Part shown: positions 1 through 64,000 of the stretch, one piece after another
How the letters are laid out: each line of letters starts with the position of its first letter
How positions within the stretch are numbered: the first letter of the stretch is position 1
NCBI GenBank assembly: GCA_041690695.1
Contig: JBEPVZ010000003.1
Location: 13,633 to 77,632 of the forward strand
Direction: 5' to 3'
Source: Candidatus Daviesbacteria bacterium
Lineage (GTDB): Bacteria > Patescibacteriota > Microgenomatia > Daviesbacterales > UBA10151
Length of the DNA: 64,000 nucleotides
Program-made: the position numbers and the translations under genes
The notes under the pieces: generated by a model
What the model was told of the DNA's origin: nothing
Databases searched by the model: none
Seen by the model: the letters and a program-made list of their open reading frames with translations, nothing else

Positions 1-447
1 AGGCAAAAGACGTGGTAAAACTGTTGTTGAAGCCGCTTTATGATGAGCCGCAAAGGCTTCATTAATATAAACGTCACCTAAATCCGCAAGTTCTTTGGCG
101 TAGAGAATGTCGGCTTCATCCTCCCCTTTTTCGAAACGTAAATTTTCTAAGATCTGAAGTCGTTCTGGCGGAAAGTCAAAATCCGGAATCTGACTATTAA
201 ACCAATCGACAATCGGACCAACAGATAACTCTTTAACCTCTTGACCTTCTGGCCGACCAACATGACCTAAAATAATGACTTTTTTAGCATATTGGAGACA
301 GAGATAAAGGCTCGGCAAGGCTGCTTTTAATCGAAAGTCCTCAGCCACGACCCGTTTTCCATTAATTTCATTAAAAGGGACATCAATATCTAGCCTGAGT
401 AAAACAGTTTTATTGGCAATAAAGTGAGGAGTCAAGACCCGAGGCAT
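1..447 (-). CDS. pgk: Phosphoglycerate kinase, N-terminal ~149 codons; gene continues beyond the window start
   Basis: Reverse-complement translation from ATG at 447 reads MPRVLTPHFIANKTVLLRLDIDVPFNEINGKRVVAEDFRLKAALPSLYLCLQYAKKVIILGHVGRPEG. This is the canonical PGK N-terminal substrate-binding region (R-D-N/D-VP ... LSHLGRP-like). No stop before position 1. Confidence 0.8.
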   Translation of the reverse strand, partial: MPRVLTPHFIANKTVLLRLDIDVPFNEINGKRVVAEDFRLKAALPSLYLCLQYAKKVIILGHVGRPEGQEVKELSVGPIVDWFNSQIPDFDFPPERLQILENLRFEKGEDEADILYAKELADLGDVYINEAFAAHHKAASTTVLPRLLP

Positions 448-530
448 AAAGATATATTAGACGATAGTGAGTCGCAGGTGGAAGATAGTATTTTGAAAAG
501 AGAAGAATGTGGTGTGGGCTACGCTAAGCA

Positions 531-605
531 TGGTGGGCAGTAATGGAGTCGAACCATTCACTTCTTCCTTATCAGAGAAGCGTTCTACCGCTGAACTAAC
601 TGCCC
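531..605 (-). tRNA. tRNA-Ile (anticodon GAT), CCA encoded
   Basis: The reverse complement folds as a cloverleaf. Acceptor stem GGGCAGT/ACTGCCC. D-arm GTTC-AGCGGTA-GAAC. Anticodon stem CTTCT/GGAAG with loop CTGATAA (anticodon GAT). T-arm AATGG-TTCGACT-CCATT. Discriminator A followed by CCA. Confidence 0.75.
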
Positions 606-646
606 ATTAGAATGGTATTTTACGTGTCTTTAGCTTTAAAAACAAG

Positions 647-1654
647 TTATGGAACAACAACTGAAACTTTTGGTGTTCCAAATCTACCAATGACTTCTTG
701 GATCTGTTCCCAATTAGAGGCACCAACAAATGGCACTCCAGAATCTGGACCACTTAGATTACCCATAATTTTCCCGATCTCAATAACCGGTAGACGAGCT
801 GCTTTTAGTGTTTCGACGTTTTTTTGCCAATTAATTGGGGTGACCAGATGAGTCGTTAAACCCTTCAAAATATCCGTACTAGTTAATTTTAGGGTGTTGG
901 TGACATCATCTAAAATCGGATGGGCAGGATCCTTCATCCGAAATTTAAAACCTTTCATAATTCTATTGAACTGATTTTGAGCTGGTCCCATTAACGGATG
1001 GTGTGATAATGTTGCTTCTAAATACTCTCGAATTTTAACATCTGGTAAGCTGGCTTGGAGACTTTCAAGTTGACGGCTAACTCCACCCAGGACATATTTA
1101 TTGGCAGCATTAACAACAGTGATTTGAAATGATTGAACGGCAGCTCCAGCTTCTGCAATCTTCTTAGCTAGATCTCCTTCATAAGTCGCTAAAGCGACGG
1201 TGCCTCCAACTTCTTGGGCAACTTTCCACATCACCTCTCCCCGATCTCTGGCCAATCTTAAAACGACATCCCACGACATGACACCTTCTGCTCCCATGGC
1301 AATAATTTGGGCCAGGCTAGAACCCGCCACAAAAGCTTCATTATCTACCCCATTTTCTCTTAAGTATTCAAGGATCATGGCAGTATTCAAAGCATGGCCT
1401 GGCTGAATAACTCGTGTATCCGCAGCGATTTTTTTACGACGGTCTCCTCCAAATAGGCTAATTGGATCATATAAGGCATGTACACCAATCGGGTAACCTT
1501 CAATCTTACCTAAGTTTTTATTAGTCAGATCATAAAGTCGGCGTGCCCCCCGACTGGCCCGCATTAGATGCTCACCAGTTTCACCTGAAGCTAGTTGACC
1601 ACCTTGAGGTGGAATTCCAAGGATATATCCTTCCTGAGTAATTTCTGAGGACAT
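647..1654 (-). CDS. FabD-family acyltransferase (malonyl-CoA:ACP transacylase-like)
   Basis: 335-aa ORF. Motifs align with FabD: AGSSLAQIIAMG (FabD GHSLGE nucleophile-Ser region), RLARDRGEVM, VVNAANKYVLGG (VSPVNFNSPGQVVIAG), SHHPLMGPA (SHCALMKPA catalytic His), WQKNVETL (WTKSVEYM). Confidence 0.6.
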   Translation of the reverse strand: MSSEITQEGYILGIPPQGGQLASGETGEHLMRASRGARRLYDLTNKNLGKIEGYPIGVHALYDPISLFGGDRRKKIAADTRVIQPGHALNTAMILEYLRENGVDNEAFVAGSSLAQIIAMGAEGVMSWDVVLRLARDRGEVMWKVAQEVGGTVALATYEGDLAKKIAEAGAAVQSFQITVVNAANKYVLGGVSRQLESLQASLPDVKIREYLEATLSHHPLMGPAQNQFNRIMKGFKFRMKDPAHPILDDVTNTLKLTSTDILKGLTTHLVTPINWQKNVETLKAARLPVIEIGKIMGNLSGPDSGVPFVGASNWEQIQEVIGRFGTPKVSVVVP

Positions 1655-1719
1655 ACTTTTTAGTATACAAAGATTCCCTAGAGTTACATAGCCATAGTTT
1701 TTTGGTACTATATCCCCAC

Positions 1720-1791
1720 GGCACGGTGGTGAAGTGGTAACACAGGAGTCTGCAAAACTTCGACGCGCGGGTTCGATTCCCGCCCGTGCCT
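1720..1791 (+). tRNA. tRNA-Cys (anticodon GCA), no encoded CCA
   Basis: Acceptor GGCACGG/CCGTGCC. D-arm GTGA-AGTGGTAA-CAC. Anticodon stem GGAGT/ACTTC with loop CTGCAAA (GCA). T-arm GCGGG-TTCGATT-CCCGC. Discriminator T. Confidence 0.75.
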
Positions 1792-1842
1792 CACGAAAGG
1801 TGTCTTATCTTCTTCTTAACTAATTGCTATAGTATCAGGCAA

Positions 1843-2529
1843 ATGCCAAGGTCCATCGAGGAAGAGCAGGTAATTTTTACATCACGTCGAGATCAAGTCA
1901 GTCGATTTTTAAGAGAGCCCGAATTTGAAGATTTAATAAACGATTTACCTGATCAAACTTGCTTAATTGATATCGCCAGTGGAACAGGAGCAATTATTTC
2001 AGCGATTGATCAATCTCTCCATAACCGTTCTAAACAACTTCAAAGCGCAGTCGGAGTCGATAGTTGGGCCATTCACTCTCAGATCAACTTTGATTCACAA
2101 TTAATGCCATTACTTAATAAAGGTCGTTACGCCCTAAATAAAGATGAAGCCGTCCGAAACTTAAGCGCCTATCAAAGTTATTGTGATGTTCGGCTGGTTC
2201 AATCAGATGCTTTAACCTTTTTAAAGCAATACTCGCTCGATAGTTTTGATTTATTAACCGGCTTTGGCCTACCCTGCACTAAATGTCCGGGTGATCTTAA
2301 AGTCGAACCAATTTTAGATTTAATTGATAAAGCTCATTTTGGCCGACCGGTGTTACTAACAATGGGTTCATTCTCAGATAGATACGTGCCATATATTGAA
2401 AAGGCCATTCACCGCCCTCATTACAATAAGTGGCATCTTTATGCTAGGTATTCTAAAAATCCTGAAGATGTAGGCTGGGATACCTGGGTAGTTACAAATA
2501 GAAAATTAGCCCTTCCTGAAGCAGCTTAA
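1843..2529 (+). CDS. Class I SAM-dependent methyltransferase (start moved to internal ATG so as not to overlap tRNA-Cys)
   Basis: The long ORF 1786..2529 overlaps the tRNA. The internal start gives MPRSIEEEQ... Motif I LIDIASGTGAI is typical of the Rossmann-fold SAM-binding site. Confidence 0.55.
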   Translation: MPRSIEEEQVIFTSRRDQVSRFLREPEFEDLINDLPDQTCLIDIASGTGAIISAIDQSLHNRSKQLQSAVGVDSWAIHSQINFDSQLMPLLNKGRYALNKDEAVRNLSAYQSYCDVRLVQSDALTFLKQYSLDSFDLLTGFGLPCTKCPGDLKVEPILDLIDKAHFGRPVLLTMGSFSDRYVPYIEKAIHRPHYNKWHLYARYSKNPEDVGWDTWVVTNRKLALPEAA

Positions 2530-2716
2530 AAACAACTAGACAACTCGAATTCCCAGTTTGAAAAATGATGTTCTAAATAGTGGTGGGTATAGCTTTTTTA
2601 AGAAGGCTATCAGACTTCTGTTACCAAATGCGTGACATTGGTATATATGGATCGAACCCAGGCTATCTTTCCAATTTACATTGAAATTAAGAAATCCTCA
2701 GGTTGACCGAATCTCC

Positions 2717-4168
<1,452 letters not shown>

Positions 4169-4255
4169 TTGTTATCCAAAAATTGGAATTGACAAGAAAA
4201 CTTGTCTTGTTTCCCACCACTATTCAGTACACCATTATCGAGTGACTGAAGAGTG

Positions 4256-4265
4256 ATTTATACCA
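4256..4265 (-). promoter_or_regulatory. Candidate extended -10 element (TGgTATAAA) for the 16S gene
   Basis: Minus-strand sequence TGGTATAAAT lies ~85 nt upstream of the 16S 5' end. There is no convincing -35. Assigned by eye only. Confidence 0.25.
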
Positions 4266-4402
4266 CAATCATAGACACTGATTGTGGTTGAGTTGTCTTT
4301 CAGTTGTCAAAGTGCAGAACACGTACCTTATGGTACATGACAAATCACCTCGCATTGAGGTAGGGGTATTTTATAGGAGTGCCTAGGCGATGTCAACCAC
4401 AA

Positions 4403-4867
4403 CTATGCCGCTAACTCAAAGGAGCCGCGGCGAATTGCCCGAACCATGGCCGGACGATACTGTTCTGGTAGAGCCATCGGCTGATTTAATCTTATCAATC
4501 CTTCAGATGGATCTTGAAGGCCGGGCAAGAGGTCGACAGAAACAATAGCTTGGTCCATCTTCCATAGTCCCGCCATGCTTTCATGAACGGGGTTGATCGC
4601 AATCTCTTCAATAAGGATATTTGGACGAGTTATTAAACTATCAAACAGTTGGCTAGGATCAAGTCCAGCCGCATCGAACGCCGGGAGAGTTGATTGAGAT
4701 AGCAACCCAAAATCAGCTGGAGTTAAAGTTAAAACTTGAGCGATATTAATTCTCTGCAAACCAGTTGCAGTCGCAGCACGGATAACCTGTTGTCCGTCCA
4801 CAATTGGAACTTTAGGAGTTAGACCATAAATTAATTGAAGCTCTTTAGCCATTAATGATTCTGACAT
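4403..4867 (-). CDS. Hypothetical protein (155 aa from internal ATG MSESLMAKE...)
   Basis: An ORF with a TAATATG stop/start junction with the upstream gene suggests an operon. No recognisable motifs. Confidence 0.4.
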   Translation of the reverse strand: MSESLMAKELQLIYGLTPKVPIVDGQQVIRAATATGLQRINIAQVLTLTPADFGLLSQSTLPAFDAAGLDPSQLFDSLITRPNILIEEIAINPVHESMAGLWKMDQAIVSVDLLPGLQDPSEGLIRLNQPMALPEQYRPAMVRAIRRGSFELAA

Positions 4868-4868
4868 A

Positions 4869-5216
4869 TTAAGCTGCTTTCTTAATGGCTTCGTTAATAT
4901 CGAAAAAGCCACCTTTGTTCGGAAAGGCGGTGACATTCGCTGGTAAGCCTCCGGCTGGTGCCACAATGGTTGGTTGTGTAGTCTGGCGATAACGGAAATG
5001 AGAATCAATCCCAATAACCTTTAAAGCTTCTGCGGCTTGAGCGGCCAACTCAGCATCACCTTCCTCAACTTCCTGGTCAATGGCAGCGCTTTCCTGGACC
5101 AAAGCATCTGTCGTTTGAGTTGAGGCCGATTTAGGCGCAGCAGTGCTGGGAGTCGCACCTTCTATAGGTACAATTCCCAACAGCACACTGGCTAATTTGG
5201 GATCCATCTCTGCCAT
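4869..5216 (-). CDS. Hypothetical acidic protein (115 aa)
   Basis: ORF in an operon-like arrangement, overlapping the upstream gene by ~25 nt. No recognisable motifs. Confidence 0.4.
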   Translation of the reverse strand: MAEMDPKLASVLLGIVPIEGATPSTAAPKSASTQTTDALVQESAAIDQEVEEGDAELAAQAAEALKVIGIDSHFRYRQTTQPTIVAPAGGLPANVTAFPNKGGFFDINEAIKKAA

Positions 5217-6289
5217 AAATTGGCGCTTATTCTACTCCTTTTCGGTTTAACAAGCAAGCTAATCGTCGGCTCATCTGGCTTTTGAGATAAAACTTCTTGG
5301 ACCTGAGTTTTTGAAACATTGTCTCCAAATTGTCTTCTCGCTACCGGTAGATGTCGATCATTAACCATCCTGACAATTGATTTAGCTTGGCTTATTGTCA
5401 TTTTACCGATAGCCCGAAGTTCATGTAAAACAGCCGTCAAAGAACCATCAGGCCCTTTTCCGCCAAGTACCTCACTTAATAATTCTGGTTCAGATTGTTT
5501 GATCGCCTGAGCGATCTGCTCTCCTATAATCTCATCCGGAGCTGGGGTAACGTTACCAATTTCAATGACTGCTTGAGTAGCCAGATCATTTCTTTTAGTC
5601 AAAGTATTCTTATCAATTACGTATTTATCACTATTAAGAACAGCTTTTAATTTAAGCTTACCTGGGTAATCTTTGGTAACAGCCTCCTCTGTTTCTTCTT
5701 CTAATAATAGTTTTTGATTCATTCTTTGTTCGATTATTTTCAAAACTCGCGGCTGAAATTTTAATTCTGGCTTAACCATCGGCTGAGGTGCAATTAAACT
5801 TTCAGGAAGAGCTGGAATATTAACACCCAAAAGGACATTTTGAATAACCTGAACATCAGGTTTATGAATTACTGGAGCAAGAACTTCGGGTTTAACAGGA
5901 GAAATCTGAACTGGTTTAGCCTCTGGAATGACTATAACTTTAAAGTTGACCTCTGAGCGAGGAGCTGGGATTGTGTGCGTTGGCTCAGGACTAAACAATC
6001 TCGGGGGTAAAGCGATTTGGCGGCCCATAAGACCAGGTGAGCGACTAATTCCCAGCTTTTGAGCTCCCTTATCGAGGCTAATCGCTCTTTCAAAAAGGCT
6101 CTGGCCAACAGATGGTGCGGTCATAGCTGGTCGTTCTGGAGCAAAACCAGACGAAAAATTGGTATTAATCCGAATTGGGGTCTTAGGTGTGAAAGATTCT
6201 GGAGAAAAAGTTTTAGAGGCTACTCCCACATTGATGCGGGCTGGTCCATGAACTGCTGTCCTTATTGAAGAACCTAGTTCTGGTGACAT
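5192..6289 (-). CDS. Hypothetical protein (365 aa), Pro/Lys-rich
   Basis: Long uninterrupted ORF. No recognisable catalytic motifs. Confidence 0.45.
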   Translation of the reverse strand: MSPELGSSIRTAVHGPARINVGVASKTFSPESFTPKTPIRINTNFSSGFAPERPAMTAPSVGQSLFERAISLDKGAQKLGISRSPGLMGRQIALPPRLFSPEPTHTIPAPRSEVNFKVIVIPEAKPVQISPVKPEVLAPVIHKPDVQVIQNVLLGVNIPALPESLIAPQPMVKPELKFQPRVLKIIEQRMNQKLLLEEETEEAVTKDYPGKLKLKAVLNSDKYVIDKNTLTKRNDLATQAVIEIGNVTPAPDEIIGEQIAQAIKQSEPELLSEVLGGKGPDGSLTAVLHELRAIGKMTISQAKSIVRMVNDRHLPVARRQFGDNVSKTQVQEVLSQKPDEPTISLLVKPKRSRISANLWQRWIPN

Positions 6290-6350
6290 TTAGCCTCCTT
6301 CCTATTTGGATAGCTATTATACCGCAATAAACCCGAAAAAGCAAGCTAAC

Positions 6351-6764
6351 TTAGTCTAAAACTTCAATTCTAATCTCTATAATATTCTTAGGAAAATGTT
6401 TATCAGCGGTAATAAAAGTATCAACTTTACAAACAATTGCCGTGGCGAGTTGAAGAGCATCTGGCGTACGAAGATTATATTTTGCTCGTAATTTTGCAGC
6501 TTGTAACGCAACCGTTTTGGTAATCTCTCGAATAGTAATTAAGCCAGCTCCACTAATATACTCTAAATATAAAGGTATTTTTGCTTCCCCACCTTCTTTA
6601 AAGACTTTAACCATAATTTCCTCAATAGTTAGCACGGAGGTAAAAGCTTCAATTTTTTGAAGTTTAACTTGATCAAGAACTTGACGAGCCTTTCGACCTA
6701 AAACAGTCTGATCTTCAATAGCGTAAATAAAGATATTTGTGTCGATTGCTACTCTTTTTCCCAC
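6351..6764 (-). CDS. vapC: PIN-domain toxin VapC
   Basis: N-terminal AIDTNIFIY and downstream acidic residues are typical of PIN nucleases. It overlaps the upstream small antitoxin-like gene by 16 nt. Confidence 0.8.
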   Translation of the reverse strand: MGKRVAIDTNIFIYAIEDQTVLGRKARQVLDQVKLQKIEAFTSVLTIEEIMVKVFKEGGEAKIPLYLEYISGAGLITIREITKTVALQAAKLRAKYNLRTPDALQLATAIVCKVDTFITADKHFPKNIIEIRIEVLD

Positions 6765-6985
6765 GAGTCTCGTTCTTTATTAATAAATTGTTTGATATCA
6801 GCCTCTTTCCATAAACCTCGCAGGTCAGAGAGATAGTCCTCTGGCCAATTCCGGTCTGGAGTTAAAATAATTTGATCATCAACTGAGTAGACATTGAATT
6901 TTTGCCCAACCGTAATCTTAAGCTTATTTCGAACTTCTTTAGGAATGACTACTTGGAATTTAGTACTGACTTGAGTTTGGATCAT
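6749..6985 (-). CDS. vapB: AbrB/MazE/SpoVT-type antitoxin VapB
   Basis: 78 aa. KFQVVIPKEVRNKLKI is a swapped-hairpin (AbrB) DNA-binding motif. It sits upstream of, and overlapping, the PIN gene. Confidence 0.7.
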   Translation of the reverse strand: MIQTQVSTKFQVVIPKEVRNKLKITVGQKFNVYSVDDQIILTPDRNWPEDYLSDLRGLWKEADIKQFINKERDSWEKE

Positions 6986-7022
6986 AAATTTAGTATAAAA
7001 TATCGTAATACGAAAATCAATA

Positions 7023-7541
7023 TCATTTTACGATCTCATATAAGACTACTCCCAGACTGACTATAACATTCAAACTAATATTCACTCCAAACATTGGTAA
7101 CTCGACGATCGCATTACAAATATCTAAAACCTCTTTCGAAACGCCAGTCGTCTCATTTCCGACGATCAGACAGACCGGCAATTTGTAATCAAATTTGTCA
7201 TATGGAACTGAGTTTTCAGATAGCTCCACCGCCACGACCTGCAAATTTTCAATTGTCAATTTTAAATTTTCAATTGCCGAAATTGCCGTTTCGGCGTATT
7301 CCCACTCTACCCACTCAGTGGTATTAATAGAAGCCTTTTTAATTCGATGATTTGGTGGGATCTCCCCTTCCCCAGTAATAATTACTTTTTTAGCCGCTAC
7401 GGCATCAGCCAGTCGAAAGACTGATCCAATATTATAAGTATCTAAAACATTGTCTAGCAAAATATATATTTCTTGCTTTTTTAGGTCAGTTTTTTGGTGT
7501 TGACCATGACGCAATTCGTAAGCATTTAATTTAAGACTCAT
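7023..7541 (-). CDS. SpoU/TrmH-family RNA 2'-O-methyltransferase
   Basis: SPOUT motifs: LLDNVLDTYNIGSVFRLADA, LIVGNETTGVS, LPMFGVNISLNV. Confidence 0.8.
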   Translation of the reverse strand: MSLKLNAYELRHGQHQKTDLKKQEIYILLDNVLDTYNIGSVFRLADAVAAKKVIITGEGEIPPNHRIKKASINTTEWVEWEYAETAISAIENLKLTIENLQVVAVELSENSVPYDKFDYKLPVCLIVGNETTGVSKEVLDICNAIVELPMFGVNISLNVIVSLGVVLYEIVK

Positions 7542-7578
7542 GGATTCAGATTATAGTGGTACATAAATCGATTGACAA

Positions 7579-9048
7579 TCATTGGCCACACAAGGCTATC
7601 GGACAAGAAATTTTCTTTTTGTCGGTATTATTTCCAAACACATCAGTCATCCGCCCCTTCAAGGTATTAAAACAACTTGTTTTTAAGTCTGGTTTGGCGA
7701 CAGATTCACAGAACTGGCTCCCTTGAGTAGTCAAGGCGTCCCCAGAAAAATCAATCACCACGTTTAAGGCTCCTATAATACAATCTTTAGTATAGTTGGG
7801 ATCAACTAAATCACACAAAGCTAGTGTTTTTTGGGGATTATGGAGCATCTGGCCAGACGCATCTCGACCAAAACTCTGAAAGCAGGTTTCTCGCATATTC
7901 CCAGGCGCACTCAAACATTCTTTAGCCACAACCCCAAAGTTATAACCGGACAGATCAAGCATTCGGCTAGTCTGCATTAGATAACATTGATACTCTGCTG
8001 GATAATTTTGAGCAACCTGATCGCAAGGAAAATATGGATCACTATTAACCCAAGTCGTAGCATGATCGACCGGCGATGCCCCTTTACCTTCGGCAGTAAT
8101 AATATTCTCCATAAAAACCCCGCCATAACATGAGTTTTTAGCAAAATCATCATCTAACTCCTGACATAAATCGAGCGCCCAAGGCAAGTTATAGTTTAAA
8201 TATGCCATGACTCCATGACCAACTCCGTGCAGACATTCAAATTTCGTAAATGAAGTTGGAAACTGGGTACAGAGTTTATCAATTTTAGCCGCCAAATTAT
8301 CTGTTCCTTGTTCATATAAAAAAGCCTCCATCGCCCCGTGATAATAGCCACTGTGACAAGCTGAGGAACCATTATGAAAAACGTTTGAATGAGAGATGTT
8401 GTAAGACAAGCGACCAATTAGATGAGCTTCTTGATGACAATCTAGTTCGGCTCCTCCTCCTGCATCAGCTAAAAGTTTAGTCATAGCTCCATCTCCTCCT
8501 ATAATCTTAATCCAGTAACTCATTTTGGAATCGTCATAAGCTAGCTTCATAAAATCGACTTTAGCTAAGTCTTGAGTTAGTTGGTCAGGGAAAAAATGGT
8601 AATAGATCTTATTGACTAAAACCGTCAGATCATCAAATTTGTCACTCACCCCAGCTTTAACAGTTGTCAGACTGAGCCAAGCTGGGTTATTTTGGCCTGA
8701 AGCTTTAATCGTGCCAGTAAATTGCGGATAAAGGTGATCATGCATATTCCAATCTCCAGCTTTATCAAAGACAAAACTCCAACTCTGACCCGCTTTAATA
8801 CCAGTTTTAGGATCAAATTCCGGATAAATTAGATGAGTTGGGTGAAGATCAGAGGCAGGCCAATGATCTTTTGAATCAACATTTATAAATTTGATAGTGT
8901 CATTCTTATTAATAACTAAATTAGGAGGCTGAAAACCATTTGAAGTCATCTTAACTTCATAAGTAGCCGTTTTGGCAACCGGAGTAGTCGCGGCGAAGTT
9001 GGCTAATAAAAAAATACTGGCCACTAAACAGATAATGGTTTTAATCAT
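7579..9048 (-). CDS. Secreted Cys-rich protein with N-terminal cupredoxin-like beta domain
   Basis: The N-terminal hydrophobic segment MIKTIICLVASIFLLANFAA is a signal peptide or anchor. The next ~100 aa resemble a cupredoxin-like fold. The remainder is rich in Cys/His (HGVGHG, many C). No confident family. Confidence 0.45.
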   Translation of the reverse strand: MIKTIICLVASIFLLANFAATTPVAKTATYEVKMTSNGFQPPNLVINKNDTIKFINVDSKDHWPASDLHPTHLIYPEFDPKTGIKAGQSWSFVFDKAGDWNMHDHLYPQFTGTIKASGQNNPAWLSLTTVKAGVSDKFDDLTVLVNKIYYHFFPDQLTQDLAKVDFMKLAYDDSKMSYWIKIIGGDGAMTKLLADAGGGAELDCHQEAHLIGRLSYNISHSNVFHNGSSACHSGYYHGAMEAFLYEQGTDNLAAKIDKLCTQFPTSFTKFECLHGVGHGVMAYLNYNLPWALDLCQELDDDFAKNSCYGGVFMENIITAEGKGASPVDHATTWVNSDPYFPCDQVAQNYPAEYQCYLMQTSRMLDLSGYNFGVVAKECLSAPGNMRETCFQSFGRDASGQMLHNPQKTLALCDLVDPNYTKDCIIGALNVVIDFSGDALTTQGSQFCESVAKPDLKTSCFNTLKGRMTDVFGNNTDKKKISCPIALCGQ

Positions 9049-9106
9049 TTCTTAATATAGGATACCTTGACAAGCCATCAGTTACAAAGGGATAATAATT
9101 TTAGTA

Positions 9107-9574
9107 ATGTCCAGTAAATCCCTAGCTATTTTAATTGTTGTTAGCCTAATTTTGATAATTGCAGCCGGCTTTGGCGGATACTCCTATGGTAAGACTCAAA
9201 ACTCACCTCAAATTCTTCCACTCACAGCCGTCTCTTCACAGACACCAGTATCAGACAGCAATACTTTGCCTTTAGATTTTGCTAATCAAGTCACTTTTCA
9301 AGGTAAGGTTATTCAACTAACAGGTAGCGAAGCAGTGGTAACCAGTCTCAATAATCAGACCAAGACTTTTGTTATTTCCAAAACTGTTAATATCATTGAT
9401 GCTTCAATTCCCCCAAAACCTGGCACAGTATCTGTTAATCCGACCTTAACAACAATCCCACTAAATAAGTCGGCTGCCATTACTTTAGTGCTAATTAATA
9501 ACCAATATCAGATTACAAATGTCATGATCACCCCCCAAATTGCCACTCCTGCTCCAGCTAACTTAACTAAATAA
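9107..9574 (+). CDS. Small N-terminally membrane-anchored protein (paralog of 12384..12836)
   Basis: N-terminal TM helix LAILIVVSLILIIAAGFGG. The C-terminus ...YQITNVMITPQIATPAP matches the C-terminus of the 12384 ORF (...EYQITNVLLAPPTH). Confidence 0.5.
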   Translation: MSSKSLAILIVVSLILIIAAGFGGYSYGKTQNSPQILPLTAVSSQTPVSDSNTLPLDFANQVTFQGKVIQLTGSEAVVTSLNNQTKTFVISKTVNIIDASIPPKPGTVSVNPTLTTIPLNKSAAITLVLINNQYQITNVMITPQIATPAPANLTK

Positions 9575-9579
9575 CCAAC

Positions 9580-10173
9580 ATGTCGAAGAAACATACCCTA
9601 CTCTGGTTTGGGATGATTATTTTAGGATGTTTTCTAATCGTTGCTCTATCTCTCTGGATTGCTCGAGTGAGGCTGGCCTCCACTCAAGTCGACTCTAGAA
9701 GTCAGAAAACGTCGTTAGTAGTGAAAGCTCCACCTCAAAATAATACTCCCACAAGCGTTCTGTCATTTTCTCCAGCGACCTTAGTTGTAGCCACAGCGTC
9801 AGCCCGTCAAGTCGAGACGGTTTTTGTTAATATTGATTCCGGGATGAATGATCTCCAAAAGATTAACCTCGATCTAAATTATGATCCCAATGTATTAACT
9901 AACCTTGAAGTCAGTCCTGGAGGAGCCGTCCTTTATAGTTCGCCGGATGTTAAATCTTCAGCCGAAAACGGTCATATTAATCTGTCCGCAACCCTCAACA
10001 CCAGTGGTTCGACAGCCTCATCAATTAAAGGTCCTGTTTTAAAAATTAGCTTTACCCCAAAGAGTGGAATATTCACGACTAACATCAAGTTTCTACCGAC
10101 CACAACTTTATTTGGTTCAGACAATAAACCGACTCTTAAATCTATAGCTGAGGAGGTCATACGCACAAATTAA
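9580..10173 (+). CDS. Membrane-anchored hypothetical protein (197 aa)
   Basis: N-terminal TM helix LLWFGMIILGCFLIVALSLWIA, then a Ser/Thr-rich extracellular region. Confidence 0.45.
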   Translation: MSKKHTLLWFGMIILGCFLIVALSLWIARVRLASTQVDSRSQKTSLVVKAPPQNNTPTSVLSFSPATLVVATASARQVETVFVNIDSGMNDLQKINLDLNYDPNVLTNLEVSPGGAVLYSSPDVKSSAENGHINLSATLNTSGSTASSIKGPVLKISFTPKSGIFTTNIKFLPTTTLFGSDNKPTLKSIAEEVIRTN

Positions 10174-10199
10174 CAACTTTCCTGAGCTTTTTAATAGTC

Positions 10200-12326
10200 T
10201 TGACTGGGTTTGTAATTATCGGTCAAAGTCAATCAGTTTTCGCAATCGGTTTTACCAAAAACTGTTATCCCGTCTCCTGTGATCAAGGAGTAAATACACC
10301 TGGAAACCAGATTACTTTTATTGCTAATTCTCCCGCGACTCAAACAATTTCTGGAAGAACTTACACTCTAAATTGTTGGAACTCTCAAGAAAGTAGTAAT
10401 GCGGGCGGAACAGTTAGCTTAGGCACAAATCTCCCTAGTACCAGTAATTGTACTTTGCAACATAATTACTATTCGATATCGGGCCCTTATGAGGTTAGTG
10501 GCCAAACTCAAGCTTGTTACCTTGATCCTGATTCTCATCTTTGTGTCGGAGGGCTCGAGAACGAATTGCTGGGGTTTGGATCAGTGACAGTTAACTCACC
10601 CGCTGGCTCCCCACCTCCTCCAAGCGGTGGAACACCACCTCCACCTCCTCCAAGCGGTGGAACACCACCTCCACCTCCTCCCCCCCCCTCAGGCTGTACA
10701 ACCTCGTCATGTCAGTGTTCTGTTACAAACTCTTCGGGCGGAGTAACGACAAGCATAATTAATGGCAGCTCTTGTACTTCAGCCGATCAAGCCACTTGCC
10801 AATTTTTCACTGGTGGGAATCCCGGCTGGAGCGCTTCGACCCAAACAATAACGGTTCCAAGCAGTTGTAGTGCACCTCCTCCTCCGAGTGGTGGCGGTGG
10901 CGGCGGCGGATCTTGTGTGGCTGATTATGGCTGTGGTTGTGATGGAAGTGGTCTGCCTTACACTTGGCTATCGTGTCATCAGGATCTAACCACGGCGACC
11001 GTTATTCCTGACCCCGTTGAGGTCGGAACCGATCTAACAATACATGCTCATAGCACCGCTAGTACCAACGCGGCTCTGATTTGGATTTCATATGGGACGG
11101 CCCCACAGACACTATTTGTTGGTGACATTTTCTGTACTGGCTTATCTCCCCGAGATAATGGCGGGGTCGGAAATCTGACCAATGTCCAAGATATTACTTT
11201 TAACTGTAATATTCCGGGTAGTGCTCAAGTCGGTCCTTATAGTTGGGAGTTAGAAATGGGCAATGGCTGGGCCACTGGCACAGGTACGATTATGGCCAAC
11301 GTCCCAACCCCAACCGCAACAATCACTCACGTTCAAGGGAGCACAACCTGTTTACCAACAACCGGCGACGATGGCAGTGGAATCTTAATTACTTGGGGCT
11401 CCGATTTTCCGGTGGATCACCTGTTTGTAGCTGAGCAACGTGGTTATAGTGGAGTATTTACATCCAAGGCCGTTTCTGGAACCAGTACCGATGGACAAGG
11501 CTTTATTCTTAGTAATTATAAATTTTGGCCGGGCATTACTTATTACTTCCAAACTCAAGGCCCTGGTGGCTACACTAGTGAATGGTCAGATCCACTCACC
11601 CCAGTCGCCTGCGCAAACACACCAGGTCCTTTTACCATAACCCAAGCGGTCAGTAGTTGTGTTGGAGGACTCCATAACCATATTGTGTGGAGCTCTTCGT
11701 CTAATACCACCTTCTATTCTGTTAATGGCGGCAGCGCCGGTTGGGCTCCAGCTTGGTTAAATTTAAGCTATGATGATTATGGGGTTAGTGCAGGATCAAA
11801 TTATGACTATACGGTTATAGCCGGTAATGCTTATGGCTCAACCAGCTCTAATACGGTCAATGTTGTAGCGGCAACCTGTGATACTATTCCGCCAACTAAT
11901 AGTTCCATTACAGTTATCCCGTCTGGGACTTGTTGGAGTCCTGATAGTTGGTCTCCCGCCCAACGTGGTGAAATTAGTGGAACTTCGGCTGACAACCCTG
12001 GCGGAAGTGGGATCCAAAAGGTTGAGTTGTATGGTTTTGAGATTCCAAATTACGCTGCTCCAATTTTTGGGCCAGTATTAGCGGCTGGCACTACTTCCTG
12101 GACCGCGATTATGCCAACCAACAATCCTCCTTTACAACCTGGACATACCTATACGTTAAGAGCACTTGCAACTGATAATGGGGGCTTAAGTACTTGGAGT
12201 GCCTATACCCCATTTGGCGGGTTCCTCTGGAATAGTAGCGCAGCTGCTTGTGCAGCCCCGTTCTTAGATACCACCAAAGGCGATGTTCACTCCAATACAA
12301 AAATTGATACCCAAGGGGGGCAATAA
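10200..12326 (+). CDS. Large secreted Cys-rich surface protein, paralog A (start codon uncertain: TTG at 10200 or upstream CTG)
   Basis: The N-terminal ~130 aa and the C-terminal ~100 aa (ending ...GDVHSNTKIDTQGGQ) are homologous to the 12839..15475 product. It has a polyproline/Gly linker and FN3-like stretches. The frame is open from 10152 with no canonical ATG, while the paralog has an extra MWKMKRGYTY N-terminal extension. Confidence 0.55.
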   Translation: MTGFVIIGQSQSVFAIGFTKNCYPVSCDQGVNTPGNQITFIANSPATQTISGRTYTLNCWNSQESSNAGGTVSLGTNLPSTSNCTLQHNYYSISGPYEVSGQTQACYLDPDSHLCVGGLENELLGFGSVTVNSPAGSPPPPSGGTPPPPPPSGGTPPPPPPPPSGCTTSSCQCSVTNSSGGVTTSIINGSSCTSADQATCQFFTGGNPGWSASTQTITVPSSCSAPPPPSGGGGGGGSCVADYGCGCDGSGLPYTWLSCHQDLTTATVIPDPVEVGTDLTIHAHSTASTNAALIWISYGTAPQTLFVGDIFCTGLSPRDNGGVGNLTNVQDITFNCNIPGSAQVGPYSWELEMGNGWATGTGTIMANVPTPTATITHVQGSTTCLPTTGDDGSGILITWGSDFPVDHLFVAEQRGYSGVFTSKAVSGTSTDGQGFILSNYKFWPGITYYFQTQGPGGYTSEWSDPLTPVACANTPGPFTITQAVSSCVGGLHNHIVWSSSSNTTFYSVNGGSAGWAPAWLNLSYDDYGVSAGSNYDYTVIAGNAYGSTSSNTVNVVAATCDTIPPTNSSITVIPSGTCWSPDSWSPAQRGEISGTSADNPGGSGIQKVELYGFEIPNYAAPIFGPVLAAGTTSWTAIMPTNNPPLQPGHTYTLRALATDNGGLSTWSAYTPFGGFLWNSSAAACAAPFLDTTKGDVHSNTKIDTQGGQ
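10611..10688 (+). repeat. Perfect 30-bp tandem repeat (x2.3) followed by a C9 homopolymer, inside the coding sequence
   Basis: CCACCTCCTCCAAGCGGTGGAACACCACCT occurs at 10611-10640 and 10641-10670, with a partial third copy running into CCCCCCCCC (10680-10688). Together they encode PPPPSGGTPPPPPPSGGTPPPPPPPPSG. Confidence 0.85.
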
Positions 12327-12383
12327 TCTTAATAACAGAGAACACCTTGACTTGTTCTCCTGATTGTAGGAATAATTAGAGTA

Positions 12384-12836
12384 ATGCAAAAGTCTGCCAA
12401 AGTTAGCTTAATTGTCGGGGGAATAATTCTAGCTCTAGTCTGTTTACTAATTGGCTATTTGTTAGGTAAAAATCAATTTAGAACGATATTTAGACCCTCA
12501 TTTGGTCAATTAGGCGGAATGACTTCTACAAGTCTAACTTCAAGCTTTGCCAGTCAAGCCAGCTTTAACGGTAAAGTCACTCAAATTAAAGACCAGATGG
12601 CGACAGTGTTGACCATGGATAATCAAACTCGAGACTTTACGATCTCAAAATCAGTGGCAGTTTTAGATCCTGCCGCCAAAAAAGTTGCCAGTGTGTCAGC
12701 GAACTCTAAACTAACCACTATTCCGCTAAATCAACCAGCTTTAATTACCGTTCAATTAGTCTTTAGTCGTCAAGGTAACAACACGACATCGGAATACCAG
12801 ATTACTAACGTTTTACTTGCCCCACCAACTCACTAA
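12384..12836 (+). CDS. Small N-terminally membrane-anchored protein (paralog of 9107..9574)
   Basis: TM helix VSLIVGGIILALVCLLIGYLLG. Shares the C-terminal ...YQITNV... motif with 9107..9574. The following giant gene starts 2 nt after its stop. Confidence 0.5.
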   Translation: MQKSAKVSLIVGGIILALVCLLIGYLLGKNQFRTIFRPSFGQLGGMTSTSLTSSFASQASFNGKVTQIKDQMATVLTMDNQTRDFTISKSVAVLDPAAKKVASVSANSKLTTIPLNQPALITVQLVFSRQGNNTTSEYQITNVLLAPPTH

Positions 12837-12838
12837 TA

Positions 12839-15475
12839 ATGTGGAAGATGAAAAGAGGTTATACCTACAAATTAACCGCTTATTTATTTAGTTTTTTTGT
12901 GGTCTTAACTGGATTTCTGGTTCTCGGTCAGGGCCATTCAGTTTTTGCGATTGGGACAATTAAGAATTGTTACCCTGCTTCCTGTGATCAAGGACCGTCA
13001 ACCAGCGGCAACCAGATTACTTTCAGTGCTAACTCCCCCCAAACTCAAACCGTGGCCGGAAGAACATATACTTTATCTTGTTGGAACTCCCAGATGAGCT
13101 CAACTTCTGGGGGGGTAGTCACAATTGGGAATGATATCCCCAGTAATAGTCAATGTACTTTTCAACACACTTACTACTCGACCTCCGGCCCGTACGATGT
13201 CAGTGGTCAAACCCAGGCTTGTTACCTAGATCCTGATTCCCATACCTGTACCGCTGGACTGGAGAATGAAACGGTAGGTTTTGGTTCAATAACTGTTCAG
13301 GCTTGGTCAAGCCCAGCACCACCACCACCAAGTAGCGGCAGCTATTCATATGGGGTAAGTATTAATCCCAACCATGGTGGACAAATCACAAGCATGGCGA
13401 CAAGTGTCACAACTGATAATCCAGGTTACAGTTCAGCAACAATTTACTATGATGGATCATTCATTTGTAATATAGGCGCGAGTAAAAGTGGTGCCTGCAC
13501 TTCTCTGGGTGGGAATCAAGGCAGTCATACTGTCCGAGCCGATTTTGCTAATGGTGGATCGGCTACCACAACTTATACCGTTGATCCAGGACAAGGCCCT
13601 CAACCAACTCCACCTCCAAGTTGTCCTTGTGGAAGTTTTTTGAGTTGTAATAATAATGGAGTGCCTGGGGATGGCTCTAATCCGAGTTGTAGTAATCCGA
13701 CCTACCAATGCTATGGTGTGCTTTCAGATGGAAGTTGTGGCGGTGGAACGAACAGTGTTACTGGCACCTTAACTCCTGATCCAGTCTTGGTTGGAAATAG
13801 CGTCACAGTCACTGCCGTTAACAATGCTTCGTCAGCTGATGCAGTCTTTATCTGGTATCAAGGCAACCCTAGCTGTCTAACAAATGGCCCTGGTAAATGG
13901 AGCTGTGGACATGATCCTAGCGCCCTGAGCTACTTCCCTCCTCCAGGTTTTGGTGCGGATGTCACTTGCTCTGCATCGCCATCCTCTCCTGGGAGTAAAA
14001 CAACTGTCATTACTTGCCCTATTCCTGCGAATGCCACTCTGGGTCAGTATCATTGGTACGTATCCAACGGGACCACTTCTGAAGCAAGCAATGGAGGTTC
14101 TTCATATAATGGCACCATCGTTGATGGAAATAGTTGTAACGATCCTAAATATAGGATCTCTCCTAATACCGGACCAATCGGTACTCAAATTACTATCTCA
14201 GGTTGGCCAGCTGGAAACTACCAATTAGGTATCCAACCAAATATGTCAAATGACCAGGAACTCTTTAGTCAGCCAAATTATGCCAGTTGGTCAAACCTCG
14301 GCCCAGTCACTATGGGTGGTGATAGTAACCATGCCACTTGGACAGTGACTCAACCTCCTATCAACCCTGGTAGGTTTGTAGCCTTAATGTTCACGACAAA
14401 CATCAATGCTCCCTGGAGTGGTCAAACTGTGACTTGTCCTTTTACACCAACTGCGACACCAGTAGCCCCTGGAGCTTTCGACTTTACCTCAAGCACCGGA
14501 ACAGTCTGTACGAGTGGGACTCCTCATAATGATATCTACTGGACTCAATCGAGTGGCGCTGATACCTACTCTCTCTGGCGTTCTGATCCAAATGGACCCG
14601 GTTCATATATTGCCACCCTGGCTTCTTGGCAAACCAGTTTTGCTGATTACAACGTTACACCTGGAGTAGTTTATACGTACATACTTTATGCCCAGAATTC
14701 GGTTGGATTTACCCAGACAAGCACTTTCGACAAAGTTATAACCACCTCAACATGTGGCCCAGCGGGAATTACGCTTGATCCACCAACAACCTCATGTAGC
14801 GGTAGCCCGGCTAAACCAACCGTTTACCTAGCGTGGAGTAGTGCTGGACCTGGAGTAACCTACAGTATTCATCGTCAAGATTATGGCTTTATTCTAACTG
14901 ACTGGTTTGGTGGTGGGTACCCAGATAGCACCGTTAATCAAGGCACAAACTATACCTATTATATTGAGGCTAAAGATTCCTCCGGCCTAACTACCGACTC
15001 AAACACCCAATCAATCACCTCCGCCAGTTGTGATGGGATAGCTCCTCCCGACGTCAATATTAGTGGTGGACCAACAGCCGCTTGTTACTCCCCTACAACT
15101 TGGGCTGGTGAAACCCCTATTAAAGTCATTGCTAACGATGATCCAGGTGGAAGTGGTATTAAATCAGTAGCGGTTTTACTTTATGAGGTCAATTCACCAT
15201 CTGACACCTTAGTTAAGTCCTACCCAACAACTTTCACAGGTGGCTATTGGCAAACCGCCCCGGGAGTACCTCAAGCGTCAGATTTTACTTCGGGTCAAAG
15301 CTATTATCTTCGAGCTACCGCCACCGATAACGCGAATAATACTTCGGCTCCAAGTATTAAAACTCCAGTCTTTGTCTGGAGTAATACTGCGACAGGTTGT
15401 CTTAATCCGTTCTTAAATACAACTCTTGGAGATGTCCATTCTAATACCAAAATTGATACTCGTGGTGGACAATAA
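12839..15475 (+). CDS. Large secreted Cys-rich surface protein, paralog B (878 aa)
   Basis: Signal peptide MWKMKRGYTYKLTAYLFSFFVVLTGFLVLG. The conserved N-terminal domain (KNCYPASCDQG...QACYLDPDSH) and C-terminal domain (...LGDVHSNTKIDTRGGQ) are shared with 10200..12326. The middle is variable, Cys/Gly/Ser/Thr-rich with FN3-like repeats. Confidence 0.65.
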   Translation: MWKMKRGYTYKLTAYLFSFFVVLTGFLVLGQGHSVFAIGTIKNCYPASCDQGPSTSGNQITFSANSPQTQTVAGRTYTLSCWNSQMSSTSGGVVTIGNDIPSNSQCTFQHTYYSTSGPYDVSGQTQACYLDPDSHTCTAGLENETVGFGSITVQAWSSPAPPPPSSGSYSYGVSINPNHGGQITSMATSVTTDNPGYSSATIYYDGSFICNIGASKSGACTSLGGNQGSHTVRADFANGGSATTTYTVDPGQGPQPTPPPSCPCGSFLSCNNNGVPGDGSNPSCSNPTYQCYGVLSDGSCGGGTNSVTGTLTPDPVLVGNSVTVTAVNNASSADAVFIWYQGNPSCLTNGPGKWSCGHDPSALSYFPPPGFGADVTCSASPSSPGSKTTVITCPIPANATLGQYHWYVSNGTTSEASNGGSSYNGTIVDGNSCNDPKYRISPNTGPIGTQITISGWPAGNYQLGIQPNMSNDQELFSQPNYASWSNLGPVTMGGDSNHATWTVTQPPINPGRFVALMFTTNINAPWSGQTVTCPFTPTATPVAPGAFDFTSSTGTVCTSGTPHNDIYWTQSSGADTYSLWRSDPNGPGSYIATLASWQTSFADYNVTPGVVYTYILYAQNSVGFTQTSTFDKVITTSTCGPAGITLDPPTTSCSGSPAKPTVYLAWSSAGPGVTYSIHRQDYGFILTDWFGGGYPDSTVNQGTNYTYYIEAKDSSGLTTDSNTQSITSASCDGIAPPDVNISGGPTAACYSPTTWAGETPIKVIANDDPGGSGIKSVAVLLYEVNSPSDTLVKSYPTTFTGGYWQTAPGVPQASDFTSGQSYYLRATATDNANNTSAPSIKTPVFVWSNTATGCLNPFLNTTLGDVHSNTKIDTRGGQ

Positions 15476-15476
15476 G

Positions 15477-16406
15477 ATGAACCGATCTTTACCAAAAACT
15501 AAATATTTATTAGTCAGTAGTTGGATCTTCGTCCTAAGCTTTTGGGCTTTTGGGGTCTTACCAGCGAGCGTCTTAGCTCCAAGCTCAGCGGCCTCTTCAT
15601 GTGGTGATTCTCCTCGGGCCAATGGCTTAGTCACTAGTCCCAGTCTCGATACCTCAGTCGGAGTTAAATTTGGAACAACCGCCGGATCGTGTGTAACTAA
15701 TACTAACGAAGCCGCTCTGCCGACCTTTCAGATCCAAAGCTATGATGACCTTAGAGCTTTATATTATGATCAATTTAAAGCGCATAGCGGAGTAACTAAA
15801 AGAAGTTTAAGTGAATCTATAAATTTAAGTACTCTAAATCCGATCAATTTTAGTGGTGATAATATTTGGTTTACAAATTTATCAAATTTCAATATTCCTA
15901 GTTCGGGGATAACAGGCAGTGGTACTCAAGTTATCTTTATTGATGGCGAGTTAGAGATTCAACATGATATTAATTATCACACTGGCAACGCCGCTGGAGG
16001 GTTAGTTTTTATCGTTAAAGGCAATATTAATATTGACGCCAGTGTTCATCAGATCGATGCTTATTTAATTTCCGGACAAACAATCTGCACAGGCTATGAC
16101 TTTGGGAGTAATAGTTGTCCAGGAGGGCTAGCGGCTAAAGATACTGTCCCATTAGTAATCAATGGAGGGCTCGTTTCATTAAACAATAGTACTTCTATTC
16201 GCTTTAGACGAGATCTAACTGATAATAGTACCGCAGCCGAGCAAGTTAATTATGATCCAAAGTATCTTTATCTCTTAAAAGGGATGGTTTCTCAAAGTTT
16301 AAGTATTACTACTCAAAACACTAATTTTGCCCCAACCCCAGCTCCTTTGCCGACGAGAACAGCTTTTCCAACTTCTACTCCAGCTTGTGTCCCACCAGCC
16401 TGTTAG
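15477..16406 (+). CDS. Secreted hypothetical protein (start set at ATG 15477: MNRSLPKTKYLL...)
   Basis: Signal-peptide-like N-terminus LVSSWIFVLSFWAFGVLPASVLA. The gene starts 1 nt after the stop of the preceding giant gene. It has a Pro/Thr-rich C-terminus ending in Cys residues. Confidence 0.45.
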   Translation: MNRSLPKTKYLLVSSWIFVLSFWAFGVLPASVLAPSSAASSCGDSPRANGLVTSPSLDTSVGVKFGTTAGSCVTNTNEAALPTFQIQSYDDLRALYYDQFKAHSGVTKRSLSESINLSTLNPINFSGDNIWFTNLSNFNIPSSGITGSGTQVIFIDGELEIQHDINYHTGNAAGGLVFIVKGNINIDASVHQIDAYLISGQTICTGYDFGSNSCPGGLAAKDTVPLVINGGLVSLNNSTSIRFRRDLTDNSTAAEQVNYDPKYLYLLKGMVSQSLSITTQNTNFAPTPAPLPTRTAFPTSTPACVPPAC

Positions 16407-16426
16407 CAAATAAATTGAGTTAAAAA

Positions 16427-17125
16427 CTATTTTCCGAAGTTTCGTTTCTGATTTTGATACCAAACAACCGCCTTCTTTAAATCAGCAGCATCAAATTCAG
16501 GCCAGAATTTAGTTGTAAAATATAACTCCGAATAAGCCGTCTGCCATAATAAGAAATTAGACAATCGGACTTTGCCACCGGTCCGAATCACTAGCTCTGG
16601 ATCGTTGGCTCCCCGAGTATATAAATTTTTAGCAATTAACTCATCATCAATATCTTCAACTTTAATGCCACTTTTGACAATATTTTTAATAGCTTCGATC
16701 AGCTCGCGTTTACCACCATAATTTAAAGCGATATTTAACTTTATCGATTCTTTATCAATATAGGTATCCCTAAGTTGAGTAACCATATTTTGAATACTTT
16801 TTGGTAGACCGTTTAACTCACCTAAGATGGCAATCCGAACCCCCTCTTTCATCATCCTTTTAAAACGAGTTCGGTAAGCTTGACGAAAAACTTGAAATAG
16901 CCCCGCAATCTCCCGTTTAGCTCGTTCGGTTAAATTCTCAGTTGAGAGAGCATAAACAGTTAGAGTTTTGACTCCTAATTTACTGGCGGCTTCAACAATC
17001 TTTTCTAGATTTTCAGCTCCAGCCTGGTGGCCTTTTAGATCAGGTAATCCCCGGGCACGAGCCCAGCGACGATTACCGTCCATGATTATGGCTATATGAG
17101 AAGGAACGTTGTCGAGAGTGTCCAT
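16427..17125 (-). CDS. uppS: Undecaprenyl-diphosphate synthase (cis-isoprenyl transferase)
   Basis: Hallmark HIAIIMDGNRRWA, plus ALNYGGKRE and RTGG...RLSNFLLWQ motifs. Confidence 0.9.
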   Translation of the reverse strand: MDTLDNVPSHIAIIMDGNRRWARARGLPDLKGHQAGAENLEKIVEAASKLGVKTLTVYALSTENLTERAKREIAGLFQVFRQAYRTRFKRMMKEGVRIAILGELNGLPKSIQNMVTQLRDTYIDKESIKLNIALNYGGKRELIEAIKNIVKSGIKVEDIDDELIAKNLYTRGANDPELVIRTGGKVRLSNFLLWQTAYSELYFTTKFWPEFDAADLKKAVVWYQNQKRNFGK

Positions 17126-17200
17126 AATTAATAAATTTTTAATTTTATAATGATTAATTTTTAATAAATTCTTTAAAAATTAGAAATTGGAAATTAAAAA

Positions 17201-17740
17201 TTACTTTAACTCTATTACTTCTCCTCCTTCATAGATCCAAACCTGAACCGTCCTTTGTCTAATCGGATTTTTCCCTTCACCATTACGACCATCAAACTCA
17301 AAAATTGCCACTTGTTGGTATTTTCCAAGCTCCATTTTCCCGTTTCTGACCGGCACCGTTACACTCGGATGAGAATATAGCAAGCTCCGGATATGACTAG
17401 CAGCATTATAATCTTCATCAATCTCGTCACAATAAGGATTGTCCTGACAACGGTGTTTATAATTATCAGTTGGATGTGGATAATCGGCATGGCCATGAAC
17501 CCTAGTTGATCGTTTATCTTCAGGAATATGCTTTAAAGTGTGTCCTAAAATGTCCTCAAGTAAGTTTGGCTCGGCAATCTCTTGAACCACCACACCCAAG
17601 GTGGTGTGTTTACTATTAACCAAAATCCAGCCGTTATCGACCTTCGACTTAGAAATTAAGTCACTCACCTCTTTGGTAATATCTTTTAAATAAGTATGAT
17701 CTGTTGATGGAAATTTAATCTCTTTTAAATAAGTTTTCAT
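17201..17740 (-). CDS. YjbQ/UPF0047-family protein (secondary thiamine-phosphate synthase-like) with a His/Cys-rich insertion
   Basis: NAASHIRSLL...VPVRNGKMELGKYQQVAIFEFDG matches the YjbQ family core. There is a ~35-aa insertion HGHADYPHPTDNYKHRCQDNPYCDEIDEDY. Confidence 0.65.
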   Translation of the reverse strand: MKTYLKEIKFPSTDHTYLKDITKEVSDLISKSKVDNGWILVNSKHTTLGVVVQEIAEPNLLEDILGHTLKHIPEDKRSTRVHGHADYPHPTDNYKHRCQDNPYCDEIDEDYNAASHIRSLLYSHPSVTVPVRNGKMELGKYQQVAIFEFDGRNGEGKNPIRQRTVQVWIYEGGEVIELK

Positions 17741-18762
17741 TTTTGACGATTAACTAACATCTCAGCCAAACCGCTTAACAGTCCTTGATATTCTGGACTT
17801 GAGGTAATTTCAGGAATAACTTTTTTGGCCCGATCGACATATTCTAAAGCAATTTGCTTGGAATAGTCTAGTGCTCCAGTATTTTCAAAAATCTGCCTGA
17901 TTTCAGTCAATTCACCTTCGGATAAACTATTCTTGCCATAAAGCTCGTCTAGGCGTGCTGTTTGGGCTGAATTGGCCTGTTTTCGGGCTTGGATGATCAA
18001 GGTGGTGTTCTTACCTTCTTCGGCGTCTGATGAGGCAGACTTACCCGTTTTAGCTTCATCACCAAAAACGCCTAAAATATCATCTTGGATTTGGAAAGCA
18101 ATGCCCAAGTTATCTCCAAATTGCTTGATTAAATCAAGCATTGATTGATTAGCTCCACCTAAAACAGCCCCCAATGATAACGGACCGGTGGTCGTATACT
18201 GGGAAGTTTTTAAGATGGCAAGTTGGATAATATCTGAGGTCCCTTCAACATCGAGCATCTCCCCCATGATGGTGTCCATAACCGTCTGGGTAAAGACTTC
18301 AACCGCTTGAAGTTTAATTAAGTCTGGAAAATTTGTTTTTAATATCAATTGATTAGCTAGAAAGAAACCGAGATCTCCTAAACAGATCGTTTGTGAGATC
18401 CCATAATGATCACCACCGAGAGCTTTATAAAGAGTTGGCTTACCTCGTCTGAGCGGGCTTTTATCAATGATATCGTCGTGAGCTAAGATAGCGGTTTGGA
18501 AGATTTCAAACGCCACCGAGGCAGCCATAATATCTGTAGTTCGGGGTTGGGAGTTCGTAGTTGGGGCAGATAACTCATATCCGAGCTTTACCAGTACTCC
18601 CCTAATCCGCTTTCCGCCTTCAGTTGAAGTTTCAAACTGTTGACTAAGATGACTGATTAACGGATTTAAAGTCGAGATATTTTTATTCCATGATTTAAAG
18701 AATTGGTCAAGTTGAAGATTTACTTCTGAAGCGTTTGTTTGAAGATAGTCTTCGAAGGTCAT
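17737..18762 (-). CDS. Polyprenyl diphosphate synthase (FPP/GGPP synthase family)
   Basis: First Asp-rich motif ILAHDDIID and second FQIQDDILGVFGD. Start set to the internal ATG (MTFEDYL) to avoid overlapping the divergent gene. Confidence 0.85.
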   Translation of the reverse strand: MTFEDYLQTNASEVNLQLDQFFKSWNKNISTLNPLISHLSQQFETSTEGGKRIRGVLVKLGYELSAPTTNSQPRTTDIMAASVAFEIFQTAILAHDDIIDKSPLRRGKPTLYKALGGDHYGISQTICLGDLGFFLANQLILKTNFPDLIKLQAVEVFTQTVMDTIMGEMLDVEGTSDIIQLAILKTSQYTTTGPLSLGAVLGGANQSMLDLIKQFGDNLGIAFQIQDDILGVFGDEAKTGKSASSDAEEGKNTTLIIQARKQANSAQTARLDELYGKNSLSEGELTEIRQIFENTGALDYSKQIALEYVDRAKKVIPEITSSPEYQGLLSGLAEMLVNRQK

Positions 18763-18805
18763 CAGACCCCAAATGTAGCACAAAGCTATGCTACAATCCA
18801 GTTGA

Positions 18806-19603
18806 ATGATCAAAAAACTGATAATAATCAAACTCGGTGGTGGGTTAATTACGTACAAGAACTCTCCAACTCCCCGCTTAAAAACTAAAGTTTTAATTGA
18901 AATCGTTAACCAGATAAAAAAACTTAATTATCAGGGATATAGTTTTGTAATTATTCATGGAGCCGGCTCGTTCGGCCATCCCTTGGCGAAAAAATATCGC
19001 ATTAATGAGGGCGTTTCGACCGAAGAACAACTTCATGCCGCTATAAATATTCAACTGACTATGCAACAGCTCAGCCTGATAATTGCTAATCAGTTTCATA
19101 AAGTTGGCTTAAACCCTCAAGTCATACCGACTCATTGTTTAGTTAGCCAAGATAATACTCAATTTAAAGATTTTCCAACGGAGATAATCAAACAGACGTT
19201 AACGGAAAAAACAATCCCAATTCTTTATGGTGATGTGGTAATGGACCGCACAACTCACTTCTCAATTATTTCTGGGGATACTTTAGTTGGTTACTTGGCT
19301 AAGCAATTAAAAGCCAACCAAGTCATCTTTTTATCGGATGTTGATGGTGTCTACAATCAAGATCCCAAGACCCATAAACAGGCTCAAAAATTTTCGATTA
19401 TTAACGACCAAAACGTCAACGAGATTCTAGTGAATATTAAACAAAATAATCCTAACGATGTTAGCGGCGAGATGGCTGGTAAGATTAAGCAAATTAAAAA
19501 GTTCTTAGGTGGTATTGAGGTAGGAATTGCCAGTGGCTTGCTTAAGGACAACTTAAGTAAAGCCATCCATGGAAGAGCAGGAACTAAACTTAAGCTTAAT
19601 TAG
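18806..19603 (+). CDS. Isopentenyl phosphate kinase (amino-acid-kinase fold)
   Basis: Matches IPK motifs: IKLGGGLIT (LKLGGS), IIHGAGSFGHP (HGGGAFGHP), YGDVV, ISGDTLV, SDVDGVY, VSGEMAGK (VTGGM). Confidence 0.8.
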   Translation: MIKKLIIIKLGGGLITYKNSPTPRLKTKVLIEIVNQIKKLNYQGYSFVIIHGAGSFGHPLAKKYRINEGVSTEEQLHAAINIQLTMQQLSLIIANQFHKVGLNPQVIPTHCLVSQDNTQFKDFPTEIIKQTLTEKTIPILYGDVVMDRTTHFSIISGDTLVGYLAKQLKANQVIFLSDVDGVYNQDPKTHKQAQKFSIINDQNVNEILVNIKQNNPNDVSGEMAGKIKQIKKFLGGIEVGIASGLLKDNLSKAIHGRAGTKLKLN

Positions 19604-20244
19604 ACACCTAAATAACTAAATAGCTCTGTCGGAAAAGTGTCATTTGGCTGAAGATAAGTTCTGGGTAAAAAGTCTCTGTTGCCACCCATAAATTCTTTTA
19701 AACATGTAATCGCTTCTTCAGTTCCAGGCCGCCAACGCAAACTACCAACATTTACTCTTTTATCATCTTCCAAACTGTTCAGAAATCTTTTAAGTGCGGC
19801 GCTGACCGGTGGTCTCAGAAAATCAGGCAAATTCTCAGAATCTGTTCGTCCGAAGGAATGTTTTGGAGCAGTTAAGATCTCATCAATATCGACCCAACGA
19901 GCATCTGTTGTCGCCGGATCAGACCCAATTTGAACTCCGCCATGAGTTGCATGTAGCGCATAGGCTTTTAGCCAAATACCTGGCCAAAATTGGATTTCTG
20001 CCAGGGGGTTTTGCGTCAGGTTTTGTTCAGCAAAGCTCAGTCCCGTAGTCTCCTCGCCACAAATACTCCGCCTAAGTGTATCCTCATCGCTCTCTCCAAG
20101 TTCTTGAGTTTCCATGGGAATAGACATCATTCCTTCAAGTTTACGAGTGAATCTGCGAGTATTTTGCTCAGTAACAACTAAAATTCTCTGATCAGGATGA
20201 ATTACTACCGCACCAACTCCGACACCGACCACTTCTTTAATCAT
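19600..20244 (-). CDS. Nudix-like hydrolase (divergent Nudix box)
   Basis: N-terminal VGVGAVVI strand and a region ETQELGESDEDTLRRSICGEETTGL resembling GX5EX7REUXEEXGU with a small insertion. Confidence 0.4.
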   Translation of the reverse strand: MIKEVVGVGVGAVVIHPDQRILVVTEQNTRRFTRKLEGMMSIPMETQELGESDEDTLRRSICGEETTGLSFAEQNLTQNPLAEIQFWPGIWLKAYALHATHGGVQIGSDPATTDARWVDIDEILTAPKHSFGRTDSENLPDFLRPPVSAALKRFLNSLEDDKRVNVGSLRWRPGTEEAITCLKEFMGGNRDFLPRTYLQPNDTFPTELFSYLGV

Positions 20245-20262
20245 AAATTGTCTGGAATTATA

Positions 20263-20985
20263 TCAGGTTAGTAGCTTTCTACCATGGATTATTGAGTATG
20301 CTAAAAAGTCTTGATGAGTATCTAAAACAACATTAATTGATTCGTCGAGAAGAATTTGTCGCTTTTCCTGACCAATATCTTCTAGCTTAAACCAAACTTC
20401 CAATTCTTGCCAAAATAGATTCCAGTTTGAAACTTTCGAAAAATCATATTTAGTAAATAAATCAAAATAAGCTTTTAAATTCTGTTCAGTTTCAGCTAAA
20501 TCGATTTTAAAAAAATCAGCTAAAATCAGGCTGATCTGCTTTTGGTCAATCTTTTTAATTGCCGCTTTAAGTTGGGCTTGAAAGGCTGGCTGATCTTTTA
20601 GTAACAAAATATCTACCCCACTCTCAATATAGTTGTGGGCTTTACCGGTCGCATTATCTACTGGCAAACCATAATATTTGCTAACTAATTTAACCAACTC
20701 CTTATTATGTTGAAAGGCATAACCTGGTTTAGTTAAATACTCAAGATGAGTAAAGTCATCCAAAACATTGTGGCCAATAACTCCTTTGGCTAAGTTAATA
20801 TAATCAGGATATTTTTCAAGAACAAATTGGTGAAATTTATTCCGCTCCTCTAGCCCATGCAAACCGCCAGCCCAGCCGATGGTTTTAGTAACAGCTGAGT
20901 CTGGCAAAATCCCCCCAACCAGTATTAACGGATCATCAGACTTATATAACTTAGAGACTACATAAGCATGCATGTGATGAAACAT
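20263..20985 (-). CDS. Uncharacterised protein, paralog of 20989..21609
   Basis: Shared pattern with its neighbour: H-x-Y...K...(I/L)VG...PD and G..HN...D...EY. Confidence 0.4.
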   Translation of the reverse strand: MFHHMHAYVVSKLYKSDDPLILVGGILPDSAVTKTIGWAGGLHGLEERNKFHQFVLEKYPDYINLAKGVIGHNVLDDFTHLEYLTKPGYAFQHNKELVKLVSKYYGLPVDNATGKAHNYIESGVDILLLKDQPAFQAQLKAAIKKIDQKQISLILADFFKIDLAETEQNLKAYFDLFTKYDFSKVSNWNLFWQELEVWFKLEDIGQEKRQILLDESINVVLDTHQDFLAYSIIHGRKLLT

Positions 20986-20988
20986 AAT

Positions 20989-21609
20989 TTATTTAAAGAG
21001 ATCTTCAAAATATGCCCTAGTCCCAGCCAAAATCTGGCGAGCATCAGCATTATTTGTGATGATATGGAGCAGTTCTGGAATCTGCTCAGCCATCTCTTGA
21101 CCATCGATCAGCTTTTCGCAAAAATGACCAACAGATAATGATGATGGCGGTTCCGAAATATAATCACTAATTAATTTATGCCAAGCCTCAACATCTTGAG
21201 TCTGTAAACCATAGCTTAGTTCGTCAGAATTAACTTCACGAAAAAAATCTTTAAACATAAACCAATCACGACTTAAGCCATATAAAAGAACATCTTCACC
21301 AAATTTTTCGGCCTGGCTAATAAATTTATTGTCGGGCAATAACTTATAAAGTCCTGATTGTTGAATATATTCAGTTCGTTTCAAGTCATGATAGTTATGG
21401 AAGAGTAAGCCGGCTTTAAAGGGATCTTTTTCAGCTTTAACTTGTTCTAAACTGACCTCACTGAAATGAGTTTTAGTACGATCAATAATACCGAGGTATC
21501 GAATATCTGGAAAGCTTGTCCCGACGATGAAAGCTTTCTGGTCAATTTCTAAACCACTAATATCGAAAAATCTTTTAGCAAAATAAATGTGACTGACTGG
21601 CGCGGCCAT
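20989..21609 (-). CDS. Uncharacterised protein, paralog of 20263..20985
   Basis: Same conserved N-terminal pattern as its neighbour. No known family assigned. Confidence 0.4.
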   Translation of the reverse strand: MAAPVSHIYFAKRFFDISGLEIDQKAFIVGTSFPDIRYLGIIDRTKTHFSEVSLEQVKAEKDPFKAGLLFHNYHDLKRTEYIQQSGLYKLLPDNKFISQAEKFGEDVLLYGLSRDWFMFKDFFREVNSDELSYGLQTQDVEAWHKLISDYISEPPSSLSVGHFCEKLIDGQEMAEQIPELLHIITNNADARQILAGTRAYFEDLFK

Positions 21610-21634
21610 AATAGAACATATATACTATCACAAA

Positions 21635-22693
21635 ATGAACTCTCAGCCAGAATCAGCTAAAGCCGTTGAACAAAGAAAACGAGAACATATCCAGATTCCC
21701 CTCTCCCAAGATGTCAGTTACAAAACTAAAACGACCATGTTTGAAGATGTAATTTTATTTCATAATGCCCTCCCGGAAATTAATCGCTTAGATATTGATA
21801 CCTCAGTTAAGTTCTTAAACCATCCTATTAAGGCCCCAATTATGATTACCGGCATGACCGGGGGAGCTAAAGAAGCGGCAGTTATTAATAAAAATATTGC
21901 TCGGGCTTGCCAGAAATTAGGAATCGCCATGGGATTAGGTAGTATGAAAGCTATGATTGTTGAACCTTCTTTGACTTATACCTATCAAGTTCGAGAGGTC
22001 GCCCCTGATATTTTATTAGCTGGCAATATTGGAGGAAATGACTTGCGCCATTTTTCAGTTGAAGTTTTAAAAAAGGCTCTAAAAGATGTCGGAGCTGATA
22101 TTTTGGCTGTTCATTTAAATCCAGCTCAAGAATTAGTTCAAAAAGAAGGTCAGGCCGAATTCGCCGATGTGCTAAAAACCATTGCGGACTACTCAAAAAA
22201 ATTGCCAATTTATGTCAAAGAAGTTGGTCAAGGTTTATCTCCTGAAGTAGTTAAGAAGCTATCTCAAACTAATATCCTGGCGTTAGACGTATCGGGGGCA
22301 GGTGGAACAAATTGGATTGATATTGAATATAAACGTCGCGGTTTAGATTTTGGTCCGCTCAGTAATTGGGGAATTCCGACAGCACTGGCTGTTCATCTAG
22401 CATCTCAAAACACCAAGTTGCCGATCCTCGCCAGTGGTGGAATTCGAACTGGCCAAGATGTTATTAAAGCCTTAATCTTGGGAGCCAGTATCGCTGGAAT
22501 GGCCATCCCGGCTTTAAAATCCGGTAACCAAAGTTATGAGGCTGTTGAAGAGAGTCTAGGAAACTTAATCAAAGAGGTTGGAGATATTATGTTTTTATTA
22601 GGAGCGAGGAACTTAGATGAAGTGAAGAAGATTAAACCAATGATTGTGGGTAGATTAAGAGAGGTCATTGCGAGTGCATCCGAAGTAATCTAA
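21635..22693 (+). CDS. fni: Type 2 isopentenyl-diphosphate delta-isomerase (FMN-dependent IDI-2)
   Basis: IMITGMTGG, LAVHLNPAQE and ASGGIRTGQDV motifs of the IDI-2 TIM barrel. Confidence 0.85.
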   Translation: MNSQPESAKAVEQRKREHIQIPLSQDVSYKTKTTMFEDVILFHNALPEINRLDIDTSVKFLNHPIKAPIMITGMTGGAKEAAVINKNIARACQKLGIAMGLGSMKAMIVEPSLTYTYQVREVAPDILLAGNIGGNDLRHFSVEVLKKALKDVGADILAVHLNPAQELVQKEGQAEFADVLKTIADYSKKLPIYVKEVGQGLSPEVVKKLSQTNILALDVSGAGGTNWIDIEYKRRGLDFGPLSNWGIPTALAVHLASQNTKLPILASGGIRTGQDVIKALILGASIAGMAIPALKSGNQSYEAVEESLGNLIKEVGDIMFLLGARNLDEVKKIKPMIVGRLREVIASASEVI

Positions 22694-22751
22694 CTAAAAT
22701 CCTGGACCAATTAAATAGATCGCCACGTCGCTACGCTCCTCGCGATGACAA

Positions 22752-23429
22752 TTAAGGCTCTGTCGTTTGTTCTGGACCCTTATCCCGGAAAACATTAATA
22801 AACTCCCCGATCTTACTTTTATCAATCTTGGTAAGTTTCTCGCTTCTCCCCCAAGCCGTTAAAATTAATGGTGAATCCATACCTAGCCTCGGCATAAAGA
22901 TTAATTTGTGTTGACCAAATTGGTTATACAAATCTTTTAATTGGTTTTTAAAAGTATCACAACTGCCATCGCTAAAGCTTTTAGGCATACTGGCTAAACT
23001 GGCAGATGGGCTACCCTCACTACCTCCAGCCATAGTTCGATTAGCTAAATCAGTAAATGGATCAGTAGTTGCGTTAGCGGCTGGACTAGCAATTTCGGCA
23101 GCATATGCAGCGGGAATTAAATCAGCTGCCAGTGGCTTCTCACAGTCGTACCAAAAGATAATGTAACCGTGCTCTTGGGAGTGAACGACATAACCATCCG
23201 CTCTCGGGGTATCATAAAAACCTTTAGTAATCCAACTTGGATAGTGATTACCTGAGGTTGGAGGATTAAATTGATAAGGCGTTGGTGCACCAAGATCTAA
23301 ATGATTTCGACCTGGTTGGAGCTGGGCTACCCCAGGTAAAGGTTTTGTTGATTCGATAAAAGCCCAGGTTAGAACGGCAATGGTTATTAAAACGGCAGCA
23401 ATAATAATTAAAAGTTTCTTATTTTTCAT
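22752..23429 (-). CDS. Membrane-anchored DUF3105-like protein
   Basis: N-terminal TM helix. PPTSGNHYPSW and HSQEHGYIIFWYD motifs as I recall for DUF3105. Confidence 0.55.
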   Translation of the reverse strand: MKNKKLLIIIAAVLITIAVLTWAFIESTKPLPGVAQLQPGRNHLDLGAPTPYQFNPPTSGNHYPSWITKGFYDTPRADGYVVHSQEHGYIIFWYDCEKPLAADLIPAAYAAEIASPAANATTDPFTDLANRTMAGGSEGSPSASLASMPKSFSDGSCDTFKNQLKDLYNQFGQHKLIFMPRLGMDSPLILTAWGRSEKLTKIDKSKIGEFINVFRDKGPEQTTEP

Positions 23430-24020
23430 CTAAATCCCTTTCTGTGCTTTCTCCAAACCATCTTCGATATAAATCTTAACAACCTCAATGGCTTTTTTAA
23501 TCATTCGCTTAACAACCGGTCGATCTGATTCATCAAACAGATCAATCACAAAATGTTCAGCGTTAAAACTCGTCCGGTGATGTTCTCCCCGAAAAGCTTG
23601 GGTAGTCCCAATTCCAAGTCGGAGTCTAGCAAACTGGTCTGTACCAAGCTCTTTAATAACTGATTCTACTCCATGATGTCCGGCCGCTGCCCCACCCAAA
23701 CGTAGTTTCATCTTGCCGAGCGGTAAATCGAGTTCGTCATGGATTATTAAAATATCCTCAGAAGCAACTTTGTAGAAAGATTTCAGTAAGCTGACCGCAA
23801 TTCCAGAGTTGTTCATGAAAGTCTGAGGTTTTACAAAAAGCAATTGGTCATTGGTGGCTGGTAGCTGGTAGCTGGTAATTTCACTTTTGAACTTCTTTTC
23901 GAAAGTGAATTCGGAGGCATGAAGCTTTTTGGCTAAGGTATCAATCGTTTCAAAACCAAAGTTATGGCGAGTGCCAGTATGTTCTTCGCCTGGATTACCC
24001 AAGCCTATTATTAGTTTCAT
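23430..24020 (-). CDS. pth: Peptidyl-tRNA hydrolase
   Basis: MKLIIGLGNPGEEHTGTRHNFGF is the classic Pth N-terminus. Length 196 aa. Confidence 0.9.
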   Translation of the reverse strand: MKLIIGLGNPGEEHTGTRHNFGFETIDTLAKKLHASEFTFEKKFKSEITSYQLPATNDQLLFVKPQTFMNNSGIAVSLLKSFYKVASEDILIIHDELDLPLGKMKLRLGGAAAGHHGVESVIKELGTDQFARLRLGIGTTQAFRGEHHRTSFNAEHFVIDLFDESDRPVVKRMIKKAIEVVKIYIEDGLEKAQKGI

Positions 24021-24649
24021 ATTAAATTAAGCTGTTCTACCCCCTCCTTCTTTTCTGTTTTCACTTCAGCTTGGCCCTTTTTAAACGCTTCGAGAATTTT
24101 GGGGATAGCCTGAAAATCTTCTTCAAACAACTTTAACATAGCCGTTGCCCGAAGTGCTGCAGCAGGATGATACATTGGGATAACTAGAATTTCCTCACCA
24201 TTAAACACAACTTGGCGAGGTTTGCCATGAACAACTGAAATTTTAACATCCGGGATAAATTTGTTCATCGAAAAACGACCGAGGGTAATTATAATTTTAG
24301 GATCGACAATCGCTATCTCCTCGTCAACATAGGGCTGAAAAGCCGCAATTTCAGATGGCTCTGGATCGCGATTTCCTGGCGGACGATATCTCACAATATT
24401 TGAGATATAAATTTCGGGACGGGTAATACCAATCGATTCGAGAGTTTTACTGAGTAATTTGCCCGCTTGACCAATAAACGGTTTACCATCCCGATCTTCA
24501 TAAAAACCGGGGGCTTCACCGAGAAAATAGAGCTCAGAATCGGGGTTCCCATCACCAAAAACAAGTTGAGTGGCTCCAGCCCGAAGGGGCAACGACATAT
24601 CCTCCTCCATTCGTTTTTTGAGATCAGTTAACCGCTCTTGTTTTGTCAT
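24017..24649 (-). CDS. Uracil-DNA glycosylase, family 4
   Basis: LVFGDGNPDSELYFLGEAPG...KPFIGQAGKLL family-4 UDG motifs. Confidence 0.85.
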   Translation of the reverse strand: MTKQERLTDLKKRMEEDMSLPLRAGATQLVFGDGNPDSELYFLGEAPGFYEDRDGKPFIGQAGKLLSKTLESIGITRPEIYISNIVRYRPPGNRDPEPSEIAAFQPYVDEEIAIVDPKIIITLGRFSMNKFIPDVKISVVHGKPRQVVFNGEEILVIPMYHPAAALRATAMLKLFEEDFQAIPKILEAFKKGQAEVKTEKKEGVEQLNLI

Positions 24650-24686
24650 CTTTCTAAATTTATCACTCCTACCTGCGAACTACCAG

Positions 24687-26450
24687 CTACTGTTTTTTAT
24701 ACTGCTGATTATACATTTCGACTAACTCTTTAACCGTCGTCGCATCTTCAGCCTTTTTATCAGCTTCACGGAAACGGACTAATCTCGGGAATCTGAGGGC
24801 ATAACCTGGAGTTTTTTCGCCCGAGGCTGAGTTTACCGAAGCCCCAGCGGTATGGTTTGGCGACTTGGTGATTTCATCCGCCAAAACCTCAATCACGATC
24901 TCAGGTTTAACCCAAACTGATGGAGTTAAAAGAGAAACCACCCGAGCTGGCTTTTGATCAACTTTAATCTTATCAGCCCGTTTATGAATCTCGCGCCATT
25001 CATCGTCGGTTAAGCCAGTTCCGATCTTGGAAACCGTGACAAATTGGTCGTTTTCTTTATCATAAACTCCGACCAAAAGTGCTCCAGCTCCAAACTCAGC
25101 CCGCTTGCCCCGACCATAAATGTATCCTAGGATAACGGTATCAATGGTATCTTTAAGCTCACCTGACGAGTGGCGCTTGATCTTAATCCAGTTAAAATTT
25201 CTTGCTCCAGCTTGATAAGTTGAATCTGGACGCTTAACGATCAAGCCTTCAAGCCCTTTAGACAAGGCCTCTTCAAACATATTGGTAATCTTGTCCGGTT
25301 CAGTCACGAACTGGCCTGGTTGAGGCATGAGAACATCATCCCCCTTGATCGAGTCTGTCATCAATTTAATTCGCTCTTTGAGCGGCTTATCGACTAACGA
25401 CTTGCCGTTTAAATACATAATGTCAAAAACGAAGGCCTTCAGAGGCAGAGTCTTTGACATCTCTTCGATTCCATATTTGCGGCGACGTTTGGTCGTCTCT
25501 TGAAATGGTAAAAACTCTTCAGATTCAGGATTATATGCCAAAGCTTCAGAGTCTAAAATAATTGATTTAGCCTTGATTTGACTTAAAACCCCAGCAATAA
25601 TATCCGGGAACATTGGGGTGGTCTCTTCGAGATTTCTGGAAAATAGTCTAACTTTTTGGCCATTTTTATGAATTTGAACCCGAAATCCATCGTATTTATA
25701 TTGCAAATGGGCTTCCCCACCAAACTTTTCGAGGATTGTTTTAGGATCAGTAATCCGCTCACACAATTGGGACCGAATTGGCCGACCAACCGTCACATCG
25801 AGCTTTTCAATCGCCTTCAGCCCACCTTCCCAAAGTGTTTCACCAACTAGACCTAAATCTGAAACCTTGTTATAAGCCTCTTCCAATAACTTTCTTTTAG
25901 ACCGATCGCCCAACTTTAATGCTGCAAAGGCGTCTAAAACCGTCGGATCACCAATTCCGAGCCGACTTGCTCCAATTGGGATCCGAACGAGATGTTTAGC
26001 CTCAATTGGGCTAGCGTGCTCAAGTAATTTGGCGAGTGAGGATATTTTGTATTCTACAGTACCATCTCCTTTTGTCTCAGCAATCTTTCTAAGTTCGTCA
26101 AAGACATTTTTGACGGTTAGTTTATTTCCAGTTTGTCTTTTCTTATTGCTTAAGTTCTCAGCAACTTTTCCCAGATCTCCCACTCGGCCATCTTCTTTTA
26201 AAACCTCTTCCCGATCAACCGTATATGCTCGAGCAATTGCTCCGGCAACACTCTTCTCTGCCATACCAATCTCTGTTGCCTCATAAAATGGCGCCACTCG
26301 GCCTTGGATTAGATAACTGACCATGGCGACTTCATCCTTTTCAACATGGCTAAACAGCTCAGATAAGATCTCAATTAAAGTTAGGCGTGAAGATGTCCCT
26401 TCGAGCTTTTCAAAGTATTCAGTCAGAGTTTTAAATGTCATTACGATCAA
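24687..26450 (-). CDS. ATP-dependent DNA ligase
   Basis: Adenylation motif I KYDGFRVQIH (KxDG). 587 aa, with a typical ATP-ligase domain layout. Confidence 0.85.
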   Translation of the reverse strand: MIVMTFKTLTEYFEKLEGTSSRLTLIEILSELFSHVEKDEVAMVSYLIQGRVAPFYEATEIGMAEKSVAGAIARAYTVDREEVLKEDGRVGDLGKVAENLSNKKRQTGNKLTVKNVFDELRKIAETKGDGTVEYKISSLAKLLEHASPIEAKHLVRIPIGASRLGIGDPTVLDAFAALKLGDRSKRKLLEEAYNKVSDLGLVGETLWEGGLKAIEKLDVTVGRPIRSQLCERITDPKTILEKFGGEAHLQYKYDGFRVQIHKNGQKVRLFSRNLEETTPMFPDIIAGVLSQIKAKSIILDSEALAYNPESEEFLPFQETTKRRRKYGIEEMSKTLPLKAFVFDIMYLNGKSLVDKPLKERIKLMTDSIKGDDVLMPQPGQFVTEPDKITNMFEEALSKGLEGLIVKRPDSTYQAGARNFNWIKIKRHSSGELKDTIDTVILGYIYGRGKRAEFGAGALLVGVYDKENDQFVTVSKIGTGLTDDEWREIHKRADKIKVDQKPARVVSLLTPSVWVKPEIVIEVLADEITKSPNHTAGASVNSASGEKTPGYALRFPRLVRFREADKKAEDATTVKELVEMYNQQYKKQ

Positions 26451-26505
26451 ATTATAGCATTGGTGAGTAGGTTGACAAGCTCGTGAATTCGAGTAAGATT
26501 AAATC

Positions 26506-27273
26506 ATGTCCGATCTAGGTCAAGTCGAAAGTGAGAGAACGGAGCGGAGAGCTCAACCTCAACTAGAATCACCCACTATCTATCAGGTAACTCTAGAAAG
26601 AGCTATGTCTATCATGGACTACCTTACTGAGATGAAACCCTCTAAGCAGGAGGGTATTGAGCTGATTCAAAATGCTCTCTTAGATTTTGCCGTTATTGAT
26701 ACTCGAACTAAGCTTCTTAACTTAGTAGGATTACATTACGAACTTAATGAAGCGATGTTGCGCGCTCATACCAAGAACCAACCATTATCGATCCTAGTTT
26801 TAGATGCTGATAGATTTAAATCTATTAATGATACTTATGGTCATAGAGTTGGCGATTTAATTATCCAGGCCATTGCTGAAGCAATCAAAGATGCTATGCG
26901 AGAATCAGACGCCGCTGCCCATGTTAACCTCTCAGAACCGGTTGCCTCGACTGTTCGATCTGACTCCAAAGAAGAAACTGCGGCTCGACCAGGTGGGGAC
27001 GAATTTGTGGTAATTATGGCTGGTAGTGGTCCCGAAGGAGCCCAAAAACTAAGTGCCAGGATTCAAGAAACAGTTATTCCCCATCTACCAAAGGCCCCTG
27101 ATGTTCCTGAATCGTTTGCAAAAGATTTTAGCATGACCATTGGGATGGCGACCTATGACACAAGAATAGATTCTGATACCCATAAGTTTTTAGAAAGAGC
27201 TGATTTCGATATGATGGAGCGTAAAAAAGTCCGTGGAGTCAGTCGAACTCAGGTGGAAACACCCAAGACATAG
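26506..27273 (+). CDS. GGDEF-domain protein (diguanylate cyclase-like)
   Basis: RFKSINDTYGHRVGD and RPGGDEFVVIM (GGDEF) motifs. No obvious sensor domain. Confidence 0.7.
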   Translation: MSDLGQVESERTERRAQPQLESPTIYQVTLERAMSIMDYLTEMKPSKQEGIELIQNALLDFAVIDTRTKLLNLVGLHYELNEAMLRAHTKNQPLSILVLDADRFKSINDTYGHRVGDLIIQAIAEAIKDAMRESDAAAHVNLSEPVASTVRSDSKEETAARPGGDEFVVIMAGSGPEGAQKLSARIQETVIPHLPKAPDVPESFAKDFSMTIGMATYDTRIDSDTHKFLERADFDMMERKKVRGVSRTQVETPKT

Positions 27274-28301
27274 ATCGCTCGCTTAGTATTACCCTCTTTT
27301 TTAACCAATCCCTTTTGTTTTAAAAACTTTAATTCTCTTAAAACTGTATCGTCTGAAAAGTCGGGAAAGATCTTTCGAAAGTCTTTATTACGCATTTCAG
27401 CATGTTTATTTAAATACTCAATAATCGCCATTTGGCGCTCGTTGAGAACAACTTCTTCTCCAAGCTGATCTTTTTGATGACTTTCTGATGCGACCTTTAA
27501 AACGATCTCTTTTAACTTATCAACTTGTATCGCCACGCCCCGACTAAAGTATTCAAGCCACAAAGTTAGATCGCGTTCATGAACATCGAGGACCTTTTGA
27601 TTAGCCGCAGACTGTAAAATTTGATAATATTCAAGCTGTGTGGCTGCGAAGTAGCTCTCTAAGCTTAAAAAACCTTTTAAATCATATTGACCAATTCGAA
27701 GGATTAAATGGCTAAGTAGCCGGCCAACCGCCTCATTATTGCCACTAAAAGGCTGAATTCGATAGATCTCGAAATGAGCAATCGCAGATCTCAAAACCGG
27801 ATGAACTTCAATTGAGACGTCAGAGTTTAACCAATCAATTAAATCATCAATTAAATATGGTATCTCCGCGGCTGGAGGTGGAGAGTAACTAATTTGTCCA
27901 GTCTGGGCATTTCGGATTACTATTTCAGCTTCTCTAAATTGCTCGTCTCCTGAAATCAATCTTTGGAGTTCTAAGACCGTTTCTAGGGTCAAGAAGTTGG
28001 GCCGATCAAGTGAAATTTCAAGTTCATTAACCTCCCGTAAAGCTTTAAACAAGCTTTGATTAAATTGCCAATTTGAATCATCGTTGTTATCTCCGGCAAT
28101 TAACTGGTGAACTTGTTCTTCAGTTAAACTAACTCCTTCTAAAATTGAGCCGTAATAAGTACTGTCAGTTAAAGCTTGATGGCGAAGTTTAGTCAGCCAG
28201 GCTGGAATTAGCTCCGCGTGATTGATAACTTCTCGACCTCCATCAATTGAGCCAATATGCTTAAGAATGGAGTTGGTGATTAAATATTTAGGAATGAACA
28301 T
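27249..28301 (-). CDS. Fic/Doc-family protein with degenerate active-site motif and C-terminal winged HTH
   Basis: HFEIYRIQPFSGNNEAVGRLLSHLIL aligns with HxxxxRIHPFxDGNGRxxRLL, but HPF becomes QPF and GNGR is altered. C-terminal MAIIEYLNKH...VLRELKFLKQKGLV resembles a wHTH. Confidence 0.55.
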   Translation of the reverse strand: MFIPKYLITNSILKHIGSIDGGREVINHAELIPAWLTKLRHQALTDSTYYGSILEGVSLTEEQVHQLIAGDNNDDSNWQFNQSLFKALREVNELEISLDRPNFLTLETVLELQRLISGDEQFREAEIVIRNAQTGQISYSPPPAAEIPYLIDDLIDWLNSDVSIEVHPVLRSAIAHFEIYRIQPFSGNNEAVGRLLSHLILRIGQYDLKGFLSLESYFAATQLEYYQILQSAANQKVLDVHERDLTLWLEYFSRGVAIQVDKLKEIVLKVASESHQKDQLGEEVVLNERQMAIIEYLNKHAEMRNKDFRKIFPDFSDDTVLRELKFLKQKGLVKKEGNTKRAIYVLGVST

Positions 28302-28349
28302 CTAAATTAATTATGACATTTCCCGCAAAAAATGTATAATTAAGCTCAG

Positions 28350-28646
28350 ATGGCTCAAAAAGAAACACCTGAAGAAAAAAAAGAAGAGAAAAACTTTCAC
28401 GAAGAGTTGTTAAGTCAACTTGTTACCTTAGCGACCTCTGGTTTTGGTCTAGTAGCGGCTTTAGCTTGGAATAATACGATTCAAGAGTTTGTTAAAGAGT
28501 ATATTGAGCCTAAAATCCCAGGATCTGGCCTCGTTTCAATGTTAGTTTACGCCGTTTTGATCACAGTTTTTGCCGTCTTTGTGACCTACCAACTGTCTCG
28601 CTTAGCCAGTAAAGTCGCCGCCAGAACCGCTTCCAAAAAAGATTAG
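28350..28646 (+). CDS. Small membrane protein (98 aa)
   Basis: Two hydrophobic helices. A TGTATAAT -10-like element ends ~9 nt before the ATG, suggesting a leaderless or near-leaderless mRNA. Confidence 0.4.
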   Translation: MAQKETPEEKKEEKNFHEELLSQLVTLATSGFGLVAALAWNNTIQEFVKEYIEPKIPGSGLVSMLVYAVLITVFAVFVTYQLSRLASKVAARTASKKD

Positions 28647-29746
28647 GCAGGGATTAGATTAGCCTGATTAACCTTAAAGATCTGACAATCTGTCGTTTTA
28701 AGTAAAGTTCTTAAATCGTCATCAAGCTCAACGGCCACCAAAATCGTTTGCTGTAATCCTAAAAGCCTACTAATATGTAGCCTGTGATCATGATCAAGTT
28801 CAGAGAAGATATCATCGAGGAGCATGATTGGCCGAGTCAGTAATTGAGTTTCAATAAAGGCAACTTCTGACAGCTTTAAATCTAAAACCCCCATCCGATG
28901 TTCCCCTCGTGAGCCATAAAGACCTAAATCTTGGTCATTAAAAATAAAGCTAAAGTCATCCCGGTGAGGACCAATTAGCGAGGTCGCGGCCGCAAGCTCT
29001 CGCCCACGGTAATCACGCAACCGCTCTGGAGTAACCAAACTCGGCGCATACTTAAATTGGTAGCTACCAAATTGTCTAGGAGCTTTATTTAAAAAATAAA
29101 ATAACTGTTGTCTTTTTTGACTAATCAGTTGGCCTAACTCGAGTTGCTGCTCAGACCAGAAATCGAGCTCATCGACTTTGGCAAAGCCTTCTTTAATCCG
29201 TTTTAAAACTCGATTTTTCTTAGTCACGACTTCACCATAATGAGTCAAGGCAATTTTATATTTAGGATCAATTTGAGCCAAAGTTAGATCAATATGCCAT
29301 CTCCTCAGAGACGGTGAGCCAGTTACTAAATTAATATCCTCAGGCGAAAATAAGACGACTGACAAATGTCCAATATAGTCAATAACCCGCCGACTAACCC
29401 CGTTAACTTTCATCCGCTTGGCAATTCGGCTACCTTCAAAGTTTGACCCTAACCCGCCAAAAGTAATCTCACCGACTGAACTTGGCATGTTTTGCATAGT
29501 TATTTCGAGGCTAGTCTGATCATCCAAGTGGCCAGTCACCGATAAGCTCGTCTGCTCTTGATTAATTAATTCCTCATCCTTATTGGCTTTTGAAGACTTT
29601 GTGGTCGCTAAAAAATAAATTGATTCTAAAAGATTAGATTTTCCTTGAGCATTGTCCCCAACCAAGATAATGGTCGTAGAAGTAAATTCAAGGTTAAGTT
29701 CAGAATAGTTGCGGAAGTTTTTTAAAGAGAGCTTCTGGAGAAACAT
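28643..29746 (-). CDS. recF: DNA replication/repair protein RecF
   Basis: MFLQKLSLKNFRNY...VGDNAQGKSNLLE Walker A. C-terminal ...LLDDIFSELD signature/Walker B region. Confidence 0.8.
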   Translation of the reverse strand: MFLQKLSLKNFRNYSELNLEFTSTTIILVGDNAQGKSNLLESIYFLATTKSSKANKDEELINQEQTSLSVTGHLDDQTSLEITMQNMPSSVGEITFGGLGSNFEGSRIAKRMKVNGVSRRVIDYIGHLSVVLFSPEDINLVTGSPSLRRWHIDLTLAQIDPKYKIALTHYGEVVTKKNRVLKRIKEGFAKVDELDFWSEQQLELGQLISQKRQQLFYFLNKAPRQFGSYQFKYAPSLVTPERLRDYRGRELAAATSLIGPHRDDFSFIFNDQDLGLYGSRGEHRMGVLDLKLSEVAFIETQLLTRPIMLLDDIFSELDHDHRLHISRLLGLQQTILVAVELDDDLRTLLKTTDCQIFKVNQANLIPA

Positions 29747-29750
29747 ACTA

Positions 29751-31121
29751 TCACCTTTTCCAATGTCCCAATCCCAAAAACTCTCTCCACCGAAATGACA
29801 GATGACGTTCTTCAAAGAAAAAATCGGGTTTAAGCATCATTAAACCCATAATTCCAATTGAACCTCCTAGACCAATAAAGATCGGCATAGGACCAAAAAT
29901 ATCCGCTAAAACCCCCGCAAAGACCACCGGAATAATCGAGACGGTCGCCATCATCATCCCCAAAACTGCAAAAACCTTGCCTCGATCAGCTTCAGGCGTA
30001 TTCTCTTGTAAAACCGTTTGAGAAGGAATGACGATTGCGGCCATGGCCAGTCCGATAAAGAAAGCTCCAATTGCCATCACAAACGATAAAGAAGGCTGAC
30101 TAATGAAAGCTAAGGGCTTAGGATGAGGAAAATAACGGGTCGCTGGGGAGATTAAAGGGGCGATTCCAACTGACAGAAATAATATACCAACTAGTAAGAC
30201 TGATCTTCCGACCAGCTTCCGACGAGCTAACTTCCCCCCGATTCGACCGACAATCAATGCTCCTAAGATCAAACCAACGCCTAATGGGGCAATCAAAACA
30301 TATGAGGCATCTGTAGCACTAATCTGGAGAACACGCTCTAAAAAGGATGGAACAAGGACAGCCAGCACACCAATAATAGCCTGGACACCTGCCAGAATAA
30401 AGATCGACATTGAGACCGGTAAATTGTGCCTAATTAATTTTAAAGTTTTCTTCATCTCCAAAGTCACGATTGGCTTTAAAGTTTCCCATTTGCCAGCTCT
30501 CAAATTTTTAATCAAATTGGGAGTATCTGGCTCTAAACGAGCCACAATTTTAGGGAACCGATTGGCCAGTAAAAATGCCGTTATCAGAAAAACCGATCCA
30601 CCCAAAAAGACGAAGTTAATCCCCCACAAGGCAATAATCGGTCCAGCTAAACCAAACCCAACTAGCATCGTTAAAAATAAAGTTATCGAAAAAAGTGAGT
30701 TGGCTTGAAGAAGTTGATTACGTTTAACAATAATAGCAATAGCTGAAGACTCGGCTGGAATATAAAACTGAGCTAGGGTATTTATAAAAAATGTGACTGC
30801 TAAAATAGCTGGATAGTTGTATTTTAGTAAAATTAAACTAGCGAACCCAAAAGAGAGTAACAGGTCAATTACGACAATAATCTTTTTACGATCAATACTA
30901 TCAACTACCACCCCGGCAAACAGACCAAACAAGACGGCAGGTAAGTAAACTGCAAACAGTAAGGCTGAGACAGCTGTATTTGAGTTAGTTAACCTAAATA
31001 CCCAAATAATTAAAGCAAAGTTAAGACTATTATAAGAAAGCTGAACGAGAATTTGGTTAATCCAGAGATTAGTAAAACCACGACTTTTTATAACTGAGCC
31101 AAAGTCATTTTTTTGAGACAT
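29751..31121 (-). CDS. MFS transporter
   Basis: 456 aa, ~12 predicted TM helices, with the typical MFS loop motif after TM2 (GVVVDSIDRKK). Confidence 0.7.
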   Translation of the reverse strand: MSQKNDFGSVIKSRGFTNLWINQILVQLSYNSLNFALIIWVFRLTNSNTAVSALLFAVYLPAVLFGLFAGVVVDSIDRKKIIVVIDLLLSFGFASLILLKYNYPAILAVTFFINTLAQFYIPAESSAIAIIVKRNQLLQANSLFSITLFLTMLVGFGLAGPIIALWGINFVFLGGSVFLITAFLLANRFPKIVARLEPDTPNLIKNLRAGKWETLKPIVTLEMKKTLKLIRHNLPVSMSIFILAGVQAIIGVLAVLVPSFLERVLQISATDASYVLIAPLGVGLILGALIVGRIGGKLARRKLVGRSVLLVGILFLSVGIAPLISPATRYFPHPKPLAFISQPSLSFVMAIGAFFIGLAMAAIVIPSQTVLQENTPEADRGKVFAVLGMMMATVSIIPVVFAGVLADIFGPMPIFIGLGGSIGIMGLMMLKPDFFFEERHLSFRWREFLGLGHWKR

Positions 31122-31141
31122 CTAGGAAGGTATTATAGCAG

Positions 31142-31990
31142 CTAATTTTGGCAGTTTTCACAATAGAAAGTTCCCCTACCACCTAAAGAGACTCTTTTAA
31201 TTTGAGAATCACAATTCCGACATTTTTGACCAGCCCGGCTATAAACATAGGCATAATCTAAAAAGTAACCCCGACCGCCAGCCACGTTAACATAATGAGT
31301 TTTTGATGAGCCACCATGCTTAATCCCTAAACTTAAGACCTTAATAATGGCTTTATGAATCTTTTTAAAATCATCATCCGTCAGATCTCCGACCTTTTTA
31401 TGTGGGTCTAATTTAGCATCAAAACAAGCCTCACAAGCATAAATATTGCCAACTCCGGCAACGGTTGTTTGATCTAAAATTGCGACTTTAATGGCCAGAG
31501 TTTTATGACGAAGCAAGTTTTTCTTGAGGGTTTGCCAGCTAAAACCCTTTTCAAGTGGTTCAGGACCAAGTTTTTTAATAAATGAAAATTCCCCCACTTC
31601 TGCAGTCGGGAGGATTTTCACCCAGCCAAATTTCCGTTGATCGTTAAAAAAGATCTTTGAACCATCTTCAAGCTCAAAAATAACTCGTGTCGATTTGTTG
31701 GGCATGTCGGAAGTCATATCTTTAGTCGGGTGTCCTCCCCCAAAATCTTCATAACCACGATAGATAATCTGACCTGACATTTTGAGATGAAATAATAAAC
31801 TCATGCGACCTAGATTTATGATTAATACCTTAGCTTTTCTATCAATACTGAGTACTCTTTGTATCTTTACCTCTTCAGGGTCACCGATGAAAGATTTAGG
31901 GTTTAATATCGTGATATTGGTAATAGTTTGGCCAATAATCCGACTTTGGAGGCCAAGTCGAATAGTTTCAACTTCAGGCAGCTCTGGCAT
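31142..31990 (-). CDS. mutM: Formamidopyrimidine-DNA glycosylase
   Basis: N-terminal MPELPEVE (catalytic Pro2/Glu3). C-terminal zinc finger CRNCDSQIKRVSLGGRGTFYCENC. Confidence 0.85.
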   Translation of the reverse strand: MPELPEVETIRLGLQSRIIGQTITNITILNPKSFIGDPEEVKIQRVLSIDRKAKVLIINLGRMSLLFHLKMSGQIIYRGYEDFGGGHPTKDMTSDMPNKSTRVIFELEDGSKIFFNDQRKFGWVKILPTAEVGEFSFIKKLGPEPLEKGFSWQTLKKNLLRHKTLAIKVAILDQTTVAGVGNIYACEACFDAKLDPHKKVGDLTDDDFKKIHKAIIKVLSLGIKHGGSSKTHYVNVAGGRGYFLDYAYVYSRAGQKCRNCDSQIKRVSLGGRGTFYCENCQN

Positions 31991-32081
31991 GCAGAAAATT
32001 CTAACACACTTTAGTCTGCCACATCGGAGGTGGGAAGCTAAATAATTTGCTATCTAACTATTATAGGTCTATAATACGCAC

Positions 32082-32486
32082 ATGGAAATTAGTCGAGGAC
32101 AATTTATAACAAAAGCTGCTGGCCTAGTTGCCGGTTCATCTTTATTACAACAATCAGTCGAAGCAAATGAAACTCGTGGCGGTGGATCAAAGTCCCTAGA
32201 AATCTTAACGGAAGCCCTTGATTATAGCCCGGCATCCTCTTTAAAGCAGCTCGCCAGAGCAAGTGTCACTGACTATTATGGGGGTCATCCTAATAGTGTC
32301 ATTGTCAGAGGTGGGGTCAAAATTATGGTTCAACAACCAAAATTAATAATTTCAAATCAAGTAATCCAAGATGCACCAAATACTTATCGAGGTGGTGAAT
32401 ATCAGATCAGACATACTGATCCAGCCGTAAAATTGTTACATCCCCGTCAAAACTTGAGACTTTACCTACCTATGAAGATTTTTTAA
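32082..32486 (+). CDS. Hypothetical protein (134 aa)
   Basis: ORF only. A +1 frame opens at 32420 and runs into the next ORF, so the two may be one gene. Confidence 0.3.
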   Translation: MEISRGQFITKAAGLVAGSSLLQQSVEANETRGGGSKSLEILTEALDYSPASSLKQLARASVTDYYGGHPNSVIVRGGVKIMVQQPKLIISNQVIQDAPNTYRGGEYQIRHTDPAVKLLHPRQNLRLYLPMKIF

Positions 32487-32644
32487 CAGATAGTGAACGT
32501 CGAAAGTATTCACAACCAGTTGTTTCTGTTCCAGTCATATTTCCAAAAGCAGTAGGTCTTCAACTCGGATTAGAACCTGAGATTGTAATCTATAACATCT
32601 CAAACGGAAATCAAGACCAATCGCAAACATATAACCAATTTAGT

Positions 32645-33088
32645 TTGCTTAAAGAGATATATACCTTAACCGCACTTGATTTATGGATGGAAAAAGCAGT
32701 CGCAGAGATGGCGCAGATTCATGAGAGACCTGTTACTGAATTAATAATGTCAAATGGATTGTCTAAACAAGCTGAATTAGTCAGCTCAGCAATTAACGAG
32801 ATGTACGATCGACAACATCGATTTGTAGCAGGAATCGATTTAGCAGGCTACTTATTAACTTTTAAAGCACTCCAAAATACTCCATTGCTTGAAAAGGTTC
32901 GCTACTATGATCCTAATATTCGATCAGTAACTGATAAGACAAAACAACTTAATTTAACTGACGATCCTAATCAAATTATCTCTAGAGCGCTACATTGGGT
33001 TATCAATAACCCGGCTGCTCGAGTCCTCCACTATCATGGAGATATAAATCAATTAGTACTTAATGAAAATGAACGATTAGTAGCTTAA
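32645..33088 (+). CDS. Hypothetical protein (147 aa, TTG start)
   Basis: ORF only. Its frame is open upstream to 32420 without a canonical start. Confidence 0.3.
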   Translation: MLKEIYTLTALDLWMEKAVAEMAQIHERPVTELIMSNGLSKQAELVSSAINEMYDRQHRFVAGIDLAGYLLTFKALQNTPLLEKVRYYDPNIRSVTDKTKQLNLTDDPNQIISRALHWVINNPAARVLHYHGDINQLVLNENERLVA

Positions 33089-34183
33089 GTTTTTATCGAT
33101 TAAAGCTAATATCTCTTTTTTAAATCTCTCTTTCGAAAACTTTTCGGCATTCTTAATACAATCCTCTGCCTTATATTTAGTCTGATCAAAGTCAGTTAAT
33201 ACTTCTGATAATGAATCAATGGTCGCTTCTTTGAAAAATTCACCTGTTTTGCCTGGAATAACCGTCTCGAGATAGCCACCAGCTTTGACTGCTATAACTG
33301 GAATACCGGCCGCTTGGGCTTCAACAGCAGTTATTCCAAAATCTTCGTCTTCCGAAGCTACAATTAAAGCTTTAGCACCATGATAAAGCTTAATTCGCTC
33401 CTCATCGGTAACTTCACCGACAAATTCGACCGTCTTGCCAGCCAATTTCTTGAGTCGCTCGAGTTCTGGCCCACCACCAGCCACTTTAAGCGGAACGTTC
33501 AATGCTGTACAAGCTTGAACTGTTATATCAGTCCCCTTCCCCCGAACCAGCCGATTCAAACTCAGAAAATATTTCTTTTCGCCTAGTTCCTTATTCTTCG
33601 TTCCTAGTTCTGCCACTTCCACTGGTGGATAGATAACGACTGAATCCCGCCTGTAGAACTTCTTAATTCGAGCTTGAACATTCTTGGAGTTGGCAATTAA
33701 GATATCTGGCCTTTGGGAAGTTTCAAAATCATAAATCCGTAAAAAGTGATTCATTAACTCCCCAATCACCCGAGTTAAGAAATGTTTTTTATAATTAAAT
33801 GAAGTTGTGTAGCCATATAAATAACGTGGCGGGGTGTGAATATAACTTAAATGCAAGGCTTCAGGTTTAGTAATAACCGCCTTTGAAAAATAAATTGAAC
33901 AAGACGAGATGACAACGTCATACTCGGTCAAATTAAAACTCTCGAAGATTGATGGGGCAAAGATTCGAAATGGTGATAATAACTTGTTGGCACCAGGAAA
34001 CTTTTGTAACCATGAAGTTCGGATATCCCATTTTTTAATTCGGTCAGCATGTGGACCCAAACCAGCTAAGTTTAAATAAGCGGTATAAACGGGGGCCTCT
34101 GGGAAAATTTCATGGAGAGTCTCCAAAACCCTCTCTGCTCCCCCATATTCCCTTAAATAGTCATGTATTAATGCAACTTTCAT
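33077..34183 (-). CDS. Glycosyltransferase, GT4/GT1 family
   Basis: C-terminal motif GEVTDEERIKLYHGAKALIVASEDEDFGITAVEAQAAGIPVIA (E-x7-E). Confidence 0.8.
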   Translation of the reverse strand: MKVALIHDYLREYGGAERVLETLHEIFPEAPVYTAYLNLAGLGPHADRIKKWDIRTSWLQKFPGANKLLSPFRIFAPSIFESFNLTEYDVVISSCSIYFSKAVITKPEALHLSYIHTPPRYLYGYTTSFNYKKHFLTRVIGELMNHFLRIYDFETSQRPDILIANSKNVQARIKKFYRRDSVVIYPPVEVAELGTKNKELGEKKYFLSLNRLVRGKGTDITVQACTALNVPLKVAGGGPELERLKKLAGKTVEFVGEVTDEERIKLYHGAKALIVASEDEDFGITAVEAQAAGIPVIAVKAGGYLETVIPGKTGEFFKEATIDSLSEVLTDFDQTKYKAEDCIKNAEKFSKERFKKEILALIDKNLSY

Positions 34184-34192
34184 AACCTACTA

Positions 34193-34270
34193 CTGTCATC
34201 CCTGCGAAAGCAGGGATCCAATTAAAAACTTAACTATTTATATAGATTCCCGCCTACGCGGGAATGACAG
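34193..34270. repeat. Inverted pair of ~26-nt hairpin-forming elements flanking an AT-rich spacer in a divergent promoter region
   Basis: CTGTCATCCCTGCGAAAGCAGGGATC (34193-34218) and GATTCCCGCCTACGCGGGAATGACAG (34246-34270). Each is an 8-bp hairpin, and the two are near reverse complements of each other. The spacer contains TATATA. Confidence 0.7.
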
Positions 34271-34331
34271 AAGTGAGATTAGTATATAGTATTTGGTATT
34301 TAGGGTCACCTTAGTTTAAAATAGTTAGGTT

Positions 34332-35276
34332 ATGGATTTCTCCCTAGTTGCTAAAGATGTCGTTAAACATTACCCCAAGGCTTCAGTCAACGCCGTTGAT
34401 GGGATAAATCTCGAGGTTAAAACTGGTGAGATCTATGGATTCCTAGGCCCAAATGGGGCTGGTAAGTCAACCGCCATCAAGATGTTCGTGACTACCCTAT
34501 TCCCGACTTCAGGTCAGATCCTAGTTGATGGCTTAGATCCGAAGAAAGATTCGAATAAGGTTCGCCAACAAATTGGGGTGGTTTATCAAAGTGTCAGTTT
34601 AGATGAGAATTTAACGGCTGAAGAAAATTTAAGATCTCACGCCGTTTTATATAACATAACTGGTTTTGCCTTAACTTACAAAGCTACCAGTCCTAAATAC
34701 AAAAAGCGACTGGATGAGGTTTTAACACTAGTTGATCTGGCTGATAAAAAGTTTGATATTGTCAAAACCTTTAGCGGAGGAATGAAAAGACGGCTCGATA
34801 TTGCTAAAGCTTTGCTTCATTTTCCGAAAGTTTTATTTTTAGATGAACCGACGACGGGGCTTGATCCTCAAAGCCGCAAAGCGGTTTGGGAATATCTGAC
34901 AACTCTTCAAAAACAACACAGTTTTACAGTTTTTTTAACCACTCAGTACCTGGAAGAAGCTGAGATTTGTAACCGAATTAGTATTATTGACCATGGCAAG
35001 ATCCTTGTCACCGATACCCCAGCTAATTTAAAGAAGAGTGTCGGTGAAGAGCTTCTTTACTTAAAACCAGCCAAGAAAGAAGCTTTGGAAGCTGAGTTAA
35101 ATAAGCATGACATTGCCTTTTCAGTCGACAGTTTTGGGGATTATATTATTGATTTAAAGCACAAGAAAGCTCAAGATATTTTGCGATTAATCAAATGCGA
35201 TTTAGAAGAGATTAATATTAAAAAACCATCGTTAGATGATGTTTTTATTAAGTACACTGGAAGGAAAATAGAATGA
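34332..35276 (+). CDS. ABC transporter ATP-binding protein
   Basis: Walker A GPNGAGKST, signature LSGGMKRRLDIAKAL, Walker B LFLDEPTTGLD. Confidence 0.85.
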   Translation: MDFSLVAKDVVKHYPKASVNAVDGINLEVKTGEIYGFLGPNGAGKSTAIKMFVTTLFPTSGQILVDGLDPKKDSNKVRQQIGVVYQSVSLDENLTAEENLRSHAVLYNITGFALTYKATSPKYKKRLDEVLTLVDLADKKFDIVKTFSGGMKRRLDIAKALLHFPKVLFLDEPTTGLDPQSRKAVWEYLTTLQKQHSFTVFLTTQYLEEAEICNRISIIDHGKILVTDTPANLKKSVGEELLYLKPAKKEALEAELNKHDIAFSVDSFGDYIIDLKHKKAQDILRLIKCDLEEINIKKPSLDDVFIKYTGRKIE

Positions 35277-36055
35277 ATGAACTAAACAAAACTTTAACTC
35301 TTGCCCAACGCGATTTAATGAAGTTCTTGCGTGATCGTGGTCGAATTGTGGCGACTTTTATCTTTCCAATTATTTTTATCGGGGTATTTGGGGTAACTTT
35401 GAATGCTGGACTTGGCAAATATAACTTAGGTTTTAGCTATATTGATTACGTCTTTGCCGGCATGCTTTTACAAACCGTTTTCCAAAGCAGCTTTGCCGGT
35501 ATTACTTCCCTATTACTAGATCGAGAGAAAGATTTTTCGATGAGTATTTTCGTTGCACCAGTCTCGCGCTATTCAATTGTCTTGGGAAAAATCCTGGGCG
35601 AAAGTTTAGTCAGCTTTTTACAACTGTTCGGCATTATCTTGTTTGGTAAGCTGATTGGAGTCAGTTTTGGTTTTGATAAATTATTACTGGCTCTACCAGT
35701 TTGTTTACTCGGTTGTATCGTTGGAGCTAGTTTTGGAATTTTGGTCGCCAGTCGGATTAGCAAAGCTGATAACGCTCAGAGAATCTTTCCTTTTTTGGTT
35801 TTTCCAATGATCTTTTTAAGTGGAGCCTTTACCCCAGTTAATAATTTACCCTGGTTTTTAAATATCTTAAAAGAGATTAATCCGATTTATTATGGAGTGG
35901 ATATGATCAGAAATGTTTTATTTGCTGGGACAGCTGCTCTACCGCTTGTTACTTCAAACACCTTCTTGTTTGATTTAACAGTTTTCAGCGTTTTGGGAGT
36001 AGTCTTCTTTATTGTCGGAACATTTCTGTTTACTCAAAAAGAGGGCAATCGATAA
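35273..36055 (+). CDS. ABC-2 type transporter permease
   Basis: 260 aa with 6 TM helices. The start overlaps the stop of the ATPase gene (ATGA). Confidence 0.7.
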   Translation: MNELNKTLTLAQRDLMKFLRDRGRIVATFIFPIIFIGVFGVTLNAGLGKYNLGFSYIDYVFAGMLLQTVFQSSFAGITSLLLDREKDFSMSIFVAPVSRYSIVLGKILGESLVSFLQLFGIILFGKLIGVSFGFDKLLLALPVCLLGCIVGASFGILVASRISKADNAQRIFPFLVFPMIFLSGAFTPVNNLPWFLNILKEINPIYYGVDMIRNVLFAGTAALPLVTSNTFLFDLTVFSVLGVVFFIVGTFLFTQKEGNR

Positions 36056-36153
36056 TGAACAGTTCTCATCCTTATTACTGGGTACACCAGATAATCGCTT
36101 TACGAGTCTTTCTCTTTGTCCTCGTTTTAGTATTTATAATAACAATTGTCTGG

Positions 36154-37170
36154 TTATTGACCCGTCACAGAAAATAGAGTTTTTTCGATCGCCGCCAGTA
36201 ATTCTTTCTTGGATTCTTCAAATGGTTTAGTTAACATCGCCCCAGCGGCCCCTTTATGCCCACCACCACCGATTGATGTCGCCAATTTTGATAGATCATA
36301 TTTTTCACTATCTTGAGTTCGCATGCTGATCGCAATCATATTTGGTTCTTTTTCAACAAAACTAATCCCAATCTCCCAGCCGACCACTTCAATTAAATGA
36401 CTCGACATACCACTCTTTTCGGTGTATTGGCTATCAATTTTAAGTTCTTTTAATTTGTGATACGGAATCTCGATGATCGCAACTTTATCATCAAAATAGT
36501 TTTGAATTGAGTTTAAAGCCAGCGCTTCAAACCGCAATTGAGCAGGCTCTTTAGTCGCTTCCATCTTAGCAATCAATTTAGGAAAGTCAGGATTGATCTT
36601 AGCTAACGCGGAGGCAGCTTCGAAAGTTTCAGAGGTGACGCCTGAAAACTTAAACAATGAATCGCTATAAATTCCCACCAATAGACAAGCGGCAGCCTCT
36701 TTACTAATCTCAACTCCCCAATTACTGACAACATCAAAAATCAGTTGAGCATTGGCCGGATAGTTACTATCGACTAAATTAAGTTGGCCAAAGCCTAAAT
36801 TACTAGAATGATGATCTATGACGATCGTTTTTAAATGATCTGGAAATTTAACCTCCTCAAGTCGAGAGACCATCTCTTTAGTTGAGCTATCCATAATAAT
36901 GAAGAGGTCAAACTTTGATAAATCGGTTTCACCATAATTTTTGAGGATAATCTGATCCGCGCCAGGTAAAATTTGGAGGTTGATTGGCAATTTTGAATCT
37001 CCCCCAATAACGGTGGCTTTTTTACCCATGGCTTGCAAAATATGCATTAAGCCGAGCGCTCCCCCAGCCGAATCACCATCTGGGCTTGGGTGAAGATGTA
37101 AAAGAATACTATTTGATTGTTTAATTGTCTCAAGAATTTGGGGAGCTAGCTGATGAACTTTTTCAGACAT
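36154..37170 (-). CDS. DHH/DHHA1 phosphoesterase (NrnA-like nanoRNase/pAp phosphatase)
   Basis: HPSPDGDSAGG, VIDHHSSN (DHH) and GGGHKGAAGA (DHHA1 GGGH) motifs. Confidence 0.8.
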   Translation of the reverse strand: MSEKVHQLAPQILETIKQSNSILLHLHPSPDGDSAGGALGLMHILQAMGKKATVIGGDSKLPINLQILPGADQIILKNYGETDLSKFDLFIIMDSSTKEMVSRLEEVKFPDHLKTIVIDHHSSNLGFGQLNLVDSNYPANAQLIFDVVSNWGVEISKEAAACLLVGIYSDSLFKFSGVTSETFEAASALAKINPDFPKLIAKMEATKEPAQLRFEALALNSIQNYFDDKVAIIEIPYHKLKELKIDSQYTEKSGMSSHLIEVVGWEIGISFVEKEPNMIAISMRTQDSEKYDLSKLATSIGGGGHKGAAGAMLTKPFEESKKELLAAIEKTLFSVTGQ

Positions 37171-37221
37171 AAAGGTGATTATAGCGTATTAGGTATGGTA
37201 AAGTTATAAAGAGAAACTGCC

Positions 37222-39735
37222 ATGCTGACACTGCCTTTTAGATTCTTAAAATTCTATTTCCTTGACGCTGCCCGAACCTGGCTTAGAATGTGGACCAATA
37301 CCATGGCCTTTTTGGAAGAAGATCTGGCTGTTGGTTTAATGCTCAAGTTAATCTTCACCCCCCTTTTTCATGATCGAACGCTGGCTGGCCGATTTTTAAG
37401 TTTTATCTTTCGAGTCACTCGAATTGTCTGGGGGCTTTTTGCTTACTTAGCCGCGACCATCGTCATTTTTGGCTTAACTTTTGTCTGGTTTGCCCATCCT
37501 CTGATTATTATGGGCTGGCCGGAGTATTGGTATGTTAGCTTAGGAATTCTCCTTTTTAGCATCGCTTTATTTATCGATCGAGTGGTTGTTTATCCAAAGC
37601 GACCCCTCCGCCATGCTCAGAATTTAAGTCAGATTTGGGAAACGACCAAGCTTCATAAAAGTGATATTACCTGGGCTAAATTAACTCCGATGTTTGAGGT
37701 TAAGTTGTTGCTAGAGAGCCTCGAGCTAAATCCAACCCAATTTGGAAATTTAGAGATCCCATTTGATGATCAATTAGTTTTACGCGCCACTGAACTAGCC
37801 AGACAATGCAAAGCTCAATACCTAACCGCTGTCTACTTTTGGGTAGCGATGGTTGAGAGAGTTCCCAACCTAGATAACGAACTCTTAAAAGTTAATTTAA
37901 AAATCGATGATTTTCATCAAGCTTTAAACTTTTTTGAACACAAACGAAATACTTGGCGACGAATCTATATTTGGGATGAAGATTTCTCAGTTAGACACTT
38001 AAAAGGAACCAATCGAGGCTGGCTGGCAGCACCGACCCCAGCTTTAGACGCCGCCTCAGTCGATCTAACCAAAGAAGCCGCCCGATTTGGAGTGCCTGAT
38101 TTTATCGGCCGGAAAGAGGTCTTAGATCAAGTTATTAATGTTTTGTCATCAGATGGCAATCATAATTTAGTTTTAGTTGGTCCTGTTGGAACGGGTAAAA
38201 CAGCTTTGGTTAAATATTTGGCCAAGATGATTGTTCAAGGAAATGCTCCAAAATCGATGGCCACCAAGCGACTGGTTTTCCTTGAGCCAGCCCGGTTAAT
38301 GTCTGGCGCCAATAACGAAGGAGAGTTGGCTGAAAAGATTAAAAATGTCTTTGATGAGATTAGTTTTATTGAAGATGTCATTATCTTTATTGATGAGATT
38401 CATACTTTAGGGACTGGTGAGGCTGGGTCAACCTATAACCTATTCTCCTTGCTCGCTCCAGAGCTCGAATCCCAAAATTTTCAGTTTTTAGGTACAACTG
38501 AGCCTGAAAATTACAATCGAACGATTGAAAAAAACGGTTCGTTTGCTCGTATCTTTACCCGAGTTGATATTCCCCCAGCCAGTCCTGAAGAGACGATCGA
38601 GATTCTTCAAAACAGGGCTATTGATATGGAACGTTATCAAAAAACTAAGGTCACATTTTTAGCGATCAAGGAGGTTGTTCATTTAGCTAGCCGGTTTATT
38701 CATGAGCGAGTTTTGCCAGATAGCGCCATTTCAGTTTTGGAAGATTGTCAAACTTTAGTTAAATCTCAAACTGATAAGCAAATTAATCTTAAGCTAGTCC
38801 GCCAAGTTTTAGGCCAGAGAGTCAAAGTTCCAGTTGCCGAAATTAATCCTGATCAAAAGAAACAACTTTTGAATTTAGAAGATCAGATTCATGCTAAGTT
38901 CATCGATCAAGAAGAGGCCGTTAAAGATGTTTCGACAGTCCTCCGCCGAAGTGCGGCCCAACTCCGCGAAACCAATCGGCCAATTGGCTCATTCTTATTC
39001 GTTGGTCCGACTGGTGTTGGAAAAACTGAACTAGCTAAAACCTTATCTGAAGTTTACTTTAAAGGTCGGGATACTTTCGTCCGGTTTGATATGTCAGAGT
39101 ATCAAAATGCTGATTCGGTTAATCGCCTACTTGGCACTGACACAGAGCCAGGTCAACTAACGGAAATTATTTATCATCAACCTTATTGTCTACTGTTACT
39201 CGACGAGTTTGAAAAGGCTCATCCTCAGATTTTAACTCTGTTTTTACAGGTCTTGGACGACGGACGGTTAACCGATGGGGGCGGTAAAACGGTTGATTTT
39301 AGTAATACCATTATTATCGCCACCTCAAATGCGGCTTCGGTTACTATCGCTGAAGGACTTAAGGCCAAAAAACCACTAACTGAGATTAAAGCCACTGTTA
39401 CGGAAGAGCTTTTAAAGATTTATCGTCCAGAGTTAGTCAACCGGTTTGATGAGGTAGTTATCTTTAAACCACTCTCCCCTGAAGATCTTGATAAGGTCGT
39501 AACGATTAAATTGGCTAGTCTTAAAGCTAATCTCAAAGAACAAGGCTACTTGGTTGATTTTGCGCCAGCTTTAGTTGCGGAACTTGGTAAACGAGGCTTT
39601 GATCCGGTCCTAGGTGCCCGACCACTCAGACGATTAATCCAAGACACTTTGGAAGCGAGATTGTCGGTCATGATCTTGGAAGATAAGTTGCCAAAAGGCC
39701 AGCCAACTGAGATCGGGGTAGAAGTTTTAACATGA
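37222..39735 (+). CDS. Clp/Hsp100-family double AAA+ ATPase with N-terminal transmembrane domain
   Basis: Residues ~40-125 form 2-3 hydrophobic helices, followed by a Clp_N-like repeat. AAA1 Walker A LVGPVGTGKTA. AAA2 FVGPTGVGKTELAKTL with Walker B LLLDEFEKAHP. The M-domain is short, and no IGF/LGF ClpP-docking loop was recognised. Confidence 0.8.
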   Translation: MLTLPFRFLKFYFLDAARTWLRMWTNTMAFLEEDLAVGLMLKLIFTPLFHDRTLAGRFLSFIFRVTRIVWGLFAYLAATIVIFGLTFVWFAHPLIIMGWPEYWYVSLGILLFSIALFIDRVVVYPKRPLRHAQNLSQIWETTKLHKSDITWAKLTPMFEVKLLLESLELNPTQFGNLEIPFDDQLVLRATELARQCKAQYLTAVYFWVAMVERVPNLDNELLKVNLKIDDFHQALNFFEHKRNTWRRIYIWDEDFSVRHLKGTNRGWLAAPTPALDAASVDLTKEAARFGVPDFIGRKEVLDQVINVLSSDGNHNLVLVGPVGTGKTALVKYLAKMIVQGNAPKSMATKRLVFLEPARLMSGANNEGELAEKIKNVFDEISFIEDVIIFIDEIHTLGTGEAGSTYNLFSLLAPELESQNFQFLGTTEPENYNRTIEKNGSFARIFTRVDIPPASPEETIEILQNRAIDMERYQKTKVTFLAIKEVVHLASRFIHERVLPDSAISVLEDCQTLVKSQTDKQINLKLVRQVLGQRVKVPVAEINPDQKKQLLNLEDQIHAKFIDQEEAVKDVSTVLRRSAAQLRETNRPIGSFLFVGPTGVGKTELAKTLSEVYFKGRDTFVRFDMSEYQNADSVNRLLGTDTEPGQLTEIIYHQPYCLLLLDEFEKAHPQILTLFLQVLDDGRLTDGGGKTVDFSNTIIIATSNAASVTIAEGLKAKKPLTEIKATVTEELLKIYRPELVNRFDEVVIFKPLSPEDLDKVVTIKLASLKANLKEQGYLVDFAPALVAELGKRGFDPVLGARPLRRLIQDTLEARLSVMILEDKLPKGQPTEIGVEVLT

Positions 39736-40037
39736 TCCTACTTATTCCAATCGGTTTCTGCTTTGGTATTAGTTGGTTTATAGCCACAAATTCTAACGCT
39801 ACAAAGCCGACCAGTTGGTGGAAAGCATTAATAAGATGTTTCATTGTGACATCCCCACTTGCCTTGATTCTAACCTACTTTTTATCTAATATTTGTATCG
39901 ATAGTTGTAGTAACCATCCACTCGATGCGGTAACCAAGATCTTTGGTTTAGTCGTAGGAGTCACTACTTTGCCAATTTATGCTGGCTGGATGGTGGGAGC
40001 GAGAGCGAGAACTAAAACCAAACCTAGCCGACATTAA
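39732..40037 (+). CDS. Small membrane protein (101 aa), translationally coupled to the Clp-like gene
   Basis: ATGA start/stop overlap with the upstream gene. Three hydrophobic segments. Confidence 0.4.
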   Translation: MILLIPIGFCFGISWFIATNSNATKPTSWWKALIRCFIVTSPLALILTYFLSNICIDSCSNHPLDAVTKIFGLVVGVTTLPIYAGWMVGARARTKTKPSRH

Positions 40038-40061
40038 CCAACTTGTGGTATTTTTAGACTA

Positions 40062-41231
40062 ATGCTCAAAAAGCCTAGCTTCAAAACCCCATTAATTGTT
40101 CAAGAAAATCCCAAATTATCAATCTTTGTCGGAGTCTTACTGTTTTTAATCCTGCTCTTCATGGCCTTAATCTTCTTTTTTAAAAACCCTAATCTAGCTT
40201 CTAATTTCTCAAACAATAACTCGACCCCCGTCCAGTTTACCGATGCCCCTAAGGTTCAATTCTTTAATTACAATATCAGCAGTGCTAGCGCAGCCTTAAA
40301 GCCACCTACTCAAGTTAAGTTATATGACTTAAAAACTGATTTTAGTAATAATGAGATTCTAGACTTTGCGAAGAAGCTAGGTTTATCAAGTTATACGCCA
40401 GATAACGGGCCAACAGTAGTCGTTTATAACTATGATGACCCTGCTAATCGGGGCTTAATTCAATTTGATAAAACCACAGGTAGCTTTAGTTACGAATCAT
40501 ATGGAGTTTTAAAACCTTCTATTCAAGCCTCTACCCCTACTCAATCAGCCTTAAACATACTAACGGATCTAAACCTAAATGACTCGACATAGGTCTGTGA
40601 CTACACTTATCAGCGACAAGAAACTACAACTCAAACTTATCTTGAATGACATCATTCATGCGCAAAATTAGGTATGCCATTAACAAGCTTGGCCCAATCT
40701 TTAAATTTAACAGAGGACGAAAAGTTAATCTCAGCTGCACCCGGCAACGTTACAGAAGCGGTCGATGACGACCCGACAATTCAAAACGTCAAACAAAATG
40801 GCTTAGCTCAAGTAGCTAGTAATGGTCGGGCTAGACCAGCTGATTTTAATACTGTCACTGTGGGAGTTAATACCGATGGATCGATTCAAACAATCGTCTC
40901 TAATTTGCGATGGATTACAAGTGCTGACACCTTAGCTTCAAGCCAGTTAATTACTCCCCAAGAAGCACTGACGACATTTAAAAATAACCAGGCCGATATT
41001 GCTATGGTTGTTCCTGAAGGCCGCGGAGTAGTCGATCTGACTAAAGTTTTTCATCATAATACGGCTATTGGCCAAGATGGCAATATTTCTGAATTTCAAT
41101 TGATTTACCTTGAAAAAACCAGCGATACAGCCGAAACTCAATATCTTCCTTACTATTTAATTCGCGGTTACTCGGAGTTAGATTCTGGTTACAATGTTCG
41201 TTTTGCCGAGTTAATCAAAGCTATTAAATAA
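40062..41231 (+). pseudogene. Disrupted paralog of the 45399..46565 gene (frameshift near 40590 plus in-frame TGA near 40650)
   Basis: ORF 40062..40592 matches the N-terminal half of the 388-aa paralog (FDKTTG.FSY.SYG) and ORF 40674..41231 matches the C-terminal half (SRPSDFNTVTVG...YLVYLEK...YYLI.G...SGY.V.F...IK). The gap translates in a shifted frame to VCDYTYQRQETTTQTYLE*HHSCAKLGMPL, aligning to IGCNHSYQQTTLPGVTFVECHRQWDKLGLPL, with TGA at the conserved Cys. Confidence 0.55.
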
Positions 41232-41640
41232 CTATGACAAAACTCGCACTATCACTACCAGGCTTTCAAAATGCGGTCTCAAGTCCTGCTAAAACTCAGT
41301 ATCAGGATCTTGGCTCACTACTTTCAGGTGGTTACTCTATTCTGCTTTTGATTGCTGCCTTTTTAATGGTTTATTGGTTGTCTTGGGGAATCTTTCAATA
41401 CATCTTTGCTGGTGGTGAAAAAGAAAAGTTAGCTCATGCTCGGAAAAGAATTACTTGGGCGATTGTTGGTTTTATCATTATTGTTTTAGCTTTTACGATT
41501 CGTTACTTTGTAGAAGAAGTCTTCCCCCCTCAAAATACATTAACCCAAGTCGATACTCCCCTTAACTATGTCTCAACTGATCTTCAACAACCCCCAACTG
41601 CAGTTCAACAACCTCAAACTGGTGGTACTGGTGGTCAAGC
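41226..41640 (+). repeat. Copy A of a perfect 415-bp direct repeat (copy B at 46560..46974)
   Basis: Identical by direct comparison, from 8 nt upstream of the ATG through codon ~135. Identity ends inside the Gly/Thr-rich linker, where copy A has an extra 21-nt GGTGGQA-type unit. Confidence 0.9.
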
Positions 41641-43237
41641 CGACGGAACAGGCGGCCAAGCTGGTACAAATGGTCAGCAAAATCCCAGCCAACACAGCCC
41701 TATTTTACCAAATGCTCCTGGGGGACCAGCTCAACAGGATCAGATTACAACCAATATTCCTGAAACTTGCCAGCAATATGTTTCAGCTCATGGTTCAGCT
41801 ATAGCCGACATTCAAGGCTATAATCTATCTTTTAATGTTCCTAATTATGGAATATTAAATGTCGCCATGAAAAGTCGAGGTATTTATTTGACTGACGATA
41901 CCCCCGTTACAACGGCACAATCTCAGAGAGAGCAAACTAAAAACGCCTTTTTCCAAGTCATCAAACAACAATATTTAAGAAACTTTGCTTATGATCTGGT
42001 TAAAAGACGGAAAAGAGAAGCTGATCTGGGAGTTGATCCCAAAAATCAGAGTTTTGATATAAATCACAATTTTAATAATACCGATGAGATCAAAACTGAG
42101 TTTAGTAAGTTAGATAATTCGTATAAGTCCACCTTCAATGGTGGTGAACCAGATAGTATTGGTTGTAGCTTTAATCCTGATCCAGGCACTGCTCTATATT
42201 ACCCCGCTCCTTTATATAACTGTACTAAAAATACCCAATTAGATAATGGCATGATTGAGATAATCGCTGATGGAGTTGCCTCAGATTATAAAAACTCGAC
42301 AGTGGCAGAGCGTTACGACTGGGCTAACAAAGTTGAAGATTATAAATTCGGTAATTTAAACTACACCCTTCCTTACTACTTTACTGACTTTATTGCTAAT
42401 CCTTCGAGCACCAATGGTGCATCGTCTGGGGCTGCCAAGGCCTGTTATGTAACTGGATTTGTTCACAACCCGCAATTAGATAATCTAAACCGTCAGGCTA
42501 ACTTTTCTGAGTTTGGTTGCTATGAATTGGCAGTCACAGGGCCTGGCAATTCAGCTATTCCGCTTGAAAACGGCAACTTAAATCAACAAGTTCAAGATTA
42601 TGAGAACTCTGTCGCTTCGCATCAACCTGGTGGGACATCAACAATCAAGGCGACCTTGCCAAACGACGATAAAGCTTTTAAATATGTTGAAGGTGCACCA
42701 GGTCAGACGGTTGATGCAAGTGGTCAAATAATAATTGGGGCGGTCGGCGAACCACTCTATGCACAAGGTACGGGCAATGTTGTTAAAAAGTTATTTCACT
42801 ACGATTACGATACCAGTAAGATTATCTGGAACGACCCAACTAGCTATTATGTTATTCCAAATATTCAAACTGATCCTAATAATCCAAGTTGGAATCCGAT
42901 TATTGATAAAATTGGCCAAGGTTTAGGATTAAACGCGGTCGAGATTACGGCTCTTAAGTTGAGTATGATTCATCACGCTATGTACTTTACTCCCCAGGAA
43001 GCACCTTACCTAAAAATCTCAGTGGTTGATCCTGCTGAAGTCAAGGAAAAAATACCATTAAGTATTGATAGTAGCTATGGTGAGGTTGATCCTAAATCTT
43101 TCCACCGTAATAACTTACTAGTTGAGAAACTAAAAATCGATGACCCCACCTTACATGGTCATGAACCCCAGCTTAAACCTTATCCCGTTTCCCCAACACC
43201 GGTAATTATGTTTGAAACGGGTGTGGCAGTGAGATAA
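41234..43237 (+). CDS. Fusion protein: N-terminal VirB2/TrbC-like (CPR T4SS-pilin-like) two-helix hairpin plus long variable C-terminal ectodomain (667 aa)
   Basis: N-terminal [65 protein letters not shown] has a TM1 / short basic loop / TM2 topology like VirB2/TrbC pilins. It is followed by a GTGGQ-rich linker and a ~500-aa unique region. The first 415 nt are identical to the 46568 gene. Confidence 0.6.
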   Translation: MTKLALSLPGFQNAVSSPAKTQYQDLGSLLSGGYSILLLIAAFLMVYWLSWGIFQYIFAGGEKEKLAHARKRITWAIVGFIIIVLAFTIRYFVEEVFPPQNTLTQVDTPLNYVSTDLQQPPTAVQQPQTGGTGGQADGTGGQAGTNGQQNPSQHSPILPNAPGGPAQQDQITTNIPETCQQYVSAHGSAIADIQGYNLSFNVPNYGILNVAMKSRGIYLTDDTPVTTAQSQREQTKNAFFQVIKQQYLRNFAYDLVKRRKREADLGVDPKNQSFDINHNFNNTDEIKTEFSKLDNSYKSTFNGGEPDSIGCSFNPDPGTALYYPAPLYNCTKNTQLDNGMIEIIADGVASDYKNSTVAERYDWANKVEDYKFGNLNYTLPYYFTDFIANPSSTNGASSGAAKACYVTGFVHNPQLDNLNRQANFSEFGCYELAVTGPGNSAIPLENGNLNQQVQDYENSVASHQPGGTSTIKATLPNDDKAFKYVEGAPGQTVDASGQIIIGAVGEPLYAQGTGNVVKKLFHYDYDTSKIIWNDPTSYYVIPNIQTDPNNPSWNPIIDKIGQGLGLNAVEITALKLSMIHHAMYFTPQEAPYLKISVVDPAEVKEKIPLSIDSSYGEVDPKSFHRNNLLVEKLKIDDPTLHGHEPQLKPYPVSPTPVIMFETGVAVR

Positions 43238-43241
43238 AGTT

Positions 43242-45344
43242 ATGGTCACCAACTCTGCGACAGACCCACTTTCAAAAAATAAGCGTAAATTAAAATTAAT
43301 TTTAATTGGTTTCGGATTACTGGTTATCTTTATACCAATTTCAGCATTCTTAATTAATCATTTTCAAAGGCCATCAACTCCACCTAGCCTAGCCGATTTT
43401 CCACAAATGACCCCATACACTAGTAGTGCCTCGGCCTTTGTAGCTAATCAGTTAATTGTTAAATATAAAGAGGCTTCATCTCCAGCCGAGTTAACGGACA
43501 ACAATGAAAAAGATGCAATTGCCAAGCTCTATGCCGAGCTCGGAGTTTCTTCACAGCTTCAAGCTTATCCTTCAACCGATAACCCAGATCTTAAGGAGTA
43601 CTATCTACTCGAGTTCAAAGCAGGTTCGAGTCTTAGTCTTGCCAAACAGACTCTGTCACAGCTCAAAGAAGTTGAAACCGTCGACCTAAATCCAGTCCTA
43701 AGCTTGCAAGCCACCCAAGTAGCCGGGTTAACTAATGATCTTTACTCTCTATATCAATGGAATTTAGGAAAGATTAATATTGCTCCTGTTTGGAAAGCTG
43801 GTTACCTTGGCTCAGATAAAGTTGGCATAGCAATTTTAGATTCAGGATTAGTTTTTCCTCAAAAGCATCCTGATTTACCCAGCAATATCATTCATGTTAC
43901 AAAACCTGATGACTATAACCAAGCTGCTGAGTTTTATGGAACAGCCCAGAATGACCATGTTCATGGCACTGTTGTAACAGGAATTATTGGTGCGATCAAA
44001 GACAATCATCAAGGTATTAGCGGAGTAAGTCCGATGGTTCAGATATATTCTTATCAAGTTTGTCGAAATGAAGAGTGTGATAGCTTAGCAGCTAGCCAAG
44101 CCCTCGAGTCTATCGCTCAATCCCCTGGCAAGGTTAAAGTAGTCAACTTAAGTTTAGGAGCTCCTAGCCAATCGACACCTTCAGAACCAGTTTGCCCCGA
44201 TTGGGTACAAGGACCAATTAACGATCTAACCAGTAAAGGCATTCTAGTCGTAGCCGGAGTTGGGAATGGTGATTTTACCACTGGTAATCGAGTTGGAATT
44301 GATGCCAAAAACTTTATTCCAGCCTCATGCAAAGGAGTTTTAGGTGTAGCTGCAACTAATGCCAATGACCAAAAAGCTTCATATTCAAATTATGGATCGG
44401 TGGCAAAAATTTCAGCACCGGGAGGTGAGAACGAGGCCAATGGTGCAATTTTATCGACAATTCCATTTGGAGATATTCCTAAGGATGGTCAGCTCGGGCC
44501 TTATGGAAAATATTTCGGCACATCGATGGCTACACCCCAAGTTAGTGCCGTCGCCGCTTTATTGTTTTCAGCCAATCCCGACTTAACTGTCGATAAGATT
44601 AAACAATGTTTAACTGAGGGAGGAGATCCAGTAAGCAACTTAGATCCTAAACAACCAATTGGTCCAAGATTGAACGCCGCTGGAGCTTTTAATACTTGTG
44701 GAATTCAAATCGCAAACACAACCACAGCTGATGCTAAAACAGCAACTCCACCGGTCATCCAACCCGCCCAGCCAAAAACTCCACCTCCTCCCCCGCCACC
44801 GGTCGTTTCAAAAAGTATATTACCCACTCTCCCATCAACCAACACTCCAACTACCCAAACCCCAACGAGTGTTGACTTACCCTCTGCCCTCTTTAAAGAA
44901 GTTAAAGTTGACCCTGAACAAGGCCAACTTAACGCTTTAATTACTGCCAATGTAGCTTTGTCTAATACCCAAACTCATCAGTACAAATTCCACTGGTGTG
45001 CCAATCCAACGGATATCGCGCCTCACCAGATCTGTAACGACATCACTAATTACTTTAACTTTCAAAGAGCTCCATCCGATGGACCGACTCCCAATACCAT
45101 TTTAAATGATCAGATTATTGGTCAATTTAGTCCTTCTTTGATCTGGCAGCCTTCAATTGCAATATCGGACAGAACAACTGGTAATGCTATTTATGGAAAC
45201 TATATTCTTGAAGTTGATGCCTGTAACAAGCAACCTGATGGAACCTGTCAGAACTCCAACAAACAAGATGTTTGTAGCGTTATTCAATACGATGAGTGCG
45301 TTAATTATGATCATTACAATGTCATCTTTCAACTAAACCCCTAA
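43242..45344 (+). CDS. Membrane-anchored subtilisin-like serine protease (peptidase S8) with conserved C-terminal 6-Cys domain
   Basis: N-terminal TM anchor. I9-like propeptide region. Catalytic triad context AILDSG (Asp), HGTVVTG (His), [16 protein letters not shown] (Ser). The C-terminal ~150 aa ([11 protein letters not shown]...DECVNYDH) are shared with the 48777 gene. Confidence 0.8.
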   Translation: MVTNSATDPLSKNKRKLKLILIGFGLLVIFIPISAFLINHFQRPSTPPSLADFPQMTPYTSSASAFVANQLIVKYKEASSPAELTDNNEKDAIAKLYAELGVSSQLQAYPSTDNPDLKEYYLLEFKAGSSLSLAKQTLSQLKEVETVDLNPVLSLQATQVAGLTNDLYSLYQWNLGKINIAPVWKAGYLGSDKVGIAILDSGLVFPQKHPDLPSNIIHVTKPDDYNQAAEFYGTAQNDHVHGTVVTGIIGAIKDNHQGISGVSPMVQIYSYQVCRNEECDSLAASQALESIAQSPGKVKVVNLSLGAPSQSTPSEPVCPDWVQGPINDLTSKGILVVAGVGNGDFTTGNRVGIDAKNFIPASCKGVLGVAATNANDQKASYSNYGSVAKISAPGGENEANGAILSTIPFGDIPKDGQLGPYGKYFGTSMATPQVSAVAALLFSANPDLTVDKIKQCLTEGGDPVSNLDPKQPIGPRLNAAGAFNTCGIQIANTTTADAKTATPPVIQPAQPKTPPPPPPPVVSKSILPTLPSTNTPTTQTPTSVDLPSALFKEVKVDPEQGQLNALITANVALSNTQTHQYKFHWCANPTDIAPHQICNDITNYFNFQRAPSDGPTPNTILNDQIIGQFSPSLIWQPSIAISDRTTGNAIYGNYILEVDACNKQPDGTCQNSNKQDVCSVIQYDECVNYDHYNVIFQLNP

Positions 45345-45398
45345 TAAAAACGAGTCTTTATCCTTGCCTGAAAGTCGATTAGGTGGTAAGTTTAGTAT

Positions 45399-46565
45399 GT
45401 GCTAAAAACTGTTCAAGACTGGGCTCGGGCTAATAAGTTATTATTCAGTTTAAGCGCAGGTGGGCTTATTTTAATTCTGATTCTGGGAATAGTCACTCTT
45501 GTTTTGAAACTTAATCAGTCTCACACCACTCCCACTTCTACTAAATCATCATCACAATCAACTAGTCTGCCGACCTATCCCGCTCCAGCTGTGAAATTTA
45601 ATAGCTACCAGATCAGTGATGCCGCTAAAGCTTTGAAAGTGCCTGATCAAGTTAAACAATACCTCTTAAGAGCCCATTTTTCAGACTCAGACGTTAAAGC
45701 TTTTAGCAGAGCTTTTGGTTTAAATGACTATTACCTGGATGAATCTGGCCAAGCAGTCGCCTCAAACGTTAGTGATGTTAATAACCAAGGCTTAATGAAT
45801 TTTGATAAAACGACCGGCTTTTTTAGCTATCGATCTTACGGTTTAATTCAACCATCGGCTTCGTCTTCAGGCACAATTAATGCAGCGGTCAGTTATTTGA
45901 GCGATGTTGGATTGACTGATCCGACGATTGGTTGCAACCATAGCTACCAACAAACCACTCTTCCAGGCGTAACTTTCGTTGAATGTCATCGTCAGTGGGA
46001 CAAGCTCGGCTTACCACTGGTGAACTTACCAGGCGTTCTCAATATTCCTGAAAATCAAACTTTTACCGCTACTCGACCAGGCGATGTCGCTGAATTCTCA
46101 CTCCTTGACCCCTCTATCGCTAGCGTTAGTGCTTATGGAGTCTTAAAACCAACGGACAATGGTAAATCTCGGCCCTCAGATTTTAATACTGTCACAGTTG
46201 GGCTTTGGGGTGGAACTAATATTTATAGTTTATCTTCAAATCTGCGAACGATTATCTCCTCATCAGTTGTGACAAACTTATTAACTCCCGATGAAGCTCT
46301 CCAAGCTTTTAAAGATCAAAAAGCCGAGGTTTCTTTAACCCTGCCGACCGGTCAAGGCTCGTTTGACTTTGCTAAAGCTTATCCTAATAACCAGGCCCTA
46401 GCCCAAACAGCCACCATTAATAAACTCTATCTCGTTTACCTTGAAAAACCCCATGACCAGGCTCAAACTGACTACTCACCCTATTATTTAATTCAAGGCA
46501 CCGCCAATTTAAGCAGCGGTTATACAGTCAAATTTGTTCAAGTGCTATCAGCCATTAAAAAATAA
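45399..46565 (+). CDS. TM-anchored protein of unknown function (388 aa), intact paralog of pseudogene 40062..41231
   Basis: N-terminal TM helix LLFSLSAGGLILILILGIVTLVL. Conserved blocks FDKTTGFFSYRSYG, SRPSDFNTVTVG, YLVYLEKPHDQAQTDYSPYYLIQG. No known domain recognised. Confidence 0.5.
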   Translation: MLKTVQDWARANKLLFSLSAGGLILILILGIVTLVLKLNQSHTTPTSTKSSSQSTSLPTYPAPAVKFNSYQISDAAKALKVPDQVKQYLLRAHFSDSDVKAFSRAFGLNDYYLDESGQAVASNVSDVNNQGLMNFDKTTGFFSYRSYGLIQPSASSSGTINAAVSYLSDVGLTDPTIGCNHSYQQTTLPGVTFVECHRQWDKLGLPLVNLPGVLNIPENQTFTATRPGDVAEFSLLDPSIASVSAYGVLKPTDNGKSRPSDFNTVTVGLWGGTNIYSLSSNLRTIISSSVVTNLLTPDEALQAFKDQKAEVSLTLPTGQGSFDFAKAYPNNQALAQTATINKLYLVYLEKPHDQAQTDYSPYYLIQGTANLSSGYTVKFVQVLSAIKK

Positions 46566-46974
46566 CTATGACAAAACTCGCACTATCACTACCAGGCTTT
46601 CAAAATGCGGTCTCAAGTCCTGCTAAAACTCAGTATCAGGATCTTGGCTCACTACTTTCAGGTGGTTACTCTATTCTGCTTTTGATTGCTGCCTTTTTAA
46701 TGGTTTATTGGTTGTCTTGGGGAATCTTTCAATACATCTTTGCTGGTGGTGAAAAAGAAAAGTTAGCTCATGCTCGGAAAAGAATTACTTGGGCGATTGT
46801 TGGTTTTATCATTATTGTTTTAGCTTTTACGATTCGTTACTTTGTAGAAGAAGTCTTCCCCCCTCAAAATACATTAACCCAAGTCGATACTCCCCTTAAC
46901 TATGTCTCAACTGATCTTCAACAACCCCCAACTGCAGTTCAACAACCTCAAACTGGTGGTACTGGTGGTCAAGC
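46560..46974 (+). repeat. Copy B of the perfect 415-bp direct repeat (copy A at 41226..41640)
   Basis: See copy A. Confidence 0.9.
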
Positions 46975-48757
46975 TGGTACAACTCATGCCGCTCCGGTTG
47001 TAGTAACTAATCCTGGCACACTAGAATCATTACCCCACAATACAGATGGTAGCCCCAAGATTAGCTTCAGCTGTAGCGCCAGCCCTCAAACCATTAATTA
47101 TGATGACACTTTGACCGTCACCACCACTAATAGCCATCCCCAGGGTATTAATATCTTTATTGATAATAATACTCAAAATGCTGGCTCACTGAGTCCGATC
47201 ACAACCCAATCGACCACAAATAAAAATGTTTATAACATCGGCTTTAAGGCCCAGTTACAATATAACCCTCTCTACGCTCCACCTTATAATCACACCTTAA
47301 TTTTAGTTGATAATGGCAATCCGGCCATCTCAGAAAGCTGTACTTTTAACGTCAGCCCTCAAACGAGTTGTTTAAATGGGGACAAGAACGAAGTCTCAAC
47401 ATTTTCGATCAACTTACCCGACTTCGGAAACTATAATGTTACTTACTCAACACTCGGGACAACCACTGAAAATGCGGGCAGAGCGGCTGGGGTGGTTACT
47501 TCATTTTTTACCGACAAACCATCAAATTTAAGTAATAATCCGACTCTCTTAAATAGCCTCAGAGAAGCCATTTACAAGCGAGTTGAAGACCAATACGTCA
47601 TTAATGTCGCCGCCTTCCTGGTGAGAGTTAATCAAAATATCTCTCGGCCGCTACCAGCCAAAGGCTCGGTTGATGAAGCGAATGCAGTCGCAGCTCTTAA
47701 AAACTTAGATTTCAATCATCAAGATACTAAATTCACCAGCCTTGACCAACTCACTAATATCAAAAGTCCTAACGATATCTTGTCACTTTTTTCAAGCGAG
47801 TGTAAGTTTCAGGAACAGGGTGGAACGATGCCGTATTATCAGTGCAATCCTCAAACCATCGGCGACTATGGTGATCCAGGTTTAAGCAATCGGGTTAACC
47901 AAACTGCCCAAGACGTCGCGAGTAGAGTCTTTACCTTAATAAATAGTAATCCAAACGATATTATTGCGGCCTTAACTCCTACCGCAAATCAACCAGCTTT
48001 ATTTGTCGGTCGACCGATGAGTAATATCTATGAATCATTAATTACTCCTAATATTTCTGATCCTAATCCCAACAATGCTAATTTAGCTTTGGGGAATGAT
48101 CTAATAACCCAAAGAGGTATTAACCCAGGTCCTAATCTAGTTGACCTTTATCCTAAAACAGTCAGCCAGCTTCAATCCTGTTTTATAACCGGGGTGACTT
48201 TAAATTCACCGAGCTTATTCTTATACACCCAGATACCCCAATCAGTTAAAGTCACCACCCAATCCCAGGTTGGCTACTCAGACCCAGCCACAAATGATAA
48301 CAGCTGGAATGTCACCACTTCCCCCTCTGGCCAAGTGACAACAGATAATAATATTGAGCGAGATTATCTCTATTATGAATATAAGAGGGCCAGTGTTAGC
48401 TTTAACCAGCCCAACACCGGTTATATTGTCACAAGATCTGACTGGCAAAATTTAATCCGCAATACTATTGCTAAAGGTTTAGGACTTAATCAAAAAGAGA
48501 CTGACCGCATGATTAGTGAAGTTAGTAATGCTTTAGTCGGCTCTTCAAATTCACCATATTTAAGAATCTCATTGATTGATCAAGCCGAATTAAATTCTCA
48601 ATTGCCACTCCATTTCTCAACTCAGCCTGATCATCTCTATCGCTTCCACCTCATGGTCAGCTCTGTTCAGGCACCAGCTTCAATTCCCGAGCCCACTCTA
48701 AAAACGGTCGAGCGCTTAGGTTTTACCGCCATCGAGCTGGGTGCGGTCTACCGCTAA
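46568..48757 (+). CDS. Fusion protein: VirB2/TrbC-like pilin N-domain plus different variable C-terminal ectodomain (729 aa)
   Basis: The first ~135 aa are identical to the 41234 product. The downstream ~590 aa are unrelated in sequence to the 41234 C-terminus, and Asn/Thr/Ser-rich. Confidence 0.6.
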   Translation: MTKLALSLPGFQNAVSSPAKTQYQDLGSLLSGGYSILLLIAAFLMVYWLSWGIFQYIFAGGEKEKLAHARKRITWAIVGFIIIVLAFTIRYFVEEVFPPQNTLTQVDTPLNYVSTDLQQPPTAVQQPQTGGTGGQAGTTHAAPVVVTNPGTLESLPHNTDGSPKISFSCSASPQTINYDDTLTVTTTNSHPQGINIFIDNNTQNAGSLSPITTQSTTNKNVYNIGFKAQLQYNPLYAPPYNHTLILVDNGNPAISESCTFNVSPQTSCLNGDKNEVSTFSINLPDFGNYNVTYSTLGTTTENAGRAAGVVTSFFTDKPSNLSNNPTLLNSLREAIYKRVEDQYVINVAAFLVRVNQNISRPLPAKGSVDEANAVAALKNLDFNHQDTKFTSLDQLTNIKSPNDILSLFSSECKFQEQGGTMPYYQCNPQTIGDYGDPGLSNRVNQTAQDVASRVFTLINSNPNDIIAALTPTANQPALFVGRPMSNIYESLITPNISDPNPNNANLALGNDLITQRGINPGPNLVDLYPKTVSQLQSCFITGVTLNSPSLFLYTQIPQSVKVTTQSQVGYSDPATNDNSWNVTTSPSGQVTTDNNIERDYLYYEYKRASVSFNQPNTGYIVTRSDWQNLIRNTIAKGLGLNQKETDRMISEVSNALVGSSNSPYLRISLIDQAELNSQLPLHFSTQPDHLYRFHLMVSSVQAPASIPEPTLKTVERLGFTAIELGAVYR

Positions 48758-48776
48758 GATGTGATACCTTTAGGTT

Positions 48777-51700
48777 ATGTCTGAACCAAACACTCCTAGT
48801 CCTATCGTAGCTCCACCATCGACTCAAGCGTCCTCACCTCATACAAGTAAACTAGCGTTTTTTAAAACTCATAAAAAACTCGCCATTATTGGGGGCTATG
48901 TACTGGTTTTAATTTTAATTCCTTTAATATTTCTGGCGATCTCAGGTCAAAAAAAACAGCCGCAGACTAGTCCAACGGAGCTCGAAGTCGTTATACCTAA
49001 ACCAGGCGCCGCCAATCAGCCAAAGGTTGTTGCGGACGAGCTGATTGTTAAGTACAAGGCTGGCCAATCGCTTAATGAAGCCAGTTCTGCGGCCAATATC
49101 TTGCCTCTTCAAACCGCTGAGCAAGCTGCAGGCATGGCTAGCCAAGAGCCACTTTATCTCTCAGATGACCCTAGTTTAAAAGAGTTTTACGTTTTTAAGC
49201 TCAAAAATGGCACCAATTTAGATCAATCTCGAAAAGCCTTAGCTCAACTTCCCCAAATTGAATCAGTTGAAGTCAACCCGATTCTGTCACTACAAGAGCA
49301 AAATCAGGTCACGATGTCAGTTGCACCTAATGATTACTTTTATCCCCAACAATGGAACTTACAAAAGATTCAGATCGAGAAGGTCTGGCAACAATATACT
49401 TTAGGTTCAAAAGACGTTTCGATCGCCTTAATTGATGGCGGAGTTGATCCGACTCATCCTGATCTTCCTCGAGATATTACGATCGGTAAAAACTTTATTA
49501 GCGATTCCCAAACGGATCATGACCACGCCACCGGCTTAGCTGGAATTATGGTCGCTCAAACCAATAATAAGATTGGTATTAGCGGGATTAGCCCGGGAGT
49601 TCATTTAGTCTCTTTTCAAGCTTGTAGTGATTTAGATCCTCAATTTTGTAGCATGGTTTCGATCGATCGGGCAATTGAGACCGCTGCAAATACTAAAGGG
49701 GTCAGAGTTATTAATATCAGTATTGAGGGCGAAAATACCCAAGATGGGGTTAATATCGGTTGCCCAAGCTTTACCCAAGCTTCAATCACTAAGGCCACTC
49801 AGGCCGGAGTGCTGGTCGTCGCTAGCTCTGGTAATGGCATTGATAATCATGGTAAAGCGGTTGATGCCAAAAGCATGAATATTGGAACTTGTGTCGGCGT
49901 TTTAATGGTTGGGGCGACTACCATTACCAAAAATGGCGATCAAGAAGTTGAGAAACGAGCTAACTATTCAAATTACGGATCCTCAGTTAAATTATCCGCT
50001 CCAGGTGGAAGCATTCCAGATCCAAGTAATCCAAACGATCCGCTTAATCATGGTATTATCTCGCTTGGCAAAACCAAACCCGATCAAAAAGGTCCACGCT
50101 ACACCCAAGCTTCTGGAACTTCAGATGCTGCCCCTGAAGTTAGTGCCGTTGCGGCGCTGCTCTTCTCAGTCAAACCCAGCTTAACCGCCGAACAAGCCAC
50201 AGATTGTTTAATTCAAGGCGCTGATACTATTCAAACTGATTTGCCGATTGGTCCAAGATTAAACGCTCTGGGAGCATTTAAAGCTTGTGGGATTAAGCCA
50301 ACTAATTATCCATCAGCTAATTCGGCTCCAACAGTCACACCTACAATCACCCTCTCCCCCTCTGACACAGTCACTGAAGGCAGTAATATTCAAATAACCT
50401 CAAATTTAAATGGCGAGATCGGTCAATTAGTCGCATTTAAATTGTGTTTTGAAGGCCCGGATAAATCTAACTTAAACTCTGACAAGAGCTGTTCTGGATT
50501 AATTGCCGGAACAACTTTACCGGCCCAAGCCATTAATAAAAGCTATGGCTATTACCAAGTTTATGGAATGAGTTGTCAAACAACCGGTAGCGCCCCAAGC
50601 TTGACCTGTGATCCCACTGTTCGACCAACCCAAGAGGCATGGAGCCAGCCGATTCAATTAGTCAAAGCTGGCAGCACCGGTGGGACTGGTGGCACCACCA
50701 CCCAACCTTCCACCACTCAGACTGGTCTGAATAAGATTCAACACATTATCATCATGGTCAAAGAGAACCATACCTTTGATAACTATTTTGGAACATTCCC
50801 TGGCGCCAATGGCACCACCACCTACCCTGGCCCAGATGGTAATCCGAAACCGTTGGCCCATGATCCTGATTCTTTACTAAATGATATTAATCACGATCCA
50901 GCCGCCGCTCACCTAGCTTACGATTCTGGCAAAATGGATAATTTCAAAAATATTCCAGGAGCAATCCAAGATGGTCATGACTATTCTGATGGCCAATATT
51001 ATCAGGCTGATATTCCAAATTATTGGGCTTACGCTCAAAAATATACTTTACATGATAACTTTTTTACCAACATCCTTGGACCGAGCTTTGAAAATCATCT
51101 TTTAACTATCGCTGGAGATAATCCTAGCAATGTCGATGGTAATCCCCAAGGCGATACTAATCCCAACCACAACAATGGTGCCGGGGTTTGGGGATGTGAT
51201 TCAGCTTCCAATACCCAAGTCGAGAAACGAGATGGCAATGGTAGTATCACTACGACTTATCCCTGTTTTGACTTGCCAACTTTAGGCGATAGTCTAAATA
51301 AAGCTAATATCTCTTGGAAATATTATGCCCCAGCCCAAAACCAGCCCGGTTATCAATGGTCTGCCTACGATGCTATTAAAGGTATCCGAAATTCAGATCA
51401 ATGGTCTACGCATGTTGTTGACTCTGACCAGTTCCAAAAAGATGCTGCTAGTGGTAATTTACCAGCCGTTAGCTGGCTAGTTCAACCGTTTGACGTTAGT
51501 GATCACGCACCTTCGAGTGTCTGTCAAGGTGAAAACTGGACAGTCGATCAGATGAACGCGATTATGGGTAATTCGAACTCATGGGATAACTCAGTCGTAA
51601 TCTTAACTTGGGACGATTTTGGGGGCTTTTACGACCATGTTACCCCTCCCAAAGGACCTAATGGCGAGATTATGGATGGCTTTAGAGTTCCAGCCTTAAT

Positions 51701-52640
51701 TATCTCCCCTTATGCTAAACCAGGCTTTATTGATCATACTCAAAACACCTTTTCATCGATTCTTAAATTCGTCGAGAATCGCTATGGTTTACCACCTCTT
51801 GGCTCTCTTGATAGTGCGGCAACCGATTTCAGTAGCTCACTTGATTTCAATCAAACCCCACTCTCAGCTCTAACCTTAAAAACCAGAAGTTGTCCAGCCA
51901 CAACTCAAGAGAAATCAGGATCAGCCACGACTCCTGTTCCACCCGTCAAGACTCCTCCGACCACTCCACCGTCAAGCTGCTTAATCAAGATTGGACCACT
52001 CTGTATTCCGAGTTTGCCTAAAATTACTTTTCCGACCTTACCAAAGATTGATCCATCCGCAATTTGTAAAGTTCTTCATACCTGTTCGAACCCCAAACCA
52101 GACACAAACACTTCACCCGCCAGCTCATCGGCCACCCAAACTAACCCACCTCCAGCTCAAAACCAATCTAGTGTCGATTTACCTTCGGCTCTCTTTAAAA
52201 CAGTTAAAGTCACACCTGAGGATGGCAAGCTTGATAGCTTAATTAGCGCCGACATTAATTTATCAAACACCCAGTCTCATCAATATAAATTCCATTGGTG
52301 TGCTAGCCCAGCTAATATTGCTCCTCATGAGATCTGTAACAATATTACTAACTATTTTAACTTTGCCAGAACCGATCCAGCGACAGGCACAATTGTTAAT
52401 GATCATATTACCGGCCAATTTAGCCCATCCTTAATTTGGAATCCTGATATCGTAGTTTCCAATCGCGCTCCAACCAACGCCTATTATGGAACATATTTCC
52501 TTGAAGCCGACGTCTGTAATACTCAACCCAATGGCAAATGTAATAACTCTAAAAATGAGGATGTTTGTAGCATTATCCGAAATGATGAGTGTGTTAATTA
52601 TGACCATTTCTCGGTCAAGTTTAATTTAAACCAACAATGA
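48777..52640 (+). CDS. Membrane-anchored multidomain enzyme: S8 subtilisin plus phosphoesterase (phospholipase C / acid phosphatase family) plus shared C-terminal 6-Cys domain (1287 aa)
   Basis: S8 motifs [13 protein letters not shown] (Asp), DHATGLAG (His), [16 protein letters not shown] (Ser). Central [23 protein letters not shown] matches the phosphoesterase-family ENRSFDHYFG motif. C-terminal ~150 aa are homologous to the 43242 C-terminus. The TGA stop overlaps the ATG of the next gene. Confidence 0.8.
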
Positions 52641-53197
52641 CAAAATTAGCCTTATCACTTCCAGGTTTCTCAGACGCGATTGATAGTCCGACCAAACAAG
52701 CTAAACCTCAATTTCAAGATCTTGGTTCCCTACTGTCTGGTGGATACAGTATCTTACTTTTGATTGTCGCTTTTTTAATGGTTTATTGGTTGTCTTGGGG
52801 AATCTTTCAATACATCTTTGCGGGTGGTGAGAAAGAAAAGTTAGCTCATGCCAAAAAGCGAATTACCTGGGCAATTGTCGGTTTTATAATCGTGGTTTTA
52901 GCATTTACGATTCGAGGGTTTGTCGAAGAAACATTTACCCCTCAAAACACCCTAACTCCCGTTAGTGTCCCCGGAGCCGTTTCGCCCAATCAAGCTCAAG
53001 GTAATTCGGGCAATAGTGGAGGTGGCACGACTGGCGGCGGAGTCAATCCGGGTAGTGGTACTGGAAACACTGGCAATCCTAATCAAGGCCAGCCTGGTGG
53101 AGGAGCTGGAAATGGCGGGTCACTTAGCTTGCCTGGTAGTGGTGGGACCTTTAAAGTTCAGGGTTATATTCCTGGCCAACACCTATTATCAAATTAA
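52637..53197 (+). CDS. Short VirB2/TrbC-like pilin-family protein with Gly-rich C-terminal tail (186 aa)
   Basis: The N-terminal 110 aa are ~85% identical in protein to the pilin-like N-domains of 41234/46568. The tail is [40 protein letters not shown]. Confidence 0.55.
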
Positions 53198-53200
53198 AAT

Positions 53201-53728
53201 TTACTCAGTTTTGGCTTCTTTTTGACGGATAACTTCGTATAAAAAGATAGCGGTTGCGACTGAGACGTTTAAACTCTCAGTTAATCCATACATTGGCAGA
53301 TAGATATTTTGATCAACAAGCCTTTGGGCTTCCTCAGTTAAACCAGTTGTTTCAGTACCCATCACGATCGCGACTTTGCCAATAAAATTCTGGTCCCATA
53401 AAACATGGGCTTTCGGATCGACCAAAGCTCCAACTGTTAAATAACCCTTTTCCTTTAAGTCTTTCAAGCACTCAGTAATTGAGTTGTGATACTCAACCTT
53501 TAACCACTTGGTCGCACCACTTGATGTTCCCATCGATAATTTTGGCTTTGAGCCGGGGGTATAAATAATATGAATCTGGCCCACTCCAAACGCCTCAGCA
53601 GTTCGTAAAATAGCTGAGATATTCTTATCTTCTGATAGATTTTCCAGAACCAGACAGAGGTCAGAACGACGCAACTCCATGATCTTGTCAATCCGGTCTT
53701 GCCTCGGTAAATCAGCGTAAGTTTTCAT
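53201..53728 (-). CDS. SpoU/TrmH-family RNA methyltransferase (second copy in window)
   Basis: LVLENLSEDKNISAILRTAEAFG, VAIVMGTETTGLTEEA, LPMYGLTESLNVSVATAI SPOUT motifs. Confidence 0.8.
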   Translation of the reverse strand: MKTYADLPRQDRIDKIMELRRSDLCLVLENLSEDKNISAILRTAEAFGVGQIHIIYTPGSKPKLSMGTSSGATKWLKVEYHNSITECLKDLKEKGYLTVGALVDPKAHVLWDQNFIGKVAIVMGTETTGLTEEAQRLVDQNIYLPMYGLTESLNVSVATAIFLYEVIRQKEAKTE

Positions 53729-53749
53729 AAACTGCAGTATACTAAACTT

Positions 53750-54649
53750 ATGCCAATTCTCAAAAAACTGTTCTTTGCCCCCTTCTTTTTTCTGTTCACT
53801 TTCCTACTCTATTTTGAATTGAGTGAGATCATCCTTAATCCAAACTTTTTATTTTCACTTGACCTCGGAGTCTTTTGGCAGCTCTTAGTTTTATCCGGAC
53901 TTTTTTTAATGGTCAGTTTATTTTTTAGTTATTTTGCGATCTTAAATAACGACTGGCGGTTAAGTTTAGGCACGATTGGAGTTAGTATCTTCATCCCCTT
54001 GCTAGTTTTTCGCCCCAAAGGCGCAGCCATTATTGGGTTTCTTAATGCGATCTGGTTTGGCTTTAGTTATTGGAGTATTCAACAAGATTTAAAAACTAGC
54101 TTTGACTTTCAAGCTTCAAAATTAATTAGCCCAGCAGTTCGGAACCTGGCCACCTTATTAGTTCTGACCGCCTCGATTCTCTACTTTTTGGGCGTTCGTG
54201 ATCAATTAGCAGCTAGTAATGGCTTTCAAGTTCCCGACTCACTAATTGACAGTGCCATTAAATTGAGTGGTCAAAGCACTCCGACGACGGAGACCCCCGA
54301 TTCGACAAGTTCTTTAAGCCAGCTGGTTCCAGCAGATCAATTAGATCAACTTAAACAGCTTGGGATTGATCCCAAAAGTTTAGAACAAGTTAGTTCGTCA
54401 CAACTCGCGGCTGGAACTGATACCATCAAAAAACAGATTAAAGATCAGATTCAAAAAACGATCGCCCCTTATCAACCTTTTATCTCCTATCTGTTAGCAG
54501 TCTTGTTTTTCTTTACCTTAACTTCATTTGTAGCGTTGTTAAAACTCCTCATCCGTCCACTAACAGCTTTAACTTTTTATCTCTTAAAAGAAACCGGATT
54601 TATAAGCTTTACGATTGAGATGAAACCTGCCAAGAAGTTAAACGTTTAG
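53750..54649 (+). CDS. Polytopic membrane protein of unknown function
   Basis: 299 aa with multiple hydrophobic helices. No motifs recognised. Confidence 0.4.
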   Translation: MPILKKLFFAPFFFLFTFLLYFELSEIILNPNFLFSLDLGVFWQLLVLSGLFLMVSLFFSYFAILNNDWRLSLGTIGVSIFIPLLVFRPKGAAIIGFLNAIWFGFSYWSIQQDLKTSFDFQASKLISPAVRNLATLLVLTASILYFLGVRDQLAASNGFQVPDSLIDSAIKLSGQSTPTTETPDSTSSLSQLVPADQLDQLKQLGIDPKSLEQVSSSQLAAGTDTIKKQIKDQIQKTIAPYQPFISYLLAVLFFFTLTSFVALLKLLIRPLTALTFYLLKETGFISFTIEMKPAKKLNV

Positions 54650-56770
54650 GGGCTTTAGTTCTCCCCAATTTTTACCGGTTTTCAAACTGACTTCGACTGG
54701 AATTGATAATTTAAGGGCATTGATCATTTTTTCTTTAACAATTTTAGCTAATTTTTCAACTTGATCCGGCTCACATTCAAACAACAGCTCATCATGGACT
54801 TGGAGGATCATTGCAGAATCACCAATCTCCTTATCGATATCGATCATGGCTCTCTTAATCATATCGGCCTGGGTGCCTTGAATAGGCATGTTAATGGCCA
54901 TTCGCTCACCAGCTGACCTCATCATTCTATTGGCAGCTTGAAGCTCAGGAATATAGCGTCTACGGCCCCAGATCGTCTCGACATAGCCATGTTTAACACC
55001 CTCTTCAACGATTTGTTGCATCCAAGCTTTAACCTTTGGATATTCTGCAAAGTATTCTTCGATATAAAGTTTGGCAGTCGCATAATCAACTTTAAGTTGC
55101 TGGGATAAAGCTCTTGGGCCTTGACCGTATAAAGTCGCAAAGTTCATGGTTTTACCAACCATTCTCTGCTCTTTACTAACCTGATCAACCGGGATCTTAA
55201 AAATTCTAGCAGCGGTTGAGGCGTGAATATCAGTCCCATCCAAAAAGGCCTTCTTTAAACCAGGATCATCAGCCAAGTGGGCCATAATTCGCAGTTCAAT
55301 TTGAGAATAATCTGCCCCCAGCATGACTTTGCCTTTGGGAGCGATAAAAGCTTTTCTGAGCTCTGAACCCTGTGTTCCTCGAATCGGAATATTCTGCAAA
55401 TTTGGATCCTGTGAGCTGAGTCGACCAGTGGCAGCACCCTCAACATTAAAGGTCGAATGGATTCGTCCATCCTCACCAAAATAGCGTGGTAGTGAGTCAA
55501 TATAGGTTGAAACCAACTTAAAGAGTTGACGATATTCTAATATTTTGGGGATGGCGGGATGAGCATCATAGAGCTCGGTTAAGGTTGCCTCATCAGTTGA
55601 TCGACCGGTTTTAGTCTTACGGACTACTTCCAGATTTAACTCGTCAAATAAAACTTCTCCAAGCTGTTTTGGGCTACTTAAATTAAATTCATGGCCAACT
55701 GAGTTGTAAATCTCTTTCTCGAGCGTTGCCAACCGATCTTTCAAAGTTTTGCCCATCTGAGTAATAAAAGCTTGGTCAACTAAGATGCCAGTTTTAGTCA
55801 TCTTTTTTAAGACCTCATCAACTTCCAAATCCAGGTTGGTGGTAGCTTTATTCTTCGGCAACACGACCTTGTCAGGCGGAGTCTCCATGGTGACAGATTT
55901 ACCACCATTAACTCGAGAGATTAAACTCTTAAAGTCGAGCTCTTCAAACAATTTAATCAGTTTTTTATGATCAAAATCCTTAGCTTGGGCTTTTTTAAGA
56001 TCTAGTTTAATTGGGGCATCTAAATCAATAGTCGCCAGTTGCTTACTCATAACCGCCGACTCAGCTCCCTCGGATAAAAGTTTTTGCATTCGCTCTGGCA
56101 AAGTTTTTAAGTTGTCAGTTTTATAGATCTCTTCAATACTATTAAACTGTTTAATTAATTTAGTAGCCGAAACTTCACCAATCCCTGGAACTCCCGGAAT
56201 ATTATCAGAAGAGTCCCCTGCCAGCGCTTTATAATCTATTAGCTGAATTGGCTGAAAACCAAATCGCTCCACAAACTCGGTAACCCCATAAAGCCCAACA
56301 TCGGATAACGTTTTCTTGGGCATTAACACCTTGACTCTGGGTTCAATAATTTGCATGATATCTCGATCACCAGTTAGGACAATTATTTCGAGATCCTTCT
56401 GACTAATCACAGCTTGGCGAGCCATTGTCCCAATTAAATCATCAGCTTCGTAGCCTGATAACTTAAATTCAGCCATATTTAAATCAGTCGCGACTTGATG
56501 AACCCGGTCATATTGGCTAGATAAGCCATCATCAGTTGGACCACGGGTAGCTTTGTATTGGGTATAGGCCTGATGGCGAAAGGTTGGACCCTTTTCATCC
56601 CAAGCGATGGCCACATAATCGGGCTTTAAATCATCAAGTGCTTTTAAAAGCATTAAACTAAAGCCATAGACGGCGTTAACGAGTTCACCTTTTGGGGTGG
56701 TTAAAGGCGGTGTGGCATGGTAGGCTCGGTGCAAGAGGGCATTGCCATCAATTAAGATCAGACGTTTCAT
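54638..56770 (-). CDS. polA: DNA polymerase I (5'-3' exonuclease plus polymerase; short form, apparently lacking a proofreading domain)
   Basis: N-terminal MKRLILIDGNALLHRAYHA (FEN/5'-exo). Polymerase motif A DYSQIELR, motif B RRRYIPEL...KTMNFATLYG, motif C VHDELLFE. 710 aa. Confidence 0.9.
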   Translation of the reverse strand: MKRLILIDGNALLHRAYHATPPLTTPKGELVNAVYGFSLMLLKALDDLKPDYVAIAWDEKGPTFRHQAYTQYKATRGPTDDGLSSQYDRVHQVATDLNMAEFKLSGYEADDLIGTMARQAVISQKDLEIIVLTGDRDIMQIIEPRVKVLMPKKTLSDVGLYGVTEFVERFGFQPIQLIDYKALAGDSSDNIPGVPGIGEVSATKLIKQFNSIEEIYKTDNLKTLPERMQKLLSEGAESAVMSKQLATIDLDAPIKLDLKKAQAKDFDHKKLIKLFEELDFKSLISRVNGGKSVTMETPPDKVVLPKNKATTNLDLEVDEVLKKMTKTGILVDQAFITQMGKTLKDRLATLEKEIYNSVGHEFNLSSPKQLGEVLFDELNLEVVRKTKTGRSTDEATLTELYDAHPAIPKILEYRQLFKLVSTYIDSLPRYFGEDGRIHSTFNVEGAATGRLSSQDPNLQNIPIRGTQGSELRKAFIAPKGKVMLGADYSQIELRIMAHLADDPGLKKAFLDGTDIHASTAARIFKIPVDQVSKEQRMVGKTMNFATLYGQGPRALSQQLKVDYATAKLYIEEYFAEYPKVKAWMQQIVEEGVKHGYVETIWGRRRYIPELQAANRMMRSAGERMAINMPIQGTQADMIKRAMIDIDKEIGDSAMILQVHDELLFECEPDQVEKLAKIVKEKMINALKLSIPVEVSLKTGKNWGELKPLNV

Positions 56771-56778
56771 TACATTAG

Positions 56779-56991
56779 TTAAAGATCTTTAAACTCTACT
56801 TCAGTTAGTCCCATTTGACTGATAATACTTTTAAGAGTGCCTGGCTTTATTTCGTGATGATGAGGAATAACACAAGTCCGACGCGTTGATTCTTGCCACC
56901 AAATCTCGTGACTACCACCGGTATTTCTCCTAAAAGTAAAACCAGCCTTGCGAGCTTTTTTAATGATTTCGCGATAAGTTAGTGGCTTCAT
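56779..56991 (-). CDS. hicA: HicA-family toxin (mRNA interferase)
   Basis: 70 aa. KKARKAGFTFRRNTGGSHEIW...PHHHEIKPGTLKSI matches the HicA dsRBD-like fold with catalytic His. Confidence 0.75.
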   Translation of the reverse strand: MKPLTYREIIKKARKAGFTFRRNTGGSHEIWWQESTRRTCVIPHHHEIKPGTLKSIISQMGLTEVEFKDL

Positions 56992-57257
56992 GCTGCCATA
57001 ATAATTGGCAGGTTAGACAGGTTGGCAAGACTTTGTTCTTTTTGGAGCTTAAGGGGTATTTCTAAATCTTCTTCCTTATAAAGTTCTATTAAGGATTGGG
57101 CAACTCCTGTTATTTCTAAGATTGCTTCGTCAATTGTTTCTCCCTGAGCATAACAATCTGACCAAACTGGCGAACTCACCACAAAGCCGCCCTCTTTTTG
57201 AGCTTTAATAACAATTGGTAATTCATATTCAGAAACTCTTTCAGATTTCTTCAACAT
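56988..57257 (-). CDS. hicB: HicB-family antitoxin
   Basis: 89 aa UPF0150/HicB-like N-terminal domain (YELPIVIKAQKEGGFVVSSPVWSDCYAQGETIDEAI). Overlaps hicA by 4 nt. Confidence 0.7.
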   Translation of the reverse strand: MLKKSERVSEYELPIVIKAQKEGGFVVSSPVWSDCYAQGETIDEAILEITGVAQSLIELYKEEDLEIPLKLQKEQSLANLSNLPIIMAA

Positions 57258-57278
57258 GTCGGTATTATATCATGGCTT

Positions 57279-59042
57279 TTAGCCTTTTAACTCACTCTGC
57301 TTCACGATCTCCGCATAAACTCCATCTTTGGCTAATAGCTCACGATGAGTACCTGATTCAAGCAACCTTCCCCGATCCATGACTAAAATCTGATCGGCTT
57401 TTTGAACGGTCGATAGCCGGTGGGCAATAATAACTTTGGTCATACTATGACTAGCCGACAGATCTTCCAAAGCTTTTTGAATCAAGCTTTCCGATAAAGT
57501 ATCCAAATGGCTGGTTGGCTCATCCATAATTAAGATCTTTGGTCTTGAGAACAGAGCTCGAGCAATAGCCAAGCGTTGTCTCTGACCACCTGACAGTTTC
57601 ACCCCACGCTCCCCAACTTTAGTTTGATAACCTTCATCAAGCTCCAAAATAAAATCGTGAGCGTAAGCTAACTTGGCGGCCACAATAACAGACTCTTTGA
57701 CATCTTCATAATTTTGTTTCCCAGCCGCGTACGAGATAACTTCCCAAACGGTTCGGCTTGGAACAGGTGAGTCCTGGAAAACCACCGAAGTTGTCGCTCT
57801 AAACTTGTCTAAATCTAGATCTCTTAAATCGTATTGACCATCAATGAAGATCCCGCCACTGGTCGGATCATAGTAACGGCTAATTAACTTGGCGATCGTT
57901 GATTTGCCAGAGCCAGATTTACCAACGATGGCGGTAAAACTACCAGATGGAATAGTAAAGGACAAATTGCTTAAAACTTTGCGTTTGTTATAGGCAAAGT
58001 TGACGTTTTTAAAGCCAATCTCCCCATGAATTTCGTCTGGAAAGATTGGTGCTTCAGCTAGTTTAATTGAGGATTTTTGAGCTAACAGATTCGAAATTCG
58101 CTCGACTGGTTCAGCCGCATCGGCGGCTCGGTTATAAATTCGACCAATTCGGTAAATATTAGAATAAGCTCGCTCAATCATATTGATTAAAAAGACTAAA
58201 CTTCCAACCGTTAACGCCCCATTACCAATTTCAACCATTCCTAAGACCAGCAAAACAATGTAAAAAATCTCCACGGTTAGACTCCGCCCAAAGCCAACGA
58301 TCATATGAGCTTTATATTCCCGAATTGACAGATCTTTAATATTTGACCAGATCGATTGGAATGACCTGTCTTCTCGACTCTCTTGAGCAAAAGCTTTGAC
58401 CACTGAAATATTAGTGATGGTATCCCCAATCTCGCCACTTGAGAATTCATAAGCGTCGTGACGTTCAGAGCGCAAATGCTTAGTAGCTTCGAAAAGTTTA
58501 TAAGTAATAAAGATAAAGGGGATCAACGACAAACTAAAGACGATCCCAATCTTCCAACTAGTTAAACCAATAAAGACTGAGCTGACGATCAGTTGCAATA
58601 CTAAAGGCTGAAGTTCAAAAGTGTATGAACCGACTAGTTCAATTAACTTATCGGCGCCTTTGTTAACCATGTTAATCTTGGTTCCAGTATTAACCCGCTC
58701 GTGATAATCGATTGATAACTCCAGTAATTTCGAGAAGGCAGTCGTTGAGACGTGACGGTGAGCCCGAAGAAGCATCAACTCGATAATGACATCAGTAATG
58801 TAGTCAATAACTAACGAAACAAACCTAACTCCAGCTAATCCGCCGACAATGACCACCGCCGTTTGGAAGCTTAACTTACCATTACTTTTGATTAAAACAT
58901 CCAAAATTCGGCCAAATAAGTATGGCCCACCCATTCGGATGGTTTCAAATAGAACAGTGACAAAGAAAATCGCATAGAGCGTTCTATGAAATGGCTTCAT
59001 TAACTGCCAGGTTTTAGTAATAAGAGAACTTTTTAGCTTCAT
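57279..59042 (-). CDS. ABC exporter, fused permease/ATPase (type I exporter)
   Basis: Six N-terminal TM helices, then Walker A GKSGSGKST, signature LSGGQRQRLAIARAL, Walker B LIMDEPTSHLD. Confidence 0.85.
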   Translation of the reverse strand: MKLKSSLITKTWQLMKPFHRTLYAIFFVTVLFETIRMGGPYLFGRILDVLIKSNGKLSFQTAVVIVGGLAGVRFVSLVIDYITDVIIELMLLRAHRHVSTTAFSKLLELSIDYHERVNTGTKINMVNKGADKLIELVGSYTFELQPLVLQLIVSSVFIGLTSWKIGIVFSLSLIPFIFITYKLFEATKHLRSERHDAYEFSSGEIGDTITNISVVKAFAQESREDRSFQSIWSNIKDLSIREYKAHMIVGFGRSLTVEIFYIVLLVLGMVEIGNGALTVGSLVFLINMIERAYSNIYRIGRIYNRAADAAEPVERISNLLAQKSSIKLAEAPIFPDEIHGEIGFKNVNFAYNKRKVLSNLSFTIPSGSFTAIVGKSGSGKSTIAKLISRYYDPTSGGIFIDGQYDLRDLDLDKFRATTSVVFQDSPVPSRTVWEVISYAAGKQNYEDVKESVIVAAKLAYAHDFILELDEGYQTKVGERGVKLSGGQRQRLAIARALFSRPKILIMDEPTSHLDTLSESLIQKALEDLSASHSMTKVIIAHRLSTVQKADQILVMDRGRLLESGTHRELLAKDGVYAEIVKQSELKG

Positions 59043-59160
59043 AACTACCCAAGAAGCTGGTTACAGACGATAAAAAATAGTAAGGTTAATACCGCCAAGT
59101 TGTTTTGCCAATTTCATGGGACAAAGTCAAGTTTAGGGACAAGCAATTAAAAAGTCAAAC

Positions 59161-61035
59161 CTAAACAGTTTTTTTACCAACAATCTTCTCAAACTCATCA
59201 GCCTCGAGAGTTTCAGTAATCAGTAATTCTTTGGCAACTTTATCAAGCTTAGCTTTATGCTTTTTTAAGACTTCTAAAGCTTGTTTATACGCGGTATCCA
59301 TAATCTTTCTAATCTCTTGATCAACCTTAGCATGCATCTCGGCTGAAACACCTGATGCATCATCTGGATTACCAGCCCAGCCAAACATTGATCTGGAGTG
59401 AAGGCTAATCGGCCCAAGCGGTGACATTCCAAATTCAGTCACCATCTGACGAGCGATACTGGTGGCAACTTCAATATCTGATGAAGCACCTGTTGAGATA
59501 TCTTTAAAAATCAATTCTTCAGCCGCTTGACCACCCAAAGCCGTTGTGACTTGAGCAACTAATCTCGATTTAGTTTCGTTTGAACGGTCTTCAACCGGTG
59601 GGAACATGGTATGTCCGCCTGACATCCCTCGAGCCACGATCGTAATCCGATGAACTGGATCAACATTAGCTAAGAAGTGACCAACAATGGCGTGACCAGC
59701 TTCATGATAAGCTGATAATTTTCGATCAGTCTCAGTTTGCAAACGGGTTTTCTTAGCACCCATCTTTTCCCGAGTGGCAGCTTCTTCAAGATCTTTATTA
59801 TCAATAACTTTTTTATCTTCGCGGGCGGCTAAGATAGCGGCTTCATTTAACATATTGGCTAAATCAGCACCTGAAAACCCGATCGTCCGCTTGGCTAATC
59901 GATCAACATTAACTTCAGGCGCAAACGGTTTACCTTGCATATGGAGTTCAATAATAGCTTTGCGCTCCTCTAAACTTGGCAGTTGAATAACCACACGGCG
60001 ATCAAATCGGCCTGGTCGAACTAAAGCTTGATCTAATAGATCCGGTCGGTTAGTTGCTCCAATGACGATGACTTGATCATTCGGGGTAAATCCATCCATC
60101 TCGACTAAGATCTGATTTAAAGTTTGCTCCCTTTCATCATGACCACCCATCATCCCCGATCCCCGAGCTCGGCCGATTGATTCAATCTCATCAATAAAGA
60201 TAATTGAAGGCGAACCTTTTTTAGCAGTTGCAAACATATCTCGAACACGCGCCGCTCCAACTCCAACTAACATCTCCATAAATTCAGATCCAGCGATTGA
60301 GTAAAAAGGTACTCCCGCTTCTCCCGCGACAGCCCGAGCGACCAACGTTTTACCAACTCCCGCCGGACCAACCAATAAGACTCCTTTAGGAATCCTAGCT
60401 CCCAAGGCTGTAAACTTTTGGGGGGTTTTTAAAAACTCAACGATCTCTTGAAGCTCTTGTTTAGCTTCATAGGCTCCAGCCACGTTAGTAAATTTAATTT
60501 GCGGAGCATCTTTGGAAAAAACTTTAGCTCTTGATTGACCAAATGAGAAGATCCCCTGAGCACCTTCACGAGCTTGGCGGAAAATAAAGAAGAAAAATAG
60601 TAACATCAAAGCGATTGGTAAAACTGTCCCTAAAATACCTAACCAAGCTTGCCGGATTGAGACATCTTTAATATCAATTGTAACGGCTTTAGGATCAACT
60701 CCTGCGTCAAACAAAGTCGTATATAAAGATTCTGATGGCTCTTTGTGAGCATCCATAGTCTTGCCATCTTTATATGTGGCGGTTATTTGATCACCATCAA
60801 CGGACAACTTATCAACCTTATTATTCTTAATATCCGAAATGACTTGAGAAATCGGGACAACGTTACTACTTGGAGCAGTATCACTTAAGTTAACAAAAAA
60901 GATTAATGCCGCTAGCCCAATCAAAGCATAGACCGCAAAGCCTTTTAAGATTGAGGTAAATCGATTTTTAGGTAATTTTGAGAATTTAGGTCCCGCTAAG
61001 CGAGATTTAAGCAGGGATTTCTTGGAGGCCGGCAT
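59161..61035 (-). CDS. ftsH: ATP-dependent zinc metalloprotease FtsH
   Basis: Two N-terminal TM helices. AAA Walker [13 protein letters not shown], Walker [12 protein letters not shown]. Zinc motif [10 protein letters not shown]. Confidence 0.9.
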
Positions 61036-61077
61036 GCGGCTAAATATAACACAAACCCAGGCTGGGATCTAGTCTGA

Positions 61078-61755
61078 TTATCTTTTCTTCCTTTTAAGAA
61101 GCCTTCCCATATCTTTAAGCGCACCATGAGCATCTTTAGTATTTTGGGCCAGATCAGTCTGATTTCTGGTATGGGCTGCATGAACAGCATCCTCGCCATG
61201 ACGTCGAATCTTGTTGGCTAGCGCAACAAACGGTCGGGCTGGGACGACCGGTATGATCGCGGCCGCAAGAGAGATGAGCCTTCCAGTCTTATCTAACCGA
61301 TCGCCAGTTGACCAATCTCGTCCAAAAACAGCACTCCCCAAAGTGAAAAAATCCCCTAGCCCCCATGGCCCAAGACCACCCGGGATCATCTCGACTCCCG
61401 TTGCGAGTACTCGACCAACTCCAGAGCTAAATCTCCGTTGAATCCAATTTCGTTCTTGACGATTAGCTTCCTCAGTGGCAAGGCGTCTTTGCCGCGACAA
61501 TAAGATCGCCCGTTTAGCAATTTCGGGAGCTAAAAGTGGATTACGATGCAGCTTTTTGGCGGCCTCAATGAGCTCCTCAGCCTCAGCTTTTCTGGCTTGC
61601 TCAGTCCGATCCACTCTAAAAGATTCAAAAGTTTGGCCTTCGGCTTTATTACGATCTTCTTTACTTACTTTACTTAATTCAGGCTGTAGGATTTGGGTTG
61701 GATCTGAGATTAAATCAGCTGAGTTCGGACCAGCTTCTTTGCTACTATCATCCAT
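61078..61755 (-). CDS. Hypothetical protein with coiled-coil N-terminus and a pre-toxin-TG-like glycine-rich segment
   Basis: IPGGLGPWGLGDFFTLGSAVFGRDWSTGDRLDKTGRLISLAAAIIPVVP resembles the PT-TG motif of polymorphic toxin systems, as I recall it. Short basic C-terminus. Confidence 0.35.
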   Translation of the reverse strand: MDDSSKEAGPNSADLISDPTQILQPELSKVSKEDRNKAEGQTFESFRVDRTEQARKAEAEELIEAAKKLHRNPLLAPEIAKRAILLSRQRRLATEEANRQERNWIQRRFSSGVGRVLATGVEMIPGGLGPWGLGDFFTLGSAVFGRDWSTGDRLDKTGRLISLAAAIIPVVPARPFVALANKIRRHGEDAVHAAHTRNQTDLAQNTKDAHGALKDMGRLLKRKKR

Positions 61756-62078
61756 TACTTTATATTACTACCTGGCTCCGCTTGTTGACTCGGCTGAAGC
61801 AAAATCGGTTTATCCTCCCCCTCAGCCGCCAAAACCATACCTTGAGATTCAAAGCCCATCATCGTTCGAGGCTCGAGATTAGCAATAATCACCAATTGCT
61901 TGCCGACAAACTCCTCCGGCGTATACCACTTTTTCATCCCAGTCAAAACTTGGCGGGGATTCTCCTCACCCAAATCAATCTGGAGTTTAATTAACTTTTC
62001 AGAACCTTCAATCTCCTCAGCAGAAAGGACTGTGCCAACTTTAAGTTCTAATTTGTGAAAATCATCTATCGAAACCAT
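61755..62078 (-). CDS. tRNA-binding domain protein (CsaA/Trbp111/MetRS C-terminal-like OB fold)
   Basis: KLELKVGTVLSAEEI...KLIKLQIDLGEE...QLVIIANLEPR...GFESQGMVLAA is a typical EMAP/Trbp111 tRNA-binding domain. Confidence 0.75.
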   Translation of the reverse strand: MVSIDDFHKLELKVGTVLSAEEIEGSEKLIKLQIDLGEENPRQVLTGMKKWYTPEEFVGKQLVIIANLEPRTMMGFESQGMVLAAEGEDKPILLQPSQQAEPGSNIK

Positions 62079-62113
62079 AAAGTAATTAGGATTATTCGGC
62101 AGACCAAGTCTCC

Positions 62114-63133
62114 CTAACTTCCCTCCTCTTCAAAGTAATCTAATTTCATAACTTGTTTAACTTCCTTTAAAGTTTTTCTGGCTTCTTCCTGTGCCCTAGC
62201 TGTTCCTCTTTTTAAAATCTCCTCGACTAACTTAGGATTATTTTCATATTTACTACGTCGCTTCCTAATCGGCTCCAGGAATTTATTGAGGATTTCAGCT
62301 AAATATTTTTTAACCTCAATATCTCCAACCTGGCCTGTCCTATAGCGTTTTTTATATTCGTCGATTTGAGCTTTGTCTGATCCTTCACCAAAGGCGTCTA
62401 GATAAATAAATAATGGGTTACCTTCAACCGTCCCTGGGTCTGTGGCCTTGATTCGGTTAGGGTCGGTGTACATACTCATGACCTTCTTTTCGACATCTTC
62501 TTTAGAATCTGACAGATAAATAACATTACCAATGCTCTTACTCATTTTGCCATTGCCATCAGTGCCAATTAGTCTGCCGACATTCCCAACCTTAATATCT
62601 GGTTCTGGAAAAACTGTCCCATAAATTGAGTTAAAGCGTCTAGCAATCTCCCGGGCTTGTTCAATCATCGGTCGTTGATCCTCTCCAGCTGGAACAAGAT
62701 CCGTCTTTAAAAATAAAATGTCGGCGGCTTGAGAGATCGGATAAGTCACAAAGCCGACCGGAACATCTTCATTAAAGCCTTTTTGTTTAACCTCATCTTT
62801 AACGGTTGGATTACGCATTAGCCTAGCCATGGTGACCAGATTCATGAAAAACACCGTTAGTTCGGCTATTTCGGGAACTTGAGATTGAATAAAAAAAGTC
62901 GCTTTTTCAGGATCAAGACCAACTGCTAAGTTATCCATGGTCACCTCCAAAACGTTATCCCGAACCTTTTGAGGATTATCAAAATTGTCAGTTAAAGCTT
63001 GAACATCAGCCACCATGATAAAAGTCTCGTATTCGTCCTGAAGATCAACCCGACCTTTCAGTGAACCCAAATAATGGCCTAAATGAAGTTTACCGGTTGG
63101 ACGATCACCTGTAAGAATCCGTTTTTGAGCCAT
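62114..63133 (-). CDS. trpS: Tryptophanyl-tRNA synthetase
   Basis: HIGH-type motif TGKLHLGHYLG, KMSKS motif GKMSKSIGN. 339 aa, class Ic architecture matching TrpRS. Confidence 0.85.
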   Translation of the reverse strand: MAQKRILTGDRPTGKLHLGHYLGSLKGRVDLQDEYETFIMVADVQALTDNFDNPQKVRDNVLEVTMDNLAVGLDPEKATFFIQSQVPEIAELTVFFMNLVTMARLMRNPTVKDEVKQKGFNEDVPVGFVTYPISQAADILFLKTDLVPAGEDQRPMIEQAREIARRFNSIYGTVFPEPDIKVGNVGRLIGTDGNGKMSKSIGNVIYLSDSKEDVEKKVMSMYTDPNRIKATDPGTVEGNPLFIYLDAFGEGSDKAQIDEYKKRYRTGQVGDIEVKKYLAEILNKFLEPIRKRRSKYENNPKLVEEILKRGTARAQEEARKTLKEVKQVMKLDYFEEEGS

Positions 63134-63192
63134 ATGATGGTTATTTTAACACTTTTAAAAGTTAGCTAATATCTAGCTCTCAAAGGTCGAGT

Positions 63193-63441
63193 TTATTTTG
63201 ACTCTGAGGAATGATTAATTAAAGATGCAAATGCTTGAAAAACTTTGGGATCCTCAATTCGAGCTACAATCGGAAGTCGAGTTCTTCCATCGTGTGGTAG
63301 ACCAAAAATTACTCGACCATCGGCAAGATTAACCGGACGTCCAACCACAGGAATAGTTCTCTGGCTACTACCTTCAGCCAAAGTAACGTGTGATGCACCT
63401 TGCTCGCCATATTCTATATTAGTAACAATTTCTATTGCCAT
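63193..63441 (-). CDS. Hypothetical small protein (82 aa)
   Basis: ORF only. Confidence 0.3.
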   Translation of the reverse strand: MAIEIVTNIEYGEQGASHVTLAEGSSQRTIPVVGRPVNLADGRVIFGLPHDGRTRLPIVARIEDPKVFQAFASLINHSSESK

Positions 63442-63517
63442 AAAAAACTCCCAAAAAAAATACCCCCTTTGGGATATGCCTTTTGTTTATTTAACTAAAG
63501 ACTAGTATATCACATCT

Positions 63518-64000
63518 TTATGATTTGTCAAAATTTAGCTTTGAGCTATTTAGATACTGCCCAATTAACCCCGGCATTCTGGCGATCATAAAGACCGCTT
63601 TACCAAGCTCCGGTTTGAAGCCAAATGTACAAAAAGCCACTGCAATCGCCCCATCGACGTTTAAAGGCAATTTGCGGCCTTTTTGAGCCTCCAGCTCATG
63701 TTCTATAGCCCTAGCCAGTTTGATATAGTCTAGGCCTAAGTCATACTGCTGCAACTTAGTAATTATTAACTCAGCTCTAGGATCAACTTGATAAATTCGG
63801 TGCCCAAAGCCGCCTATGATTCGCTGCTCAGCTAAGTATTCCTCAATTAAGGACTTGATGCCTGCCTCATCTAAATCATCTTCATGAATTTTATATAAAA
63901 ACTTCATGCCGGGTTCAGCCGCCCCGCCATGCTTATCACCAATCTGTAAAATCCCAGCCGCGACAGCTTCAGACATTGATTTACCTTCCTCTGCAGCTTG
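63518..64000 (-). CDS. Citrate synthase-family protein, C-terminal part (gene probably extends beyond the window end)
   Basis: GDKHGGAAE (CS GP[AL]HGGANE), GFGHRIYQVDPRA (CS GFGHRVYKNYDPRA with catalytic His), LPLNVDGAIAVAF (LYPNVDFYSGI). The frame is open to position 64000. Confidence 0.65.
   Translation of the reverse strand, partial: QAAEEGKSMSEAVAAGILQIGDKHGGAAEPGMKFLYKIHEDDLDEAGIKSLIEEYLAEQRIIGGFGHRIYQVDPRAELIITKLQQYDLGLDYIKLARAIEHELEAQKGRKLPLNVDGAIAVAFCTFGFKPELGKAVFMIARMPGLIGQYLNSSKLNFDKS

Follow-up and report, generated by a model that had tools for sequence, protein, structure and literature searches.

A predicted exported fusion of an S8 protease and a PF04185 phosphoesterase within a pilin array of a Daviesbacteria-like bacterium

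A single gene in the analysed stretch of 64,000 nucleotides (hereafter the window), located at 48777..52640 on the forward strand, encodes a 1287-aa protein in which an S8 protease and a PF04185 phosphoesterase are joined. With moderate confidence its product can be considered an exported multidomain S8–phosphoesterase hydrolase that arose from an older S8 protease and supplies a CPR cell with nutrients; its likely role is that of a predicted exported scavenging or host-surface hydrolase. The combination of domains, built from ordinary enzyme families, is real and so far without parallel. Both of these families are common, and multidomain secreted hydrolases are frequent in bacteria; what is new here is the domain combination and the orphan C-terminal tail, which makes the protein a useful annotation and an experimental lead, not a new kind of system.

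CPR bacteria (Patescibacteria) are thought to live off other cells, and to our knowledge few concrete surface enzymes for the uptake of host material have been pinned down in them. Predicted to be exported, the fusion protein has both hydrolase centres intact and a tail that is strongly conserved and restricted to the lineage, which makes it a testable candidate for such an enzyme. PolA, FtsH and an ABC transporter encoded in the window are 61–73% identical to those of Candidatus Daviesbacteria MAGs. The source bacterium is tiny and probably host-dependent, and a Daviesbacteria-like CPR organism fits the setting assumed in the original prediction, that of an organism living off a host.

Architecture and origin of the fusion protein

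The gene is one unbroken ORF with an ATG start and without internal stops. From the N- to the C-terminus its product comprises an anchor, a prodomain, the Peptidase_S8 domain, a 140-aa Cys-containing domain, the PF04185 domain, a Pro/Thr/Cys-rich linker and a 157-aa six-Cys domain. The features of this gene and of its paralogue are as follows:

48777..52640 (+), S8–phosphoesterase fusion gene, stop codon included; complete ORF, 1287 aa
48876..48944 (+), hydrophobic segment, aa 34–56, with KTHKK before it; signal anchor or uncleaved signal peptide
49011..49277 (+), Fervidolysin_NPro-like prodomain, aa 79–167; PF22148, E 2.6e-4, 21.7 bits (cutoff 21)
49410..50222 (+), Peptidase_S8 catalytic domain, aa 212–482; D220, H250, N353 (oxyanion), S449
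50292..50711 (+), middle domain, aa 506–645; four Cys (557, 572, 600, 611), Gly/Thr-rich spacer at its end
50724..51899 (+), AcpA/PLC-superfamily phosphoesterase module, aa 650–1041; PF04185 over aa 654–1006
51900..52166 (+), Pro/Thr/Ser-rich linker, aa 1042–1130; P+T+S fraction 0.48, four Cys (1068, 1076, 1097, 1103)
52167..52637 (+), orphan six-Cys domain, aa 1131–1287; 65% identical to the tail of the paralogue
43242..45344 (+), S8 paralogue, 700 aa; anchor, prodomain, S8 domain, Pro/Thr linker of about 50 aa, six-Cys domain
44865-45341 (+), six-Cys domain of the paralogue, aa 542–700

The predicted anchoring in the membrane is borne out by the Kyte-Doolittle profile, in which 19-aa windows scoring above 1.6 are confined to aa 32–60; the sole hydrophobic segment of the protein is thus an N-terminal membrane or signal anchor at aa ~34–56. 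The 700-aa paralogue shows the same anchor layout, and its prodomain is likewise a weak match to the Fervidolysin_NPro family (PF22148). The middle domain gave no match in a Pfam search up to E≤10, and no second copy of it was found within the window, the paralogue being devoid of it; the family search with the linker (aa 1042–1130) gave no match either.

The fusion protein and the paralogue are collinear, their N-terminal and S8 parts being 37% identical (BLASTP) and their tails 65%. At the level of the predicted proteins this comparison shows that the fusion arose from an older S8 protease whose form survives as the 700-aa paralogue, which represents the architecture before insertion, and that about 625 residues, comprising a Cys-containing domain, a complete mature phosphoesterase and a new linker, were inserted in the linker of that protease. 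The fusion is thereby a clean example of the origin of a protein, in which a complete secreted enzyme of foreign type was placed in the linker of a duplicated protease.

That the ORF is an artefact, with separate S8 and phosphoesterase genes merged by a sequencing error or Chloroflexota DNA spliced into a CPR contig by chimeric assembly, is extremely improbable. NCBI lists the exact protein once (P0001), one MAG contig is the sole source of it and of every neighbour in the cassette, the nearest named relatives of the module come from another phylum, and a perfect 415-nt repeat nearby makes the region hard to assemble. However, both flanks of the module are homologous to one contiguous paralogue, so that a simple two-gene merger would need the tail to have been part of the phosphoesterase gene. 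The ORF runs for 3.86 kb without a stop, at both module junctions the two alternative frames are closed by numerous stops, and ahead of the module neither a vestigial signal peptide nor a start codon or ribosome-binding site was found. In GC3 the module (0.363) does not differ from the remaining window (0.31–0.40 for the other genes), and its nearest relatives are only ~60% identical, which argues against a spliced-in contemporary fragment. The host-like codon composition and the lack of a vestigial signal peptide speak for a true fusion, not a merged or chimeric ORF, and the single gene originally proposed withstood the check for a merger.

Catalytic centres and the orphan tail

The protease part matches PF00082 (Peptidase_S8) over aa 212–482 with an E-value of 1.4e-36 and 126.7 bits (gathering cutoff 21.8), and the subtilisin triad, for which this HMM search had been suggested, is confirmed. 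D220, H250, N353 and S449 align with the catalytic residues of solved subtilases, with the triad in the order Asp-His-Ser and the oxyanion-hole Asn present, and all four are unchanged in the paralogue. The position after the catalytic Ser is Met in the paralogue and in subtilisins, and Asp in the fusion (GTSD instead of the usual GTSM, with Asp450 beside Ser449). Mutagenesis of subtilisin M222 indicates that a change next to the catalytic Ser may lower activity. The top NCBIfam S8 model for both paralogues is the T7SS mycosin, TIGR03921 (108 and 105 bits). Identity as a mycosin was rejected, as the 108 bits compare with a cutoff of 278.75, the sole hydrophobic segment is N-terminal and the gene lies next to VirB2-like pilin genes, the window ORFs examined including none of a T7SS.

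The match of the phosphoesterase module to PF04185 is very strong and spans the full profile (aa 654–1006, positions 1–356 of 356, E 1.2e-64, 219.2 bits, cutoff 23). The module has an E-N pair, a G-P-S nucleophile context and DD...DH and G-x-R-V-P motifs; its conserved residues are E663, with which a ten-residue phosphoesterase motif begins, N664, S770 (the nucleophile), N773, H774, H910, D946, D947, D953, H954 and R970, and its conserved Cys are 807, 830, 916 and 1039. Eight of these (E663, N664, S770, D946, D947, D953, H954 and R970) align with AcpA and PlcH; in 41 relatives all eight are invariant except D947, a D/E position. The two hydrolase domains predicted in one ORF are hence both present, and, judging from Pfam and the alignment of residues, the two catalytic centres of the fusion protein are intact.

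The AF2 model of the module (pLDDT 87.7, pTM 0.90) matched in Foldseek PlcH, PlcN, RePLC, plant NPC4, a Streptomyces glycerophosphoethanolamine phosphodiesterase and AcpA at TM 0.69–0.73 (structures 9gye, 8k3g, 8yk5, 9gy2, 2d1g and 8hav), sulfatases following at TM ~0.4; the fold is alkaline-phosphatase-like, as in the solved members of the superfamily. The top Foldseek match is PlcH (9gye, E 1.7e-24), the top PDB sequence match AcpA (2d1g, phmmer E 1.2e-26) and the top NCBIfam match TIGR03396 PC_PLC, with 145.4 bits and below the equivalog cutoff of 580.25. A PlcH/PlcN-type phosphocholine-specific PLC was considered and rejected on this score, on Ser770 in place of Thr and on the lack of DUF756-type domains: no Pfam domain was found downstream of PF04185, and the module stops at C1039, followed by the Pro/Thr linker, with no DUF756 or CTD. 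With the Burkholderia/Francisella-type acid phosphatases the module shares the Ser nucleophile and the single-domain catalytic architecture, but its TIGR03397 score of 139.5 bits lies below the cutoff of 362.75. Of the PLC-type phosphoesterase originally described, the intact phosphoesterase domain therefore stands, whereas the PLC type is not established, as equivalog cutoffs are missed, the nucleophile is Ser, PLC C-terminal domains are absent and the fold matches PLCs, the glycerophosphodiesterase and AcpA equally well. The substrate may be a phospholipid, a glycerophosphodiester or a phosphomonoester.

Over 94–100% of its length the module is 50–61% identical to stand-alone secreted proteins of ~430–450 aa, which have an N-terminal signal or TM segment themselves and whose entire mature part corresponds to the module. 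Their named sources are Chloroflexota, Ktedonobacteraceae, Anaerolineae, Herpetosiphonaceae and Dormibacteraeota; the closest abound in metagenomes of soil type and in free-living Chloroflexota, a genome often having several copies, and those of soil Chloroflexota probably serve in phosphate scavenging from dissolved organophosphates. None of the best 120 stand-alone relatives has an S8 domain. The four Cys are conserved across the family, which fits an extracytoplasmic enzyme. We know of no biochemically characterised member of this subfamily, stand-alone relatives included.

The C-terminal domain was predicted to be common to the smaller S8 protease at ~60% identity; the actual value is 65% (BLASTP of aa 1133–1285 against aa 544–699 of the paralogue, 101/156 identities, E 2e-66). 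Like the Pfam matches of the two enzyme domains, this match lies well outside what chance would give. Six Cys are invariant between both tails (C1175, C1187, C1247, C1255, C1264 and C1272), as predicted, and the domain could indeed be assigned to no family: searches against Pfam (E≤10), NCBIfam and PDB sequences gave no meaningful match, and an exhaustive HMMER hmmsearch of 1.84 billion representative proteins found it in two proteins only, both of the window. In the paralogue comparison the tail has a dN of 0.23 and the S8 domain one of 0.56; pS is ~0.75 and synonymous sites are saturated in both. On this comparison the tail is real, constrained and the part that both paralogues conserve most strongly. 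Its predicted structure has a pLDDT of 37, too low for a comparison of folds. Its position, Cys content and conservation hint at a possible binding module.

Gene cassette and proposed function

A three-gene unit (TM protein, VirB2-like pilin with a variable ectodomain, S8 protease) is duplicated in tandem, and the fusion gene is the third gene of cassette 2. The 729-aa pilin gene ends 19 nt before it, and the stop of the fusion gene overlaps the start of the 186-aa gene by 4 nt. The remaining genes are:

40062-40592 and 40674-41231, cassette-1 counterpart of the 388-aa gene, split into two ORFs
41234..43237 (+), cassette-1 pilin-like gene, 667 aa; PF18895
45399..46565 (+), first gene of cassette 2, 388 aa; N-terminal TM, no family
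46568..48757 (+), cassette-2 pilin-like gene, 729 aa; T4SS_pilin PF18895, E 2.1e-7, VirB2-like N-terminus, large variable ectodomain
52637..53197 (+), third, short pilin-like gene, 186 aa; PF18895, E 4e-9, repeat family D1

The 667-aa and 729-aa proteins are identical over at least the N-terminal 127 aa and 24% identical in the remainder, and their genes share a perfectly identical 415-nt 5′ region. A Daviesbacteria relative (L002) keeps the flanking synteny and lacks the cassette. A pilin array has been defined as at least two PF18895/PF04956 genes in tandem or with one non-pilin gene between them (PMC12102498), and the PF18895 genes at 41234, 46568 and 52637 form such an array, the first pair being separated by the S8 gene and the 388-aa TM-protein gene, and the second by the fusion gene alone. 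VirB2-like pilin arrays with interspersed non-pilin genes are abundant in Microgenomatia (PMC12102498), and, as cited there, genes of this class were essential for episymbiotic growth of a cultured Saccharibacterium.

In the reading we favour, that of an exported nutrient-supplying hydrolase, the N-terminal hydrophobic segment would direct passage across the membrane by the Sec route. By analogy with general subtilase behaviour, the prodomain presumably assists folding of the subtilase before being removed, which would free the ectodomain (S8–phosphoesterase–tail) from the anchor. As the anchor lies upstream of the prodomain, the mature enzyme would leave it if the usual autoprocessing applies, and retention would then rest on the C-terminal domain. 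The disulfide-rich tail may hold both enzymes to a common ligand, be it the cell's own envelope, the neighbouring pilin-like proteins or a host cell. At the surface the S8 protease would liberate peptides, and the phosphoesterase, through a Ser770 phospho-enzyme mechanism as in AcpA, would cleave phosphoesters such as phospholipid head groups, glycerophosphodiesters or phosphomonoesters. From the two enzymes together a Daviesbacteria-like CPR cell of scant biosynthetic capacity could gain amino acids and phosphate, and possibly lipid moieties as well.

Narrower readings of the phosphoesterase differ in its target. An AcpA-like broad phosphomonoesterase or soluble phosphodiesterase, gaining phosphate from dissolved organophosphates with no direct action on a host membrane, is a tentative possibility, somewhat short of an even chance. 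Such an enzyme would be consistent with the top PDB sequence match, the invariant Ser nucleophile, a size and architecture like those of AcpA without PLC C-terminal domains, and closest relatives that are stand-alone secreted enzymes of soil-type metagenomes and free-living Chloroflexota; but the TIGR03397 cutoff is missed, and the tether to a protease and the presumed surface-binding tail in a pilin array suggest action at a surface, not in bulk solution. It is rather doubtful that the module is a phospholipase C acting on the host membrane, with diacylglycerol and phospho-head groups reused by a lipid-auxotrophic CPR cell. PF04185 does cover PlcH, PlcN, Mtb Plc and plant NPC, the top Foldseek and NCBIfam matches are PlcH and PC_PLC, and the N773-H774 pair that follows the nucleophile is similar to the 'T-x-P-N-R' motif of PLCs. 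Host-lipid recycling has been reported for CPR cells; for one of them, Vampirococcus, it was suggested that a secreted phospholipase serves to salvage lipids of the host (PMC8080830). However, the PC_PLC score is well under its cutoff (145 against 580 bits), AcpA (TM 0.73) and the glycerophosphodiesterase are equally similar in fold, the nucleophile is Ser as in AcpA whereas characterised PLCs and NPC4 use Thr (PMC9837106), and neither DUF756 nor the CTD, without which NPC4 is inactive, follows the catalytic domain.

VirB2/TrbC pilins need proteolytic processing, and both cassettes strictly pair the S8 gene with a pilin-like gene, 4 nt apart in one and 19 nt in the other. The S8 proteases might accordingly be dedicated maturation proteases that trim or release the ectodomains of the adjacent VirB2-like pilins, the phosphoesterase being a passenger on one copy; this is unlikely, as is the likening to mycosins serving type VII secretion, despite the mycosin model ranking first for both paralogues. 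The mycosin score lies far under its cutoff and a C-terminal TM is absent, no protease is paired with the third pilin gene, the S8 relatives P0003, P0013 and P0007 are not adjacent to pilin genes, and both the conserved C-terminal domain and the added phosphoesterase are left unexplained. More ambitious, and improbable, is the view that the cassette serves a CPR episymbiont as a modular device for host contact and feeding. Its parts would be the TM protein, a VirB2-like pilin anchor with a large hypervariable ectodomain and an S8 hydrolase with a six-Cys tail. The orphan domain would dock the hydrolases on the pilin ectodomain or the host envelope, the fusion would locally open the host surface by cleaving protein and phospholipid, and the 415-nt repeats would allow cassette switching by recombination.

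Comparison with known systems

As in the pilin arrays of Patescibacteria (PMC12102498), the window has tandem PF18895-type genes, non-pilin spacers, strong divergence of copies and a host from the Microgenomates group. Unlike in those arrays, the two long pilins carry C-terminal ectodomains of 500–600 aa, and two copies share perfect identity over 415 nt, compared with at most 54% identity within an array; the interspersed genes are S8 proteases, whereas the 'non-pilin' genes are left unspecified there.

The protease part shares with S8A subtilases of the thermitase/AprV2 type the D-H-S order, the oxyanion Asn and the fervidolysin-like N-terminal prodomain. It differs in being only ~30% identical to any S8 found, in the N-terminal membrane anchor and the Asp after the catalytic Ser, and in ~800 additional residues of C-terminal domains. 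Mycosins are likewise membrane-associated subtilases encoded within a secretion or surface gene cluster, but are anchored by a C-terminal TM, which the fusion protein lacks.

The stand-alone PF04185 proteins of Chloroflexota and related soil bacteria (such as P0130, P0138, P0176, P0180 and P0232), annotated as 'phospholipase C' or 'alkaline phosphatase family protein', match the module from 'IQHI' to the 'R-x-C-P' end and share its catalytic residues and four Cys; they are single-domain proteins, while the module is embedded in a multidomain fusion. PlcH/PlcN of Pseudomonas aeruginosa (9GYE, 9GY2) and plant NPC4 (8HAV) have the catalytic-domain fold (TM 0.69–0.71) and active-site constellation of the module. 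They possess in addition C-terminal DUF756 domains (PlcH/PlcN) or a CTD needed for activity (NPC4), neither of which the module has; they are phosphocholine-preferring or non-specific phospholipases C, the bacterial ones with Tat signals. AcpA of Francisella tularensis (2D1G), in which the Ser of the GPS motif was reported as the nucleophile (PMC9837106), belongs to the superfamily of the module and has its fold (TM 0.73), GPS-context Ser, E-N metal-binding pair and DD...DH motif, likewise with no PLC-type C-terminal domain. The two are ~24% identical, and AcpA, unlike the fusion protein, has a single domain and is free in the periplasm or secreted.

Domain organization of the fusion protein

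The ORF at 48777-52640 (+) starts with ATG and runs uninterrupted for 1287 residues. The original prediction placed two hydrolase domains, one of them with a subtilisin triad, in this single polypeptide, and the Pfam profile searches bear it out, both families scoring far over their gathering thresholds:

Pfam domains of the fusion protein
aa 212-482: Peptidase_S8, E 1.4e-36, 126.7 bits
aa 654-1006: Phosphoesterase PF04185, E 1.2e-64, 219.2 bits, profile positions 1-356 of 356

When aligned to solved subtilases, the S8 domain has D220, H250 and S449 in the triad positions and N353 at the oxyanion position. Upstream, a Fervidolysin_NPro-like prodomain at aa 79-167 gives a weak match, yet above threshold, and the sole hydrophobic segment of the protein lies at aa ~34-56. 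Over the N-terminal and S8 parts the fusion protein is 37% identical to its paralogue, the neighbouring 700-aa S8 protein encoded at 43242-45344 (+), which has the same six-Cys tail and no phosphoesterase. The residue after the catalytic Ser449 is Asp450 (GTSD; codon 50122-50124), while subtilisins and the paralogue have GTSM. In mutagenesis of subtilisin M222, replacing the Met after the catalytic Ser lowers activity without abolishing it; the fusion protease may be attenuated through Asp450.

Among the best 120 of 191 significant whole-protein matches, PF00082 and PF04185 occur together in the window protein only, and an S8 domain is missing from all 120 phosphoesterase relatives listed as closest (0/120); the searches were word-indexed with the best 120 matches listed, and distant fusions could lie outside them. 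A literature search for a protease-PLC fusion in Patescibacteria found no relevant description. As far as could be tested, the S8-phosphoesterase architecture appears to be new; each of its elements is already known, from the two catalytic families and the setting in a pilin array to the general notion of secreted hydrolases with several domains.

The phosphoesterase module and its insertion

Thousands of stand-alone proteins, each ~430-450 residues long, match the module (aa ~650-1041) along 94-100% of its length with 50-61% identity. They carry the annotations 'phospholipase C' or 'alkaline phosphatase family protein' and, where the source is named, originate from Chloroflexota, Anaerolineae, Ktedonobacteraceae, Herpetosiphonaceae and Dormibacteraeota. 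In the alignments it corresponds to the entire mature part of these relatives, from 'IQHI' through the conserved 'R-x-C-P', and the Gly/Thr spacer of the fusion protein stands where they carry their own signal or TM segment. Residues invariant in the family include E663, N664, S770, N773, H774, H910, D946, D953, H954 and R970, as well as four cysteines, 807, 830, 916 and 1039. The AF2 model of the module is confident (pLDDT 87.7, pTM 0.90) and resembles six solved members to about the same degree (TM 0.69-0.73), namely PlcH, PlcN, a fungal non-specific PLC, plant NPC4, a Streptomyces glycerophosphoethanolamine phosphodiesterase and AcpA, with sulfatases far behind.

The phosphoesterase block is flanked by the S8 part upstream and the six-Cys tail downstream, whereas the paralogue joins these two through only ~50 Pro/Thr-rich residues. 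The simplest history is an insertion of ~625 residues, comprising the middle domain (aa 506-645), the phosphoesterase and a new linker, into a linker of the paralogue type. Since the fusion protein is known from one MAG contig, two merged genes or a chimeric assembly had to be weighed, and such an artefact is highly improbable. The flanks on both sides are homologous to the paralogue; the module's GC3 of 0.363 does not differ from that of housekeeping genes in the window (0.31-0.40); the remaining two frames are closed by many stops at both junctions, and neither a start codon nor a ribosome-binding site nor a signal peptide of a separate phosphoesterase gene is left there. Moreover, the nearest relatives of the module are only about 60% identical to it, so no contemporary foreign fragment was spliced in.

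The NJ tree of the phosphoesterase family puts the window sequence on a branch of its own, close to the base. Among the nearest relatives, two that are each 60% identical lie on contigs of low GC: P0126 (L089, 3238-5238; contig GC 0.39), whose sequence includes a dockerin as well as a Pro/Thr linker, and P0128 (L090, 1052-2764; contig GC 0.37). Chloroflexota may thus not be the only group in which the module circulates, and because of these two relatives and the basal position of the window branch, horizontal transfer from Chloroflexota, judged by the named matches, is only suggested.

The six-Cys C-terminal domain

The C-terminal domain common to the fusion protein and the paralogue, predicted to be ~60% identical, is 65% identical by measurement (101/156 positions, E 2e-66) between the last 157 residues of the former and the last 159 of the latter, and its six Cys are indeed invariant. 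The first description made from the sequence thus held up wherever it could be checked. The tail is a genuine orphan. An exhaustive HMMER search of its profile against 1.84 billion representative proteins matched only the two window proteins, neither Pfam (E<=10) nor a profile search of the PDB yielded a meaningful match, and a third copy was not found within the 64-kb window. A word-indexed homologue search with the tail alignment returned zero matches, missing even the two source proteins. An AF2 model from the two-sequence alignment (pLDDT 37) gives only a hint of a beta-rich domain.

By the Nei-Gojobori method, synonymous sites of the paralogue pair are saturated throughout (pS ~0.75), and dN is lowest for the tail (0.23), rising to 0.56 for the S8 domain and ~0.8 for the prodomain and anchor. 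These substitution rates argue that the tail is an old domain under purifying selection stronger than that acting on the catalytic domain; low dN with saturated synonymous sites rules out both junk sequence and recent gene conversion. Given its C-terminal position, the six Cys and the extracytoplasmic context, the most economical guess would be a role in binding or retention.

Cassette, genome context and possible function

The fusion gene closes a cassette of three genes that occurs twice, in tandem, with operon-like packing:

Genes of the cassette, in order
gene 1: TM protein of no known family (o388 in the cassette of the fusion gene)
gene 2: VirB2-like T4SS_pilin N-terminus with a 500-600-aa ectodomain
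gene 3: S8 protease with the six-Cys tail (the fusion gene in one cassette)

A short third pilin gene follows, overlapping the fusion gene at its stop codon. A scan of the cassette for promoters and terminators found sites no more numerous than in shuffled sequence. VirB2-like pilin arrays, tandem or broken by non-pilin genes, are abundant in Microgenomatia (PMC12102498), and the fusion-gene locus belongs to them. Typical VirB2 pilins are far shorter than the two pilin proteins here, of 667 aa (41234-43237) and 729 aa (46568-48757), in which the PF18895 domain covers the N-terminal ~100 aa and the large, highly divergent ectodomains have no family assigned. The 5' ends of both genes form a 415-nt direct repeat, 100% identical (41226-41640 and 46560-46974), with a third copy at 52638-52937 (71%). 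Beyond the identical segment the two proteins are only 24% identical and, as noted, the synonymous sites of the S8 genes are saturated, which points to local gene conversion (homogenisation) or an assembly problem at the repeat; recombination between its copies would remove one 5.3-kb cassette. The first gene of the other cassette is split into ORFs 40062-40592 and 40674-41231, 39% (N-terminal half) and 41% (C-terminal half) identical to the intact 388-aa gene (45399-46565); the split could be genuine, or could reflect a frameshift or a pseudogene.

The window is chromosomal, with PolA, FtsH, ClpB, a tRNA synthetase and the following RNA and ligase genes:

2719-4170 (-): complete 16S rRNA gene
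534-605 (-), 1720-1791 (+): tRNA genes
24687-26450 (-): ATP-dependent DNA ligase, archaeal/eukaryotic-type, three of three domains present

A 23S gene is absent beside the 16S gene, whose downstream side holds tRNA genes and an ORF that codes for protein; linkage of the rRNA genes thus seems to be lacking. Two ORFs, 10200-12326 and 12839-15475 (+), of 708 and 878 aa, have no Pfam match at E<=1e-5 and a GC of 0.46-0.48, somewhat above their surroundings. Identity to MAGs of Candidatus Daviesbacteria, a lineage of the Microgenomates group of Patescibacteria, is 61-73% for PolA, FtsH and an ABC transporter. Three MAG contigs titled 'uncultured Gammaproteobacteria bacterium' (L001, L003, L006; GC 0.38-0.40) encode PolA and FtsH 61-70% identical to those of the window, and their labels are probably wrong. 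In a Daviesbacteria relative (L002) the PolA-SpoU side of the synteny is kept and the cassette is absent; across 80 PolA-anchored loci, six of them Daviesbacteria-like, no pilin N-terminus, S8, o388 or pilin ectodomain was found. Every cassette protein is a singleton in a collection of 15 billion proteins. The full fusion protein found no relative among genome contigs; among metagenome contigs, a scan with the two aligned S8 paralogues picked up S8 proteins alone, 25-30% identical.

With the domain order, the intact catalytic residues of both enzymes, the origin of the fusion through insertion into a linker of the paralogue type, the constraint on the tail and the operon-like packing established, a course of action can be proposed. 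The N-terminal hydrophobic segment would export the protein; the prodomain would assist folding and then autoprocess, which, as it sits between the anchor and the catalytic domain, would free the mature enzyme from the membrane, and the tail would retain or target it. Material at the surface of the cell or of a host might then jointly yield peptides and phosphate, head groups or diacylglycerol, products that would suit a CPR cell poor in biosynthesis. For Vampirococcus, a phospholipase that is secreted has been proposed to serve the same end (PMC8080830). The protein, though known from a single contig, is a promising starting point for experiments on CPR-host biology.

Narrower readings of the two enzymes are not mutually exclusive. 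That the S8 domain is a dedicated pilin-processing protease would fit its place beside a pilin gene and is unlikely; for three S8 relatives among the closest (P0003, P0013, P0007), the surrounding contig does not place the S8 gene within a pilin array. A specific PLC attack on host membranes is rather doubtful. The Pseudomonas PLCs are among the best sequence matches in solved structures (E 1e-23 to 3e-22), and for the curated PC-PLC subfamily the module scores 145, below the cutoff of 580. Phosphate scavenging of the AcpA type can be entertained tentatively, Francisella AcpA being the best such match (E 1.2e-26). The score for the curated acid-phosphatase subfamily is 139.5, below the cutoff of 363. 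Membership in the AcpA/PLC superfamily is secure, and with both subfamily scores below cutoff, a Ser nucleophile and no NPC4-like C-terminal domain after the catalytic domain, sequence and fold do not tell the substrate class. The activity of plant NPC4 requires its C-terminal domain, and its nucleophile is Thr158 (PMC9837106), whereas that of the window module is Ser770, a serine as in AcpA.
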